From Squalus acanthias (lineage: Eukaryota), in contig CM059429.1 of assembly GCA_030390025.1 (NCBI GenBank), positions 138,322,001 through 138,386,000 on the forward strand: 64,000 nucleotides of DNA. The letters are read 5' to 3'. Position numbers and translations under genes: made by a program. Below are positions 1 to 64,000 of this stretch, piece after piece. Positions within the stretch are counted from its first letter, which is position 1; every line of letters begins with the position of its first letter. The notes under the pieces are model-generated. The model had not been told where the DNA came from and ran no database searches. It saw only the letters and a program-made list of their open reading frames with translations.

Positions 1-789
1 ACCAATTTCATTCAAATTTTTGAAGAGGTAACAGAGAGAGTAGGTAATGGTAATGCAGTAGATGTATTTTAGATTTTCAAAAGGCCTTCGATAAGGTACC
101 CAATAATAAACTGATGAACAAGGTCAGAGAATGCGGAGTCAGCGGACAAGTAGCAGAATGGATAGCTAGCTGGCTTCAAGACAGAAAGCAGGGAGTAGGG
201 GTTAAAGGCCGCTATTCACAGTGGCAGAAGCTGGGTAGTGGTATTCCACAAGGATCAGTGCTGGGACCACTGTTCTTCACAATTTATATTAACGATTTAG
301 ACTTTGGAATCAAACACCATTTCTAAATTTGCGAATAACACCAAATTGGGGGGGAGGTGATAGTCAATACTGAGGAGGACTGCAACATTACAGGAGGACA
401 TTAATAAACTTGCAGAATGGGCATATAATTGGCAAATTACGTTCAACACAGATAAGTGTGAGGTGTTACATTTTGGTGTGAAGAATAGGGAGGTCACTTA
501 TTACTTGGGGGGTGTGAGTCAAGGAGGGGTAGAGGAACAAAGGGATCTTGAAGTACAAATACACAAATCAATAAAAGTTGCGACGCAGGTTAGCAAGGCC
601 AGAAAAAAAAGCAAACCAAGCACCAGGGTTTATTTCGAGAGGCATAGAATTGAAAAATAGTGAAGTTATGCTAAACCTGTATCGAACCTTGGTTAGACCA
701 CACTTAAGAGTACTGCGTACAGTTCTGGTCACCGTATTATAAAAAGGATATAGAGGCACTGGAGAGGGTGCAGAGAAGATTTACAAGGA
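1..789 (+). mobile_element. CR1 LINE ORF2 (RT) fragment, 5' part, degenerate
   Basis: ORF 114..326 has SGIPQGSVLGPLFFTIYINDLD; decayed FADD (KFANNTKL) at ~325-348; ERVQRRFTR at ~760-789, which continues at 3361. Confidence 0.9.
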
Positions 790-3360
790 TTTTTTTTTTT
801 AATTTGTTTATGGGATGTGGGCATCGCTGGCAAGGCCAGCATTTATTGCCCATCCCTAATTGCCCTTGAGAAGGTGGTGGTGAGCCGCCTTCTTGAACTG
901 CTGCAGTCCGTGTAGTGAAGGTACTCCCACAGTGCTGTTAGGGAGGGGGTTCCAGGATTTTGACCCAGCGACGATGAAGGATCGGTGATATACTTCTAAG
1001 TCAGGATGGTGTGTGACTTGGAGGGGAACTTGGAGGTGGTGGTGTTCCCATGCGCCTGCTGCACTTGTCCTTCTAGGTGGAAGAGGTCGCGGGTTTGGGA
1101 GGTGCTGCAGAAGATGGTACACAGTGCAGCCACGGTACGCCAGTGGTGGAGGGAGTGAATGTTTAAGGTGGTGGATGGGGTGCCGATCAAGCGGGCTGCT
1201 TTGTCCTTGATGGTGTCGAGCTTCTTGAGTGTTGTTGGAGCTGCACTCATCCAGGCAAGTGGAGAGTATTCCATCGCACTCCTTACTTGTACCTTGAAGA
1301 TGGTGGAAAGGCTTTGAGAAGTCAGGAGGTGAGACACTTGCCGCAGAATACCTAGCCTCTGACCTGCTCTTGTTGCCACAGTATTTATGTGGCTGGTTCA
1401 GTTAAGTTTCTGGTCAATGGTGACCCCAGGATGTTGATGGTGGGGGATTCGGCGATGGTAATACCGTTGAATGTCAAGGGGAGGTGGTTAGACTCTCGCT
1501 TGTTGGAGATAGTCATTGCCTGGCACTTCTGTGGCGCGAATGTTACCTGCCACTTATCAGCCCAAGCCTGAACGTCGTCCAGGTCTTGTTGCATGCGGGC
1601 ATGGACTGCTTCATTATCTGAGGAGTTGTGAATGGCGCTGAACACTGTGCAGTCATCAGCGAACATCCCCATTTCTGACCTTATGTTGGAGGGAAGGTCA
1701 TTGATGAAGCAGCTGAAGATGGTTGGGCCTAGGACACTGCCCTGAGAAACTCCTGCAGCGATGTCCTGGGGCTGTGATGATTGACCTTCAACCACCACAA
1801 CCATCTTCCTTTGTGCTAGGCATGACTCCAGCCAGTGGAGCGTTCCCCCCCACCCTCCCCCAATTCCCATTGACTTCAGTTTTACTAGGACTCCTGGGTG
1901 CCACACTCGGTCAAATGCTGCCTTAATGTCAAGGGCAGTCACTCTCACCTCACCTCTGGAATTCGGCTCCTTTGTCCATGTTTGGACCAAGGCTGTAATG
2001 AGGTCGGGAGCTGAGCCGTCTTTGCGAAACCCAAACTGGGCATCCGTGAGCAGGTTATTGGTGAGCAAGTGCCGCTTGATAGCACTGTCGATGGCACCTT
2101 CCATCACTTTGCTGATGATTGAGAGCAGACTGATGGGGCGGTAATTGGCCGGGTTGGATTTGTCATGCTTTTTGTGGACAGGATATACCTGGGCAGTTTT
2201 CCACATTGTCAGATAGATGCCAGTGTTGTAGCTGTACTGGAACAGCTTGGCTAGAGGCGTGGCTAGTTCTGGAGCACAAGTCTTCAGCATGATAGCTGGG
2301 ATGTTGTCGGGGCCCAGTCTTTGCTGTATCCAGTGCGCTCAGCTGTTTCTTGATATCACGTGGAGTGAATCGAATTGGCTGAAGACTGGCTTCTGTGATG
2401 GTGGGGACCTCAGGAGGAGGCCGATATGGATCATCCACTCGGCACTTCTGGCTGAAGATGGTTGCAAACGCTTCAGCTTTTGTCTTTTGCACTCACGTGC
2501 TGGGCTCCATCATCATTGAGGATGGGGATATTCATGGAGCCTCCTCCTCCCATTAGTTGTTTAATGGTCCACCACCATTCACGACTGGATGTGGCAGGAC
2601 TGCAGAGCTTTGATCTGATCCGTTGATTGTGGGATTGCTTAGCGCTGTCTATAGCATGCTGCTTCTGCTTTTTAGCATGCATGTAGTCCTGTGTTGCAGC
2701 TTCCCCAGGTTGGCACCTCATTTTTAGGTACGCCTGGTGCTGCTCCTGGCATGCTCTTCTACACTCCTTATTGAACCAGGGATGGTAATGGTAGAGTGAG
2801 GGATATGCCGGGCCATGAGGTTACAGATTGTGGTGGAATACAATTCTGCTGCTGCTGATGGCCCACAGTACCTCATGAAAGCCAAGCTTTGAGCTGCTAG
2901 ATCTGTTCGGAATCTATCCCATTTAGCACGGTGGTAGTGCCGCACAACACGATGGAGGGTGTCCTCAGTATGAAGACGGGGCTTCATCTCCACAATGACT
3001 GTGCGGTGGCCACTGCTACCAATACTGTCATGGACAGATGCATCTGCGACAGGTAGATTGGTGAGGACGATGTCAAGTAGGTTTTTCCCTCGTTTTGGTT
3101 CTCTCACCACCTGTCGCAGGCCCAGACTGGCAGCTATGTACTTCAGGACTTGGCCAGCTCCGTCAATAGTGGTGCTACCGAGCCACTCTTGGTGATGGAT
3201 ATTGAAGTCCCTCACCCAGAGTACATTCTGTGCCCTTGCTACCCTCAGTGTTTCTTCCAAGTGGTGTTCAACATGGAGGAGTACTGATTCATCAGCTGAG
3301 GGAGGGCGGTAGGTGGTAATCAGCAGGAGGTTTCCTTGCCCATGCTTGACCTGAAGCCAT
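790..3360 (-). mobile_element. 5'-truncated CR1/L2-group LINE (APE endonuclease + RT), nested in the CR1 copy
   Basis: ORF 2724..3521 has APE motifs (YRPPS, DFNIHH, LDIVLTN, SSGHRTV); ORF 1385..2290 has RT motifs (YRPISLLS, QFGFR, LDIKAAFDRV, QGSVLGP, MFADD); poly(A) tail seen as a T run at 790-800. Confidence 0.92.
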
Positions 3361-3853
3361 GATAACAGATGATAACAGAAATGCAAGGGTATGCATATGA
3401 GGAAATGATGAACAGGCTGGTCTCTCTTTACTTGGAAAAACAGAAGGCTGAGGGGTGACCTAATAGAGGTCTTTAAAATTAGAAAGGTTTTGATTAGTGG
3501 ATACAGAGAGAATGTTTCCACTTGTAGGGAAGAGCAAAACTAGAGGCCATCAAATTAAGATAGTCACCAAGAAATCCAATAAGGAATTCAGAAGAAACTT
3601 CTTTACTCAAAGAGTGGTGAGAATGTGGAACTCACTACCACAGGGAGTGGTTGAAGTGAATAGTATAGATGCATTTAAGGGGAGGCTAGACAAGCATATG
3701 AGGGAGAAGGGAATAGAGGGTTATGCTGATAGATTTAGATGAGGAAAGACGGGAGGAGGCTCGAGTGGAGCATAAACGCCAGCATGGACTGGTTGGGCCG
3801 AATGGCATGTTTCTGTGCTGTATATCCTATGTAATCCTATGTATGTAATCCTA
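3361..3853 (+). mobile_element. CR1 LINE 3' end (continuation of 1-789)
   Basis: TRGHQIK..RRNFFTQRVVRMWNSLP C-terminus (ORF 3497..3742), CR1 3' UTR and tandem ATCCTATGT(A) tail repeats. Confidence 0.9.
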
Positions 3854-4559
3854 TATGGCAGGCAGCATGCACGCATACGTTCTGAGCTGGAATTGCGCCT
3901 TCCACCATGTTGGTTAGGTATCAAAAGACACTTCCAGGCCCTGCACCTGAAACATGTTATGCCCTTTGCATATGCCAATAAGGGGCAAAGCACCTATTTG
4001 ATGACCAATTTGCCATGAACAGAGCTGGTGCTGGGCCAACTGTGTTCAGGAAAACCAGGTCTACATGAGGCCTAACTAGCAGTCCTTAAAGGGAGTGCTT
4101 CAGGCTGTCACCAAAAAAATAGTTACCTAAATATGGAGCTGAGAGGTGCAAGTGTGTTCCTCCCAGCTCCACAGGGCTGCTACCAGCCGCCACTTGCACC
4201 CCCCCCCCCCCCATCCCAATCACTGCCTCGTCACCCCTTATGCATTGTATAAATCGAGACTTTTTTTCCCTAAAATTAACAAGCAACAGAAAATATCTTA
4301 CTGGTTTTACAATTTTTTTAATTTAAATTTTTTATTTTAAATGTATATGTTTTTTAATGGAAAGTGGGCGGGGGGTGAAGAGGAGCACAAAACAATTGGA
4401 ATCCCAAGAATCCGTGACTTAGAAAGTCTGTTTTTAGGTGAAAATCTCTAAAAGCTGATCAGAAGTCAGTTTAACATTTGCAAAATTATCAATGAAAATG
4501 ATGAAAAACTGAAAACATCATTAAGGTTACAGAAATTCTTTCTGCACTATGTACTAGTC

Positions 4560-4950
4560 TTTTTTTTCCAATTTTCTCTCTCCTGTCATGAAGACACTGA
4601 CTTTTGCTGAAGTACAGTCCATGGGGACTGGCAATCCTTTGTACCTCACCCAATGTCTCATTATTCATCTCTAAACCTATACAGTGAATGCCAGCAGGCT
4701 ATTCCACCATGGCGAACATTATGATTCAGCATGACCCTGTTCTCACTAGAGAGCAACAGACTCATATGCATACCCTCCATTAGGGATCATGGGATTATAA
4801 TCAAGAGCAGGAACTCGAGCTGGATTTTCCCTTTCCAACCCAGAGGCACAGAGGCCAATTCCGATGCCCCAATTGCTGCAGTTAAATTAGCACAGACTAG
4901 GGCTGAAATTTGGGATCTTTTGGTTTATATGGCCGACTATCACAAGCCAT
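4560..4950 (-). repeat. Old, diverged SINE-like repeat; related copies at ~10480-10800 (-), ~23490-23780 (+), ~42160-42520 (-), ~51070-51400 (+)
   Basis: Shared diverged blocks seen by eye among the copies (e.g. gtacctcacccaa, gaacctgggacctt, gatcagctaattcag); boundaries approximate. Confidence 0.45.
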
Positions 4951-4997
4951 GGAGGGGGAGGGGTGGTAGCGGTTATTATGTACTAGTCTTCCTTGCT

Positions 4998-5415
4998 CAT
5001 AGAAACATAGAATCTAGGAGCAGGAGTAGGCCATTCGGCCCGTCGAGCCTGCTCCACCATTCAATACGATCATGGCTGATCATCCAAATCCAATACCCTG
5101 TCCCTGCTTTAATCCCCACAGTACACATATCCCACCCTACCCCCATAACCCCACGTATTTAATTCCCCCTAACATATCCCATCCTATCCCCATAACCCCA
5201 CATATTTAATCCCCCCCTAACACTAAGGGTCAATTTATCATAGCCAAATCAACCTAACCCGCACATTTTTGGACTGGGGGAGGAAACCGGAGCACCCGGA
5301 AGAAACCCACGCAGACACGGAGAGAATGTGCAAACTCCACACAGACAGTCACCCGAGGTCAGATTCGAACCCGGGTCCCTGGCGCTGTGAGGCACCAGTG
5401 CTAACCACTATGCCA
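4998..5415 (-). mobile_element. HE1 / V-SINE-type tRNA-derived SINE with CR1-derived tail
   Basis: V-domain-like ggaaaccggagcacccggaagaaacccacgcagacac; B box read on - strand from ttcgaaccc (~5364-5372); CR1-type tail catagaaacataga...ggccattcggccc at 4998-5065. Confidence 0.8.
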
Positions 5416-6714
5416 TATATATAACTCTTCTGTGATTAAACGGTAATAATCATAGACTCATACAGCGCAGAGGGAGGCTATTCAGCCCATCGTGCCTGTG
5501 CCGGCTCTTTGAAAGAGCTGTCCCAATTAGTCCCACTCCCCTGCTCTTTCCCCATAGCCTGTAATAATAAAGCTTCTCTCCCAAAGATATGAAAGTAAAT
5601 TTTCCTCATTGCTGTGCCAGGGGTGGCAATGAAGAGGAAATCGGCTAGAAACCCATTATATCTGGTCTTTGCTCCCACAACATCAGCCCGGGATTTCCTG
5701 GGGTCCTCTCAGTGGGCGCAAGCCCAGCATTAACATGCAGATGAGACAGGAGGGGGTATTTGGGCCATCCTGTGTCACTTTACTGCGCGTCTGCCTCTAG
5801 GATGCTCAAACGGAGAGACACCCCAAAAAGCTGGATGTAAGTAAGGCTTGCCTAGGGCTCCCTGTCAAGAGCGCCCCAGAGATCCATGGTGACCATAGGC
5901 AGGTGGATCAGGTACCTCCTCCAGTGGGATCTTTGGACTGTGGGGCCTTCTGACTGGGGCTCTGTAGCAGGAGCGCAGCTGCAGTTCTCTGGAAATGCTG
6001 GAAACTCTCAGCCGCTCAGGCAGCATCTGTGGAGAGAGCAGCCCAGTTAATCTTTCGGGTGTGGACCCTTTATCACAACTGGAAGATATAACAGATGAAG
6101 AGCATTTGAAAAGGAACAAAGGGAAGGTGGGGGGATGAAAAACATGAGCATACAAACACAGGAAAAGAAATAGATTGACTTGTCAAGTGCTTAAGTGGAG
6201 AACTGAGACAAAGAAATAAGAGACAGACACGAGATACAGCGAGTGTATGAATAGCTAAAGGAGTGGGGGGTTAGGCTGGTGGAAAGGGCAGCATAAAAAG
6301 CTGGCAAAGTGAGCAGGCTGCAGTGGCCTTGCAGCATCATCGAACAGTGGAAATGAAATTGGGCAGGAGCTCTAATGGGCGGACGATCCACTCCACCGAT
6401 TTATCACCCAAGCGGTGAAGGTGAAAACTACCCCCTTGGTGTTGACCTGCTTTCTTTCTTCTCTCAGTGCTCCTGGGTCACTGCTGCCTGTTTTTTTTTA
6501 ATGCTTCCCTTTCCACCAGCCTAACCCCACCCCTTCAGCTATTCACACACTCTCTGTATATGCCTTGTATTTCTTTGATTTATTTCACGTATATTACTTC
6601 TACAATTTTATCATCTCCTGTTCTCAACTTAAGCACTTTACAGGTAATTCTGTGTCTTTTCCTGTTTGTGTGGTCATTGTGGTTTTATCCCCTTTCCCTT
6701 ATTTTGTTCCTTTT

Positions 6715-8730
6715 TACTGTTGTAATGTAGGAAACACAGCAGCCAATTTGCACACAACAAGCTCCCACAAACAGCAATAAGATACTGACCAGATAATCTA
6801 TTTTAGATAACAGAAAGTGCTGGAAATACTCAGCAGGGAAGCCGCGTGGGTTGTAGCTATGCCTGCCTTTTCGTGGAATATGTGGAACATTCTTTGTTCT
6901 AGTTCTACTCGGGTCCCCTTCCTCACTTCTTTTTCCGGTACATTGATGACTGTATCAGTGCTGTTTCCTGCTCTTGCCCCGAACTGGAAAATTTCATCAA
7001 CTTTGCTTCCAATTTCCACCCTTCTCTCACTTTCACATGGTCCATCTCTGTCTCTTCCCTTCCCTTCCTCGACTTTTATCTCCATTTCCGGGGATAGGCT
7101 GTCGACCAATATCTACTATAAGCCCACAGCTACCTGGACTACACTTCCTCCCACCCCATTTCCTGTAAGGACTCTATTTCATTCTCCCAGTTTCTCCATC
7201 TCCATCGCATCTGTTCTGACGATGCCACCTTCCATACCAGTGCTTCCGATATGTCCTCCTTTTTCCTCAACCAAGGATTCCCCTTCACCGTGGTTGACAT
7301 GGCCCTCGACCATGTCCATCCCATTTCCTGCGCTTCTGCTCTCACCTCTTCCTCTCCCTCCCACAACCACAATAGGGTTCCCCTTATTCTCACCTTCCAC
7401 CCCACTAGCCTCCACATTTAACGGATCACCCTCCGCTATTTCCACCATCTCCAGCGTGATGCCACCACTAAACACATCTTCCCCTCCCCTTTCAGCATTC
7501 TGAAGGGACCGTTCCCTCCGCGACACCCTGGTCCATTCCTCTATCACCCCCAACACTCCCTCCCCTTCCCATGCAAGTGCAGGAGATGCAACACCTGACC
7601 TTTTACCTCCTCCCTTCCCACCGTCCAGGGCCCCAAACACCCCTCCAGGTGAAACAGCGATTTACTTGTTGTACTTGCAATTTACTATACTGTATTCGCT
7701 GCTCACGATGCGGTCTCTTCTACATTGGGGAGACCAAATGTAGATTGATGATTGCTTTGCGAAACCCTTCTGTTCTATTCGTAAGTGTGACCCCGAGCTT
7801 CTGGTCGCCTTTCATTTTAATTCTCCGCCCTGCTCCCACTCTGACCTCTCTGTCCTTGGCCTCCTACACTGTTCTAATGAAGCTCGAGGAACAGCACCTC
7901 ATCTTTCGATTAGGCACTTTACAGCCTTCCGGACTCAACATTGAGTTCAACAATTTCAGATCATAACCACTGCTCCCGTTTTTTCAGACAGCAGCTGTTG
8001 CCATTTTCAGCTCCTCCAGACCAATCTTTTGTTTCTTTACTTGTCCCATTACCATTCCCTTGCACCATCATCCCTTTTGTCATTTAATCTCTCCTGCCTT
8101 CCACCCTATCACAGATCTTCCCTTTTGTTCTTTCCCCTCCTCCCCCTTTCCCTGCCTCTGTACTTGCTTAAAACCTGTTACATCTCTAACTTTTTCCAGT
8201 TCTAATGAAAGGTCATCGACCTGAAATGTTAACTCTGTTTCTCTCTCCGCAGATGGTGCCTGATCTGCTGAGTATTTCTAGCATGTCCTGTTTTTATTTG
8301 AGACTTCCATCTTCTGCAGTATTTTGCTTTTGTATCTATTTTAGATGTTGGTTGAGGGATAAATGTTGGCCAGGGCGCCAGGAGAACTCTCCTGTTCTCC
8401 TGTGAATAGTGCCATGGGATCTTTTACATCCACCTGATAGAGCAGATGGGGCCTCGGTTTAATGTCTCATCTGGGGAGAGAGCGGGAATATGGTATTGAG
8501 ATAGAGGATCGGCCATGATCATATTGAATGGCGGAGCAGGCTTGAAGGGCCGAATGGCCTACTCCTGCTCCTATTTTTCTATGTTTCTATCTGAAAGATG
8601 GCACCTCTGACAGTGCAGCACTCCCTCAGCACTGCGCTGGAGTGTCAGCCTAGATTTTTGTGCTAAAGATTCTGGAGTGCGACTTGAACCCACAATCTTC
8701 TGACTCAGAGACGAGAATGCAACCACTGAG
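6715..8730 (-). mobile_element. SacSINE1/DeuSINE-type SINE split by two insertions (Penelope 6809-8333; CR1 tail ~8474-8588)
   Basis: Segments 6715-6808, 8347-8473 and 8594-8730 join into the reverse complement of the intact copy at 11046-11515. Confidence 0.85.
6809..8333 (+). mobile_element. 5'-truncated Penelope-like retroelement (RT + GIY-YIG endonuclease relics)
   Basis: RT motif FRYIDDC (YIDD at 6939-6950); GIY-YIG-type LYCIRCSRCGLFYIGETK (ORF 7571..7966); inverted terminal fragment at 6809-6837; 13-bp TSD atctattttagat at 6796-6808 and 8334-8346; decayed hammerhead motif at ~8198-8234. Confidence 0.9.
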
Positions 8731-9535
8731 TTAAATGTTGTTTATCTGTAATATCTTCCAGCTCTGACAAAGGATCCATACCTGAAATATTGACTTGTCT
8801 GCTCTCTCCACAGCTACTGCCTGACCTGCTGAGAGTTTCCAGCATTTTCTGTTCTAAATTAAAATGAGACTTTTTTAGAACCTGAATTGCACATTTAATT
8901 AAAAATATTTTTTTCATATCTTACAAATTATTTATAAACTCTATTAATATTAAATTTGCAATTTCCATACACTTCATCATTCTACCTAAGATCAGTTTAC
9001 TTGGCACTTACATAACAGATCTAATTTCCCCCAGTTATGTTGAACAGGACAATGGATACAATGCTTTGATTAGTCCCTCCCCCCCTCCAGGACAAACTCT
9101 TGCTTTGGCCTTGACAAATTGTTAGTGTTTCCAGTACATTCTGTTTGTTGATTTTTGGTACTGGTCCCCAAAGACCCTACAGAAAGGCACTTAAGCTGAA
9201 CAGTAATGGAGTCTGAGCAATGGTGTGCAAACAGCAGGAAATGGTGGCAAGTTATTCTTTCAACTTTTACAATCCCTTGTGTATATGGATTAACTTAATA
9301 TCACCTTCCCAAAGGGATATTGTGGCACATTGCTCTTCACTTCTATTGTATAATCATTTCTTTCAATGAGTAGAGTTGAAAATTGTTATGAAAGACTGTT
9401 TAGTATTCATTTCTAATAAATTATAATCATTTTTGCACATAGAAACTGCACAGGACTCAGTGACACAGTAGTTTAGTCCACTGTCCTTCCACCCTTGGGA
9501 TTGGATTTTACCTCAGCCCAGACTGGTGACACCAT

Positions 9536-10352
9536 GGGGGAAAAATTGGGTATCGCCCATTTTGGGGCGCTAATATCGGCTGGGCGCAAAGTTTAGTACC
9601 CGGCGCTAATTATCGCCTCCGACTGCAAAATTCGCCTCTATCGCCCCCTGAAGGTGGTTTGAGCGCTAAATAAAGCGCTACACCCCTCTTAAGGCGCAAA
9701 CGTCGGGGAGCCTCAGAACGCTACCGAAGCTCAGGCGATGACAGTTACCATGGAAGCCAGACAGACTGCCGCCGTCCAGTTCTTAAAGGGGAGAGGCCAT
9801 CTTGCTGGCCAGCCACACCCTGCTCATTGCAGCCTTGAATCTTGGCCTGGAAAGACCTCTAAAGCAATTGTGTTGGAAGCACTAATGGACAGGCCCAGGG
9901 AAAGAGCTCGGCACTTTGGAACCTCAAAAGTGGTGCTGAGGGCCAAAACTCCTTAGGACAGCGTTAAATCTCTCCAGACGTGTGTCTCCCTCTCAACCTG
10001 CGTGTACCAATAATTTTGCCGACAAGAAAAGGCAGGAAGCGCCCGCCTTTAAATAGCGCTCCCCCAGCCCCTTCCCGACATGAAAACGTTCCCCTCTCCC
10101 TGTCGTTCCTAGCGACAGGCGCTAAGGCAGGGGGCGCGACTCATTATCCAGTCTGGGGCGCTACTGGGGCATTGCACACTCGACTGATGTCACAATCTGC
10201 GGGCGCAGGAGATCGTGGCAGTAGTGTTTAGAGCTGCCGCAAAACAACTGGTCAATTTTGTGAGCGCCGCTAAAATCGCCGCGCTTGGGCACTAAGTTCC
10301 TAGCGCCCCATTAACGCACCCTGAAGGCGCTAACCAACCGAATTTTTCCCCC
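9536..10352. mobile_element. PIF/Harbinger-type non-autonomous element (MITE), family A
   Basis: Terminal inverted repeats (TIRs) gggggaaaaattgggt / accgaatttttccccc; probable 3-bp TSD cat; inverted homolog at 53268-54125. Confidence 0.75.
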
Positions 10353-11045
10353 ATAACTCATAGAAGTTACAATAATAGCTCTAGGAAATGCAGTGTTCCA
10401 ATTTATATGGAAATTCCTGCATTTATGGGATTCTCAACACAAGTACATATGTGGAATTCCCCAAAACTACTGTTTTTTTCTTTTAAAATTACTTGTTCTC
10501 GCTGTGGGCATTGACTCTTGTGCTACAGTTTCAAAGACGGCCTCTAGTAACTCGCCCAGTACCCATGATTCATGTGTGAGCTTTGACAGTGAACGTTGAT
10601 AAGCTGTTTGACCTTCGAGGCATCAGTCAAGACAACACTCTAATTGGTTTCCCACCTCCCTACCCCAGGAGCACTAGGGTCAATTATAAGATGACTACTG
10701 CAACTCCTACTGACCTAACTTGGCACTGACTGAGGATTGAACCTGGGACCTTCCTGTTCTGTGGCACAGCTACTCATCGGATGAACTCATTGAACCATTA
10801 AGGATGAACTTTACAACATGTATTCTTCAATCTTCTGATAGCCAGAGAAATGATCTTGACTCTCCCTGCATATGTAGGTTTGAGAGGGGGGTGGAGGGCT
10901 GGGTGGGTGGGTGGTGGAGGGTGCGGTCATTGGCGGAGCTTAGAATGAAGGGAGTGGAGGGTAGTACCTGAGCTAGGATGCATCTCCACCCAAGGCTATT
11001 TGGACTTTTTGTTGCTCTGGCATTCTATTCGGAGCCGCTGACTAG

Positions 11046-11515
11046 TGTCAGCTGTGGCTCAGTTGGTAGCACACTCACCTCTGAGTCAGAAGGTTGTGGG
11101 TTCAAGTCCCACTCCAGAGACTTGAACACAAAAATCTAGGCTGACACTCCAGTGCAGTGCTGAGGGAGTGCTGCACTGTTGGAGGTGCCGTCTTTTGGAT
11201 GAGACGTCAAGCCGAGGCCCTGTCTGCGCTCTCAGGTGGATGTAAAAGATCCCATGGCACTATTTCGAAGAAGAGCAGGGGAGTTATCCGTGGTGTCCTG
11301 ACCAATATTTATCCCTCAATCAACATAACAAAAACAGATTACCTGGTCGTTATCACATTGCTGTATGTGGGAGCTTGCTGAGCACAAATTGGCTGCCGCG
11401 TTTCCTACATTACAGCAGTGACTACACTTCAAAAAGTACTTCATTAGCTGTAAAACGCTTTGAGACGTCCGGTGATTGTGAAAGGCGCTATATAAATGCA
11501 AGTCTTTTTCTTTTC
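11046..11515 (+). mobile_element. Full-length SacSINE1/DeuSINE-type SINE
   Basis: Pol III A box TGGCTCAGTTGG 11055-11066 and B box GGTTCAAGTCC 11099-11109; Deu-like core (tcaggtggatgtaaaagatcccatggcactatttcgaagaagagcaggggag); L2-type tail aaaggcgctatataaatgcaagt. Confidence 0.85.
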
Positions 11516-13611
11516 TTGTCTAATACTGGCACATCCATATGTTGCTACATAACATGTGAGTGAGAGACAAACCGGGAAGCTGCGGCCTCGGTGAGAGTGG
11601 GGGCTAGGTCCATGGCCTGGCCTGGGAAGGCTGGGAGTTTGGAGGAAGCATAAAGGTCAGCGAGGAGACCACGGGCTGGGAGCAGGAGGGAGCTGGAGTT
11701 CAAGGTTTGGGGCCTGAGAGAGAGCGCAGGGAAACTGGAACTAGGATCTGGGACGGAGCCTGTAATAGCAATTTTACTTTGTGAAATAAATATTGAAGAA
11801 AGCTGTTTAGAGTAACATCAGCTGGAAACCAGCACTGATAATTCCCCTTGAACAAATGGAAGCAGTTCATTTGCAAACCTATTTTGGTAAACGGAGTGAC
11901 TGCTGCCAACAACCGGAAGCTGCGCAGAAGCGTACTGCGCATTAATCTGGAACTGGAAAAGATGTTTCTGGTTTTTTTTTTATCCCCAGAGCCCGCTCCC
12001 TCCCTGGCATTTTTTCCCCAGAGCCCCTGAGTCGTGAAGCAAACAACCAAAAAAACTCTTAAACTGCGCATGCGCAACTACTTCAACTTCGTTGGCAGCA
12101 ATCGTGACTTTTTACAATGTATAAAAAACGAGTGATTTTCTTTGTATTACTTTTATGAGATCATTCTTTTCTTTCCGGGGTTAGCCATGGTTTGCAAGTA
12201 AGCCAGGGAGTGTAGTGTGAGGCTGGTGTGGAGTGTGAAAGGGCAGGGAGATGAGCACGGGTAGGCAAGGGACCAGGCAGGAATAAGCTGGAAAGGAGAG
12301 CACTTTGGGCTTGGGGACTGAAGCAGTTCTGGGGTGTGAAACAGGCACAAGCTGGCCAGAGAATGGGGTACAGGTGGTCAGGTGTGGAGTGGAACACTGT
12401 TGGGGCGGGAGCTGAGACTGGGTGCATACTTCTCTCATCTGAATGGTCCCTGGCAACCATCAGATTGATAATGCATCAATGTTCATCTGGTTCCCAAAGA
12501 CCAATCAGAATGCTAGAAATGGAATAAGATAAATCTGCAGCTTACTAATGGCATTGCTGATTGATGTAATTTGAGGAAAAAAATGGAACTGTGCTGCTGA
12601 TACACTCTTGACTCTTTGCTAATCTCAGGGTAGATTTCCTCCTAGTCTCATTTAATGACCGGAATTATGTGGGTCTACTTATAATTCCAGTTTCAGAGTT
12701 CTGCAGGGCGAGGCCTTTCAGATTGCCATGTGGCTACTTGTTAGTTAGACTTTCAGTTACAACTTGAACTCTTAAAGATATACAATTAATTTAACTTCAT
12801 TAACATTTCCAGTTTCAGCTTTTAAATACTAATAGTTACTTCAGTTTCCTCAATCTTGTTTCCTGTGGATTCTTGTGTCCGCCTGTTGTGTTTTTTTAGA
12901 ATTAGGTTAGCAAGCACAAATCAAATGGATGAGAGAAAGGGATGCATCTGATTTGAGATTTACAGACCAATATCAGATGGCAGATTAATCAATGAGACAA
13001 AGGAGATAGAGAAGTAATAACCCATGGACCGTTAAGAAAGTGCAGAGGAATCATGCACTAAACCATTTCTCAGGTAGAGGGATAGGTAGATGCTTATCTG
13101 ACCTGAGCTACAAGATTACCACATTGACGTGCAAGAACTCTTGACAGTTCACCACTGGGAAATCAAAACACATTTCTACACTTAATTCTGGTACTTTATT
13201 ACAGATCAGTTCTGCAGTTGCAATCCTGGCAGGTTAATCCTGATGTGTCCTGTTCAGACTGCCTGCCCCAAGTTAATAAAAGTTTAATAAAAGGGCAGTG
13301 TTGTGAGGGTAAAAGAATGAATTCATTTCAATGCTGCTTTGAATGCTGCATCAGGATTTATCACTTCTGTTTCAAAGCTGAGGAACATTAATTGTCATAT
13401 TGATTTTCCTGTTTGACTGCCATGGATCCCTAGAAAAGTTCAAAGCAGTTCACATGATTGACAAACATCGACTAAATAAAAACCCAGATGGTCTCATTTT
13501 TACCTCTCTCCCAGATATTTATTTTCTAGGATGGTGCCTGCACTTGGTGCAGCCCCACATTACTGACAACCTGAATTCATAATAAAATAAACACTCCTAG
13601 CATGCCTTAAA

Positions 13612-14405
13612 GGACCATAATTTGCTGTCAAAATAACAATGAGGCTAATAGCGTTCACTGTCATTTATGCGCAAATGCTACAGCAACTTCAGGCGAAGGT
13701 AGATGCGCCGTTAAATGCAGAAATCCAAAGGTTGCTGCCCGAGATGCACCACTCTGCCGTTAGCTTCATAAAAACGGGATCTCGCTGTGTGGTTCACCAT
13801 TGAAACGCATTGAACGGCGTGAAGTTGCTGTACTTGCGCAGTAGATACAAACTAAACTTGCCACAGAAAGTTAAGTCGAAGTACCCTTCATTTCAGTCTA
13901 AGTATCCTTTTAACCATGTGATAAGTGTTAATTACTGCCAAACAACCTCTCTGGCACTGAAATTTAAACTATTACAAGTGTGGAGTCTCATTCCTTCAGG
14001 TTTTAATTGTTGTTAGAGATTTAAAAAATGTGAAATTTTAAGTAAAACTTTTTTTTAGCTGTTCCTTTCTGTATCTTTTTTCTCTCTCTTAATCCAATCT
14101 TTCTTTCCCTCTCTATTTCTCTTTCTGTACCTGATTTGACATTGAATTCATCCATTCTAATTTACACTTCTTTCTCAGTCCTTGCGCTCTTAATTTCACA
14201 ATCCTTCAATCTGCTGGTTAAGGAGATACACAGTTGCTGGCCCTGTTCACTCAGGTCCCAGAGGTCCGGTTTCCCTCGCTGCGACGTTATCAGCTTGCAC
14301 TTTGAGCAAATTGCAGCACAAAATACTATTGCGATTAAGCAGGCAAGGGCAAGTCTAACTAATGGCGGACACTGTTCGTTGCCCTGCTACAGCAAATTAT
14401 AGCCC
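13612..14405. mobile_element. Harbinger-type MITE
   Basis: TIRs ggaccataatttgctg / cagcaaattatagccc; no clear TSD. Confidence 0.6.
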
Positions 14406-15204
14406 ATTGTTTTAAAACTTAGCCGGCACAGGCACGATGGGCCGAATGGCCTCCTTTTGTGCTGTATCGTTCTATAACAAAGCTTTACTTTACAGTGAAG
14501 TGAGCTGAATTAGAACTGCTGTAAAATTGTTTCCTTTAGAAGAGGAAAGGAATGAGACTTAGGAAAGGCCCCTCAGAAAACAATGGACCCTTTCAGTCCA
14601 TTTGGAGTTTGGACATTTAAATATTGAGATCTTGTTGATATGTTATAAGCTTGGTATTTCAAATCCAAGCAGGAATGGAGCCCATTGTGTACTGCTGCCC
14701 TGTTGTGCTACATGCTGTTGATGTGATAAACAGTGGCCTAGAAATTCTGCCTGGCAGTGTATACTGGGCGCAGCGAACAGTCCCTGCATCTGAGCAGCTG
14801 GCCTTGAGCACACCCAATATTGGGCCTTGGGCCTCATTTAAATGAAACCAGCGAGTTGTAGATATGTGCTGGGCGTCCCCAGGCAGCTTGCCAGCAAAGA
14901 GGCTTCGTGTTTTGGGCTGCAAGAAAAAGATATGCTAAGTGATATGGGAATATTCATTGGTTTGTGATGGTCAGATTAGTTCTTGGGTCTGCTGCCAAGT
15001 CATATTTTAAGATAGTCCAGTGTGACTAAGATAAAGCAACAAGATCATTAAAGTTTCAGAGAGGGCTTTTAAACTAATTTTAAACAAAAACATCTAAACA
15101 AAAAGTTTCTAAAACAAGAAGTTATGGATGGAGGAAACCAAAATGAAAATAGCTTGTGGTGCCCACTGGTCAAGGAAGGCATCTAATGAGCCGGCAGACA
15201 CTGC

Positions 15205-15845
15205 GGGCTGGATTTTGATACTGGGGCGGGTTGGGGTCGTGTCATCCACCCGACTGCAATTGGATGTGGGAGATTGATGCAATTTTCACCTAATTGGGCA
15301 ATTGAGTTCCAGCATGTGGGAACCCATGACCCAATTAGTGTTTTCAGTCTGAAAGTCGCCTTTGATGATGTCATCATTGCTGCTGCATTGAAGGTCTTCA
15401 AAGACTGCCTGGCCTTTGCTGTGAGAGGACCTGCAAAATAAGCAGCAGCCCTAAGTCTGCTCCCAGATATTTTTACACCACCACTCCCAGATATGTCTCC
15501 TCTCTATCCATCCATATACATCCACATAGCCATCCATATATGCATCCCCATAGCCAGCCAGCCAGCCCGCCTGCCCAATCGTGGTTCAGAACAGGCGTGC
15601 TTCACGTAGAACAAGGGTTAAAATCACAAAGGCCTTTCAAAATGGCATCATAGAGCCAATTTAGTGCCTGTTAAGGGCCTTAACAGCCTATCCCGCCTCT
15701 TAAAGGCGGGACGGAGCTGGGACCAGCAGACACGATTTAATGAAAATTGCATGGAGGCGGACTTGTGCCCGCCCGCCAGTTTTCGCAATTTTAACCCCCC
15801 ACACGCCTCCAAACCCGCCTCCACGGGTCAATGAAAATCCAGCCC
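15205..15845. mobile_element. Harbinger-type MITE
   Basis: Perfect 12-bp TIR gggctggatttt / aaaatccagccc with 3-bp TSD tgc (15202-15204, 15846-15848). Confidence 0.8.
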
Positions 15846-17223
15846 TGCATGTTGATGTTCAAAGGTCGCCTAGGCATGAACTATAGCTTGAAAGATGGAC
15901 ATGTAGTTAGAGGAAACTTGCCCAGTGCTTCTGTGTGTCCTGGATTGTAGATGGCTGACTTGTCTGGGCCCAGGAGGTTCCACTTCCAGGGCATCTAGGT
16001 ATGAAACCAGAATTGGTACCAGTGTGAACTGAAACTGGTCTGAAGTACTGATTTTGAACATATAAATTGTATTGTTTAGGATGTTAGATTTTGGCCTATT
16101 ACAAATTGTAACAAGCACAGTAAAACAAGCACTGACTCTTAGTAAAACAGACTAGGAAGAGGTGGTATGGTCTCAAAATAATAAGCTCTACTTTGTGTAA
16201 TAAATCTCTCCTGCTATTGTGAACACTAATGAACGGGGGTGAGGTTTAGCTTCTGGGCAACGTAATTATGCAGAATGTGTTGAATTTCATATTATAATAA
16301 CAATCCTCTCCGCACCTTCATTAGCACAGTTCTGAGACACTTTGGGAAATTGCACAACATCCACCCACTTCTGGGCTAGGGCAACCAATTATTTTAGCAG
16401 TTGAGTACTCAGTCAGTAACTGAAATGTTCAGTGGGGAATTTAGACATTAAAGGTTTTGTAAAATGGAGCCATTTTCCTCCTTAAAATGTGCATTCAGCT
16501 TCTCGCACAATAACCTGCCTTTGTCACCCTAAACCAGCTTCTACTCACTCACCGTACATTTCTCATTCATTGTCCAGGATAGCGCACATCATCTTCAACG
16601 ATTACCCAGCTAAAAGGCTGAAAAGAATGAAATAACATTTCAGCTTTTGTTACTGAAATGGTGCCAGCAGAATTCTGTTAGAGCAAGAATCGAATGACTG
16701 CACCTAATGTGTTTTACCCAGCACAGATTATCTTGCTTGAACTAAAAAAAAATCTTTTATTTAGTTTTCCCTTGATAATATAATTGATGTATTTAATCTG
16801 TTGCTATGTCACTAGCCAGCGGAGAGTTATAATTAGGGATACAGATTGGCCTATTAATAGTCCATTCTCAAAGATCATTAACCCTTTTACCTTCTAGTTC
16901 TGATAATTTAGGAGCTCTCAGGACATCACTAGGTTCTGGTTGTTGTGAAATTATTGTTGAAAGGCGCTTTGGTCTCTTAAAAAAAATTACTCAAATTCTT
17001 ACTAAATTCCATCTGTTTAATTCACAAAATGCCACACAATTGCGATACTATCAATGTTGGAACAAAAGATAAAAGTAGCAACAGAATCAGTACTGTCCTG
17101 AGTACATTTTGTTCAAAGCTAAATAGATAGATAGAAAATAGGAAAAGAGAGGCTAAAAAGAAGCAACTAAATAGTAATAAGGTAGTTATGGTAAAAATAC
17201 AAAGAAATCTGCTCATTTTAAAA

Positions 17224-17460
17224 ATGTGTGTGTATGCGTGTGTGTAATTCTGTCTGTATCTATGTGTGTCTGTCTATGACTGTATCTGTAGACGTGTCTG
17301 TATACCTATCTGTATTTATGGGTTTGCTTATGTGTCTTTATTTGTGTGTGTGTGTGTGTCTGCATCTTTGGGTCTGTGTGCCAGTCTCTATCTGTATGTG
17401 CCTGTGTGTCTGTATCTGTGTGTGCTGTCTGAGTCTGTATCTGCATGCTTGTGTGTGTAA
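17224..17460. repeat. Degenerate (TG)n-rich microsatellite
   Basis: tgtgtgtg / tgtctgtatc low-complexity run. Confidence 0.85.
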
Positions 17461-20064
17461 CGAGTTCTGTGGTAATTTAGAAATGTTTAAAAACCTAATG
17501 GGGATGATGACTATAAATGTTCTCCTCCCTTTCTTTTTATGTCCCCCCACAACAAAAGGTCTCGTATATTTGCATATTTCACCTATAATTTTTCAATGTG
17601 CAGCAATAGAAATACAGAAGCAGTGTTTTCCTTTATACTTTTTCATTTCTCTCCCTTGTGCTTTCCGCTTTATTTTTCCAGCCATCATCCATAATTCCAA
17701 ACAAACTATTAATTTATCTAAATCTATTCACTAGGACCGAATACTAGCTTTTGTTTAAGAAATGAGGCATAAAATTGAGTATTCTATGTAGAGAATGTGT
17801 GGTAAATTGGACTGGCACCTTAGAGGGCTGTACTGTATTCTAGATATCCATAAGGATGCACTGGTAGAAACTGCAAGCAGAGATGATGTTGTAGTGAGAA
17901 GATTAAAGGCATTGTTTTTTTTAAATTGGAAATATTTGATCCTCCTTATTACTTCAAAATGATTTGAAGGATGTTTCAGCAGTCCTTGGAGAGAAAGCAT
18001 TTGCTAGATGAACACCACTGACATTTATTAGACGAACATCAGTGTAGTGCGGTAACATGTTATCCATTAACGTATGCCTGATTCAGCTCCATTAATCAAT
18101 ATGTATAGTAGATTCATTGTACTACTCCAAAGCCTATGAGTGCCACATAGAGCTCTTGAAATCCATTTGTCTGGGAACTGTCGTCTGTGCAGTTTCAGTC
18201 TCCTTGTTTTAATTGCCAGCTCATGCAATGTGTTGTACAACATTGGGGAATGTAGTCAGCACTCAGCTAGTTTAAAGTGGATGACATGCTGGTGGCATAT
18301 CAGTAATGCAATGTTCTTTTTTCAAGAATGTTAAATCAGCATCCTTTTTTTTTAAAGCTGCTGCTTGGAGCAGCAATTTTTTGACATTGCGAATCTTTTT
18401 ACATCCCAGGTCCAAGCTGGGGTGTCTCGAGGCACAATGGGCCCAAAAACCCGTGGGCCCAACAGTGACCTCTGGCGTTGATCCCACCAAAGTTCTTGGA
18501 GTCGTGGTCATTTAATTAAAATAATTGCGCAAGGCAGCCATGCTACTAAGGGCACATCTCAGATGCCGCTGTAGGGAAGATACTGAAAATTGCAGTTTAT
18601 GTGTCCAGGTCCAGCGGGAAAGATGCCTTATTTGGGCCCATCGATAGCCATTAGAGGGGGGAAACTAAAATTGCTTAGAATTCTTCAGGGGACCAGGCCA
18701 TGATACAGGCCTGGATCCCCAGGTGGCCACAACTTGTGATATTGGACGAGCTGGAACGCCTGCTCCAACCCAAGTGTACCGGCCCGCCAATGTTCCCACT
18801 AGGCCAGGGACGTGTGAACTCCTGCATGGGAGTCCCTGTCCCTGACCACACCCACTCTTACAACACAAGCCTTGTTGGTGGTGGGCAGAGACTCTGCCCC
18901 CAACAAGGCCCTGTAGAAACTGCCATGTCTGGGTCCTGGTCCTCAGTGCAGAGCTTTCTTTGGACTTCTGTCGAAGTTGCTGTGGGAGTGCGCCAGAACA
19001 GCTATGGATTTTTGGCACCAATGTCTGCAAAAGGTTCCTAGACCTGCAGCCATTATTTCTGCAATGTAATTTTCAACCATACAGTATATATACTGGAAGG
19101 AAACTATTGCTGTTTTTAAACAATACTTTATTCTAAAAGTTCCTATTCCTGGTTCCTCAGGAACCAGTTTACAAAGAAGAACAGTTGCATTACATAGTAA
19201 CTTTTCATGTTTTAATGCATTCTGAGGAACTTGCACTCTGCCTGTTATTTTTAAATTACCAGCAGGAGTAACATTACAATTGGCATGTTAATGTGTGAGT
19301 GCTTTGATTAAATATTAATGTAGTACACATTTGCACAATAAAGATGCAAACACAGCATCTATACAGCAGCTTTTTGGATATAATACCTGTTGTACATCAA
19401 ATTGATGACCTCAATTAATATTTCAAAGCAAAAACAGCATGAGTGCAATGAACATTAAAAGCAGAAACAGGGGGACATCTTTTTTCTGTTTCTCAGCCCA
19501 TGTTTCATAGCTATCTCTGTTGCTGGCCAGATGAAGTCACACTAAAGCTCAGTAAATTCTAAACTGTCTAACTCACCACTGAATAATGTCCTCAATTCTT
19601 CCACAGGCAAAAACAGTTATTCATATGACTCACACTCCTCACAATTAATGAATTGAATGAGGGAAAAGATACACAATGTAGTTCTTGTAGTGGTGTGGTT
19701 AAGCTACCTGCTTTGTAGACCTGTGATTATGAATTTGAGTCACGACGTTGCTGATGATCCGATGTAACCACAGTCACGAGGAGCTTTATTTGATGTCGAC
19801 TAGTCTGCTACATAGGTTATCTCACTGCAGCTCTGTAGCAGACAGTGGGAGGAGAGTGAAGAAGAGGTAGAGGAGAGATTAGTGTCTTGCTTGGAAGTAA
19901 ATTGCCTCCGCACAGATTGGGATGAAGAGCTCGCTCAGCTGCAGAAGATATTATGGTGGCTAGAGTGCTGGAGAGAAAAAAATGAGGAAAATATTAACAA
20001 AATGTATTTTTATTTTGTGTTCACCATTGTCCTGCGCGTGACCAAATCATTTCTTTCCTCACAG

Positions 20065-20472
20065 ATAGTAGATTAAAAGTCAACCAAATAAAAAGGAACC
20101 TTGTAGTAATTGAAAATGACAATATTCATTTGAACTGTACCGTCACAAATCAAACCAGTCCAGACTCGCAATTCTCTGTACAATGGTATGTTCAGAAATC
20201 ACTGGAGAAAGAGAATAAACTCATCCTGAAATCAAACCGTGACTGTGTGTTTGAGTATGGGAACTGGTTAGGAAGAAGCAAGAGGAAGGAGAGACTGCAG
20301 GCTGCAAAACCTTCAAGTGGGCACTACACTTTGGTCTTACAAAAAGCTGATATTGATGACAGTGGCAAATACTATTGTTACGTGGAGGAGTGGCTGCTGA
20401 ACCCCAACAACATCTGGTATAAAGTTGGAGAGAACAGGTCCGGACTGACCACTGTCACAGTCCAGCGTCCAG
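20065..20472 (+). CDS. IGSF3: IGSF3 internal exon, V-type Ig domain (third from last)
   Basis: Acceptor ttctttcctcacag at 20064 and donor G|gtattg at 20473; 408 bp, phase 1-1; translates DSRLKVNQIKRNLVVIENDNIHLNC...VQWY...DSGKYYCYVEEWLLNPNNIWYK...VTVQRP (EWI-family motif). Confidence 0.92.
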
Positions 20473-22021
20473 GTATTGAATCTATCTTTGTTCCTTTCAA
20501 GTATAGAATAAACTTTCAATTCTTGCATGCTTTTGAAGAACTCTCTGTGGAGTGGCGGCAAGGTGCCTTATTAGCAGGAGGGGAGGGGAAATCTGAGCAC
20601 AAGCCATTGCTGGCTGCTCTCGTGCACCTCTCTAGATAACTGCATTGGCAGAGGGCTATGCCCTCCTCTTGGTCAAGGAATGGTACAGAAGTTTAAAAAG
20701 AGGTATGACTCGTATTGAAAAGTGAGCAGAGTGGGAATGAACTCCTGTCGTCTTACTCTGTGATGTGTGATGGTCAGTGTCAACCATCTGAACATAGCAA
20801 CCTCTACCTTTTTAAAAACTCAGGACCAAAAGAGAGTGATATTTTACAGATTCTCTTCCCTGACAGAACCAATCTACCTAATTATATTTTAAAGTCTAAT
20901 TTATTAACGTTTTCGAAGGATTCGATAGCGTTATTTGCAGTGTAAGTGCATTTGTGATATGCTGCAAATTCTGCATTCGACCCTGGTGTTGGCTATCATT
21001 TTCATGGCTATAAACTAGGAGATGGAACTGACGTGAGCATTTGCCACTTTTGATTTGTTTGACATTTTGCTGACTGGCCCCATGGAAGGATTCAGCTTCA
21101 AGGTAAGTGCACTATCATCTTTATTTTACATGTGTTTCTTGGCTCCTTCCGCCCCAAAGCCAGCAACCCAATACCTAAAGCGCGAATTTGTTATACTGTG
21201 TATGACGTTAGTGCTGCAGAGAGGGAGGAGAACCAGGTGGAAACGCACAAATGAAGCAAACTCACCCTGCTCTTTACTAAGAGCCCTCCCATTACAGCCT
21301 CCGCACCAACTTCCCAACAGTTGAAGTGTTAGCGGAAGAGAATTATCTGGGCTTCAGTTATCGCCACAGTCACCATTTTCTGTCTCCAGCTAGGCAATAG
21401 CTACAGAATCAAAATTCACTTGCATTGTTTCACTAAACTGAGAAAGTTGAATATCAATTCCCTCTGGCATTTTATTGGCTCTAGCTGCAACCACTTCTGC
21501 TTAGTGCTGTACAAAGCAAAACAATTGCTGTTCTCATTCTATGTGGTCTTGCGCTGCTCGTTGACAGAACCCAAAGTATACAAGAATTTATGGAAAAAGA
21601 AATCAAACAACTTTTTTTCCAGACTCCATAAAGCAAAAAAGACCAATTTCTTTAGAGCAAGGGTTTCACTGCCAGTAATCCCACACTCTTCAATTAGTTT
21701 TCCAGTTATGTTACTGCAATATCAAGAGACAGAGATAAACTAATTAAATAAACATATATGCTACAGCACATCTACTAATTGATTCAGAAGCATTCTATTT
21801 CACAATAATAAATATAAGGGGCATATGAAGTTTACACTAGGTGAACCCTGACCCTGGAAGTCACTTAGAACACCTCCTTATTAAGTGTTTAACTGAACGA
21901 TTAACAAATAGCATTTACAAAGGTCACAGTGAGGGTCATTAGTCTGATTCTCAAATGTGAATTTGTGTGTTTGAACTGCATGTTTGCATTCTAAAATGTA
22001 AATGCCCTTCATAGTTATAAT

Positions 22022-22765
22022 GGGCCGAAAATTGATCCCGGGACGCGAGAGTACGCACTGCGTACTCTCGCGTATTCCCACTCCAATTGCCGGTTTTCTG
22101 CATGCCCTGCGCATGCGCTGAAAACCGGCAATTGCTCTTCTGAAAAGGGGGCGGGGCCTGGGTGCATCGCGTGCGCGCTACAGGCTGCGCGCACGCTGTG
22201 CACTTCATGCTTTGGACGCGCAGGTAAGTAGGGAAGATTTTGGAAATGTAAAAAGGAGGAGTAAGACCCGCTTTTAAGAAGGTAAGTAGTGAATTAAGTA
22301 TTTTTTTGAATTTTTTTTTACAGGTATATCTTTTTTATAGACTTTAAAGACAGGTAAGTTTATTTTTATAACTTTTTAAAAGATTTTAAATTTTTTCAAA
22401 AATTTAATTTTTTATTTAAAATGGTTAATTTAATTAACTATACTTATTTTATTAATGTGATGGGGTTTTTTTTAAATTTAATTGAGGTTTAGCTGTTATT
22501 TTGCGGGGGTGTAAGATTCATAGATTTAACAGCCATGCTGTGAGACTTATGAATGGAAGATGGTGTGCTGCCATTGGCTCTAACTGAGTCACGTGATCCC
22601 ACAGCTCGCACGAATTCACTACGCCGCTGGGATACGCAAGGCCAGCACAGCTGATGTCTGGAACATCAAGTTCGTGCGAGCTGGATCTGAAAAAGCATAA
22701 GCGAGGTGAGACATCGCGGGGAAGGCTTACCCCCGCGGGAACAGAGCGAGATCAATTTCTGGGCC
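22022..22765. mobile_element. Harbinger-type MITE, family B
   Basis: TIRs gggccgaaaattgatc / gatcaatttctgggcc; 3-bp TSD aat; shares catgcgctgaaaaccggca with 41148-41856. Confidence 0.78.
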
Positions 22766-25677
22766 AATATATTTGATAAAGCAGGATGCCATGGAAATGA
22801 ATAGAAGATAATTTGCCAGGGTTCGCAAACTGGCCGCCCACATTTTGATGACAGAAAGAGACAATATTGGGAATACTGTTCATATTCTCAGTCACGTGCA
22901 TGTGGGTGTATTCACACCCTTTGAAAAGAAAATCAAAGTGTCAAGGCTCAATTGATAAAAGCAACGTGTAACTGAACCATAAAGGTCCCTGTTTTAATCC
23001 TTGATCTCTCCTTTGGTAATTACAAACATACAAAAATGACAGATAGGAAAAAATAATTGGTCCATCAAGCCTGTCCGATATAGTTGTGATCTGCATCATG
23101 ATGCAGACACTTCCTACCAACTTGGAGCCAGGTAATCTCCTGGGAGAGGCGAAAAGCCAGATTAAAAACCCAGGCCAATTCAGGAAAAATCTGGAAAATT
23201 CCCCTCCAACCCCTTTAGGCAATCAAAACTAGTCCAGGAGATTACATTGACCTTGATTTATATTACAGGGTAGCTACCTCTTTTACGAGGTGATCTCCAC
23301 CCTAGCCAGAAGCAGGTCCAGCTCCCTCTTGAAGGAGTGCAGGGAATCAGCGTTCACCGCACAATCTAGACCCTTCATTATTTTATAAACCTCGATCAAA
23401 TTGCCCAAGTCGACACTTCGCTAAAGTATATAGACCCAGTTCTTTGAGTTTATCTGGATAGCTAAGGTGTTTTAAACTGGGAGTCAAATCAATTGGCCTA
23501 AGCCAGAGCAACAGTTATGTGCTATAATATCTTCAGCACTCCTGGGCTGGAGACGGGAAAAATGAGCTAGAGTTCCTATTCCTGACTGATGTCAAGTGAC
23601 CCCTGCTGCAAGTGTGGATGTCAGGTGAGGATATGATCAGGCTCACCTGTGACACCTCCCATGATAAATTACTCAGTGTCTAAGCTTACACAGGAGGAAT
23701 GCCTACTTGGGCAAGATACTGATGCCCACAAAACAGTGTCCGAGAACAAGCCAATACCTTCTGGAAACTAGGGGAGAAAATGACTGCAGGAATGGGGAAA
23801 TTTTGTCATCCTTCTATGCTACTTTGCCGTCTTATTTCAGAGTTTTTGTTTCAATAGTGATGCCAATGACATAACGTCTGAAAACTGGCCGAGAAGAGCT
23901 ACTGTGCCTTACCTGAACTATCATACACAGTTCAAATGACAACATCACTTAAGTGTCTTGAATTGAACAACTTATCTCAACACACATTAATTCAACTGTC
24001 AGGCTCAGTGAACCCTCTCAGACAAATCCCTCAATAATATCCCACTATATCAGCATCAATTAGAATTTAAACAAACATACTCAAATAAGGTAAACTGAAC
24101 CAACAAGAAAAACCCTTTCAGCTGTTTTGCTTGAAATGGGTAAGAACACTTGTTAGGCACCTTCCATAATTATCACAAGGATACAAATAGCAAGGTCTTG
24201 GGTAGGGGTAATGCTTCCTTTGCATGTTTAAAAAATGTATATATAAAAATGATTAATTTTCCCAACTTTGTTAAACTGCAAGGGGTAAACAGAAGACTAT
24301 CCTTTAACACACTTTAAAGCTGACAATTAGGGATGCCCTCTTTAAAGAAAGTGTCAGGAGAATACTTTCAATACATAAAATTTTAAATATTGTTTAAAAA
24401 TATCCTACTTTGTTAGGAGACATTAAGGCCCTTTTCTTTTCATGCTGCTGGTGATGGCAGTCCCAGTTTCTGCTGCAAAGTTGTAATATAAATCAGGTGG
24501 TTTTATATGCCATTTTTTCCAGCCACAAGTGCATTCAGTCCACCCATTCAGACAAGTGATACGGGTTTTACATTGCCAGCGTGTACAGACAATTTGAATG
24601 CAGTTATTTGACTGTTGCTGCTAGTGCTATGGAACTGGCCCACAATGTAAATGGCATGGAATCCACAGCACACAGAGTTCCAGCACATTACAGAACCACA
24701 TCCATTTAAACCAATTTTGAAATCTAAAGAGGCCATCAGTGTTGCAATATAAGTGGCTCCATTGAAATTTCCTTTCCTGGAAACCAATTACGAAATCTGA
24801 GGCTGTACTCATCTGGCACTGCTGAACCAGAGGCTTCACGAGCAATGTCTAGGACAGGAGCTCATGCTGATCTCCATGGTTCCTTTTCTGTGGAGCTGAT
24901 TGCTGTCATTATCTGGGTAGTTCCTTGAAGAAAGTTGACACTCAGGGTTGTGTGTATTCTCATGGCAGAAAAACTACAGTGAAGTTCAAATTATTTTTGC
25001 AGAAGAATTTTCTTTGTAAAACTCACCTAGATTGTGAAAGAAGACAATGAAAGATTGATCCCTCCACACAAATACTTTTCTATGTGTATTATCTGCTCTT
25101 GAGGCTGGTGACCAGTGCACTCAATAATCTTCAGTTTCTCGACAGTTAGATTGTATCAGTGTCTAATATCACTCCCGTCCAGTCCATTATGTCATCTAGC
25201 CATGTTCTTTGCCTGCCTCTTGATCTATTACCAACAACTTTTCCAGACAGTAACCTGAATAATGAGCCCTGTGCACCATTTTCTCATCATAATAAGCCTC
25301 AAAATGAGTTATTTCATTTGAGACCATCTCATTTCTTCCTCTTATTGCTCAACTCATTTTCAGCAAGCGTCAGTAGCATGCGCACAAACACTGCTGGAAA
25401 TCATGTTTCTCTTAGAGTGGCCAGTAGTGCATTTCCAGCAATTTCTGTTTTTATTGCACTAAATTTTCACATTTGATACATATAAATTTAAAAGCTCAAA
25501 CTATTTCCCCATGTCTGTACATAATCACTTTTGTTAACACAGCCAAGTTAATACATTTGAATAGAATATCTGATGAATAAATCTGTTGGGGAGTTATGAA
25601 ACTATGCTTCTATGATACTAAAATTCCTTGGCTGTCAAGTTTCCTTTTATTGAAATTAGAACTTTGTGTATCTACAG

Positions 25678-26087
25678 AAAACAATTTACAAACCGTCAAA
25701 ACTGAAAAGAGTATTACTGTGCCAGAGGACAGCCAGATTCAGCTGGATTGCAAGATCAGCAACCGTACCAACCTGATTCCCAACTATCTGTGGCCTGGTA
25801 TGCCCGGAGAACACTGGAGACAGATAGACATCCCATTCTCAGCCTGAACCGGAATTCTGTTTTTGAGTATGGCAGCTCAGTGGATAACAGTGTGAGACTG
25901 AGGGATAGGCTACGGTTTGAAAGATCTACCCATGAGCTGTATAGTTTGATACTACAGAAAGCAACTACGTCTGACACTGGCAGTTACTACTGTTCTGTAG
26001 AAGAGTGGTTACTTGGCCCCAATAATGTGTGGTATAAACTGGGAGAGGACCAGTCTGGACTGACTACCGTCACTGTACAACAACCAG
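25678..26087 (+). CDS. IGSF3: IGSF3 internal exon, V-type Ig domain (penultimate), with apparent 1-bp deletion at ~25772
   Basis: Acceptor tctacag at 25677 and donor G|gtacgg at 26088; 410 bp (not 3n). The N-part ENNLQ...IQLDCKISNRT is in the frame of ORF 25596; the C-part PDSQLSVAWY...DTGSYYCSVEEWLL...VTVQQP is in the frame of ORF 25748. Confidence 0.88.
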
Positions 26088-26394
26088 GTACGGTATAACT
26101 ATTCATTTCGGTTCAGGAAAAAAGCTTTAATGAAGAGTGGTTTACAAAAGCTATTCCTCTGATTGGCATCAGACCACATTACATCAGGTCACCTTTTTGG
26201 AAATTTTAAGACATGGCTGTATGATATTTAAGAAATTAGATTATACCAAACATTAGCTGAAATCTGGCTTCTAAAATGTATAACCTCCCAGCTGATTGAT
26301 GTGTACTGAGTTGCCTGGCAGAAAAAAGGTGCAAATCAACTCAAAGCAGAGAAGTCCATACATCCCAAACACTATTATACCAGAGCAACTGTCC

Positions 26395-26830
26395 TATTCT
26401 AGGCCGATACTCTCCGGAGTTTAGAAGAATGAGAGGTGATCTCATTGAAACATACAAGATTCTGAAGGGGATTGACAGGGTAGATGCTGAGAGGTTGTTT
26501 CCCCTGGCTGGAGTGTCTAGAACTAGGGGGCATAGTCTCAGGATAAGGGGTAGGCCATTTAAGACCGAGCTGAGGAGGAATTTCTTCACTCAGAGGGTTG
26601 TGAATCTTTGGAATTCTGTGCGCCAGAGGGCTGTGCATGCTGAGTCTTGAGTATATTCAAGGCTGAGATAGATAGATTTTTGGACTCTGGGGGAATCAAG
26701 GGATATGGAGATCGGGCGGGAAAGTGGAGTTGAGGTTGATGATCAGCCATGATCTTATTAAATGGCGGAGCAGGCTCGAGGGGCCATATCGCCTACTCCT
26801 GCTCTTATTTCTTACGTTCTTATGCATTAG
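26395..26830 (+). mobile_element. CR1 LINE 3' fragment
   Basis: RGDLIETYKIL...TRGHSLRI...RRNFFTQRVVNLWNS plus CR1 3' UTR. Confidence 0.9.
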
Positions 26831-28192
26831 TCTCAGTTTTAAATTGCAGTGTTGTTTACGTCATAAATTTAGCACAGAAGTCTTGCCTGTTCAGGCACCA
26901 AATCCATAGCATAACACTGCAAATACTATAACTGTCATTCTTAAATTGCGCCAGCAATTCCCATCTAAACAGTGCTGTCTTGCTCCAATACAGACGCTAG
27001 AGCCAGAACACAGTGCACATCACAGTACCACAATGTGCATTGTACAAATGTCTTGCTTACCATGTGAAACCCCTCCCCCCACACACCCCCCCCCCTCCAA
27101 CACACTCTATCCGTCCCCAAATGAGGTAATATGGGACTAGTAAGTAGATTTAAATGTGTGCAGCTGGGTAAAGTGGAGTGTGTGCTGTGACTTCCCGAAA
27201 GACTTGTGAGAACCACTATTGTGTGCTCTACGTTTCAAAGGAGTTCACTGTCACTGTTCGGGGTTAGCACAATCCTGTCAGTTGGATGATGCAACATTGT
27301 TAAATGCAATTTTACCAATAACAAGGGCACAAGATTGGCCAGTAAAATTCGATACTATCTGCTTTACCCAGGCAGTGGGCTTGTGACAAAATTTCCATCT
27401 GTTTCGACCCCTATTCTGCCCATTATTTTGACACGATTCCCATGACTTCTATCTTAATTGGTGTTCTATGTTAAACAAAAGAAATTTAAAAAAAATTCAC
27501 ATGCAAAGTACTTTGTAAAGTTTAATAAATTCTGTAAGCTATTACTGACCAGTAACTGAGCAAAGTTTATCACATTGCCATGTCCAGCCATATACTACAC
27601 CTTCCCAGCCTACAAGCAATGGTGCATATCCCATATCTGCATACATGCTTATATGCAATGGGCCAAAAAAAAGCACATATGACAGCCACAGGGCTGCCCT
27701 TGAAGAGCCAGAAGTATAATCAGGCAGTTGTACTCAATTTTCTTAGATTAGAATTGTGACATTGGCTACATGTGAGTTATTTTGCAAGGCACAGATATTA
27801 TTAAACGGACAAAAATGAAAAATAACCAAGCAAACCTAATATAGTTATAGCCTGCCGGAGGCAATCTCTTTAAATCTCATTAGCACTGCTGGTGTTAATA
27901 TTGACTTAATCACAGTGTGACTTCTTCAAGAAAAATCATTTGAATTGAAATACCACCTGGACATTCATCCCTGTCTCATTTAGTCATGATTAAGCTGGTG
28001 TACATGACTGGTGGCTACAGGCAGAAAAGGTGTGAGACGTGATCAGATGGGATGGTGAGAGAACTGGATACAGTTTACTCAAGTATGCTGAGGAGGTTGT
28101 CCTCAAGAAAATGGCAAAAAATAATATATTGCTGCATCATAAGGAATCATCTAGCAAAGTTTGAATATCTGAGATCTGCTATACTATAGAAA

Positions 28193-28395
28193 CCATGATG
28201 TGGAGATGCCGGTGTTGGACTGGGGTGGACAAATGTGAGAAGTCGCACAACACCAGGTTATAGTCCAACAGCTTTATTTGAAATCACAAGCTTTCGGAGC
28301 GCTGCTCCTTCACCTGACGAAGGAGCAGCGCTCCGAAAGCTTGTGATTTCAAATAAAGCTGTTGGACGATAACCTGGTGTTGTGCGACTTCTCAC
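28193..28395. mobile_element. Penelope-derived mini-element, mostly a 79-bp-arm inverted repeat
   Basis: Arms 28233-28311 and 28319-28397 (1 mismatch); 12-bp TSD atactatagaaa at 28181-28192 and 28396-28407. Confidence 0.85.
28310..28346 (+). ncRNA. Minimal type I hammerhead ribozyme motif (Penelope-associated)
   Basis: tcac-CTGACGA-a-ggagc-agc-gctcc-GAAA-gc-tt-gtga: conserved core boxes, 5-bp stem II, 4-bp stem I, palindromic AGCT in place of stem III. Confidence 0.7.
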
Positions 28396-29184
28396 ATACT
28401 ATAGAAAGGTCCATTATAGCTGCAGTGAAGCCAGGAAATAGGCCATTATGGATTGGGATTTTCCAGAATGAACTCCATATGACAGCCCGCATTGTGTTGG
28501 GATTAAGTGTAGGCCACCAGCTTTGGCTCTGATGATGCAGTTTTGGTGTAGTGTAATCTTATTCCTGGTGTTAAACTGAAATTTGCTGTAATCTATACTG
28601 TATGTCTCTAGACAGCAGACAATGCCATTGCACTCTGGTATCTAGGTGGCTGGATTAAATGGTTCAAAGTTTGCAGCAAAAAAAATTAATGGACCTTTGT
28701 TGAAACCAAGGTTCGTGAGGTCATTTGTGTAAGTACTGCAGTTCATACCTTGAGCTAGAACGCACATAGCCAAGCATGAGTTATCACCTTTGGTAGAGGA
28801 GAAGAAAAAATTGGAAAAAGAAAGTTAGTGGAGGACCTACTTTATACTGGTGCTAGTGTAGAAGAATATGACAGTTGCTCTGGTATAATAGTGTTTGGGA
28901 TGTATGGACTTCTCTGCTTTGAATTGATTTGCACCTTTTTTCTGCCTGTAATTTGCCTTCCAATATTTTTGTCTTGCCTCATGTCTTTGCTAAAGGTGCT
29001 CACTCATGTAGCCCTTCAGCAACTCAACCAGATTGTTATTTATTTTAATCTCTGGTCCTGGACAGTAAGGGATCAGCAAACTGTTTGAACATGAGGAGCC
29101 ATCACAGCTGAGCCTAATCCTGCCCTCATCTCGAGGTCACATCTACTGTTTAAATGAAAAGTCCCATCTGACCATGTGATTACA

Positions 29185-29860
29185 ACAACTATAATAACAA
29201 CTTGTATTGATATAGCGCCTTTAACGTAGTAAAACATCCCAAGGTGCTGCACAGGAGTGTTATAAGACAAAAATTTGACACCGAGCCACATAAGGATAAA
29301 TTAGGGCAGGTGACCAGAAGCTTGGTCAAAGAGGTAGGTTTTAAGGAGTGTCTTAAAGGAGGAAAGAGAGGAGGAGAGGTTTAGGCAGGGAATTCCAGAG
29401 CTTAGGGCCGAGGCAACAGAAGGCACGGCCACCAATGGTTGAGCGATTATAATCAGGGATGCTCACGAGGGCAGAATTAGAGGAGCGCAGATATCTCGGG
29501 GGGCGGTTGTGGGGCTGGAGGAGATTACAGAGATAGGGAGGGGTGAAGCCATGGAGGGATTTGAAAACGAGGAGGAGAATTTTGAAATTGAGGTGTTGCT
29601 TAACCGGGAGACAATGTAGGTCAGCGAGCACAGGGGTGATGGGTGAACAGGACTTGGTGCGAGTTAGGACACAGGCAGCAGAGTTTTGGATGGCCTCAAG
29701 TTTACATAGGGTATAACGTGGGAGGCCAGCCAGGAGTGCGTTGGAATAGTCAAGTCTAGAGGTAACAAAGGCATGGATGAGGGTTTCAGCAGCGGATGAG
29801 CTGAGGCAGGGGCGGAGACCGGCGATGTTACGGAGGTGGACATAGGTGGAGGTGGAAATT
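29185..29860 (-). mobile_element. L2 LINE 3' fragment
   Basis: LADLHCLPVKQHLNFKILLLVFKSLHG...RAFCCLGPKLWNSLP (ORF 29353..29631) and an L2 tail with (caa)n-like end. Confidence 0.85.
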
Positions 29861-30250
29861 ACACATAGGATCTGCAGCGACAGTCTGCTTAAGGTGGGAC
29901 CCTTCCTGCATTATTCAGTCTTTCCTCCTGGTGGGTTGATTTGGGCAGAGATGTCTGAAGGTGGGCTTGTTCCATCCCTTGGCTAAGGGAAATAGTGTGA
30001 ATATAAGAGTAAATTCACCGATCCTGCACTCCCAGTGGGAAACCGTGTTCAGAGGAGGTGTGGGTCAGAAATAGGACTACAACACTGCCACTCTGATTCT
30101 CTGGCTGCCTTTGAGTGTAACTCCCTGTTGGGAGCATCAGATTGATGAATTTACTCGACAGAAAGAAAAATGGGCGGAGCTGACTTTCTCGGGTTTTCAA
30201 ACATTAAACATTAAACTATGTTATCTCTTTGTTTTCAATTTCACAAACAG

Positions 30251-30673
30251 AATTTAAAATGCAAGTGGATAAAACAGAATTGAATATTAGCATACCGGAG
30301 AAGGACCTGTTTCAGCTCAGCTGCAATGTAACCCACCAAACAAAAGATAATTCGCAGTTTGCCGTATCCTGGTTCGCATGGAAAGTCAAAGAGGGTGCTG
30401 ACAGAATCATGAAGGAGACCATTTTAAAAGTTGATCACAATTCAGTGTTTGGGTTCGATGTCTCACTGGACGGTGCTGAAGGGATGAAGGACAGACTGCA
30501 GTTAGAGAGACCCTCCCATGGATTGTACAGCTTAACGGTGCAGAACTCTGACAGCAGTGACGCTGGGAATTACTACTGTCACGTGGAGGAATGGATTCAA
30601 AATGCCAACAATATCTGGTATAAACTAGGAGAGGATGAGTCCGGGCTGGTCATGGTCACTGTACAAAACAAAG
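30251..30673 (+). CDS. IGSF3: IGSF3 internal exon, membrane-proximal V-type Ig domain
   Basis: Acceptor caaacag at 30250 and donor G|gtaact at 30674; 423 bp, phase 1-1; FQLSC...VSWF...DAGNYYCHVEEWIQ (canonical EWI). Confidence 0.92.
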
Positions 30674-30952
30674 GTAACTTATTACTCAGAGAAAAATTTG
30701 ATCTTGCCTGAATCATATGTGGTCAGTTACATTAAATACTTTCAGTGCACTCCCAGTGCTTAGTGCATGATGCACTGGGAGCACTTCATGAAGGCGGCCA
30801 GATTTTGTGATGCAACCTGACGACCCTTAAAGGTTGATGGGAAAAATGCAAGGGTTGCAGACACTTAAGGTCATTGAGCACCTGTTTGATCCATGTGTGA
30901 GCAGTACGTTAGCTGATATTGTGGAGCTAGCTGGAAATGAGCCGCAAGCATT

Positions 30953-31078
30953 ATAGCACTCCCTTAGAGCTGCACTGGAGTGTCAGCCTACATTATGTGC
31001 TCAAGTCTCTGGAGTGGGACTTGAACCCACAACCTTCTGACTCAGAGGCGAGAGTGCTACCACTGAGCCAAAGCTAAC
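30953..31078 (-). mobile_element. SacSINE1-type SINE 5' fragment
   Basis: Reverse complement of the tRNA-like head of 11046-11170. Confidence 0.75.
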
Positions 31079-32780
31079 ATTTTGACATCAGTTCTAAATT
31101 TGTCTTTTATTAATTTGAACTTGTGTCCCCTTATCTTACTATCATGGCTTTGTCTGAAGTCATATACTGGGTTTACCTTTACTATTCTGTTCACTATCTT
31201 GCATACCTCTGAGGTATAATAAATCCAAACAAGTGCCTACTTTTTTTTCTTATGTTAAAAAGTAATTTTTAAAGTATTTCAATTTTATCTTGCATCTACA
31301 GTGGTGACTGGCATTGGATGGGTCCTGTAGCTTCAGTATTCCTTTAAACCTGTGAAAGTCCATGGGATTTTATTGTTAAAAATCCACAAAGCATCACAAA
31401 GATTGTGTGTGCAGGAGTTATATTGTAACATACTCAAAACACTACCAGAAAGAATAGGCGCATAGGAGTTTTATTAGAACTATCCAAACATTACAATACA
31501 ACATATATATAAGGTATTCCCAGCAATGATCTTAAATACAGTATAGATCTGCCACAGCAGTTTGAGGTGTGCAGTACAGTGTTCATATATGATACCTTCA
31601 GTGAGCTGATGCTGTCATTTTATTTCTCTTTGAACCAGGTTGGGTAAGGAGGCAGTGAAAGGGTGGGCCAGGGTGCTGTGAGGTTGAGGTCAGACTGATT
31701 TTACTTGTGGAATGTTTTATGGTTCCTGAATATTTGGGATGAGAGAAGACTTTGCTGCCATTGCGGCGCCAAAAATAATTACAGGGAACATTGATGCAGA
31801 CATCCTGAGTAGCTTGGGGAATCCCTGGAAAAGCTGTCCTATGGTCTTTCCATGTTTGTGTTGCTCTCACCTGTTTCTCTCTCTCTCTCTCTCTCTGTCT
31901 TTATCACCCTCGCCATTTCTCTCTCTGTTTCTCACTTCTGCGCTCTGCTCCATTTCTGCTTTTGACCCGTGGGTGCTGATTTTGCTTCTCCATAGATGCC
32001 CACTTTGGATTGTTTCTCCACTGCTGTCCGGCCAGGCTGGACCTGACTTACAGTGCCCAAACCCAAACCACTGGCCAGCCAGGCCCTTGGTTCAGACCTT
32101 GATCTAGCCAGGCCTCCGCTCACATCGCCCAGGAAGACCCTGGACTCTGATCTCCAGTCAACTAGCTAATATCTAGGCCCCAGACCTCCCCAACCACCAC
32201 CAGGCCCCGGAGATTCCTTGACTGCCATCAAGCTTTGGACTTAATTCAACCATCTTGAAGATTGAAACCTACAACTACCACCAGCTCTGAATTGTCTCCC
32301 TTCTCTGTCTGGACCTCCTCAACCAGCATCTGTTCTAAACCCTTTTGATCACGAGCAAACCTTGAACTCCTGTTTGTTTGGTACCCATGACAAACTCTAC
32401 CACAGACTCATGTAATCACACCTACATCACCAAAGTTGTATGTGTAACTCACAGCCACATCTGTGTCTACTGCATGGATATTTTGACTGCTGTCAGGACC
32501 TCAGCTCATTTGTTTTTCTTATTGACAATCTTTCGCTTCTGCTCTGACCCTCCAACCTCTTGGCCACTGCAAGACCTTTTTGGTCTTGCCTTCAGTCACC
32601 TAATCCTTCACCCACTACTGCTTGGTGTCCATTTTATGCCTCTGTGAAGCAATATGGGATATTTTATGAGGGCAAAGGTACTGCAAAATACAAATTAACG
32701 TATCTTATTCGCCCCATTTTCTCTATTAATCTCTTCCTGTATCTCTTACTCTCCCCATTTATCTCTGTTAATCTATTCCT

Positions 32781-32890
32781 CTGATGTGGAGATGTTGGAC
32801 TGGGGTGGACAAATGTGAGAAGTCGCACAACACCAGGTTATAGTCCAACAGTTTTATTTTAAATCACAAGCTTTCGGAGCGCTGCTCCTT
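32781..32890. mobile_element. Penelope-derived mini-insertion (same family as 28193)
   Basis: Near-identical to 28196-28311; 9-bp TSD tctattcct at 32772-32780 and 32890-32898. Confidence 0.8.
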
Positions 32891-33613
32891 CTATTCCTGT
32901 GTCTTTGCTACTCTTCCTCTATTTCTTGTTTTTTTTTTCTCTTTGTTAATGTCTTCCTGGGAACAGTGAAAGGTTGCAGGAGGGAGTGAGCCAGAGGCGG
33001 CACTGAGCAGAAAGTGGCAGGAGAGAACAAATGGCAGAATGTGGAGTGGCCATAGATGAAACTGAAGTGCAGAGAGGGAGTGAGTCAGGGAGACGTGCAT
33101 GATGAAGTTGGTCTGCTATGTTTGGGGGATTGGGGAGACAGCTGAGCGAATGGAAAGTGCAGTGGATAAGTTTGTGATTTTACTTATAAATGATTTTTTA
33201 GTATGTTAATTAGGTAATAAAGTTTATTTTAAGGGTATATAATGGGATGGGTGAGGGACTTACTTAGAAGCTATACACCACAGAAATTATTTTTTGATAG
33301 AATGTGACTAAACTGATCAGAACTAATATTACAGAGATTATGTTGGGATCTGATTAGTCTCTGGCAACATGGTCCTCGATTTTAAAACCCCGCCCCTGGA
33401 CGGGCGAGAATGGATCCTGGTGTCCGAGGTGAGGGGGAGGGGAGAGAGGGTCCTGGTTGGGGTGGGGGATGGTGGCGGGGGAGTTAAAATATCAGGATTG
33501 AGCAGGCCGACCCCATTCCCACCCCGTTAAATTTTAAAGTGCAGAAATCAGGCCATGGAAGAGGCTCCAGCAAAAGGCAGGCAGGGGCCTAATTAACATA
33601 CCATAATTAACAT

Positions 33614-34007
33614 GGGGAACGGTAGCATAGTGGTTGTTACTGGACTCGTAATCCAGAAGCCTGGACTAATGATCCAGAGACATGAGTTCATAATCCCACC
33701 ACGGCAGCTGGGGAATTTAAATTCAGTTAATTAAATAAATCTGGATTAAAAAGCTAATATCAATAATGGTGACCATGTAACTACTGGATTGTCGTAAAAC
33801 CCCATCTGGTTCACTAATGTCCTTTAGGGAAGGAAATCTGCCGTCCTTACCTGGTCTGGCCTATGTGTGACTCCAGACCCACAGCAATGTGGTTGACTCT
33901 TAACTGCCCTCTGAAATGAAAAGCCACTCAGTTAAGGGCAATTAGGGATGGGCAATAAATGCTGGCCTTGCCAGTGACGCCCACGTAACGCGAATGAATA
34001 AAAAAAA
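33614..34007 (+). mobile_element. tRNA-derived SINE whose tail matches the LINE at 790-3360
   Basis: A-box-like tagcatagtgg and degenerate B box gagttcataatccc; 33934-33974 is identical over 41 bp to the reverse complement of 827-867; A-rich end. Confidence 0.8.
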
Positions 34008-34092
34008 TCAAAGCTGCGGCCTGCTGACATCAGCGGCACCTCGACTTAAATTTAATAGTAACTGAGAGGGATTCCCAGCAGCTGAACCGAGG

Positions 34093-35150
34093 CTCCCGAT
34101 CGCCAGCCCTCCCGATCGCCAGCCCTCCCGATCCCCATCCCTTCCTATCGCCAGCCCTCCCGATCCCCAGCCTCCCCCCAGCCCTCCTGATCCCACCCCT
34201 CCCGATCCCCACCCCTCCCGCCAGTCTCCCCCCAGCCCTCCCAATCACCAGTCTCCCCCCATCGCCAGCCTCCCCCCCCAGCCCTCCCAATTCCCATCCC
34301 TTCCTATCGCCAGCCCTCCCGATCGCCAGCCCTCCCGATCCCCAGCCTCCCCCCAGCCCTCCTGATCCCACCCCTCCCGATCCCCACCCCTCCCGCCAGT
34401 CTCCCCCCCAGCCCTCCCAATCACCAGTCTCCCCCCATCGCCAGCCTCCCCCCCAGCCCTCCCAATTCCCATCCCTTCCTATCGCCAGCCCTCCCGATCC
34501 CCACCCCTCCCGATCCCCATCCCTTCCTATCGCCAGCCCTCCCGATCCCCACCCCTCCCGATCCCCATCCCTTCCTATCGCCAGCCCTCCCGATCCCCAG
34601 CCCTCCCGATCCCCAGCCCTCCCGATCCCCAGCCCTCCCGATCGCCAGCCCTCCCGATCCCCATCCCTTCCTATCGCCAGCCCTCCCAATCCCCAGCCTC
34701 CCCCCAGCCCTCCTGATCCCACCCCTCCCGATCCCCATCCCTCCCGCCAGTCTCCCCCCCCCCCAGCCCTCCCAATCACCAGTCTGCCCCCATCGCTAGC
34801 CTCCCCCCCCCAGCCCTCCCAATTCCCATCCCTTCCTATCGCCAGCCCTCCCGATCCCCAGCCTCCCCCCAGCACTCCTGATCCCACCCCTCCCGATCCC
34901 CATCCCTCCTGCCAGCCTCCCCCCATCTCTCCCGATCCCCATCCCTCCCTATCGCCAGCCTCCCCCATCCCTCCCTATCGCCAGCCTCCTCCCCCAGCCC
35001 TCCCGATTCCCATCCCTCCCCCCAGCCCTCCCGATTCCCATCCCTCCCCCCAGCCCTCCCGATCCCCAGCCCTTCCAATCACCAGCCTCCCCCCAGCCCT
35101 CCCGATCCCCAACCCTTCCAATCACCAGCCTCCCCCCAGCCCTCCCGATT
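34093..35150. repeat. C-rich/G-rich minisatellite (~16-bp units cagccctcccgatc[gc/cc]) with higher-order blocks
   Basis: Tandem variants visible directly; a larger block recurs at ~34168, ~34342 and ~34694. Confidence 0.95.
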
Positions 35151-35269
35151 GGAACAAGAAGGATTTGGTAATTTTTTTTGGATTCTGTAATTAGAAAATG
35201 ATCCATTCATTGGCATTAAGCCTCTCCATCACAAAGACTAACTAATTCCACTTCTGTAACCACCACCAC

Positions 35270-35765
35270 CGCTGCTACCTCAGCTCATCAGCTGCTGAAA
35301 CCCACATCCTTGCCTTTGTCACCTTTATACTACTAGCCAGCCTCTATTTCTCCAACCTCAGTAAACTTCAGCCCATGCAAAACTATGCTGCCCATATTCT
35401 ATCCCACACCAAGTCCCGCTCACCCATCACCCTGTCTTCACTGCCCTGCATTGACTCCCAGTCCTCCAATGCTTCAAATTTAAAATTCTCATTCTTGTGT
35501 TTAAATCTCTTCATGGCCATTTCCCTCCCTATCTCTGTAACCTCCTCCTGCTTTACAACCGGCCCTCCCTTCAACTGCTTGGGCTCCATGCTCTGGAATT
35601 CCCTCCCTAAACCCCTCTGCCCTTCCACTGCTCTCTCTCTCTTCACACACTTTAAAACCCACCTCTTTGACTAAGGCTCAGTGTCCATGTTTATCATCTT
35701 ATGCTTCTGTGAAATGCCTTGGAACATTTTCTATGTTAAAGGCGCTATATAAATACAAGTTGTTG
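35270..35765 (+). mobile_element. L2 LINE 3' fragment
   Basis: QNYAAHILSHTKSRSPIT...LWNSLP...KTHLFD (ORF 35375..35674); tail aaaggcgctatataaatacaagttgttg. Confidence 0.8.
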
Positions 35766-36398
35766 AATCATAGAGTGGCAAATGTGTGGCGGCAGCAACA
35801 AGAGCAGCTTGCATTTATATCATACCTTTGATGCAGAAAACATATTCTTGGTGACCATTAAACTACAATAACATGATTTCTGACAGCAAGTAGAAACTTC
35901 AGGTAATTCTACTTTGAAATTTGGCCAAATATCTCAAAAAATATAACTTCTACCCTTTTTAAATGCCAGTTGTCTGTGAAATCAATCTCCTAATCCTGGA
36001 GGAAACCCTAATTAAAAAGACGAAAATACTTGCAAACCGTAATTTTCGTTATAGCATATTTGGCAATTATATCTGTTCCATAAGGTCAAGTATAAATGCC
36101 GTCCAGGAACAATTCACTGATTTCAGGATAACATTACTGCCTTCTTCATTTCCCTATCAGAGCACAAGTAATAGCAACAGATTCATCAACCGAATCATCC
36201 CGGTGTCCTGGATGAAAGAAGTATTGTGACACCAGGATGTTGTTGCCAAGGTACCTCCTTTAGCTAGGAGGGTGGGATGCTCTGGGCACAGGTCAATGGT
36301 TCACTACTCTGACATGGTTTGAAGGAAAAAGATGAACCAGCCTAATGGTGACAAAAATGAAAGTGAGTTTCTGACCTTTCATTATTTCTTTCCTACAG

Positions 36399-36649
36399 GT
36401 TCTTCTCTTCAGGAAGCGATTTGTTCAAATGATGCCCTATTCTACTTTATATTTTTCTACCCTTTTCCAATTTTTGGAGTCCTCCTTATTGCCATTTTAC
36501 TAACACGTTATAAAACCCTAAACTCGCAGAAGAAATCTGATGGTAAAAATGGTGTTCCATTACTCTGGATTAAAGAACCAGCGGTGACTTATTCTCCAAC
36601 AAGCCTTGAGCCACCGGATTTCAGAATAGGACCAGGAAGCCTCGCTTAA
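36399..36649 (+). CDS. IGSF3: IGSF3 terminal coding exon: transmembrane helix and cytoplasmic tail
   Basis: Acceptor ttctttcctacag at 36398; ICSNDALFYFIFFYPFPIFGVLLIAILL-TRYK...SDGKNGVPLLWIKEP...YSPTSLEPP..., stop TAA 36647-36649; closely matches the vertebrate IGSF3 C-terminus as I recall it. Confidence 0.93.
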
Positions 36650-39600
36650 CAGAGGAAGGGGGAAAATGATTTTGGAGAAAAAATAACTGACATTCAACTG
36701 AAGGGGTCAAAGTTATAATGAATTAAGGATGAATATTAACCCCAAAAAATCCAAGTTTGGAAGCAATATCCTCCACCTCTTATATTAAGAATGTACATTC
36801 TGAGGGTTATGGCATTGAAATATGGGGTAGAGAGGGTGCATTTATTCCAAGTTGTTTGGCTCAATTGGCCTCCTCCCCATTACCCCCAACACAATTACTT
36901 GATATAGTTGGAATGTTTAATTTTACACTAATGTAGATATATCGTCTTCTGCCAACTGTTTTCACTGCATGAGAGTTCTGCTTGTCACATTAGTCTGCTA
37001 TGTGTAATAGGTCTGATCTCATTAAAATGCCAGATGATCTCCTGAATGTTAAGACTATTGTCACTCCCGAAGAATACGGAACTGTAGCAAATGCAGTACC
37101 GTGGAGGGAAAATATTGAACTGTAATGATGTAAAATTTAGGGTTTTTTTTCTGAAGCTTCATGACACTTGACTGCCCCAATGCTTGGTTAACAAGTCTAA
37201 GAAGAGTCAACACTAAATCAAAGGGAAGTCATGACTGGAGGGATGGACATACACCCAGACCTTCTGTTCAATCACAACACTGCTTAGAATATTTGAACAA
37301 CAGAAACAATAAAAGGGGAGTGGGAAGATCATGGAAGCTGAGGAGAAGCTGTAGCACTGAAGGCTCATAGACGTTGTGTCAGGCAAATTCAGTGTTTGAC
37401 AAGTTTCAAATGACTATGACATGTGCAATAGAAAAGCCACGAAGGACACCTTATGCAGGCGATGAACATCGTTAATCCTATGACTGCATTGTGACAGAAT
37501 TACATGAAGATGATGTTACCTGAATACAGGATGTGGGACAATGAAATTCCATCCCTTCCAGTGAATATAGATAAGGATCAAGCAGATTATTAGCAAGTAT
37601 AGCCAAGGTTTCTCATTTATGAATTTTTTGATACAGAAATCTGATTAAGCTGCAACTCTGTAGAATGGAAAAGTAGCCATGCAGCTGGATAGGTTTTTTT
37701 TTATACATTGTTTTTGCACTTTTTGAAATAACTTTTTATTCTGTGTTTGAACAAGCATCATTATAATTGCCTATTTTGTTTTGATAGTGTTCATTTGGTC
37801 AAAGGAAATAGTTACAAGCCTGAACAAATCCAGTGCCCAAACAGGTTCAATGTGCTAACAGAATCCTAAGCTTTCCTGCAAGCCTGGTCAGCCTAAATCA
37901 TATAACACTTGTCTCAGCTTAAATATCTTCGAGAATTTTCAAACATTCATTCATACTCTGTTGTAAAACAAATTCATTTGTATTTACTAAACCACTCTTA
38001 AAATCTTAATTACCTAATGTATTGCTGTACACAGTTAAGATATGATGTAGGTGGGATTGAATTATCCATGACATTTTTAGGGGTTTTGCACTGAAGCAAA
38101 AATGACTATTTCATTGGATCAAACTCTCAAAAATCACAATAAATTCCACAGGATGGGAAAAAAAATCACTGATATTTGTGTGGGGAAACAGAAGTGGCCT
38201 TGGGAAGGGGAAAGTCAGAGGTGCAAGTGGTCTTGTCAAGACAGCATCACTATCATGGAGACAGAGCAGGATGCAAGATGATGCGTAGGAAGATTCTACA
38301 GTCAAACTTTTTATCCCAACACTGACTGGCTAACCAAACTGGCTGGATCTCCCTACATAGGCTGGTTTATCAGTTTTCATGTTGAATTGATATCATTTGA
38401 TGCAGTACAAGATTTAAATTGATAGATCAAAGACTTGGGTAACTAATCACCTAAGTCTTTGATCTAACAGGGGTGTTCCCTGAGCTGGTCACATAAATCC
38501 CACTGCACAAGCTGATCAGAATAGAATCCACTATTTTCTAGATAAAGTTGCTCTCTTCTGGAAAATGCTCCTGTATTATCACATACAATGTATGTATAAT
38601 GAGCCCTGCACCAACAACACAGGGCTCATTATACATAGATCCATTGTAAGCCACTGCATCCTTGATCTAGCAGTTCTAACTTCCACACTATTGTTACAGT
38701 TCCAGGCTGTAAGAACACAACAGCTGCAGGTTCTGGTAAGATTCTGATAATACCTTTATCTTCCAATCAGAGACGTTACATTTAAGATGACCAATGATGG
38801 CTTCAGGCATTATTTTATTGCATGTGGTGCTGGGTGCTTTGCTGCATTTGCTGTCTTCTTGCAGTATTTTAAAAGCACAGAAGAGTTATAATAACAACAG
38901 CTTTGTGTAACGATTTGGTCTGGGGTTCCTTTGAAATACGCATTTAGACTTTGTTTACTCGTCGGAGCTGTTGCATGAGGTGGCATAGTATATCAGTCTG
39001 AATTCAGTCACAGGATTCATCATCAGACTAAGCATTTAGCCCAAGGATGCTTCATGTGAGTGTGTGATCAGTGGAACACAATGTCCTCATTAGCCAGGGC
39101 AGCGAGGGAGAGCGGGCTTCTGACTTCACTAGTGCATTCATATCGTATATCTGTGTACATCCATCAGTGGAGAATGTAAATTTGCTGTGGACTCAACACT
39201 AAGGTCAGTTGATGACTTTGTGCCACTTGGACTCTTCTGTGTAGCCCCACACATACCGTGTGCTTTACCATTACCAAATGAAGTGACCGACTTAAACCCT
39301 AAACCTGCAGGACCATGAGATGCTCATTGGCTTGATTATGTTATTCCCTCCCCCAACCTTACAAGTTCACAGTGTTGTTGTAACGTAACCTCTGCACTAC
39401 ACACCCTCATCTTCATAATAAGATCAACATTTAGCAAAAATCTTTGATTTTCTTCTCATAAAACTTGCCCAAGCAGTTACTGCCTCTGAATTTGTTGTTT
39501 CTGGTCCTGGACCAGCTAGACTGGTTTGAATGAATCACTTCATGGAGCTTGAACATCTTGTACATTTATGTTGGAGAGTGAGGCACTTGTTTACAAAACT

Positions 39601-41147
39601 CCAGCCTCTGAATTGAGTAACTATTAATCATTCAAAAAAGGGGTAAAGAAAAACGCTTGGGTTACGGTATGCAGCAAAGATGCATTTTAGAGGGAGTTAG
39701 TAAACCAATACAATTTAATGCAGCTGAGATTCTCAAATGTAGGTTGGAGAATTGGGAGGTCACCCTGCCCTCTGGCCCATTGAACAGTCTGACCCTTTTA
39801 ATCTCCATTGTAAAATAGGTTCTAGGAATAAAGATTAAGCAGTTTTTCTAATTATAAAAGTGAAATGAAATGTAGCAATCTCTACAAAAGCATAGAACTT
39901 AAATGATAAATTCATAATCAAATATGGTAAGTGTCTGAGCTTGAGTGTCAGTATAGGTTAAAGGCTATTCCTAGCTTCTTCTTCTGTAGTAGGAGTGCAC
40001 AATTATATTTTTGTGGAGTTAACTGGGCAAAGAAAAAGGAACTAGCTGAGACCCACACCAATTCTGCAAAAGAGCAATGGAGTGACATCTATTAATTAAA
40101 AACAATGCAAAGCTGAGTCCCGACATGAATGGACTGGCTTGGGAACAATGTTGTATCAGGTAACAAGAATAGGGCAGGAAATGGGAGGCAGAAACTTAGC
40201 TGATGAAAAAGCTTGTATATATTAGACCCACTGAAACATTTGGCAATACCAAGAAAAAGTACTAGAGGTCTGGGTTCAAAACTCAGTATTGGTGCACTCC
40301 ATGCCTGCGAGATTATTGGGTGAAAAATTCCACTGGATATTTTTGTACACTGTTTTAATTCTGGAATATATCTGGTACAGGTTCAACTTTGGATAATGCT
40401 GGCTCTATAAATGGATCAAGGAAACAAATTCTGACTTCACCAGTATGACGTGTAGAGTTGCCAAGCAGTGTGAAATGGCATCAGTGGTGTTTATGAACTG
40501 CAGCAATTGGCACCATAAAGGCCATGAATGAGTAAAGGAGCAATATGGGTAGCACTTAAGTCTTGGCTGAGTAAGCCGAGAAAGACATAACTGGTTCTGT
40601 GCTGGCCTTTACAAGCTGAAAGGTTATATTGCAACTTCAAAAAGCAAATTGTAATTGGGTGTCATGTGGAGCTTTAGCAAATGCACATTCTACTTTGCAG
40701 ACTGGATTGAATAATTTGAGTAGAAATGTAAAAGGGTACATTTTTAAAAGTTGGTGTTTGGGGCTTCATTGCACACCGTAGGAAAATCCTATATTCAGTA
40801 TTATTGTGGCAATGCTAGTCATGCAAGCATACTCTTTCATTATTATTTAAATGAAGGAATAATGACATGAAATTCACATTATCCCCATAACCTGCAGGGA
40901 AACTGATAACGAAGCACAAATTGCAGATGCTGCAATTTTCCAAGAGTGGAAAGAATTGGCATATTCTGTAAACTTTCACTATCTACTTTTGCAAAAAGGA
41001 GCTTTCTAAAAAATGGAAATGTAGGCAGATGTACACTGGTTATTCAAAAGGGTTCTGTAAATAGAAAACAAATGAGAACTTCTTGGTTTGGACCATTAAG
41101 TCTGGCCAAAAAGCAGCAAGGCTTCGTAATAAAGGAAATTGAAAATT

Positions 41148-41856
41148 GGCCCAGATATTCCGATCCCTACGGGTGGGTACGCGCTGTGTACCCACCCGTA
41201 GGGACATCGGAAATGCCAGTTTCAGGCATGCACAGCTCATGCGCTGAAAACCGGCATTTCCGATCTGTCAAAAATCCTCTTGACAGATCCTCCGCCTGCC
41301 CTGGAGAAGGGCCTCTGCGGGCGGATAGTTCCGCTTTTTGGAGACCCTCCGCCCGCAGAAAACCCTTACAATTCTTACGCCTGGTAAAAGCAGGCGTAAA
41401 GCCTGCTTTTACCAGGATAAGAGTTGAAAAAAAGTTTTTTTAAAAAATTTCACTGATGTATCATTTAAAAATACTTTTAAAAAAAGGTAAGTTTATTTTT
41501 AGCCCCGTAAAAAACTTTAATTTTTTTCAAAAAATTAAATTTTTGTTTAAAATATTTAATTTATTGTAATTTCAAGTCATTTGAAAAATGTGATTTTTTT
41601 AAAAAATGTATTTAAAGTTTTACTATGTTTTTGGGGTGATCTCCATTCATATATTTGACAGGTCTTCCTGTCAAGTGTATGGAGGGAGATTCCCTTCTTT
41701 GATTGGCTCTCCATGGCCCACATGATCCCAGGGATGCCTCTGGGATATGTGGGCCCTGCACACTTGGAGTTTGAGAGGCCCAGGAGCGGAAGTGTGTGCG
41801 TCCCGGGAGCCCTCGGGTAAAGGCGTAGATTTTTTCCAGATCGGAAAATACGGCCC
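41148..41856. mobile_element. Harbinger-type MITE, family B
   Basis: TIRs ggcccagatattccgatc / gatcggaaaatacggccc; flanks att/agt; internal perfect 17-bp hairpin tccctacgggtgggtac..gtacccacccgtaggga. Confidence 0.75.
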
Positions 41857-42534
41857 AGTATGTGATAGAAATGTTGTCCACACAATATAAATCCAAGACT
41901 GAATGTTTTCCTCCCAACCCCCCAAAATTAAAAAATATTCCCTCTTAAGGGAACAGCTCATAAATTCTCACCATACTCCTCCCCTTAAAAATCGTGCATT
42001 TAAATTGGAGAGTGGGTAGTTTACATCTCCTCAGTTTTTTAAAGATATGTACAATACAGAAATACAATGCAAATATCAGTGAACAGAGATTGATGATCCA
42101 AAGACATTGCACACTAGACTAATTCTAAAGCCCTGTTGCTTATGTTTCCTTATATGTTAATTTCCTATATTCCTCCCATCACACCTAAAGATGCTGAATC
42201 TTGCTGGAGTACAATTTCATGGACAGCCCTCCAGTACCTCACCCCATCCAAGTGGCCAGTCTATAAGTCTGACCCTAGATACTGATTTCCAGTAGGCTAT
42301 CTGATTGTGAGTGACATAAGATCCTGTTCTCATTGTAAAGTTCACATGCATTTCCCAACCTGAGTTACTCTGGCTATTTTTTTCCCTCTGGATCCAATTG
42401 TAGTACCCAACTGCTTCTCCTAGTGATCAGCTAATTCAGTACACACCAGTAATCGAACCTGGGACCTTTCTTGTCTGGTTCATTTCCATTTGAGATATAG
42501 TTCACTTACCAGCTGAGGGAAGCTGTCTTGTTCA

Positions 42535-42860
42535 TAGAATCATACAGCACAGAAGAAGGCTATATGGCCCATCGTGCCTGTGTTGGCTCTTTGAAAGTGC
42601 TATTGAATTCGTCCCACTATCCTGCTCTTTCCCCATAGCCCTTCAAATCTTTCCTTTTCAAGTATATTTCCAATTCACTTTTGAAAGTTACTACTGAATC
42701 TGCTTCCACCACCCTTTTAGGCAGTAAATTCCAGAATATAACTTGCTGCATAAAAAAAAAATTCAACTCCCCTCTAGTTTTTTGCCAATTATCTTAAATC
42801 TGCTTACCTCCTGCCAGTGGAAACAGTTTCTCATTATTTATTCTATCAAAACCCCTCATT
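42535..42860 (-). mobile_element. CR1 3' fragment
   Basis: catagaatcatacagcacagaa...ggcccatcgtgcctgtg CR1 tail read on - strand. Confidence 0.7.
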
Positions 42861-45589
42861 TTAAATGTTACATACATTTGGGATGGGGTGTGGAGGGAGG
42901 GTAGGCATGTCAAATGAACTGGTTGAGAGATTTTAGGTGTTTGCTAAAGTTACAATCAGATCATTCATACTAGCGTGATTCCAGTGTGTCCAAATTCCTT
43001 GCTGGACAGAATGAAAAAGAGCCATTCAAATAGTATTCCTACCTTTGAATCCACTTTATTATAAGGTATTTTCAACTGATTCCTCAATCTCCCAGTTCTC
43101 ACATCATTTATCATTCTGGAATACAACCTGAGGGATTAGCCTGAGTCTGTTCAACTGGAGAGATGCAGCAAATCTCACTTTAATCCTCTCCCTTCATCTG
43201 TTTTTTTTTGCAAATTTGAATTTCAAATAGGGAATGGGTTACATGTTAAAACCCATGCAAAATAATAATTAACTGCTTCCTTATTGAAGTTAGTCAAATT
43301 CAAATTAAACAACTTGACCTGTATTGAAAACAGATGCCTCATAAATATATCTGTTGGTGTTAGTTACCTATGGTAGTAAATGTGTTATTTTATATACTTA
43401 AATAAAACTGCACCTTTTTATCTGCTTATTAGGGTGCACATAAAATTTAATGCTCAAACGATATTTTGTTGGTGTAGATATTTCTGCTGAAGGCTAAATA
43501 ACACATGAGTGAACATAAGCTGTTATGGCATTTTAGTATAACTTACAATACAGCTTAGTTATCAATTCTTATTTTATTGCCCTTAACAGTATATGTACTA
43601 AAGTTGAACAGTCACTAGAGAGGGTAGACATGAACCTGATATCGAATAACCTGAATTATGCATACCATTTGTCATCAGATCTGGGGGTAAAGATGGGTGT
43701 TGAAACAAAATGAAATAAATCACATAGGTTTTTTGGGCTTTTTTTTAAACTTTCAGTTCCCGAAATGAAAGTTTCCAAATATGTATCAGTTAGATTGGGG
43801 GGGGCGGTTGGCGGACAAGGGACCGATACAAGTTCAAATATAATAGACCATGTTTCTAAGGATTGATTTGACTATTATATCTGGCTGATCACTATATGTG
43901 AGGCTATCTTTTGCGATTCCACTTGCAAGTGTTACAATTCCACAAAAAGATTTCAATCTCAGTCTATAACCGCTGGTGAATAGGACAAGTTGTTAAGTGT
44001 AATAGCAGCTAGTTATTTCACTTTCAAAAACAGCTGCTTCACTCGCGAGCATCTTGAACCTGTTCCTTAAAAGTGCTGTTGAGCAGAGCTTGTCGTGAAT
44101 TTAGTTGGTTATTGCACATGGGGCAACACATTCCACTCTCCAAATAGCAAAGCGCCTTTCTCCAAACTTCCTCAGTGGTCAGGTGGTTGATCAGAACATC
44201 AGGGAGTAAATGTTTATCTTCACCACGTGGGCGGTAATCTGGTGGCGTGGAATGCCCCCACCATTATAGAACCCATCAACGGAATGAAATTCAGGTGGGT
44301 TGTACATAGGGCGGGTGATCCGCTCCATCAGATTACCGCCCATGTGAATACCGTGAATATGAAAATTTACCCCATAGTTTCAGGACAGGGAAAACTGAAA
44401 TTCTGTCCTGTGCTGAAACAATAGTGTAATTAGAAGTACAATTAAGCAATTTTATCAAACACAACGACGTTGACCATTATAAATGTAGCCACACAGATAC
44501 ATATGGGTTGTGGATTTGCAAAAGACACAACAATCATTACAAGAATGATCATTTGTCACTAAAACTGGATCGACTGTACTTCAGGTGGTCAGGTGTTGGC
44601 ACTCTAGCTTCTCCAGTGGAGTGTGTTGTAACTTCTAGCTTGTGATGTAGCTGAAAATGTTTCCTTGAAGAAAGTGTTGTGCATTAATTCTAATTTATTC
44701 TGCTTCATTCAGAATTTCTCAAAGCTTTGTAAGGTTGCCAGATGACCAGTCAAAAGTTGTGCCAGTCTTTGGCACAATGACATCAAACCATTTGATTTAT
44801 TTGGTAAATTTGTATTGTCTTCACCTAACAAGATTGTTGCACTTTGTAACTATAGTGATGACATTTTCTCAAAATGATTTTAAAGAGTCCCTGCACTGCC
44901 TACTGGTAGAGGTGTTATACAAGAAGAGGCCCTTCTGGTTTGAAGTCTTACTGCTAACTGGGAAAATTGTTGTGAGGTGAATGTATAACATGCTTTACAA
45001 TATTAAAATGAACTAAAGAATAACAATGTCACACAACCAGCCTGATGCATGAGCTTCTTGCTGGGCAAGCATCTCTTTTGTCATGTCTGGCTACACAGTT
45101 AACCTGATTTTAAATTTGACATTGCGAGGTGGGAGCCTTTACTCCAAACCATGATCACAGTAAACAATTCCATACTGTTTGCACTGTAATATTTACTGAC
45201 GGTAATCTAGAGCTCCTGTAATAAATCAGCACTTCAATTGGAGCATAAACATAGCTTAAGATGTTGGGATATTCCCAGTTTCTCATTGTTTGGACGGATG
45301 TCCTATTTTAGATATTTTCTATGTATCAATAGTGCATGATACTGCAGAATTTCATTTGTGATGTGAGTGTTTTAATGTAAATTTTAAAATGTGATGTGCT
45401 TTGTTTGAAATCTCTTGTCATTTTGTTGTTAATAAAATGATGGGTCTTGAAAAGATCTTTGTGTTGCAGGTCAGTACTTGGACCAGACTGCTGTGATTAT
45501 GAACCTTTCAATTTTTTTCTTCGGATTCTGCTGGGATGGTTCATGGACACTAGCTGCTCTCTGTTCTCTCACCCAAATAGTCATTTTTT

Positions 45590-45992
45590 TCTTGCACACA
45601 GCAAGGGTCGACAAATAGCAATGAGATAAATGACCAGATAATCTGTTTTGGTGGTGTCAGTTGAGGGATAAATATTGGTCAAGACACTGGGAGAACTCCC
45701 TGGTCTTCAAATAGTGACACGGGATCTTTTACGTCCACCTGAGAGACCAGATAGGGCCTCAGTTTAACATCTCATCTGAAAGCTGACGAGATCTTTTACG
45801 TCCACCTGAGAGAGCAGATAGGGCCTCAGTTTAACATCTCATCTGAAAGCTGGCATCTCTGACAGTGCAGCACTCCCTCAGTATTGCACTGAAGTGTCAA
45901 GTCTAGATTATGTGCTTAAATCTCTTAAATGGGGTTTGAACCACTAACTTCTGACTCAGTTAAGAGTGCTACCACTGAGGCAAGGCTGACAC
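45590..45992 (-). mobile_element. SacSINE1-type SINE with internal tandem duplication (~67-bp period)
   Basis: Homologous to 11046-11400; 45723-45785 is repeated at 45790-45852. Confidence 0.8.
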
Positions 45993-46199
45993 CTACAAGA
46001 GGTCTGAGAGAGGTTAAATACCTGCCCTGTTTCTGTAGGGCAGATAGGGTTAAAATCACCATCAAAGTAGCAGCTTTAGGCAGAAGGCCTTTGGTCCATC
46101 TCGTCCACCTAGCCACAGAATTCCCTTGGTGCATTTCTAATAACCTTGAATCCCATTTGTTGACACAAACCTGTTTACTTGCTTCTTCAAAGTCATTAA

Positions 46200-47950
46200 G
46201 ATTTTTAAAAATTCATTCACGGGAAATGGGCATCACTGGCAAATCAGACATTTATTGCCCAACCCTAGTTGCCCTTGAGAAGGTGTTGGTGGGCCTCCTT
46301 GAACTGCTGCAGTCTTTGTGGTAAAGATAGTTCTACAATGCAGTTCGGTAGGAATTTCCAGGATCTTGACCCAGCAATGATGAAGGAACGGCGATATCTG
46401 TCCAAGTCGGAATTGTGTGTGACTTGGATGATGGTGTTCCCATGCATCTGCTGTCCTTGTCCATCTAGGTGGTGGAGATTGCGGGTTTGGGAGGTGCTGG
46501 CGAAGAAGTCTTGGTGGCTTGCTGCAGTGCATCCTGTAGATATTACACAACCAGTGACAGTAAGCTGATGGTGGAGGGAGTGGATGCTTAAGTTGGTGGA
46601 TGGGGTGCTGATCATGTGGACTCTTTTGTCCTGGATGGTGTCGAGCTTCTTGAATGTTGTTGCAGCTTCACCCATCCAGGCAAATGGAGAGTATTCCATC
46701 ATACTCCTGACTCATGCCTTGTAGGTAGTGGAGAGGCTTTGGGGAGTCAGGTGAGCAATTTGTTGCAAAATACCCAGTTTATGACCTGCTCTAGTAGTGA
46801 CTGCATTTATGTGGCTGGTCCAGTTGAGTCTCTGGTCAATGGTGACCCCCCAGGAAGTTGATGGTGGGGGATTCAACTATGTTAATTCCATTGAATGTCA
46901 AAGGGTTAGACTTTCTCTTGTTGGGGATGGTCATTGCCTGGCCCTTGTGTGGCATAAAAGTTAGTTGCCACTTATCAGCCCAAGCCTGGATGTTGTCCAG
47001 GTCTTGCTGCATGCGGGCATGAACTGCTTCATTATCTGAGGAATTGCAAATTGAGCTGCTGAACACTGCAATCATCATGCAAGTAGCCCCACTTCTGACC
47101 TTATCATGGATAAAACAGCTGAAGATGGTTGGGCCTAGAACATTGCACAGAGGAACTCCTGCAGCAATGTCCTGGGATTGAGATGAATTGCTTCCAACAA
47201 CCACAACTATCTACCTTTGACAGTTATGACTCCAGCCACTGGTGAGTATTCCCCCTAATCCCCATTGACTTCAGTTTTACTAGGGCTCCTTGGTGCCACA
47301 ATCGGTCAAATGCTGCCTTGATGTCAAGGGCAATCACTCTTACCTCGCCTCTGGAATTCAGCTCTTTTGTCCATATTTGGACCATGGCTGTAATGAGGTC
47401 TGGAGCTGAGTGGTCCTGGCGGAACCCAAACTGAGCATCGGTGAGTGTGTCATTGGTCAGAAAGTGCCACTTGATAGCACTGGTGACAACTCCTTCCATT
47501 ACTTTGCTGATGATTGGGAGTTGGCTGATAATGCAATAATTGGCCAGGTTAGATTTGCCATGCTTTTTGTGGACAGGACATGCCTGACCAATTTTCCACA
47601 CTGTCGGGTAGATGTCAGTGTTGTAGTTGGAGTGGAACAGCTTGGCGAGACGCATGGTTAGTTCTGGAGCACAACTCTTCAGCACTACAGCCGGATGTTG
47701 TCAGGGCGTGTAGCCTTTGCTGTGCCCAGTACACTCAGCCGTTTCTTGATATCACGTGGAGTGAATCGAATTGGCTGAAGACTGGCATCTGTGATGGTGG
47801 GGACCTCAGGAGGAGGCAGTGAATGTTTATTCACCCAGCACTTCTGGCTAAAGATGGTTGCGACTGCTTCAGCTTTATCTTTTGCACTCACACTGGGCTC
47901 CGCCATCACTGAGGATGCAGATGTCCATGGACCACTCTCCACCCATTAGC
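46200..47950 (-). mobile_element. Second, more decayed copy of the LINE at 790-3360
   Basis: ORFs 47224..47685, 46836..47204 and 46265..46702 align by eye with ORFs 1385..2290 and 996..1379 (e.g. QFGFRQDHSAPDLITA, LDIKAAFDR). Confidence 0.9.
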
Positions 47951-49189
47951 TGCTCGTCTCAGTAAGGAGAATTTTTTTTTAATTGCAAAAAAATTCTATA
48001 AAGCCACAGAAATGGTTAACATTTATGGTATAAATTTACGCTCCTTTTAGAACTGGCATAAGTGCAGGAAACTCTCATTCTATTCTCTGATCTTCTGTGA
48101 GGGGACAGAGCTATGTTAATGAACTAAGTGGGGTTTCGGCAGAGGTAACTTGGGAGCAATGCAAATGATCAAAAGAAATTTGCGAGTAGCAGTGATTCAG
48201 TGTAAAACTGGTGTAAATCAGTTACGTGCAAATTTCCTCACGAAAAAAAAGGGTGCAACTCGGCTCTTATGTTGTAGTTACACGGATACCTCCCAGGAAT
48301 TTCCAAAACAAGGAATCAAATAAAAGAATGGGATTGTTTTGAGACTGTAAAAGACAGTAAATATAATAATTACTTGTAAATCTTCAGTCAGTTTGAGTAA
48401 TGGAAATTAAAATTGTTTTCACATTCCAAAAACCTGCTCATTTTGCTTTATATTGGTCACTTGTAATATGGACTGTCACTTCAGAACAGCAGAAGGGTAT
48501 CAAAAGAATTATCTAGACAGGGTGCCTGCTGTTACTGCTTAAAGCCTCTTTAAAACCCAAGCTCCCTTCCAAATTCTTTTCTATGAAAGCCTGTTTTGTA
48601 ATTGTATAAAAATGCAGGACATTCTGGTTTGAGTACCTGGTTTAGTAATCTATACATTTTGAGGAAAATTAAAGTATATTAATTGTTCCTCCTGTGCAAA
48701 TACTTGTCTAGTTAATTTAAATTAGCAACTTAATACTTTACTTTCATTATGATTTTGTAGGAGAGGATTCAAAACCAATATAATTTAATATATCCAGTGT
48801 TTAGTATGGAAGGGAGAGGATAGCAATACTCTCTCTGCATGCATCGCTGACTATAAATGAGAGCTTTAAGCTGCTTTAATCCATTTTCTAGCTGCTAGCT
48901 CAAGAATGGCAGTAGCAGAGACCTGGGAGCAGGTCGGGAGCGAGGTGAGTTGGAAACTTACTCACTGCTCCAGAAATGAGGCCCGGTCTATTTTAACTCC
49001 CCGGCCCCATTTAAATCCCACCAGCTGACTGGTTATGCAGAAACAAACGGCAATGGATAACTGCAACTCTTTAGATTAATATTCATTCTACAATATAAAA
49101 TGGATAGCCAATCTTCTACAATGGCAGATATATTTGTGATTAAATGAGATTGTTTTGGTCACTGAAACCAATTTACACCTTACCCAAAA

Positions 49190-49617
49190 TAACAACAGAA
49201 AACGCTGGAAAAACTCAGCAGGCCAGACAACATCCGTGGAGAGAGAAAGAGAGTTAACGTTTCAGGTCGATGACCTTTCGTCAGAACTGGAAAGAGCCGG
49301 AAATCAAATAGATTTAAGGCCAGGATAAAGCTGGGAAAAGGGGGAGGGGATAAAGGAACAAAAGGGGAGATAAAGAGACATTAAGAGATATGAAAGGCAA
49401 GAGGTGGTGTTGATGTGACAGGTTAAGGCTGAAAGAAGTGTGAAATCCACTGGCAGAATGAAGGACAGCTGCCAGCTTCTAGGAGAGAAAAAAAAAGTGG
49501 GGGGGGGGCAAATAAAAGGGTGGATGAAAAAATAAAATATAAATGTGATTGGAGCTGAGGTTATGATCTAAAATTGTTGAACTCAATATTGAGTCCAGAG
49601 GGCTGTAGCGTGCCTAC
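49190..49617 (-). mobile_element. Penelope-like element 3' fragment
   Basis: 49560-49617 is the reverse complement of the ORF end (GTLQPSGLNIEFNNFRS) seen at ~7910-7966; terminal repeat at 49190-49290. Confidence 0.8.
49252..49288 (-). ncRNA. Minimal hammerhead ribozyme motif, second Penelope family, intact core
   Basis: Minus strand agtt-CTGACGA-a-aggtc-atc-gacct-GAAA-cg-tt-aact; palindromic ACGT in place of stem III. Confidence 0.72.
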
Positions 49618-51612
49618 ACCTTACCCATCCCACTGTGCTTGCCTCAGAACCATGGAACCTTGTGAGTCCCCACAGCCAGCTTGTCTGAGTTCGGAAGTGA
49701 TGACTTTTCTGTTCCGAAATACTTTATGCACAGTGTATATTGACACCACTGTGTCAGCCAATGAGTTGGAGGAGGGGCGGGACTTATGGCAGGACTTGCA
49801 GCAAACAGTCTATTTTACAGCAAACAAAGTCTACTTAGAGTCTATTTAAAAAGAGTCTCTACAAACTACAGCAAACAGAACTCAGCAACATCTCCCAATA
49901 AAAGCACGGTGATTTCTCCAGCAAAATGCAGTGAGTGGAGGATAATTACATAAAACAAATGATGTGCATAAAATCAATCCCAGTCACTTACAGCAGTGCG
50001 ATCTCCAGGCGCGATTGACGGGGGAATTACCCAATCATCTCCATGCTGGACGGGAATAATGGTGTCACTATATGCAGCCTATTTTATGTGGCCTTGGGTG
50101 TTAACCCCTGACATGCTATTTCTAGCCACACAAAGCACGAGTTACATTTTAAACAGACAAAAAGTACAATTTGTCACACTAATCATCCTGGCCGCTGGCC
50201 TTAGCGAATCCACAATTTCAGTCACACAAGACCGAAATGCAGGGGCCAGCACCATTCAGACAGGTCTTGTGTAATATAAAAACAGCTCCAGACTCTACCA
50301 AGTCCATGCCACTCCCTACCACCCCTCCCCGATTATGTTCAATCTTCCAGTAGCTACAACAGTCTGTTTCATTGATGTATTAAATAAATTAATATCTGGA
50401 TAACAAACAAAAATATTTACCAGTTTCTTAAACATTAATCATTTTTCTGAACGTACCAACCCACAAACCGTGCATGCTGCCCTTTTTTCCATCTGGCATA
50501 CATTTTAATACAACAAAAGAATCAAGGGAATTAAGCTATCCTCTTCTATAAACTCTAACCTTCCTTGTTTGCACAGTGTGTGATGCTACTCATCATTAAA
50601 ATGATTACTTTGGAGTTGACAGGGTTTAAGAATAACCCCTGTAATTATTGGGCATGGATGAAAAAAGTGGCAAAAGTGAGAGGGTTTTGATGAAAGAAAG
50701 TGTCAAACTGAACTGTATGAAGGGCTGTCTCACTGCAGGAATCTGTGAGAATGAGATCAAATGCAAACCTCCGCCTGGGAAACTCGAGGGAGTCTGCTGC
50801 TTTTGCAAACTGTGCCTCTCCCCCCGAGCATTGTTAAACATTACATTCAGGGTAATAACAGGATAATGATACAGGATGAAAATGATACAAGCTGCTTATA
50901 CCAAACACAAAGGCAATGTGTTAACCATTTAGAGCTCTATCAAAAAAAAACTGTGTGATTGTTAATTTACTCCAAATGGTTCCTGGGGCGGTCTCAATAG
51001 TGCAGCAATTTACTTTTAAAAAAACGCTACAGTTGCTAAATGTAGCAATAAGCCACATATATCAATGAATGGGGATACTGGAAGGGTGATGTCTGGTCAG
51101 TACTGAGTTCATTGATTTTAGCCAGAACAGAAGTTAAAGCACTATAATCTCCTCAGTGTGCTCAAACTAGGCAGAAAAAGAAAATCGGACTACTCCTAAT
51201 TGGCCATCCAGTAACTCCTGTGGGAAGGATGGTGTGTATGGATGTTGAGTGATGACAGCATTGGACTTGACATTGATGATGTTAAGCTTGAATAGTCTGC
51301 GGACTAGCTGGATGAGATACTGAAGGGATAACTTTTCCCCATGGAACCATACCCAGCAAGGGCCAGTGCTTTCAAGAGAAACTTGACAATTTCTCATAAA
51401 AAGTGGTAGAGTGGCAGTATAAAAACCTAGTGCTCAGACCGGTGTCACTTTCCCTACATCAACGCCGGGAATTTCCTTGGGGGGGGGTTCTTCAATTTTC
51501 AGCTATTATTGCCAGTTTCCGTTGAAAGGAGAAACAAGTAGGAGGAAGAGGAGCAGCAGCCAACGCCAGCAGCAGCTGCTCCTATTAGAAGACAGCAGCT
51601 GAGGGGGCTGCT

Positions 51613-51801
51613 TGTAGAAGGCCATACCCAGCACACAGGGTGTACAAGCCAAGAGTCAGTTTCTTGGATCCATCCAAAGAGCAGTAAATCAGGATGCTGT
51701 GCTTCTCCAAAAAGGCTGTTGCAGACTTCTGCAGCCTCTTGCGACAGGACCTGCTGCTTGCTGGACCACGGGGCCATGCTTTGCCAGTGGCTTTCAATGT
51801 C
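51613..51801 (+). pseudogene. HARBI1-like PIF/Harbinger transposase N-terminal relic
   Basis: Frame from 51613 reads CRRPYPAHRVYKPRVSFLDPSKEQ*IRMLCFSKKAVADFCSLLRQDLLLAGPRGHALPVAFNV, typical of the Harbinger transposase N-terminus; one in-frame stop. Confidence 0.75.
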
Positions 51802-52313
51802 TAATGCTGAAATGCTTTAGGGCAGGAACCTAAAGACAGGAACTGGCTGGTGATCGGTAAAGCGGTGCAAGGGGTATCTGGAACGCGGAAAAGAGGCTGT
51901 GGATGGATCGGGAGGAGGTTCATAGGCAGAAACATGGTGGGAATTAGGGCCTAATGGCTTAAAAGGGGCCAACGGTAGTTTCTCTTAGAAGTCCACCCCA
52001 AGACTGTTAGCCACCACTTCCCACAATACTGCCAGATGTCAGCAACCCATAATAATGCCTGACTCTGCCCCCCCACCCCTCAATGCTCCAACCCCCTCCT
52101 CTGTCTTGCTTCACCCCAGACACCTCTTCTCCAGATTCCGACTGCTTTACCCTCCAGTACTCAAAAACCTCTAGACCAGGGGCTGGCAACCTTTTTGCTT
52201 CCGAGGCCCCCCTGTAACACAAGTATTTTTTCTGTATAAAAATTACTTATTAGTTATTAATAGCTCTATTACACCTTACGTAAAGAAGAATTTATTAAGT
52301 CTTAAATTTACAT

Positions 52314-52492
52314 AAGCAAAATACTGCAGATGCTGGAAATCTGAGATAAAAACAGAAAATACTGGAACTAATCTGCAGGTCAGGCAGCATCTGTGGAGCG
52401 AGAAAGGTCTTCGACCTGAAACGTTAACTCTGTTTCTCTCTCCACAAATGCTGCCTGACCTGCTGAGTATTTCCAGCATTTTCTGTTTTTAT
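52314..52492. mobile_element. Penelope terminal-repeat fragment in inverted arrangement
   Basis: Two inverted copies of ctgctgagtatttccagcattttctgttttt flanking a partial hammerhead (gacctGAAAcgttaac). Confidence 0.8.
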
Positions 52493-53267
52493 CCTAAATT
52501 TAGTTTATGTGCCCATTTGCTGCCCAAGGTCTGCTCCGCCCCATCAACCATTTGCTTAACAGGAAATGAACCAGTGCTCACTACAGGCTCGTTGTGTGCG
52601 CACTCGGTCGGACTGGACTAAAATTCCAAGTCCACGTCCTCCATTTTGGAAACAGAACTTCCCTCTTATTCTGATGCCAAACTCCAACATGACGGTGAAA
52701 GCCAGCAACTTGAATTAACAGCACCAGTAATGGGGGAGGTGGATGGCACTTGAGAGAAATAAACAGGGCACTGAGCGACTTTACCCAACCGACCTCATCG
52801 CCATAAATCCTTTACTGACAAAGGCAGCCCCCCTCTTTCCTCCTCCCCAACCCTTTCACAAATAGCCGGTGGTATCTTAAAGGACACGAGCGCCCAGACT
52901 AGGCCTATCCGTCCGTCAGAGAAGCACATGGCCATGAATATAAAGCTCCGAGTTTGATTCTCCGTAATATTTAATGTTTGAGAGTTGTTGGTTACATAGA
53001 ATTTACAGCACAGAAACAGGCCATTCGTCCCATCTGGTCCACATGAGCCTCCTCCCACCCTACTTCATCTAATCCTATCTGCATATTCTTCTATTCCTTT
53101 CTCCCTCATGTACTTATTGAGTTCCCCTTTAAATGCATCTATGCTATTCATGAGGAAAATCGTGATAACGCCTTCAGCTATTTTATTAACTCAGACTGAA
53201 GACATTGAAGGAGAGAGTCACATCGGATCCCGATTATTACGACCTTGCCGCAGGCCCAGAAGTCTCT

Positions 53268-54125
53268 GGGGGAAAAATTTGGTTGCTTTGCGCCTCCCGT
53301 TAGCGCGCTAATGGGATGCAAAGCAACAAGCGCCCGGGCGCAGCGATGTTTGCGCCGCTTGCAAAATTGACCAGACATTTTGCGGCAGTGCTAAACACTA
53401 CCGCCACGATCGTGACGTCAGTCGCGCGTGCAACGCCCCAGTAGGCCCCGGACCGGATATTGAGTGGCGCCCCCTGCCTTACCACCTGCCTGCTAGCGAC
53501 GACAGGTTGAGGGGAACGTTTTGCAGTCGGGAAGGGACTGGGGGAGCGCTATTTAAATGCGACCGCTTCCTGCCTTTTTTTGTCGGCGACATTTTTACAC
53601 CACGCATTCTGAGAGAGAGAGAGAGACTTCTAGAGAGATTTAACGCTGTGTAAAGGAGTTTTGGGTACTGAGCAGCACTTTGCAGGTTCATTTTGATTTG
53701 ACCTTCCTTGCATCGATTTAGAAGAGACTTGGGGGCTGCACTCTGAGCTCTTGCCCTGGGCCTCTCCATTGTTCTTTCCAGCAGATTTGATGTACAGGTC
53801 TGTCCAGGCCGAGGTTCAAGGCTGCAATGAGCAGGGTGTGGATGGAGAGCAAGATTGACCCTCCCCTTTAAGAGCTGGCCGGCGCCAGTGTGTCTGTGTT
53901 CCATCGCTGACTGACATCACGAGCTTCGCCAGCACTCTGAGGTAGCGCCTCGCTCCTCGGCGTTAGCGCCTTAAGAGAGGTGTGTAGCACCTGATTTAGC
54001 GCTCAAATCACCTCCAGGGCGATAGAAGCCAAGTTTGCAGTCGGAGGCGATAATTAGCGCCAGGCGCTAAACTTTGCGCCGGCCGATAATTGCGCCCCAA
54101 ACGGGGCGATACGGAAATCTCCCCC
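53268..54125. mobile_element. Harbinger-type MITE, family A (inverted relative to 9536-10352)
   Basis: TIRs gggggaaaaatttggt / acggaaatctccccc; 3-bp TSD tct. Confidence 0.8.
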
Positions 54126-55132
54126 TCTTTCTTTCCTTCCACCTCCCCCCGACCCCTCCAAGGCCACGTGGCGCGCGGGTGCACTCTCTCCATTGACGGC
54201 GCTCTTTTCAAATGTGCGAGCGGTTACCAACCGACAAAGGGCTGCTCCGCACAAGGGGAAAGAAAAGGTTTGAAAGGAAGGCTCACATTAACTCGGCCCA
54301 CGCAACGCCAGACTAACTCGCTTATTTCCCCATTCCCAACTCCGGTTTCAATCCCCCGGAAGAGAAGTTATAACTTCCACTATTTTATTTAACAGTTCAA
54401 TGCGGCGAGTGGTTTGTGAACATGGAAGCGATTAGGGTGGGATCAAAAAAAAACTTGCCGAGATAAATACTGCTGTAAAAGTCAGTGACATGCAAAGGGA
54501 CTTGACTAACCGTACAAATGGTGTCCAACAGTAAGAACCTGAATTAACTGCGAATGCACAGTCTTTGTATAGCTGAGACTATTCCACTCGTCTCAATATA
54601 CAGGGGAGACTACTGATGTTTATGCCATAAACATCAGTAGTCTCCCCTGTATATTGATGGGACAAACCAACTGGCAGACCCCCTGAAATCTTCTCACGGA
54701 CCCCCAGTTGAGAACCCCTACCCTAGATCATATTCTTAATTTTCCCTGATCCCAGAATAACCCCAGTGCTCCCAGAACCTAAAACCTCAATGCGCCCATA
54801 TCCTAGGATCACTCTCCCAGTGTTCCTAAAACCTCCCTCTCCAGTGTTCTGGAACCCTGGGATGCCCGCCTTCACTATATGCTGGACTCTGAGATCCCAT
54901 TCCAGTACTGCCAGGTCCGACACCAACCCCACCCCTTCCCAGCGCTCCCAGGTTCACCCCGATGCTGACAAGTCATGGTCCCTGATAATACTAATTAGCA
55001 TAACATTCCTGTTCTTATAAAACCTCTGATTTATTGTGAGCAACACTGTGATATCTTCTAAGTTCAAAAGAAAACACAAAGTGCCATTGCTGCTTGATCT
55101 TTTTTCAGATTGGATGTACCTCTTTAAAAGTT

Positions 55133-55199
55133 CATGATGCGGAGATGCCGGCGTTGGACTGGGGTGGACAAAAATGAGAAGTCGCACAACACCAGGTTA
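55133..55199. mobile_element. Penelope-derived mini-insertion
   Basis: Matches 28194-28260; 12-bp TSD tctttaaaagtt at 55121-55132 and 55200-55211. Confidence 0.8.
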
Positions 55200-56009
55200 T
55201 CTTTAAAAGTTGGGATAGGATGCCACCTAGTGTACAAAACCAAATTCCTCAATGCTTGATAAACACAGGCTCATGCTGATCTAAGAAATGGCGTCTAGTT
55301 GCCCAAGTCTCTATCCATTTACTCCATCACATTCCTTTACTCCAATTATATGAAATTCTTGCTTCAGGCATAATGCATAAGGGTATCAATTATGTCATTA
55401 ATTTTTCTCATGCTCTGTATAAGCAAAGTTGTCAACCTGTGATCCAATTATACAGGATTGCAGTCTGATCTATGCTGTAAAGGAGGCAAATTAGTTTTCA
55501 TTCAGACTAACAGACAAACTCAAATTATATTGTATGAGATAAATCAATTTGACAGGATGTTTTTAAACGGACGTTGCTGCTAGTTGTGCATGCCTGGTAC
55601 GTTTGAGGTATGCACTAGTTACTTCTAGGAGGCTTCTTTCGACCATCCACTGTAACTTTGCCCATTCTCTAGAATTTCCACAGATCTTCCGCCAACATTA
55701 CGGCTTACAATTGAGAGAACCTCCATTGAAACTTAACGACTTGGTGTTGTTTTTGTGATTCTGTGGATACCAGCTTAAGTAACCAATATAAATGATCTGA
55801 ACTTGGCAAATAAACATACATGGACTGGCTTCTGGCTCATGTTTATTGGTATACATTTCTCATCGTAAGATTCTGAAGTATGCTAATGCACATGTTGTGT
55901 ATTTGCAGCAGTTCCGTTTTTTTATTTCAGTTTTCCAGGATTTACAGGTTTAGTTTTCATTACTTTGTGATACCTGATTTTCCATAATATTTAATGTTTT
56001 GAGAGTTGT

Positions 56010-56452
56010 TGGTTACATAGAATTTACAGCACAGAAACAGGCCATTCGTCCCATCTGGTCTATGCTGGTGTTTATGCTCCATGTGAGCCTCCTCCCACCC
56101 TACTTCATCTAACCCTATCAGCATATCCTTCTATTCCTTTCTCCCTTTGTACTTATCTAGCTTCCCCTTAAATGCATCTGTGCTATTTGCCTCAACTACT
56201 CCATGTCGTAGCATGTTCCGCACTCTAACCACTCTCTGGGTAAAGAAGTTTCTCCTGAATTACTGGATTTATTAGTGACTATCTTATATTTATAATCCCT
56301 AGTTATGGATTACCCCACAAGTGTAAACATCTTATCTACTTCAACCCTATCAAACCCCGACAGAATTTTAAAGACCTCTATCAGGTCACCCCTCAGCTTT
56401 CTCTTTTCTAGAGAAAAGAGCCCCAGCCGGTTCAGTCTTTCCCGATAATTCT
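56010..56452 (-). mobile_element. CR1 3' fragment, cut at 56452 by the ERV LTR
   Basis: Reverse complement of a CR1 C-terminus and 3' UTR (ttaaagacctctatcaggtcacccctcagc). Confidence 0.8.
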
Positions 56453-57158
56453 TGTAAGAATATCGATATGTCTTTTACATTACTTTTAGTTCGAACAAAA
56501 ACAAAACAGTACTGTAGACAGAATTGATATAAATCATGTTCTCGAAAAGGATCAATTTCAGGACAAAGGATATTTTGTATGGTAAAGATAGGCACAAAAA
56601 AATAACTAAGCTAGGTGGAGAAATATTGAGCTTAAAGAAGTATTAAGATTGAATCATAAAAGCTTTTGGAGCACAGGCTTTTCATCACAGCAGGGTGAAG
56701 GCATCAAATGTTGTTTACAACAAAGCTATGGCTTGGGGAAAAGCAGTGATAGGAAGTAACAGTATGGTGTGAAAAATGCATGGGGCCTCTCATCTCTGTT
56801 TGGCAATCGATTGAAACAACTGGGTCGTCTAAAAAACATTAGATAGTGTTGCATTCAGCAGGAAGAGAACCATAAAAGATAACAGTATAAAGAAATGCCA
56901 TGTTTTTACTTAGAAAGAAAGTAACCGTTGCTGCCTTCGGGACCTGGCGTAAATAGGCTTGAAGAAGGCATCTTCACGATTCCTCATTAAATCTACGCAC
57001 AGTAAATTTTAGACACGGGGCTAATGTGTGGTACTCTGTATGGTTGGTTAGGGTGTTTAAGATTAATGTTTTGTCAACAATAAATGAAGTGAATTATCAA
57101 ACATATTACTGTCTCTAGCTTTATGAATCTGTTTAATGGGTAAAGAACTTATCCAACA
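56453..57158 (+). mobile_element. 5' LTR of an endogenous retrovirus (706 bp)
   Basis: TG...CA ends (TGTAAG at 56453, CCAACA at 57158); TATAAA 56886; AATAAA 57079; directly followed by the PBS; first 15 nt match 63752-63766 at 14/15. Confidence 0.8.
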
Positions 57159-57161
57159 GTT

Positions 57162-57179
57162 TGGCGAGCCAGGCAGGAG
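57162..57179 (+). promoter_or_regulatory. Retroviral primer-binding site (PBS) complementary to tRNA-Arg(ACG)
   Basis: TGGCGAGCCAGGCAGGAG is 17/18 to TGGCGAGCCAGCCAGGAG, the complement of the vertebrate tRNA-Arg(ACG) 3' end as I recall it; it starts 3 nt after the LTR end. Confidence 0.8.
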
Positions 57180-57513
57180 CTAAGACTAGTAGTTGTTTGA
57201 CCATTGAACCAGGGATGGGCCAGCTCTGATTTAATAAGACCCATACAGCAGTAGAAGCGATAAAGTTGTAGATCTCGGATATTTGAACAATGAGTAAATT
57301 AGAGGAGTATGTAGTCCAGTATCTCATAAGGCATGGTGGTGGACCACCCCGCCCCCACCCCCATAACAGAGTTATCAGAGAAAATACGCAAGAAGAATTT
57401 TTTGAGCAAACTTAAACAGGATGGGACTAAGTGTGCCGTAAGACAAGGATTGTTTGCTGTAGTCAGAACCCTGTCCACAACAAAATAGGTAAAGGAATTC
57501 CTACAATTTAAAG

Positions 57514-57637
57514 TGAGAAGTCACACAACACCAGGTTATAGTCCAACAGTTTTATTTGAAATCACAAGCTTTCGGAGCGGCTGCTCCTTCGTCACTTTTT
57601 TGCACCCCAGTCCAACACCGGCATCTCCGCATCATGG
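57514..57637. mobile_element. Penelope-derived mini-insertion with internal inversion, inside the ERV
   Basis: Same family as 28193; 13-bp TSD ctacaatttaaag at 57501-57513 and 57638-57650. Confidence 0.82.
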
Positions 57638-58186
57638 CTACAATTTAAAGATAAGATTGTTCACCCACACACAGCAGTAGCTTGTTCGGAAGCATTTGAA
57701 GTTTCTGTAGAAAGGGACCATCTCAAAGCTGGGAGCGAAAGGGGACAATGTGAGAGGTGTAAAGATGGTCTGGGTGTTGTAGTAGTGAGAGAGGCAGTTG
57801 CAATGATTCAGCAACTGAGAAATTTACTGGGACTTTTCACGAGTTTCTCAGTGTCCCCTTGCTTGTGTACTCTTTGCCATTACACCCCTTCCGTTGCTCA
57901 ATAGAGAGGAAATCAAGAAATTGTGCAGGAGGCCGAGGAGTTTATATTAGCCCTTTCACAGCAAACAAAAGCAGTTATGTAAAAATTAATTGTTAGCTAT
58001 CCAACAAGTAAGAACAGATTTAAGAAGAGAAAGAAATTGAAAGTCCACAGCAAATATCAGAGATTAAGATTGTTGTGAGAAAACAGGATTGAGGTAAAAG
58101 ACTAACAGACTTTCTTTAGTGTTTCATGTACTGTCTCTTTAAATATGTGTCCTTCTTTCTGCTGTTTCATGCTGCAGTGTCTCACA

Positions 58187-58679
58187 AGGGGAATTTTAAC
58201 CTAAAAAAGTGTGGGTTTGGAGCGTGAGGGTAGTTAAATTGTTAAAAATGTGGACGGAAGTGATCCCGTCCACTTCCAGTTTTAACAGGCGGGACGGGGG
58301 GGGGGGGTGGGGGCGGGCGACCAACCCGCTCCCAGGGGGCGGAACGTCAATTTAAATATTATAATAAGGCTGGAAGCCTCTTTTATAACCACCATTCTGT
58401 TTTTAACTGCATGTGGACGGGTTTCACACAATTCGTGAATCCCGGCAGTTACAGCAAAATGGGGACTGCTGGATCCAGGAGGTAAGTGCCTTTATACCTA
58501 CCTCCTGGATCCAGGGTCCCTACCTGACTCACTCCCCGTGATCGGAGACCCCCTCACGAGGCCTCCGATTGCCATCCCGTTAAAGTTGGCAGGGCCTGCA
58601 GGAAACCCATTCTCCCAGGTTTCCAGCTCACATCGGAGCCCCCCGCCCTCAACCCGCCTTCCCCATGAAAATCCAGCCC
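58187..58679. mobile_element. Harbinger-type MITE inside the ERV
   Basis: Right end aaaatccagccc identical to that of 15205-15845; 3-bp TSD aca. Confidence 0.65.
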
Positions 58680-58700
58680 ACAGAATTAAAAGCAATTTAA

Positions 58701-59562
58701 GGCCAAGATTTTGCCAGCGCTCCGAGGGCGGGTTTGGAGGCGGGTCATAGGTTAAATTCGTTTTGATTGACGGCGGGTTCTGATCCCGCTGTCAACCCAC
58801 CTCCAAACAGCTTTCCCAAATGTCAGGTCCCCGATTTGCGAATGAACCCAACACCTAGAGGCGGGAAGTGGATTAAAGGCAATTACCTGCCTATTAACAA
58901 GTACTTGCCAGTAGCTGTCAGCCTATTTTTGGATTTTGACGCTTCTAGCTCGGGTTTCCCGACGTCCGGACACCGCGCCAGGTAAGTGTGGTGTGTTGTG
59001 AGTCTGGATTGATGACAGCTGCAGAAGTGGTGTGAAGGGTCCAATGTTGCACATAGTGAGTCTCAGAGGAAAGAAAATGTTGGGTACTGCATTTTTAATA
59101 CATTACAGATTTCTTTAGCTTGCAAGTTTTTAAATCCATGTCCAGTGCCACTTCATTGGGAGAACCTCTCTCACCAGTGACAGATCGCTTCTGTCACCTC
59201 ACCTGCAACTGCCATCTATTCCAGCCTATGGAGGGAGTCATTGGAGAGCCTGGATGCAAGAGTTCACCTTTGTGCAGTGATTGTCAGTGTTTTCAGCACC
59301 TCAATGCTGTCAAACACTGAGAAATCAACTGTCAAAATAAAATTATGCTTGGTCCCTTTAAGGAAACCGGCAGATGACGCGTCATCAAATGACGTCATCT
59401 GACTCACTTCCTGTTAATTGGCTGGCAAGCCCACAGGGCGGGCTTAACAAGGTTAATCAAGGCAAAATCACGTCTGTGGAGCAGAAGCAGCTGGGGTCGG
59501 GACTGGAAGCCGGAAAGTAGCTGACCCGCACTCAACCCACCTCCATTAATAAAATCGCAGCC
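58701..59562. mobile_element. Harbinger-type MITE inside the ERV
   Basis: TIRs ggccaagatttt / aaaatcgcagcc; canonical Harbinger TSD taa. Confidence 0.7.
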
Positions 59563-60339
59563 TAAGTCTCTGTAGTCTCTGTGGTTGCTTTTAGGAGCAA
59601 TATAAGCATTTTGATCATTGTCTTTTCTATGAGCATATGCTGCTTTATGCTTGTTAATTGTTTTCTGTATATGTATTCAAATATGTGTTATTTTTACGAT
59701 ATTGAGTTCTTATGGGGAATTTTTTGGGTTTGAAAACTGAAATTTACAGACCGTGTGTCTGGTCAAATTATGAACACTGCTTTTTTATTAGTGGCCACTT
59801 TAGAAAACTGGTTATGCGAATTTTGTGAACAATCACTCGCTCGCGACTTGGGATTATTACATAAAATTTGGTACTTTTGAGTTAATCTACCTATAAAAAG
59901 GAATCAATATTTTAAGGTGGATGAGAGCAAATAAGGCTTGAAAGATTGAGTGTGATTAAGATACGTGGTCTTGTTATGAGAGTGTGAATGTGGTTGTTAA
60001 AACTAAGTTTTAATATAAGATTGTGCCCTCAAAATGTAAGAGATTTAAGGAAAACCTTTGTGATTTCATGAAAGTGTTTGACGTTTGGCATGGATTTATT
60101 TTACTGTAATTTACATTATACCACTGTTAAAATGCGCAGAGTTTTTATTAGGTAAAAACAGCTTTGAAGAATTACAAAGTTACAGTTTGAACTTTTTCAA
60201 AGCACTTTTTTTAATTGACTTAGCAGCTGAAATTGCTACTGTGCTGGCTGACTCCTCCCCAACCCCAAAGGGTTATTTCACAGTGAGCAAGTAATTAATC
60301 CCTTCTATGTTCTATATTAGTTTTTTAAGTATCAGCTCA

Positions 60340-60640
60340 AAGCGATACCACCACGCTTACTACTGCGGCAGTTCTTGTGGAACAAGTTCTTTCGAGGTGG
60401 GGCGATCAAGGTGATCGATAGTAATAATGGAGCATGATTTGTAAGTCAGGTCATGAAAGAAATGTGCACAATGTTAGGGATAGAACAGAAATTTCACAAT
60501 CCATAGCACCTGCAAGTGTCAGGCTTGGTGGAAGGAACAAATAGAATGGTTAAAACTACGTTAAAGAAAGTAGTCAGTGAGACTGAGATCTTAAAATACT
60601 CCTGATTTTGAGGGCAATTAGAGGAACTGTGACCGGTCAT
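60340..60640 (+). pseudogene. Retroviral integrase catalytic-core relic (pol)
   Basis: TTAAVLVEQVLSRWG..IDSNNGA*FVSQVMKEMCTMLGIEQKFHNP*HLQVSGLVEGTNRMVKTTLKKVVSET..LILRAIRGT matches the SDNG...YHPQSSGxVERxN integrase pattern, with stops and frameshifts. Confidence 0.82.
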
Positions 60641-60649
60641 GAAAATGCA

Positions 60650-61326
60650 TCTCCGAAACAGCTGCCCCGGAGCGCCCCGAAAAAGTTAGCACCCCCGCGG
60701 CCGATTTTCCCTGGTAGCGCCCCGAGAGGGAGGAGGGGCGCTACTGGAAGCACCCCGCGTCCCTCTTGGGACGCTGCGAGCCAATATCGCGGCACTGCGG
60801 CACGTCGCGCCGCGGTACTGCAGCCTTCCTCCCCTTATTAAAGGAGAGGGGCCTGGCGCAGCGCGTCCCGGCGCCCAGCTGGGCCACCAGGGATCGGGAG
60901 TGCCGGCAAACTAACCTGGGCTCACGGAGAGCAGCCGGCACCCCGCGGTGGGACTTCATGGGGGCCGGGGACAGCAACGGGGGCAGGTGCTGGCAGGCGG
61001 CCAGCAACAGAAATGGCTGCCCGCCACCTCCCCTTTAACTAGCGCCGCCCCAGCCGCAGGTAGGCCCCCCTGACCCCGGCGGACATAGCGTCCGGCGGTA
61101 AGTCGGGGGGTGCCACCTAATGTTACAGCCGGGGTGCGAGCGGGGCGCTGCGCACGGCGATTACATAATTGCCGGCGGCGCAGCGCCACGCGGCGCTAAC
61201 GGTTAGCACCGCCGCTAACCTCCTGCTGAATTTCACGGGAGGCGTTAGCGGCGCTGCGCCCAGGTGCTAGTTGATTTGCCCTCTTAGGGCGCTAATGGGA
61301 GGCGCAAATCAACCGAATTTAGCCCC
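60650..61326. mobile_element. GC-rich Harbinger-type MITE related to family A, inside the ERV
   Basis: Right end ggcgcaaatcaaccgaatttagcccc resembles 10330-10352; left boundary uncertain. Confidence 0.6.
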
Positions 61327-61479
61327 TTAAACCCTTTCAGGACACCGACCATTGAAAGGCTTTTCCCTTTTCAGTTCATAAATTTGGTTAATTTCTGATT
61401 AAATTCTAACCTGTACGGAGAATTATTTCTTTTTAAATTGAAAGAATGTTCCTTGCTGCTCTGAGGAAGTAAATACCGG

Positions 61480-63700
61480 AGTACCTGAATACTTCTCCTA
61501 CTAATGACAATTGGCGGTGCAAGGCGGGCCGATATTTATCTGGCATTATGATACACCCAGAACTTTAAATTTTTCATATTTCTGGCAACCACATGAAGGT
61601 GAATAAATTAACATTCAACAATTGTGGTAATTGTTTGAACTGCGAACTCATGTTAAAAAAAACAAAGGCAAGATCCCATATGTAACAAAACTAAATTGAA
61701 CCAGACTGAATCAATGAAATGTCCGAGGCAAGGTAAAGGACCAAATAATGGACTGATAGTGATTTGCAATTTGGAAATTCTCCTTCTCTGTTAAATTTTC
61801 CTTTTGTATCTTTGCCTTCTGTTTTATGTGATTGTATATGAAATGTAATTATGTGCCGCTAAGAGAAATACTGAGCGCAATTTGGCAAGAAATCAAGTGA
61901 ATTGACATAAAGAAAATGTGGGAACATGATGAGACAATGCACAAGTAATTAAGGGGATGGTTTAAAGGAATGAATAGGCAGACGGGATGTTATATCAGAA
62001 CAACAAACACTATTAAGAACTGATCTCAAAGGTAGTACATATAGAGCATGTTTCTACTTAAATCAGATCCAAAAAGGGGTTAAATGATATAGAAAACAAT
62101 TGGATACCAAATGTTATATTGGGCAAACAAATAAAATTTTTAAATCAAATGGGAATATGGTTGGTGTCAGGTACAAAGATTCAGATTGTTGTAATATACC
62201 AGGAAGCCTGCAGGCAGAGTGACATTATTTTGGACTGTAAGATCTTAATGATCTCTGAGTTCTTGGACAAGACACAAATAGGCAGCAGCCAGTATGTTTG
62301 AGCAATAGATCAAGATTTATTAAGCTTACAGCGTAATATACTTCACAACAGGCAATAGTTTAACGAGTAGCTCCCAGCCCTCGGTCTCTGGAGCCTCTCG
62401 GACACAGGTGACGTCGTCTTCAGTCTGTTCCTTTGTCTTTGCAGTAGATCTGTGTGAAGTTGTCCTTTGAGTATCGAGGTTTTAACCTTTTTCTTATCAA
62501 AAGTTTGTTTGGCCAGTGTCCATATATGGTCTTTAACAAAATTACCTTTTTTAATTGGTTCTAATAGTCAAAATACCATTGTCACTCAGACTAAAGTTAG
62601 CATCTTGGCCCCGGCTTTCCAGTATTTTTCCTACAACTTTACCATATTCAGTGTTATCTTGTTTATACATTCTTTACCCCACTGAAATTTACCTTATCTC
62701 TCCCATTTCTAGCTTCCCTGGTACACAAGCAGTGTTAAGCGAACTCTAATTAAGCTTAGCATTATAATATGTTATTTTAACAATTTAACCCTCACTCGCA
62801 GCCTGTGGCTGTTTGTTATCAGAGCTTAGTCAAAACTGTTTCTGACTGTCCTTGCGGCTACATTTGAACAAGCCTTAATATTTCCATACCCACAGGGAAT
62901 TGTGGGCAATATTAGTTGGTCAATAGCTGCACTTAAATTTATACATATATGATTCTCATCTACTAAGGACCTCTAAATATCAGTCTTTCGTACAGGATGG
63001 ATTCCTGTCATAATACCATTGTTATCTTTCAATGTAAGACCAATAAAAGTATTTAAAGTGAATGCTATAGACTTGTTGGAAGATGAAATAGGTAAGGAGT
63101 TTGTAAACTATTCAAGGAAACTAGTTAGAGGTAATGAGGGAGTCTGGATAGCCCCAGAGAAATTGGTGCCTGGTGATGTAGCTGTGATTTGCTGTAGAGC
63201 ACATCATCAGCATGTGGCCTCACCCCGGATGAAGAATCCCCTAACTGCAATATACAGGTTGATCGATGGAACTCAGAGAACTAATGTTTGGAGAGAGGGA
63301 GGTATTGCGTTACACACCATATGCATGGTTTGGTGGACAACATTTTGCCTTACACCAACCACTGAAAAAAACCTAAATTGGGGTTAAAATATTGGTGCCT
63401 GTTGGGGCCTACGTTGTTACAGGAACTCAAGTAAACGCTACCCACAAGACAGAAGCCTTCCGAGCAGTTGTAAATTTTGGCCACCCAATTCCGCCCTTTC
63501 TTGAATTTTAACTCTATATTGCAATGCATCAGCACTTCTCAGAGACAATATCATCGTTATACAGCAGCAGAGTGATACTGAACAGCCACGTTGGGTAACC
63601 ATGAATGATGGGAAGTGGCATATAGCAGTAATGGTTTGCTTGTTTTTAAAAAAAACAAATCTTAAAGCAAGTTAAGATAAAAGAAAATATGATAAATATT
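61480..63700 (+). pseudogene. env-like glycoprotein relic of the ERV (interrupted by a solo LTR)
   Basis: Lies between integrase and PPT; hydrophobic ILLLLMTIGG near 61490; heptad-like stretch at ~61900-62100; Cys-rich fragments GWIPVIIPLLSF..FKVNAI, SACGLT..NCNIQV, GRYCVTH, TFCLTP; hydrophobic IAVMVCLFL near 63620. Confidence 0.5.
62236..62894 (-). mobile_element. Solo LTR of a second LTR-element family
   Basis: TG...CA termini, 659 bp; on the - strand a CCAAT box and an AATAAA (tttatt near 62316) about 80 nt before the end; TSD only partial (tggac/gggaa). Confidence 0.55.
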
Positions 63701-63740
63701 AGCTCTGACAGGAAAATAAATAGGAGGTCTTTCAAGCCTC

Positions 63741-63766
63741 AAAGTGGGGAATGTAAGAATATCAAT
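63741..63766 (+). mobile_element. Polypurine tract (PPT) and start of the ERV 3' LTR
   Basis: aaagtggggaa (63741-63751) then TGTAAGAATATCAAT, versus TGTAAGAATATCGAT at 56453. Confidence 0.78.
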
Positions 63767-64000
63767 GGGCCAGAAATTCGGCTCCCTGGCTTCCCACGGG
63801 TGCAAGGATCGCGCGCGCACCTACCTACCGCGCCTGTCGTTGACCTCTGGGCCCACGGAGACTTCAGCTCCTGGGCCTCCTGCAGCTGCCGGCGCGCAGT
63901 GCTTGTGTATCCCAGGGGCGTAGTTAGTGCGATGCGTCCCCTGGGATCACGTGGGCCATGGAGAGCCAATGGCAGCAGACCATCTTTCATTCATAGATTT
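63767..64000. mobile_element. Harbinger-type MITE (family B-like) inserted in the 3' LTR, truncated by the window end
   Basis: Starts gggccagaaatt after aat, like 22022; shares ccctgggatcac..gggccatggagagccaat with the reverse complement of ~41700-41735. Confidence 0.7.

What the first reader, a model, noticed from the sequence alone, without database searches (positions are those of the whole stretch)
56453..64000. Hidden shark endogenous retrovirus with full proviral layout (LTR-PBS-gag-pol/IN-env-PPT-LTR)
Seen in sequence: a 706-bp TG..CA LTR with TATA and poly(A) signals; a PBS directly after it; a gag-like start MSKLEEYVVQYLIRHGGGPP at ATG 57290; an integrase core at 60340-60640; an env-like region; and a PPT followed by a 14/15 copy of the LTR start at 63752. 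Apart from an env-like piece (ORF 63019..63387) and the integrase tail (start of ORF 60608..60841), the ORF track misses it because of stops and six nested insertions. With insertions removed, under 2 kb separates the PBS from the integrase core, so most of gag/PR/RT appears deleted (inference). The provirus interrupts a CR1 at 56452. Chondrichthyan ERVs are thinly described, so this may be an undescribed lineage.
Basis: partly seen in the sequence, partly recalled or inferred. Interest (0 to 1): 0.82.

Follow-up and report, generated by a model that had tools for sequence, protein, structure and literature searches.

The report
Decayed provirus, probably in a shark
This is a real but long-dead remnant of a retrovirus-like element, missing most of its genes and broken up by later insertions; such fossils are ordinary in fishes, and its exact lineage could not be fixed.

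Summary
The frame of a provirus is real. It has a 706-bp TG..CA LTR, a primer-binding site matching tRNA-Arg(ACG) at 17 of 18 bases, and an integrase core (Pfam rve E=5e-4; solved integrases E=2e-7). A purine tract is followed by a 14/15 copy of the LTR start, the only such copy in the window. 'Full layout' overstates it: no protease, RT, RNase H, capsid or integrase zinc finger was detected, and only about 3.8 kb of internal sequence remains once insertions are subtracted. The env-position frame is stop-depleted (2 of 3000 simulations as open), so it once coded, but no database named it Env; 'gag' is unsupported. By hand count, the integrase shares two residues with the retroviral and lokiretroviral rows seen that the Ty3/Gypsy rows lack. 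It is 34-47% identical to gamma, Loki and shark SnRV-like integrases alike, so lineage is unresolved. It fails the foamy markers and differs from the SnRV-like elephant-shark ERV and from canonical Loki Env. Best reading: an inert, internally deleted ERV, perhaps SnRV-related. Shark ERVs of several clades are already described. The 3' LTR, TSD, age, siblings and host species remain unchecked.

The parts
56040..56452 (-). 3' part of a CR1-like LINE abutting the LTR (host-side flank)
   Evidence: 78% over 436 nt to a copy at 3401-3834; similarity reaches to about 5 bases from the LTR edge; the CR1 label is recalled, no Pfam hit for this piece
56453..57158 (+). 5' LTR, TG..CA, TATA-like 56886, AATAAA 57079
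   Evidence: start repeated at 63752
57162..57179 (+). Primer-binding site, tRNA-Arg(ACG)
   Evidence: 17 of 18 against the mammalian tRNA-Arg(ACG) complement printed in PMC7757669
57290..58110 (+). Broken first ORF in gag position; identity unproven (gag N-terminal part or an accessory ORF)
   Evidence: stops and an insertion; no family hit; 3' half 4 stops in 157 codons, P=0.07
57514..57637 (.). Nested short dispersed repeat with 13-bp TSD
   Evidence: TSD; copies near 28193-28395, 32812-32891, 55133-55200
58187..59565 (.). Two adjacent GC-rich MITE-like insertions (~58187-58680, ~58699-59565)
   Evidence: GC/CpG jump; imperfect terminal inverted repeats; no Pfam hit in 6 of 6 frames; no other copy in the window
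59570..60320 (+). T-rich spacer with no sign of coding; its last ~80 bases may hold decayed integrase sequence (by eye only)
   Evidence: GC 0.33, T 0.38; not stop-depleted; no meaningful Pfam hit
60320..60640 (+). Integrase catalytic-core remnant with in-frame stops and a frameshift; no zinc finger found
   Evidence: Pfam rve E=4.9e-4, below the curated cut-off; 125 PDB sequences matched at E<=10, the 60 shown all integrase entries, best E=2.1e-7; HHCC pattern absent
60641..61328 (.). Nested GC-rich MITE-like insertion in the integrase; left end uncertain
   Evidence: 74% over 140 nt to 53269-53408, inverted
61330..62256 (+). Decayed integrase tail and probable first part of the env-position gene
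   Evidence: no hits; not stop-depleted; position only
62257..62893 (-). Nested solo-LTR-like insertion, unrelated to the main LTR
   Evidence: TG start, AATAAA, CA end on the minus strand; no TSD; no similarity to the main LTR, score 30 vs shuffled mean 33
62894..63680 (+). Former coding frame in env position (includes ORF 62977-63387), with a short apolar stretch near its end seen by eye
   Evidence: 5 stops against 20 and 22 in the other plus frames; 2 of 3000 simulations as open; no ISD or CX6CC; no significant true hit
63740..63751 (+). Polypurine tract ending in a 2-nt AA spacer
   Evidence: 10 of 12 purines
63752..63766 (+). First 15 bases of the 3' LTR
   Evidence: 14/15 to 56453-56467; the mismatch is CpG to CpA
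63767..64000 (.). Nested GC-rich MITE-like insertion, cut by the window end
   Evidence: copies at 22548-22640 and 41702-41733

Best explanation
An old, inert provirus of a vertebrate retrovirus, most likely outside class I (SnRV-related, class III, 'clade Huo'). Shown: LTR, Arg-tRNA primer site, integrase core, PPT, start of a second LTR, a once-coding frame in env position, heavy decay and six later insertions. Inferred from standard retroviral biology: the ancestor was transcribed from the 5' LTR, primed minus-strand DNA with tRNA-Arg(ACG) and plus-strand DNA at the PPT, and was integrated through its TG..CA ends into a CR1-like LINE about 20 kb downstream of an Ig-domain host gene. Protease, RT, RNase H and most of gag were lost, either in this copy or in a non-autonomous parent copied by a helper. 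It now encodes nothing functional.
For: Cis-elements in the right order and orientation. Integrase hits. Hand comparison of a 58-column core block: two residues (His in the K-x-H word; Ser two after the Gln before the catalytic Glu) are shared with the KoRV and elephant-shark SnRV-like rows and most Loki rows, and absent in 13 of 13 Ty3/Gypsy rows counted (12, Gmr1). The stop-depleted frame between integrase and PPT is where env sits. No ISD, CX6CC or Pfam TLV_coat signal, although the equally decayed integrase still hits Pfam, which argues against a gamma-type env. SnRV-related ERVs occur in all major vertebrate lineages (PMC6001957) and in elephant shark (PMC4422223). SnRV's use of an arginine primer, and a likeness of the first ORF and env frame to class III elements, are recalled, not tested.
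Against: The highest hand identity in the core block was to gamma-type KoRV (27/58), then Loki-Ape 24, Loki-Oja 22, Gmr1 21, CmiERV scaffold 2 20, Diaspora 18, HmGINGER1 18, Sushi-ichi 14. So the block does not favour SnRV-like; the one SnRV-like shark element seen scored lower and has another PBS and a gamma-type env. [quoted passage not shown] No tree was built; SnRV, ERV-L, epsilon and foamy integrase rows were not seen (that supplement is cut). Env and gag had no database support. Stop depletion was tested in 10 regions and is weaker over six frames (40 of 3000).
Confidence: 0.5

Rival explanations
1. Class I (epsilon- or gamma-like) ERV whose env has decayed past recognition.
For: Highest core-block identity to KoRV, 27/58 by hand; epsilon-like ERVs are known in elephant shark; orthoretrovirus-like PPT spacer.
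Against: No ISD, CX6CC or TLV_coat signal in a frame with only 5 stops in 261 codons; the flanks of the core block resemble Loki rows more than KoRV (by eye).
Confidence: 0.18
2. Lokiretrovirus, or a divergent relative, in a cartilaginous fish, with an F-like Env.
For: Core block 22-24/58, and the flanking helices resemble Loki rows; no gamma-type env motifs; the top PDB match of the env frame was a fusion glycoprotein F2 chain, but at E=1.3.
Against: The Loki Env passages seen (8 of 23 places) are strongly conserved and unlike this frame by eye. A four-residue word shared with one Loki Env occurs once in the held supplement and falls where other Loki Envs read differently, so it is probably chance. 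The PBS start was found 0 times in the held Loki supplement (file cut, line breaks can hide matches). Pfam Fusion_gly did not hit.
Confidence: 0.12
3. Ty3/Gypsy LTR retrotransposon (including Gmr1-type, with integrase before RT), with or without a captured ORF.
For: LTR, PBS, PPT and rve are shared with Metaviridae; the short PBS-to-integrase distance would fit a Gmr1 order; Gmr1 scores 21/58; no proven Env.
Against: No RT or RH downstream of the integrase in any plus frame (YxDD absent); both diagnostic residues absent in 13 of 13 Gypsy rows counted; an errantivirus survey found no intact vertebrate ERVs homologous to invertebrate elements (bioRxiv 2023.10.26.564294).
Confidence: 0.1
4. A patchwork: pieces of different elements lying side by side, with the 15-base match marking an unrelated or truncated LTR.
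For: Only 15 bases of the second LTR are visible; no TSD; long non-coding spacer; six insertions show the region collects repeats.
Against: PBS, integrase, open frame, PPT and LTR start are all on one strand in canonical order; the 15-mer copy is unique in the window and directly follows a purine tract.
Confidence: 0.07
5. Foamy-like ERV (FLERV).
For: Shark FLERVs exist; foamy Env is F-like and lacks gamma motifs (PMC11468914).
Against: The PPT:LTR junction is not GGGTG and the PBS is not Lys, Asn or Thr; no foamy integrase among the 60 PDB rows shown of 125; no foamy Env hit.
Confidence: 0.03

Closest known systems
SnRV-like / clade Huo / class III ERVs (SnRV, CmiERV lineage I, Ovex1, ENS-3)
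   Same: Proviral cis-elements; 3-nt LTR-PBS spacer as in CmiERV scaffold 2; env-position ORF without ISD or CX6CC as described for Ovex1 ORF3; Arg primer as recalled for SnRV.
   Different: CmiERV scaffold 2 has another PBS, a gamma-type env and only 20/58 core identity (by hand); this copy lacks PR, RT and RH.
Lokiretroviruses (PMC7947760)
   Same: Integrase core and flanks similar by eye (22-24/58); non-gamma env.
   Different: Env unlike the conserved Loki Env; the PBS differs from the one Loki PBS read; Loki was found in 0 of 6 chondrichthyan genomes screened.
Class I gamma/epsilon ERVs (KoRV, CmiERV lineages II/III)
   Same: Highest core-block identity (KoRV 27/58 by hand).
   Different: No ISD, CX6CC or TLV_coat signal in the env-position frame.
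Non-autonomous ERV families (BHIKHARI, ENS-1)
   Same: LTR-bounded element of reduced size without RT; such families are documented in zebrafish and chicken.
   Different: Those keep an intact Gag; here every ORF is broken and an integrase remnant persists. Whether the deletion is family-wide is unknown.

Membership tests
LTR retroelement (any) | Paired LTRs with TG..CA ends | tested here: inconclusive
   5' LTR complete; only 15 bases of the 3' copy are in the window
LTR retroelement (any) | PBS after the 5' LTR and PPT before the 3' LTR | tested here: met
LTR retroelement (any) | rve-type integrase | tested here: met
LTR retroelement (any) | Target-site duplication | not testable with these tools
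   window ends inside the last insertion
Retroviridae (ERV) | RT grouping with retroviruses; tether plus second RNase H | not testable with these tools
   no RT or RH in this copy; no sibling copies reachable
Retroviridae (ERV) | env gene between pol and the 3' LTR | tested here: inconclusive
   stop-depleted frame in that position; no homology hit; fold unusable, pLDDT 32.5
Retroviridae (ERV) | gag with capsid domain | tested here: inconclusive
   broken ORF in gag position, no capsid hit
Ty3/Gypsy | Integrase of Metaviridae type | tested here: inconclusive
   hand comparison only: two residues side with retroviral and Loki rows against 13 of 13 Gypsy rows; no tree
Ty3/Gypsy, Gmr1-type | RT-RH downstream of integrase | tested here: not met
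   no RT/RH hit in plus frames of 61320-63770; no YxDD
Class I (gamma/epsilon) ERV | Env TM with ISD and CX6CC | tested here: not met
   patterns absent in the env region, no TLV_coat hit; decay could hide them
Lokiretrovirus | Env with detectable similarity to PF00523 fusion glycoprotein and to Loki Env | tested here: inconclusive
   no Pfam hit; F2 chain only at E=1.3; unlike Loki Env by eye
Lokiretrovirus | RT sister to sampled retroviruses | not testable with these tools
   RT absent
Foamy-like ERV | GGGTG PPT:LTR junction; Lys, Asn or Thr PBS | tested here: not met
   junction has an AA spacer; PBS is Arg
SnRV-like / clade Huo | RT/Pol grouping with SnRV | not testable with these tools
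   RT absent; SnRV integrase row not in the held supplement
SnRV-like / clade Huo | Arginine tRNA primer as in SnRV | tested here: inconclusive
   PBS is Arg here; the SnRV side is recalled, paper not held; the shark SnRV-like element has another PBS

The most novel reading that the evidence does not exclude
The copy belongs to an undescribed chondrichthyan retroviral lineage that joins an Arg-primed, orthoretrovirus-like backbone to an F-like (Loki or foamy type) envelope. At the extreme it is a lokiretrovirus relative in cartilaginous fishes, where a 2020 screen found none in 6 genomes.
Probability: 0.15. Interest if true: 0.6.

Novelty: new member of a known kind. Interest (0 to 1): 0.27.

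Why it matters
As a single dead copy it matters little. Its use is as bait: the LTR and Arg primer site can find sibling copies that still hold RT. If those showed an F-like envelope on a Loki-related or new backbone in cartilaginous fishes, that would fill a host gap and bear on whether F-like envelopes are ancestral in retroviruses (the open scenarios in PMC7947760; the foamy Env-F link in PMC11468914).

Tried and rejected
Word-based protein searches gave nothing: env ORF, 0 of 93 candidates at E<=1; integrase, 0 of 40 at E<=0.001 and 0 of 1 at E<=1. The whole-library search with the env frame gave 1 hit, a 1432-aa tandem-repeat protein with no Pfam family, rejected as a repeat artefact. Atlas: env ORF best 0.90 on unnamed clusters with recognition just under threshold; first-ORF piece best 0.77; the integrase was not examined there. 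Single-sequence folds were unusable (pLDDT 32.5 and 56.3); the BFVD search with the second gave 0 of 38 matches at E<=0.001; the first was not searched. PDB searches of 2 of 3 plus frames of 61844-62258 and of a second frame of 63278-63679 gave chance hits; first-ORF hits were designed helical repeats. Rfam and ARAGORN found nothing in the window. A four-residue word shared with one Loki Env and a pneumovirus F2 chain was considered and set aside as chance. A permissive alignment extending CR1 similarity into the LTR to 56497 was rejected as gappy and AT-rich. Two papers asked for were not held. Three paper searches for SnRV Env or primer details returned 0 papers.
Full report
What is there. 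The window holds a 706-bp segment from TG at 56453 to CA at 57158 with a TATA-like word at 56886 and AATAAA at 57079. After a 3-base spacer comes an 18-base site that differs at one position from the complement of the mammalian tRNA-Arg(ACG) 3' end printed in PMC7757669 (passages); the next best site in the window has 3 mismatches. At the far end a purine tract (10 of 12) and a 2-base spacer precede a 14/15 copy of the LTR start at 63752. Only these two sites match that 15-mer at up to 3 mismatches on either strand. The window ends 233 bases later inside a GC-rich repeat, so the rest of the 3' LTR, the TSD, the resumed CR1 and an age are out of reach.

Coding remnants. Of 24 frames scanned, one gave a relevant hit: rve at E=4.9e-4, below the curated cut-off, in the frame starting at 60300. 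Three others gave unrelated weak hits (SPAN, TFCD_C and hAT-like RNase H, E 0.05-0.16), and one frame of the first-ORF region hit PDGF at E=0.008. The integrase frame matched 125 PDB sequences at E<=10; the 60 shown are all integrase entries, best E=2.1e-7. No protease, RT, RNase H, capsid, zinc-finger, ISD or env CX6CC signal was found (the one strict CX6CC match lies in the first ORF). The frame 62894-63680 has 5 stops against 20 and 22 in the other plus frames. Only 2 of 3000 Markov simulations were as open on the plus strand, 40 of 3000 over six frames. It was the only one of 10 regions with such a signal; the 3' half of the first ORF gave P=0.07 and the integrase itself 0.67, so the test is weak for short or frameshifted pieces. 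That frame once coded, and it lies where env should. No search named it; the top PDB row was a fusion glycoprotein F2 chain at E=1.3, which is not significant. The 'gag' label has no tool support.

Insertions and size. Six insertions can be placed. Three have other copies in the window, one of them with a 13-bp TSD. The others rest on GC/CpG jumps, imperfect TIRs or LTR-like signals and have approximate ends. Subtracting lengths leaves about 3.8 kb between the LTRs and about 1.66 kb from PBS to integrase core, of which some 750 bases are a T-rich spacer with no coding sign.

Retrovirus or retrotransposon. No tree could be built because no relatives were retrieved. I compared a 58-column core block by hand with rows printed in supplements. 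Identities: KoRV 27, Loki-Ape 24, Loki-Oja 22, Gmr1 21, CmiERV scaffold 2 (translated by hand) 20, Diaspora 18, HmGINGER1 18, Sushi-ichi 14. These 8 rows were chosen as examples from about 50 seen. Two columns are more telling. A His in the K-x-H word, and a Ser two positions after the Gln that precedes the catalytic Glu, are shared with KoRV, the shark element and most Loki rows. Both are absent in 13 of 13 Ty3/Gypsy rows counted. Athila4-1 was left out because it is gapped there. Mdg1, Cer3 and the GIN-type rows were not counted; by eye Cer3 has the His and Mdg1 neither residue. No RT follows the integrase, which argues against a Gmr1 order. A retroviral origin is therefore favoured but rests on hand counts.

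Which lineage. Foamy markers fail: fish foamy-like ERVs have a GGGTG PPT:LTR junction and Lys, Asn or Thr primers (PMC5210030, passages; PMC5512871, passages). Canonical lokiretroviruses fit poorly: the Env passages seen (8 of 23 places) are conserved and unlike this frame, the one Loki PBS read differs, and the PBS start occurs 0 times in the held supplement (file cut). That study found Loki in 0 of 6 chondrichthyan genomes, so a true member would be news. The SnRV-like elephant-shark ERV has another PBS and an env with ISD and CX6CC by hand translation, so this is not that family. Class I is favoured by the KoRV count but disfavoured by the missing env motifs. An SnRV-related placement is my best guess: the clade infects all major vertebrate lineages (PMC6001957, passages) and related elements can carry env-position ORFs without ISD or CX6CC (Ovex1, PMC2717909, passages). 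[quoted passage not shown]

How it worked. Inferred from standard retroviral biology: LTR-driven transcript, tRNA-Arg-primed reverse transcription, PPT-primed plus strand, integration into a CR1-like LINE. Similarity to another CR1-like copy reaches the LTR edge, which fits interruption but does not prove it. The locus lies on the same strand about 20 kb downstream of the last coding exon of an Ig V-set gene (the IGSF3-like label is recalled), so it is probably intergenic. The copy is inert. Whether the loss of pol happened here or in a helper-dependent family, as for BHIKHARI and ENS-1 (bioRxiv 2024.03.25.586437, passages), cannot be told from one copy. One exon of the host gene also shows a frameshift, so some breaks in the provirus may be assembly errors.

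Novelty. Cartilaginous-fish ERVs of SnRV-like, epsilon-like and foamy-like clades are published (PMC4422223, part 1 of 2 of the text and part 1 of 3 of supplement 1; PMC4977317, passages; PMC10699275, passages; PMC5512871). A later screen covered 13 cartilaginous genomes (PMC10435555, passages). A paper on cartilaginous-fish foamy viruses was seen as a title only and was not held. PMC7947760 was read in parts 1-3 of 4, plus supplement passages and parts 8, 81 and 82 of 82; the cut-off remainder holds the further retroviral integrase rows that bear on lineage. PMC11468914, PMC13709493 and bioRxiv 2023.10.26.564294 were seen as passages; preprint supplements were not seen. I found no description of this family in 10 paper searches, but none could search by sequence beyond a short word and repeat libraries were not available, so this is no evidence of novelty.

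Verdict. A real, decayed, internally deleted ERV-like provirus; a new member of a known kind; lineage open. Interest 0.27, rising to about 0.6 if siblings show an F-like envelope on a Loki-related or new backbone (probability about 0.15).

Noticed in passing
window 19998-20639, 25674-26098, 30208-30711, ~36400-36650 (+): Exons of an Ig V-set membrane protein gene (IGSF3-like by recall), with a TM and cytoplasmic last coding exon.
   Followed up: partly
window ~25769-25772: The second Ig exon changes frame here; either an assembly indel or a broken allele.
   Followed up: partly
window 52955-53148 and 55975-56187: About 200 bases, including the CR1-like tail and its junction, are duplicated 3 kb apart (84% overall, 63 bases identical).
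   Followed up: no
window 54593-54657: Perfect 32-bp inverted repeat with a 1-base loop.
   Followed up: no
window 62257-62893 (-): Solo-LTR-like insertion of a second, unrelated LTR family inside the env region; no TSD found.
   Followed up: partly
window 61987-62014 and 62111-62138: Two 28-base stretches 124 bases apart, 71% alike, in the env-position region; old internal duplication or chance.
   Followed up: no
window 856-3539 (-), 46233-47700 (-): LINE remnants with RT and endonuclease domains (RVT_1 E=4e-37 and 2e-11; Exo_endo_phos_2 E=1.8e-9).
   Followed up: partly
window 34093-35149: C-rich tandem array of about 16-bp period giving long proline-rich pseudo-ORFs.
   Followed up: no
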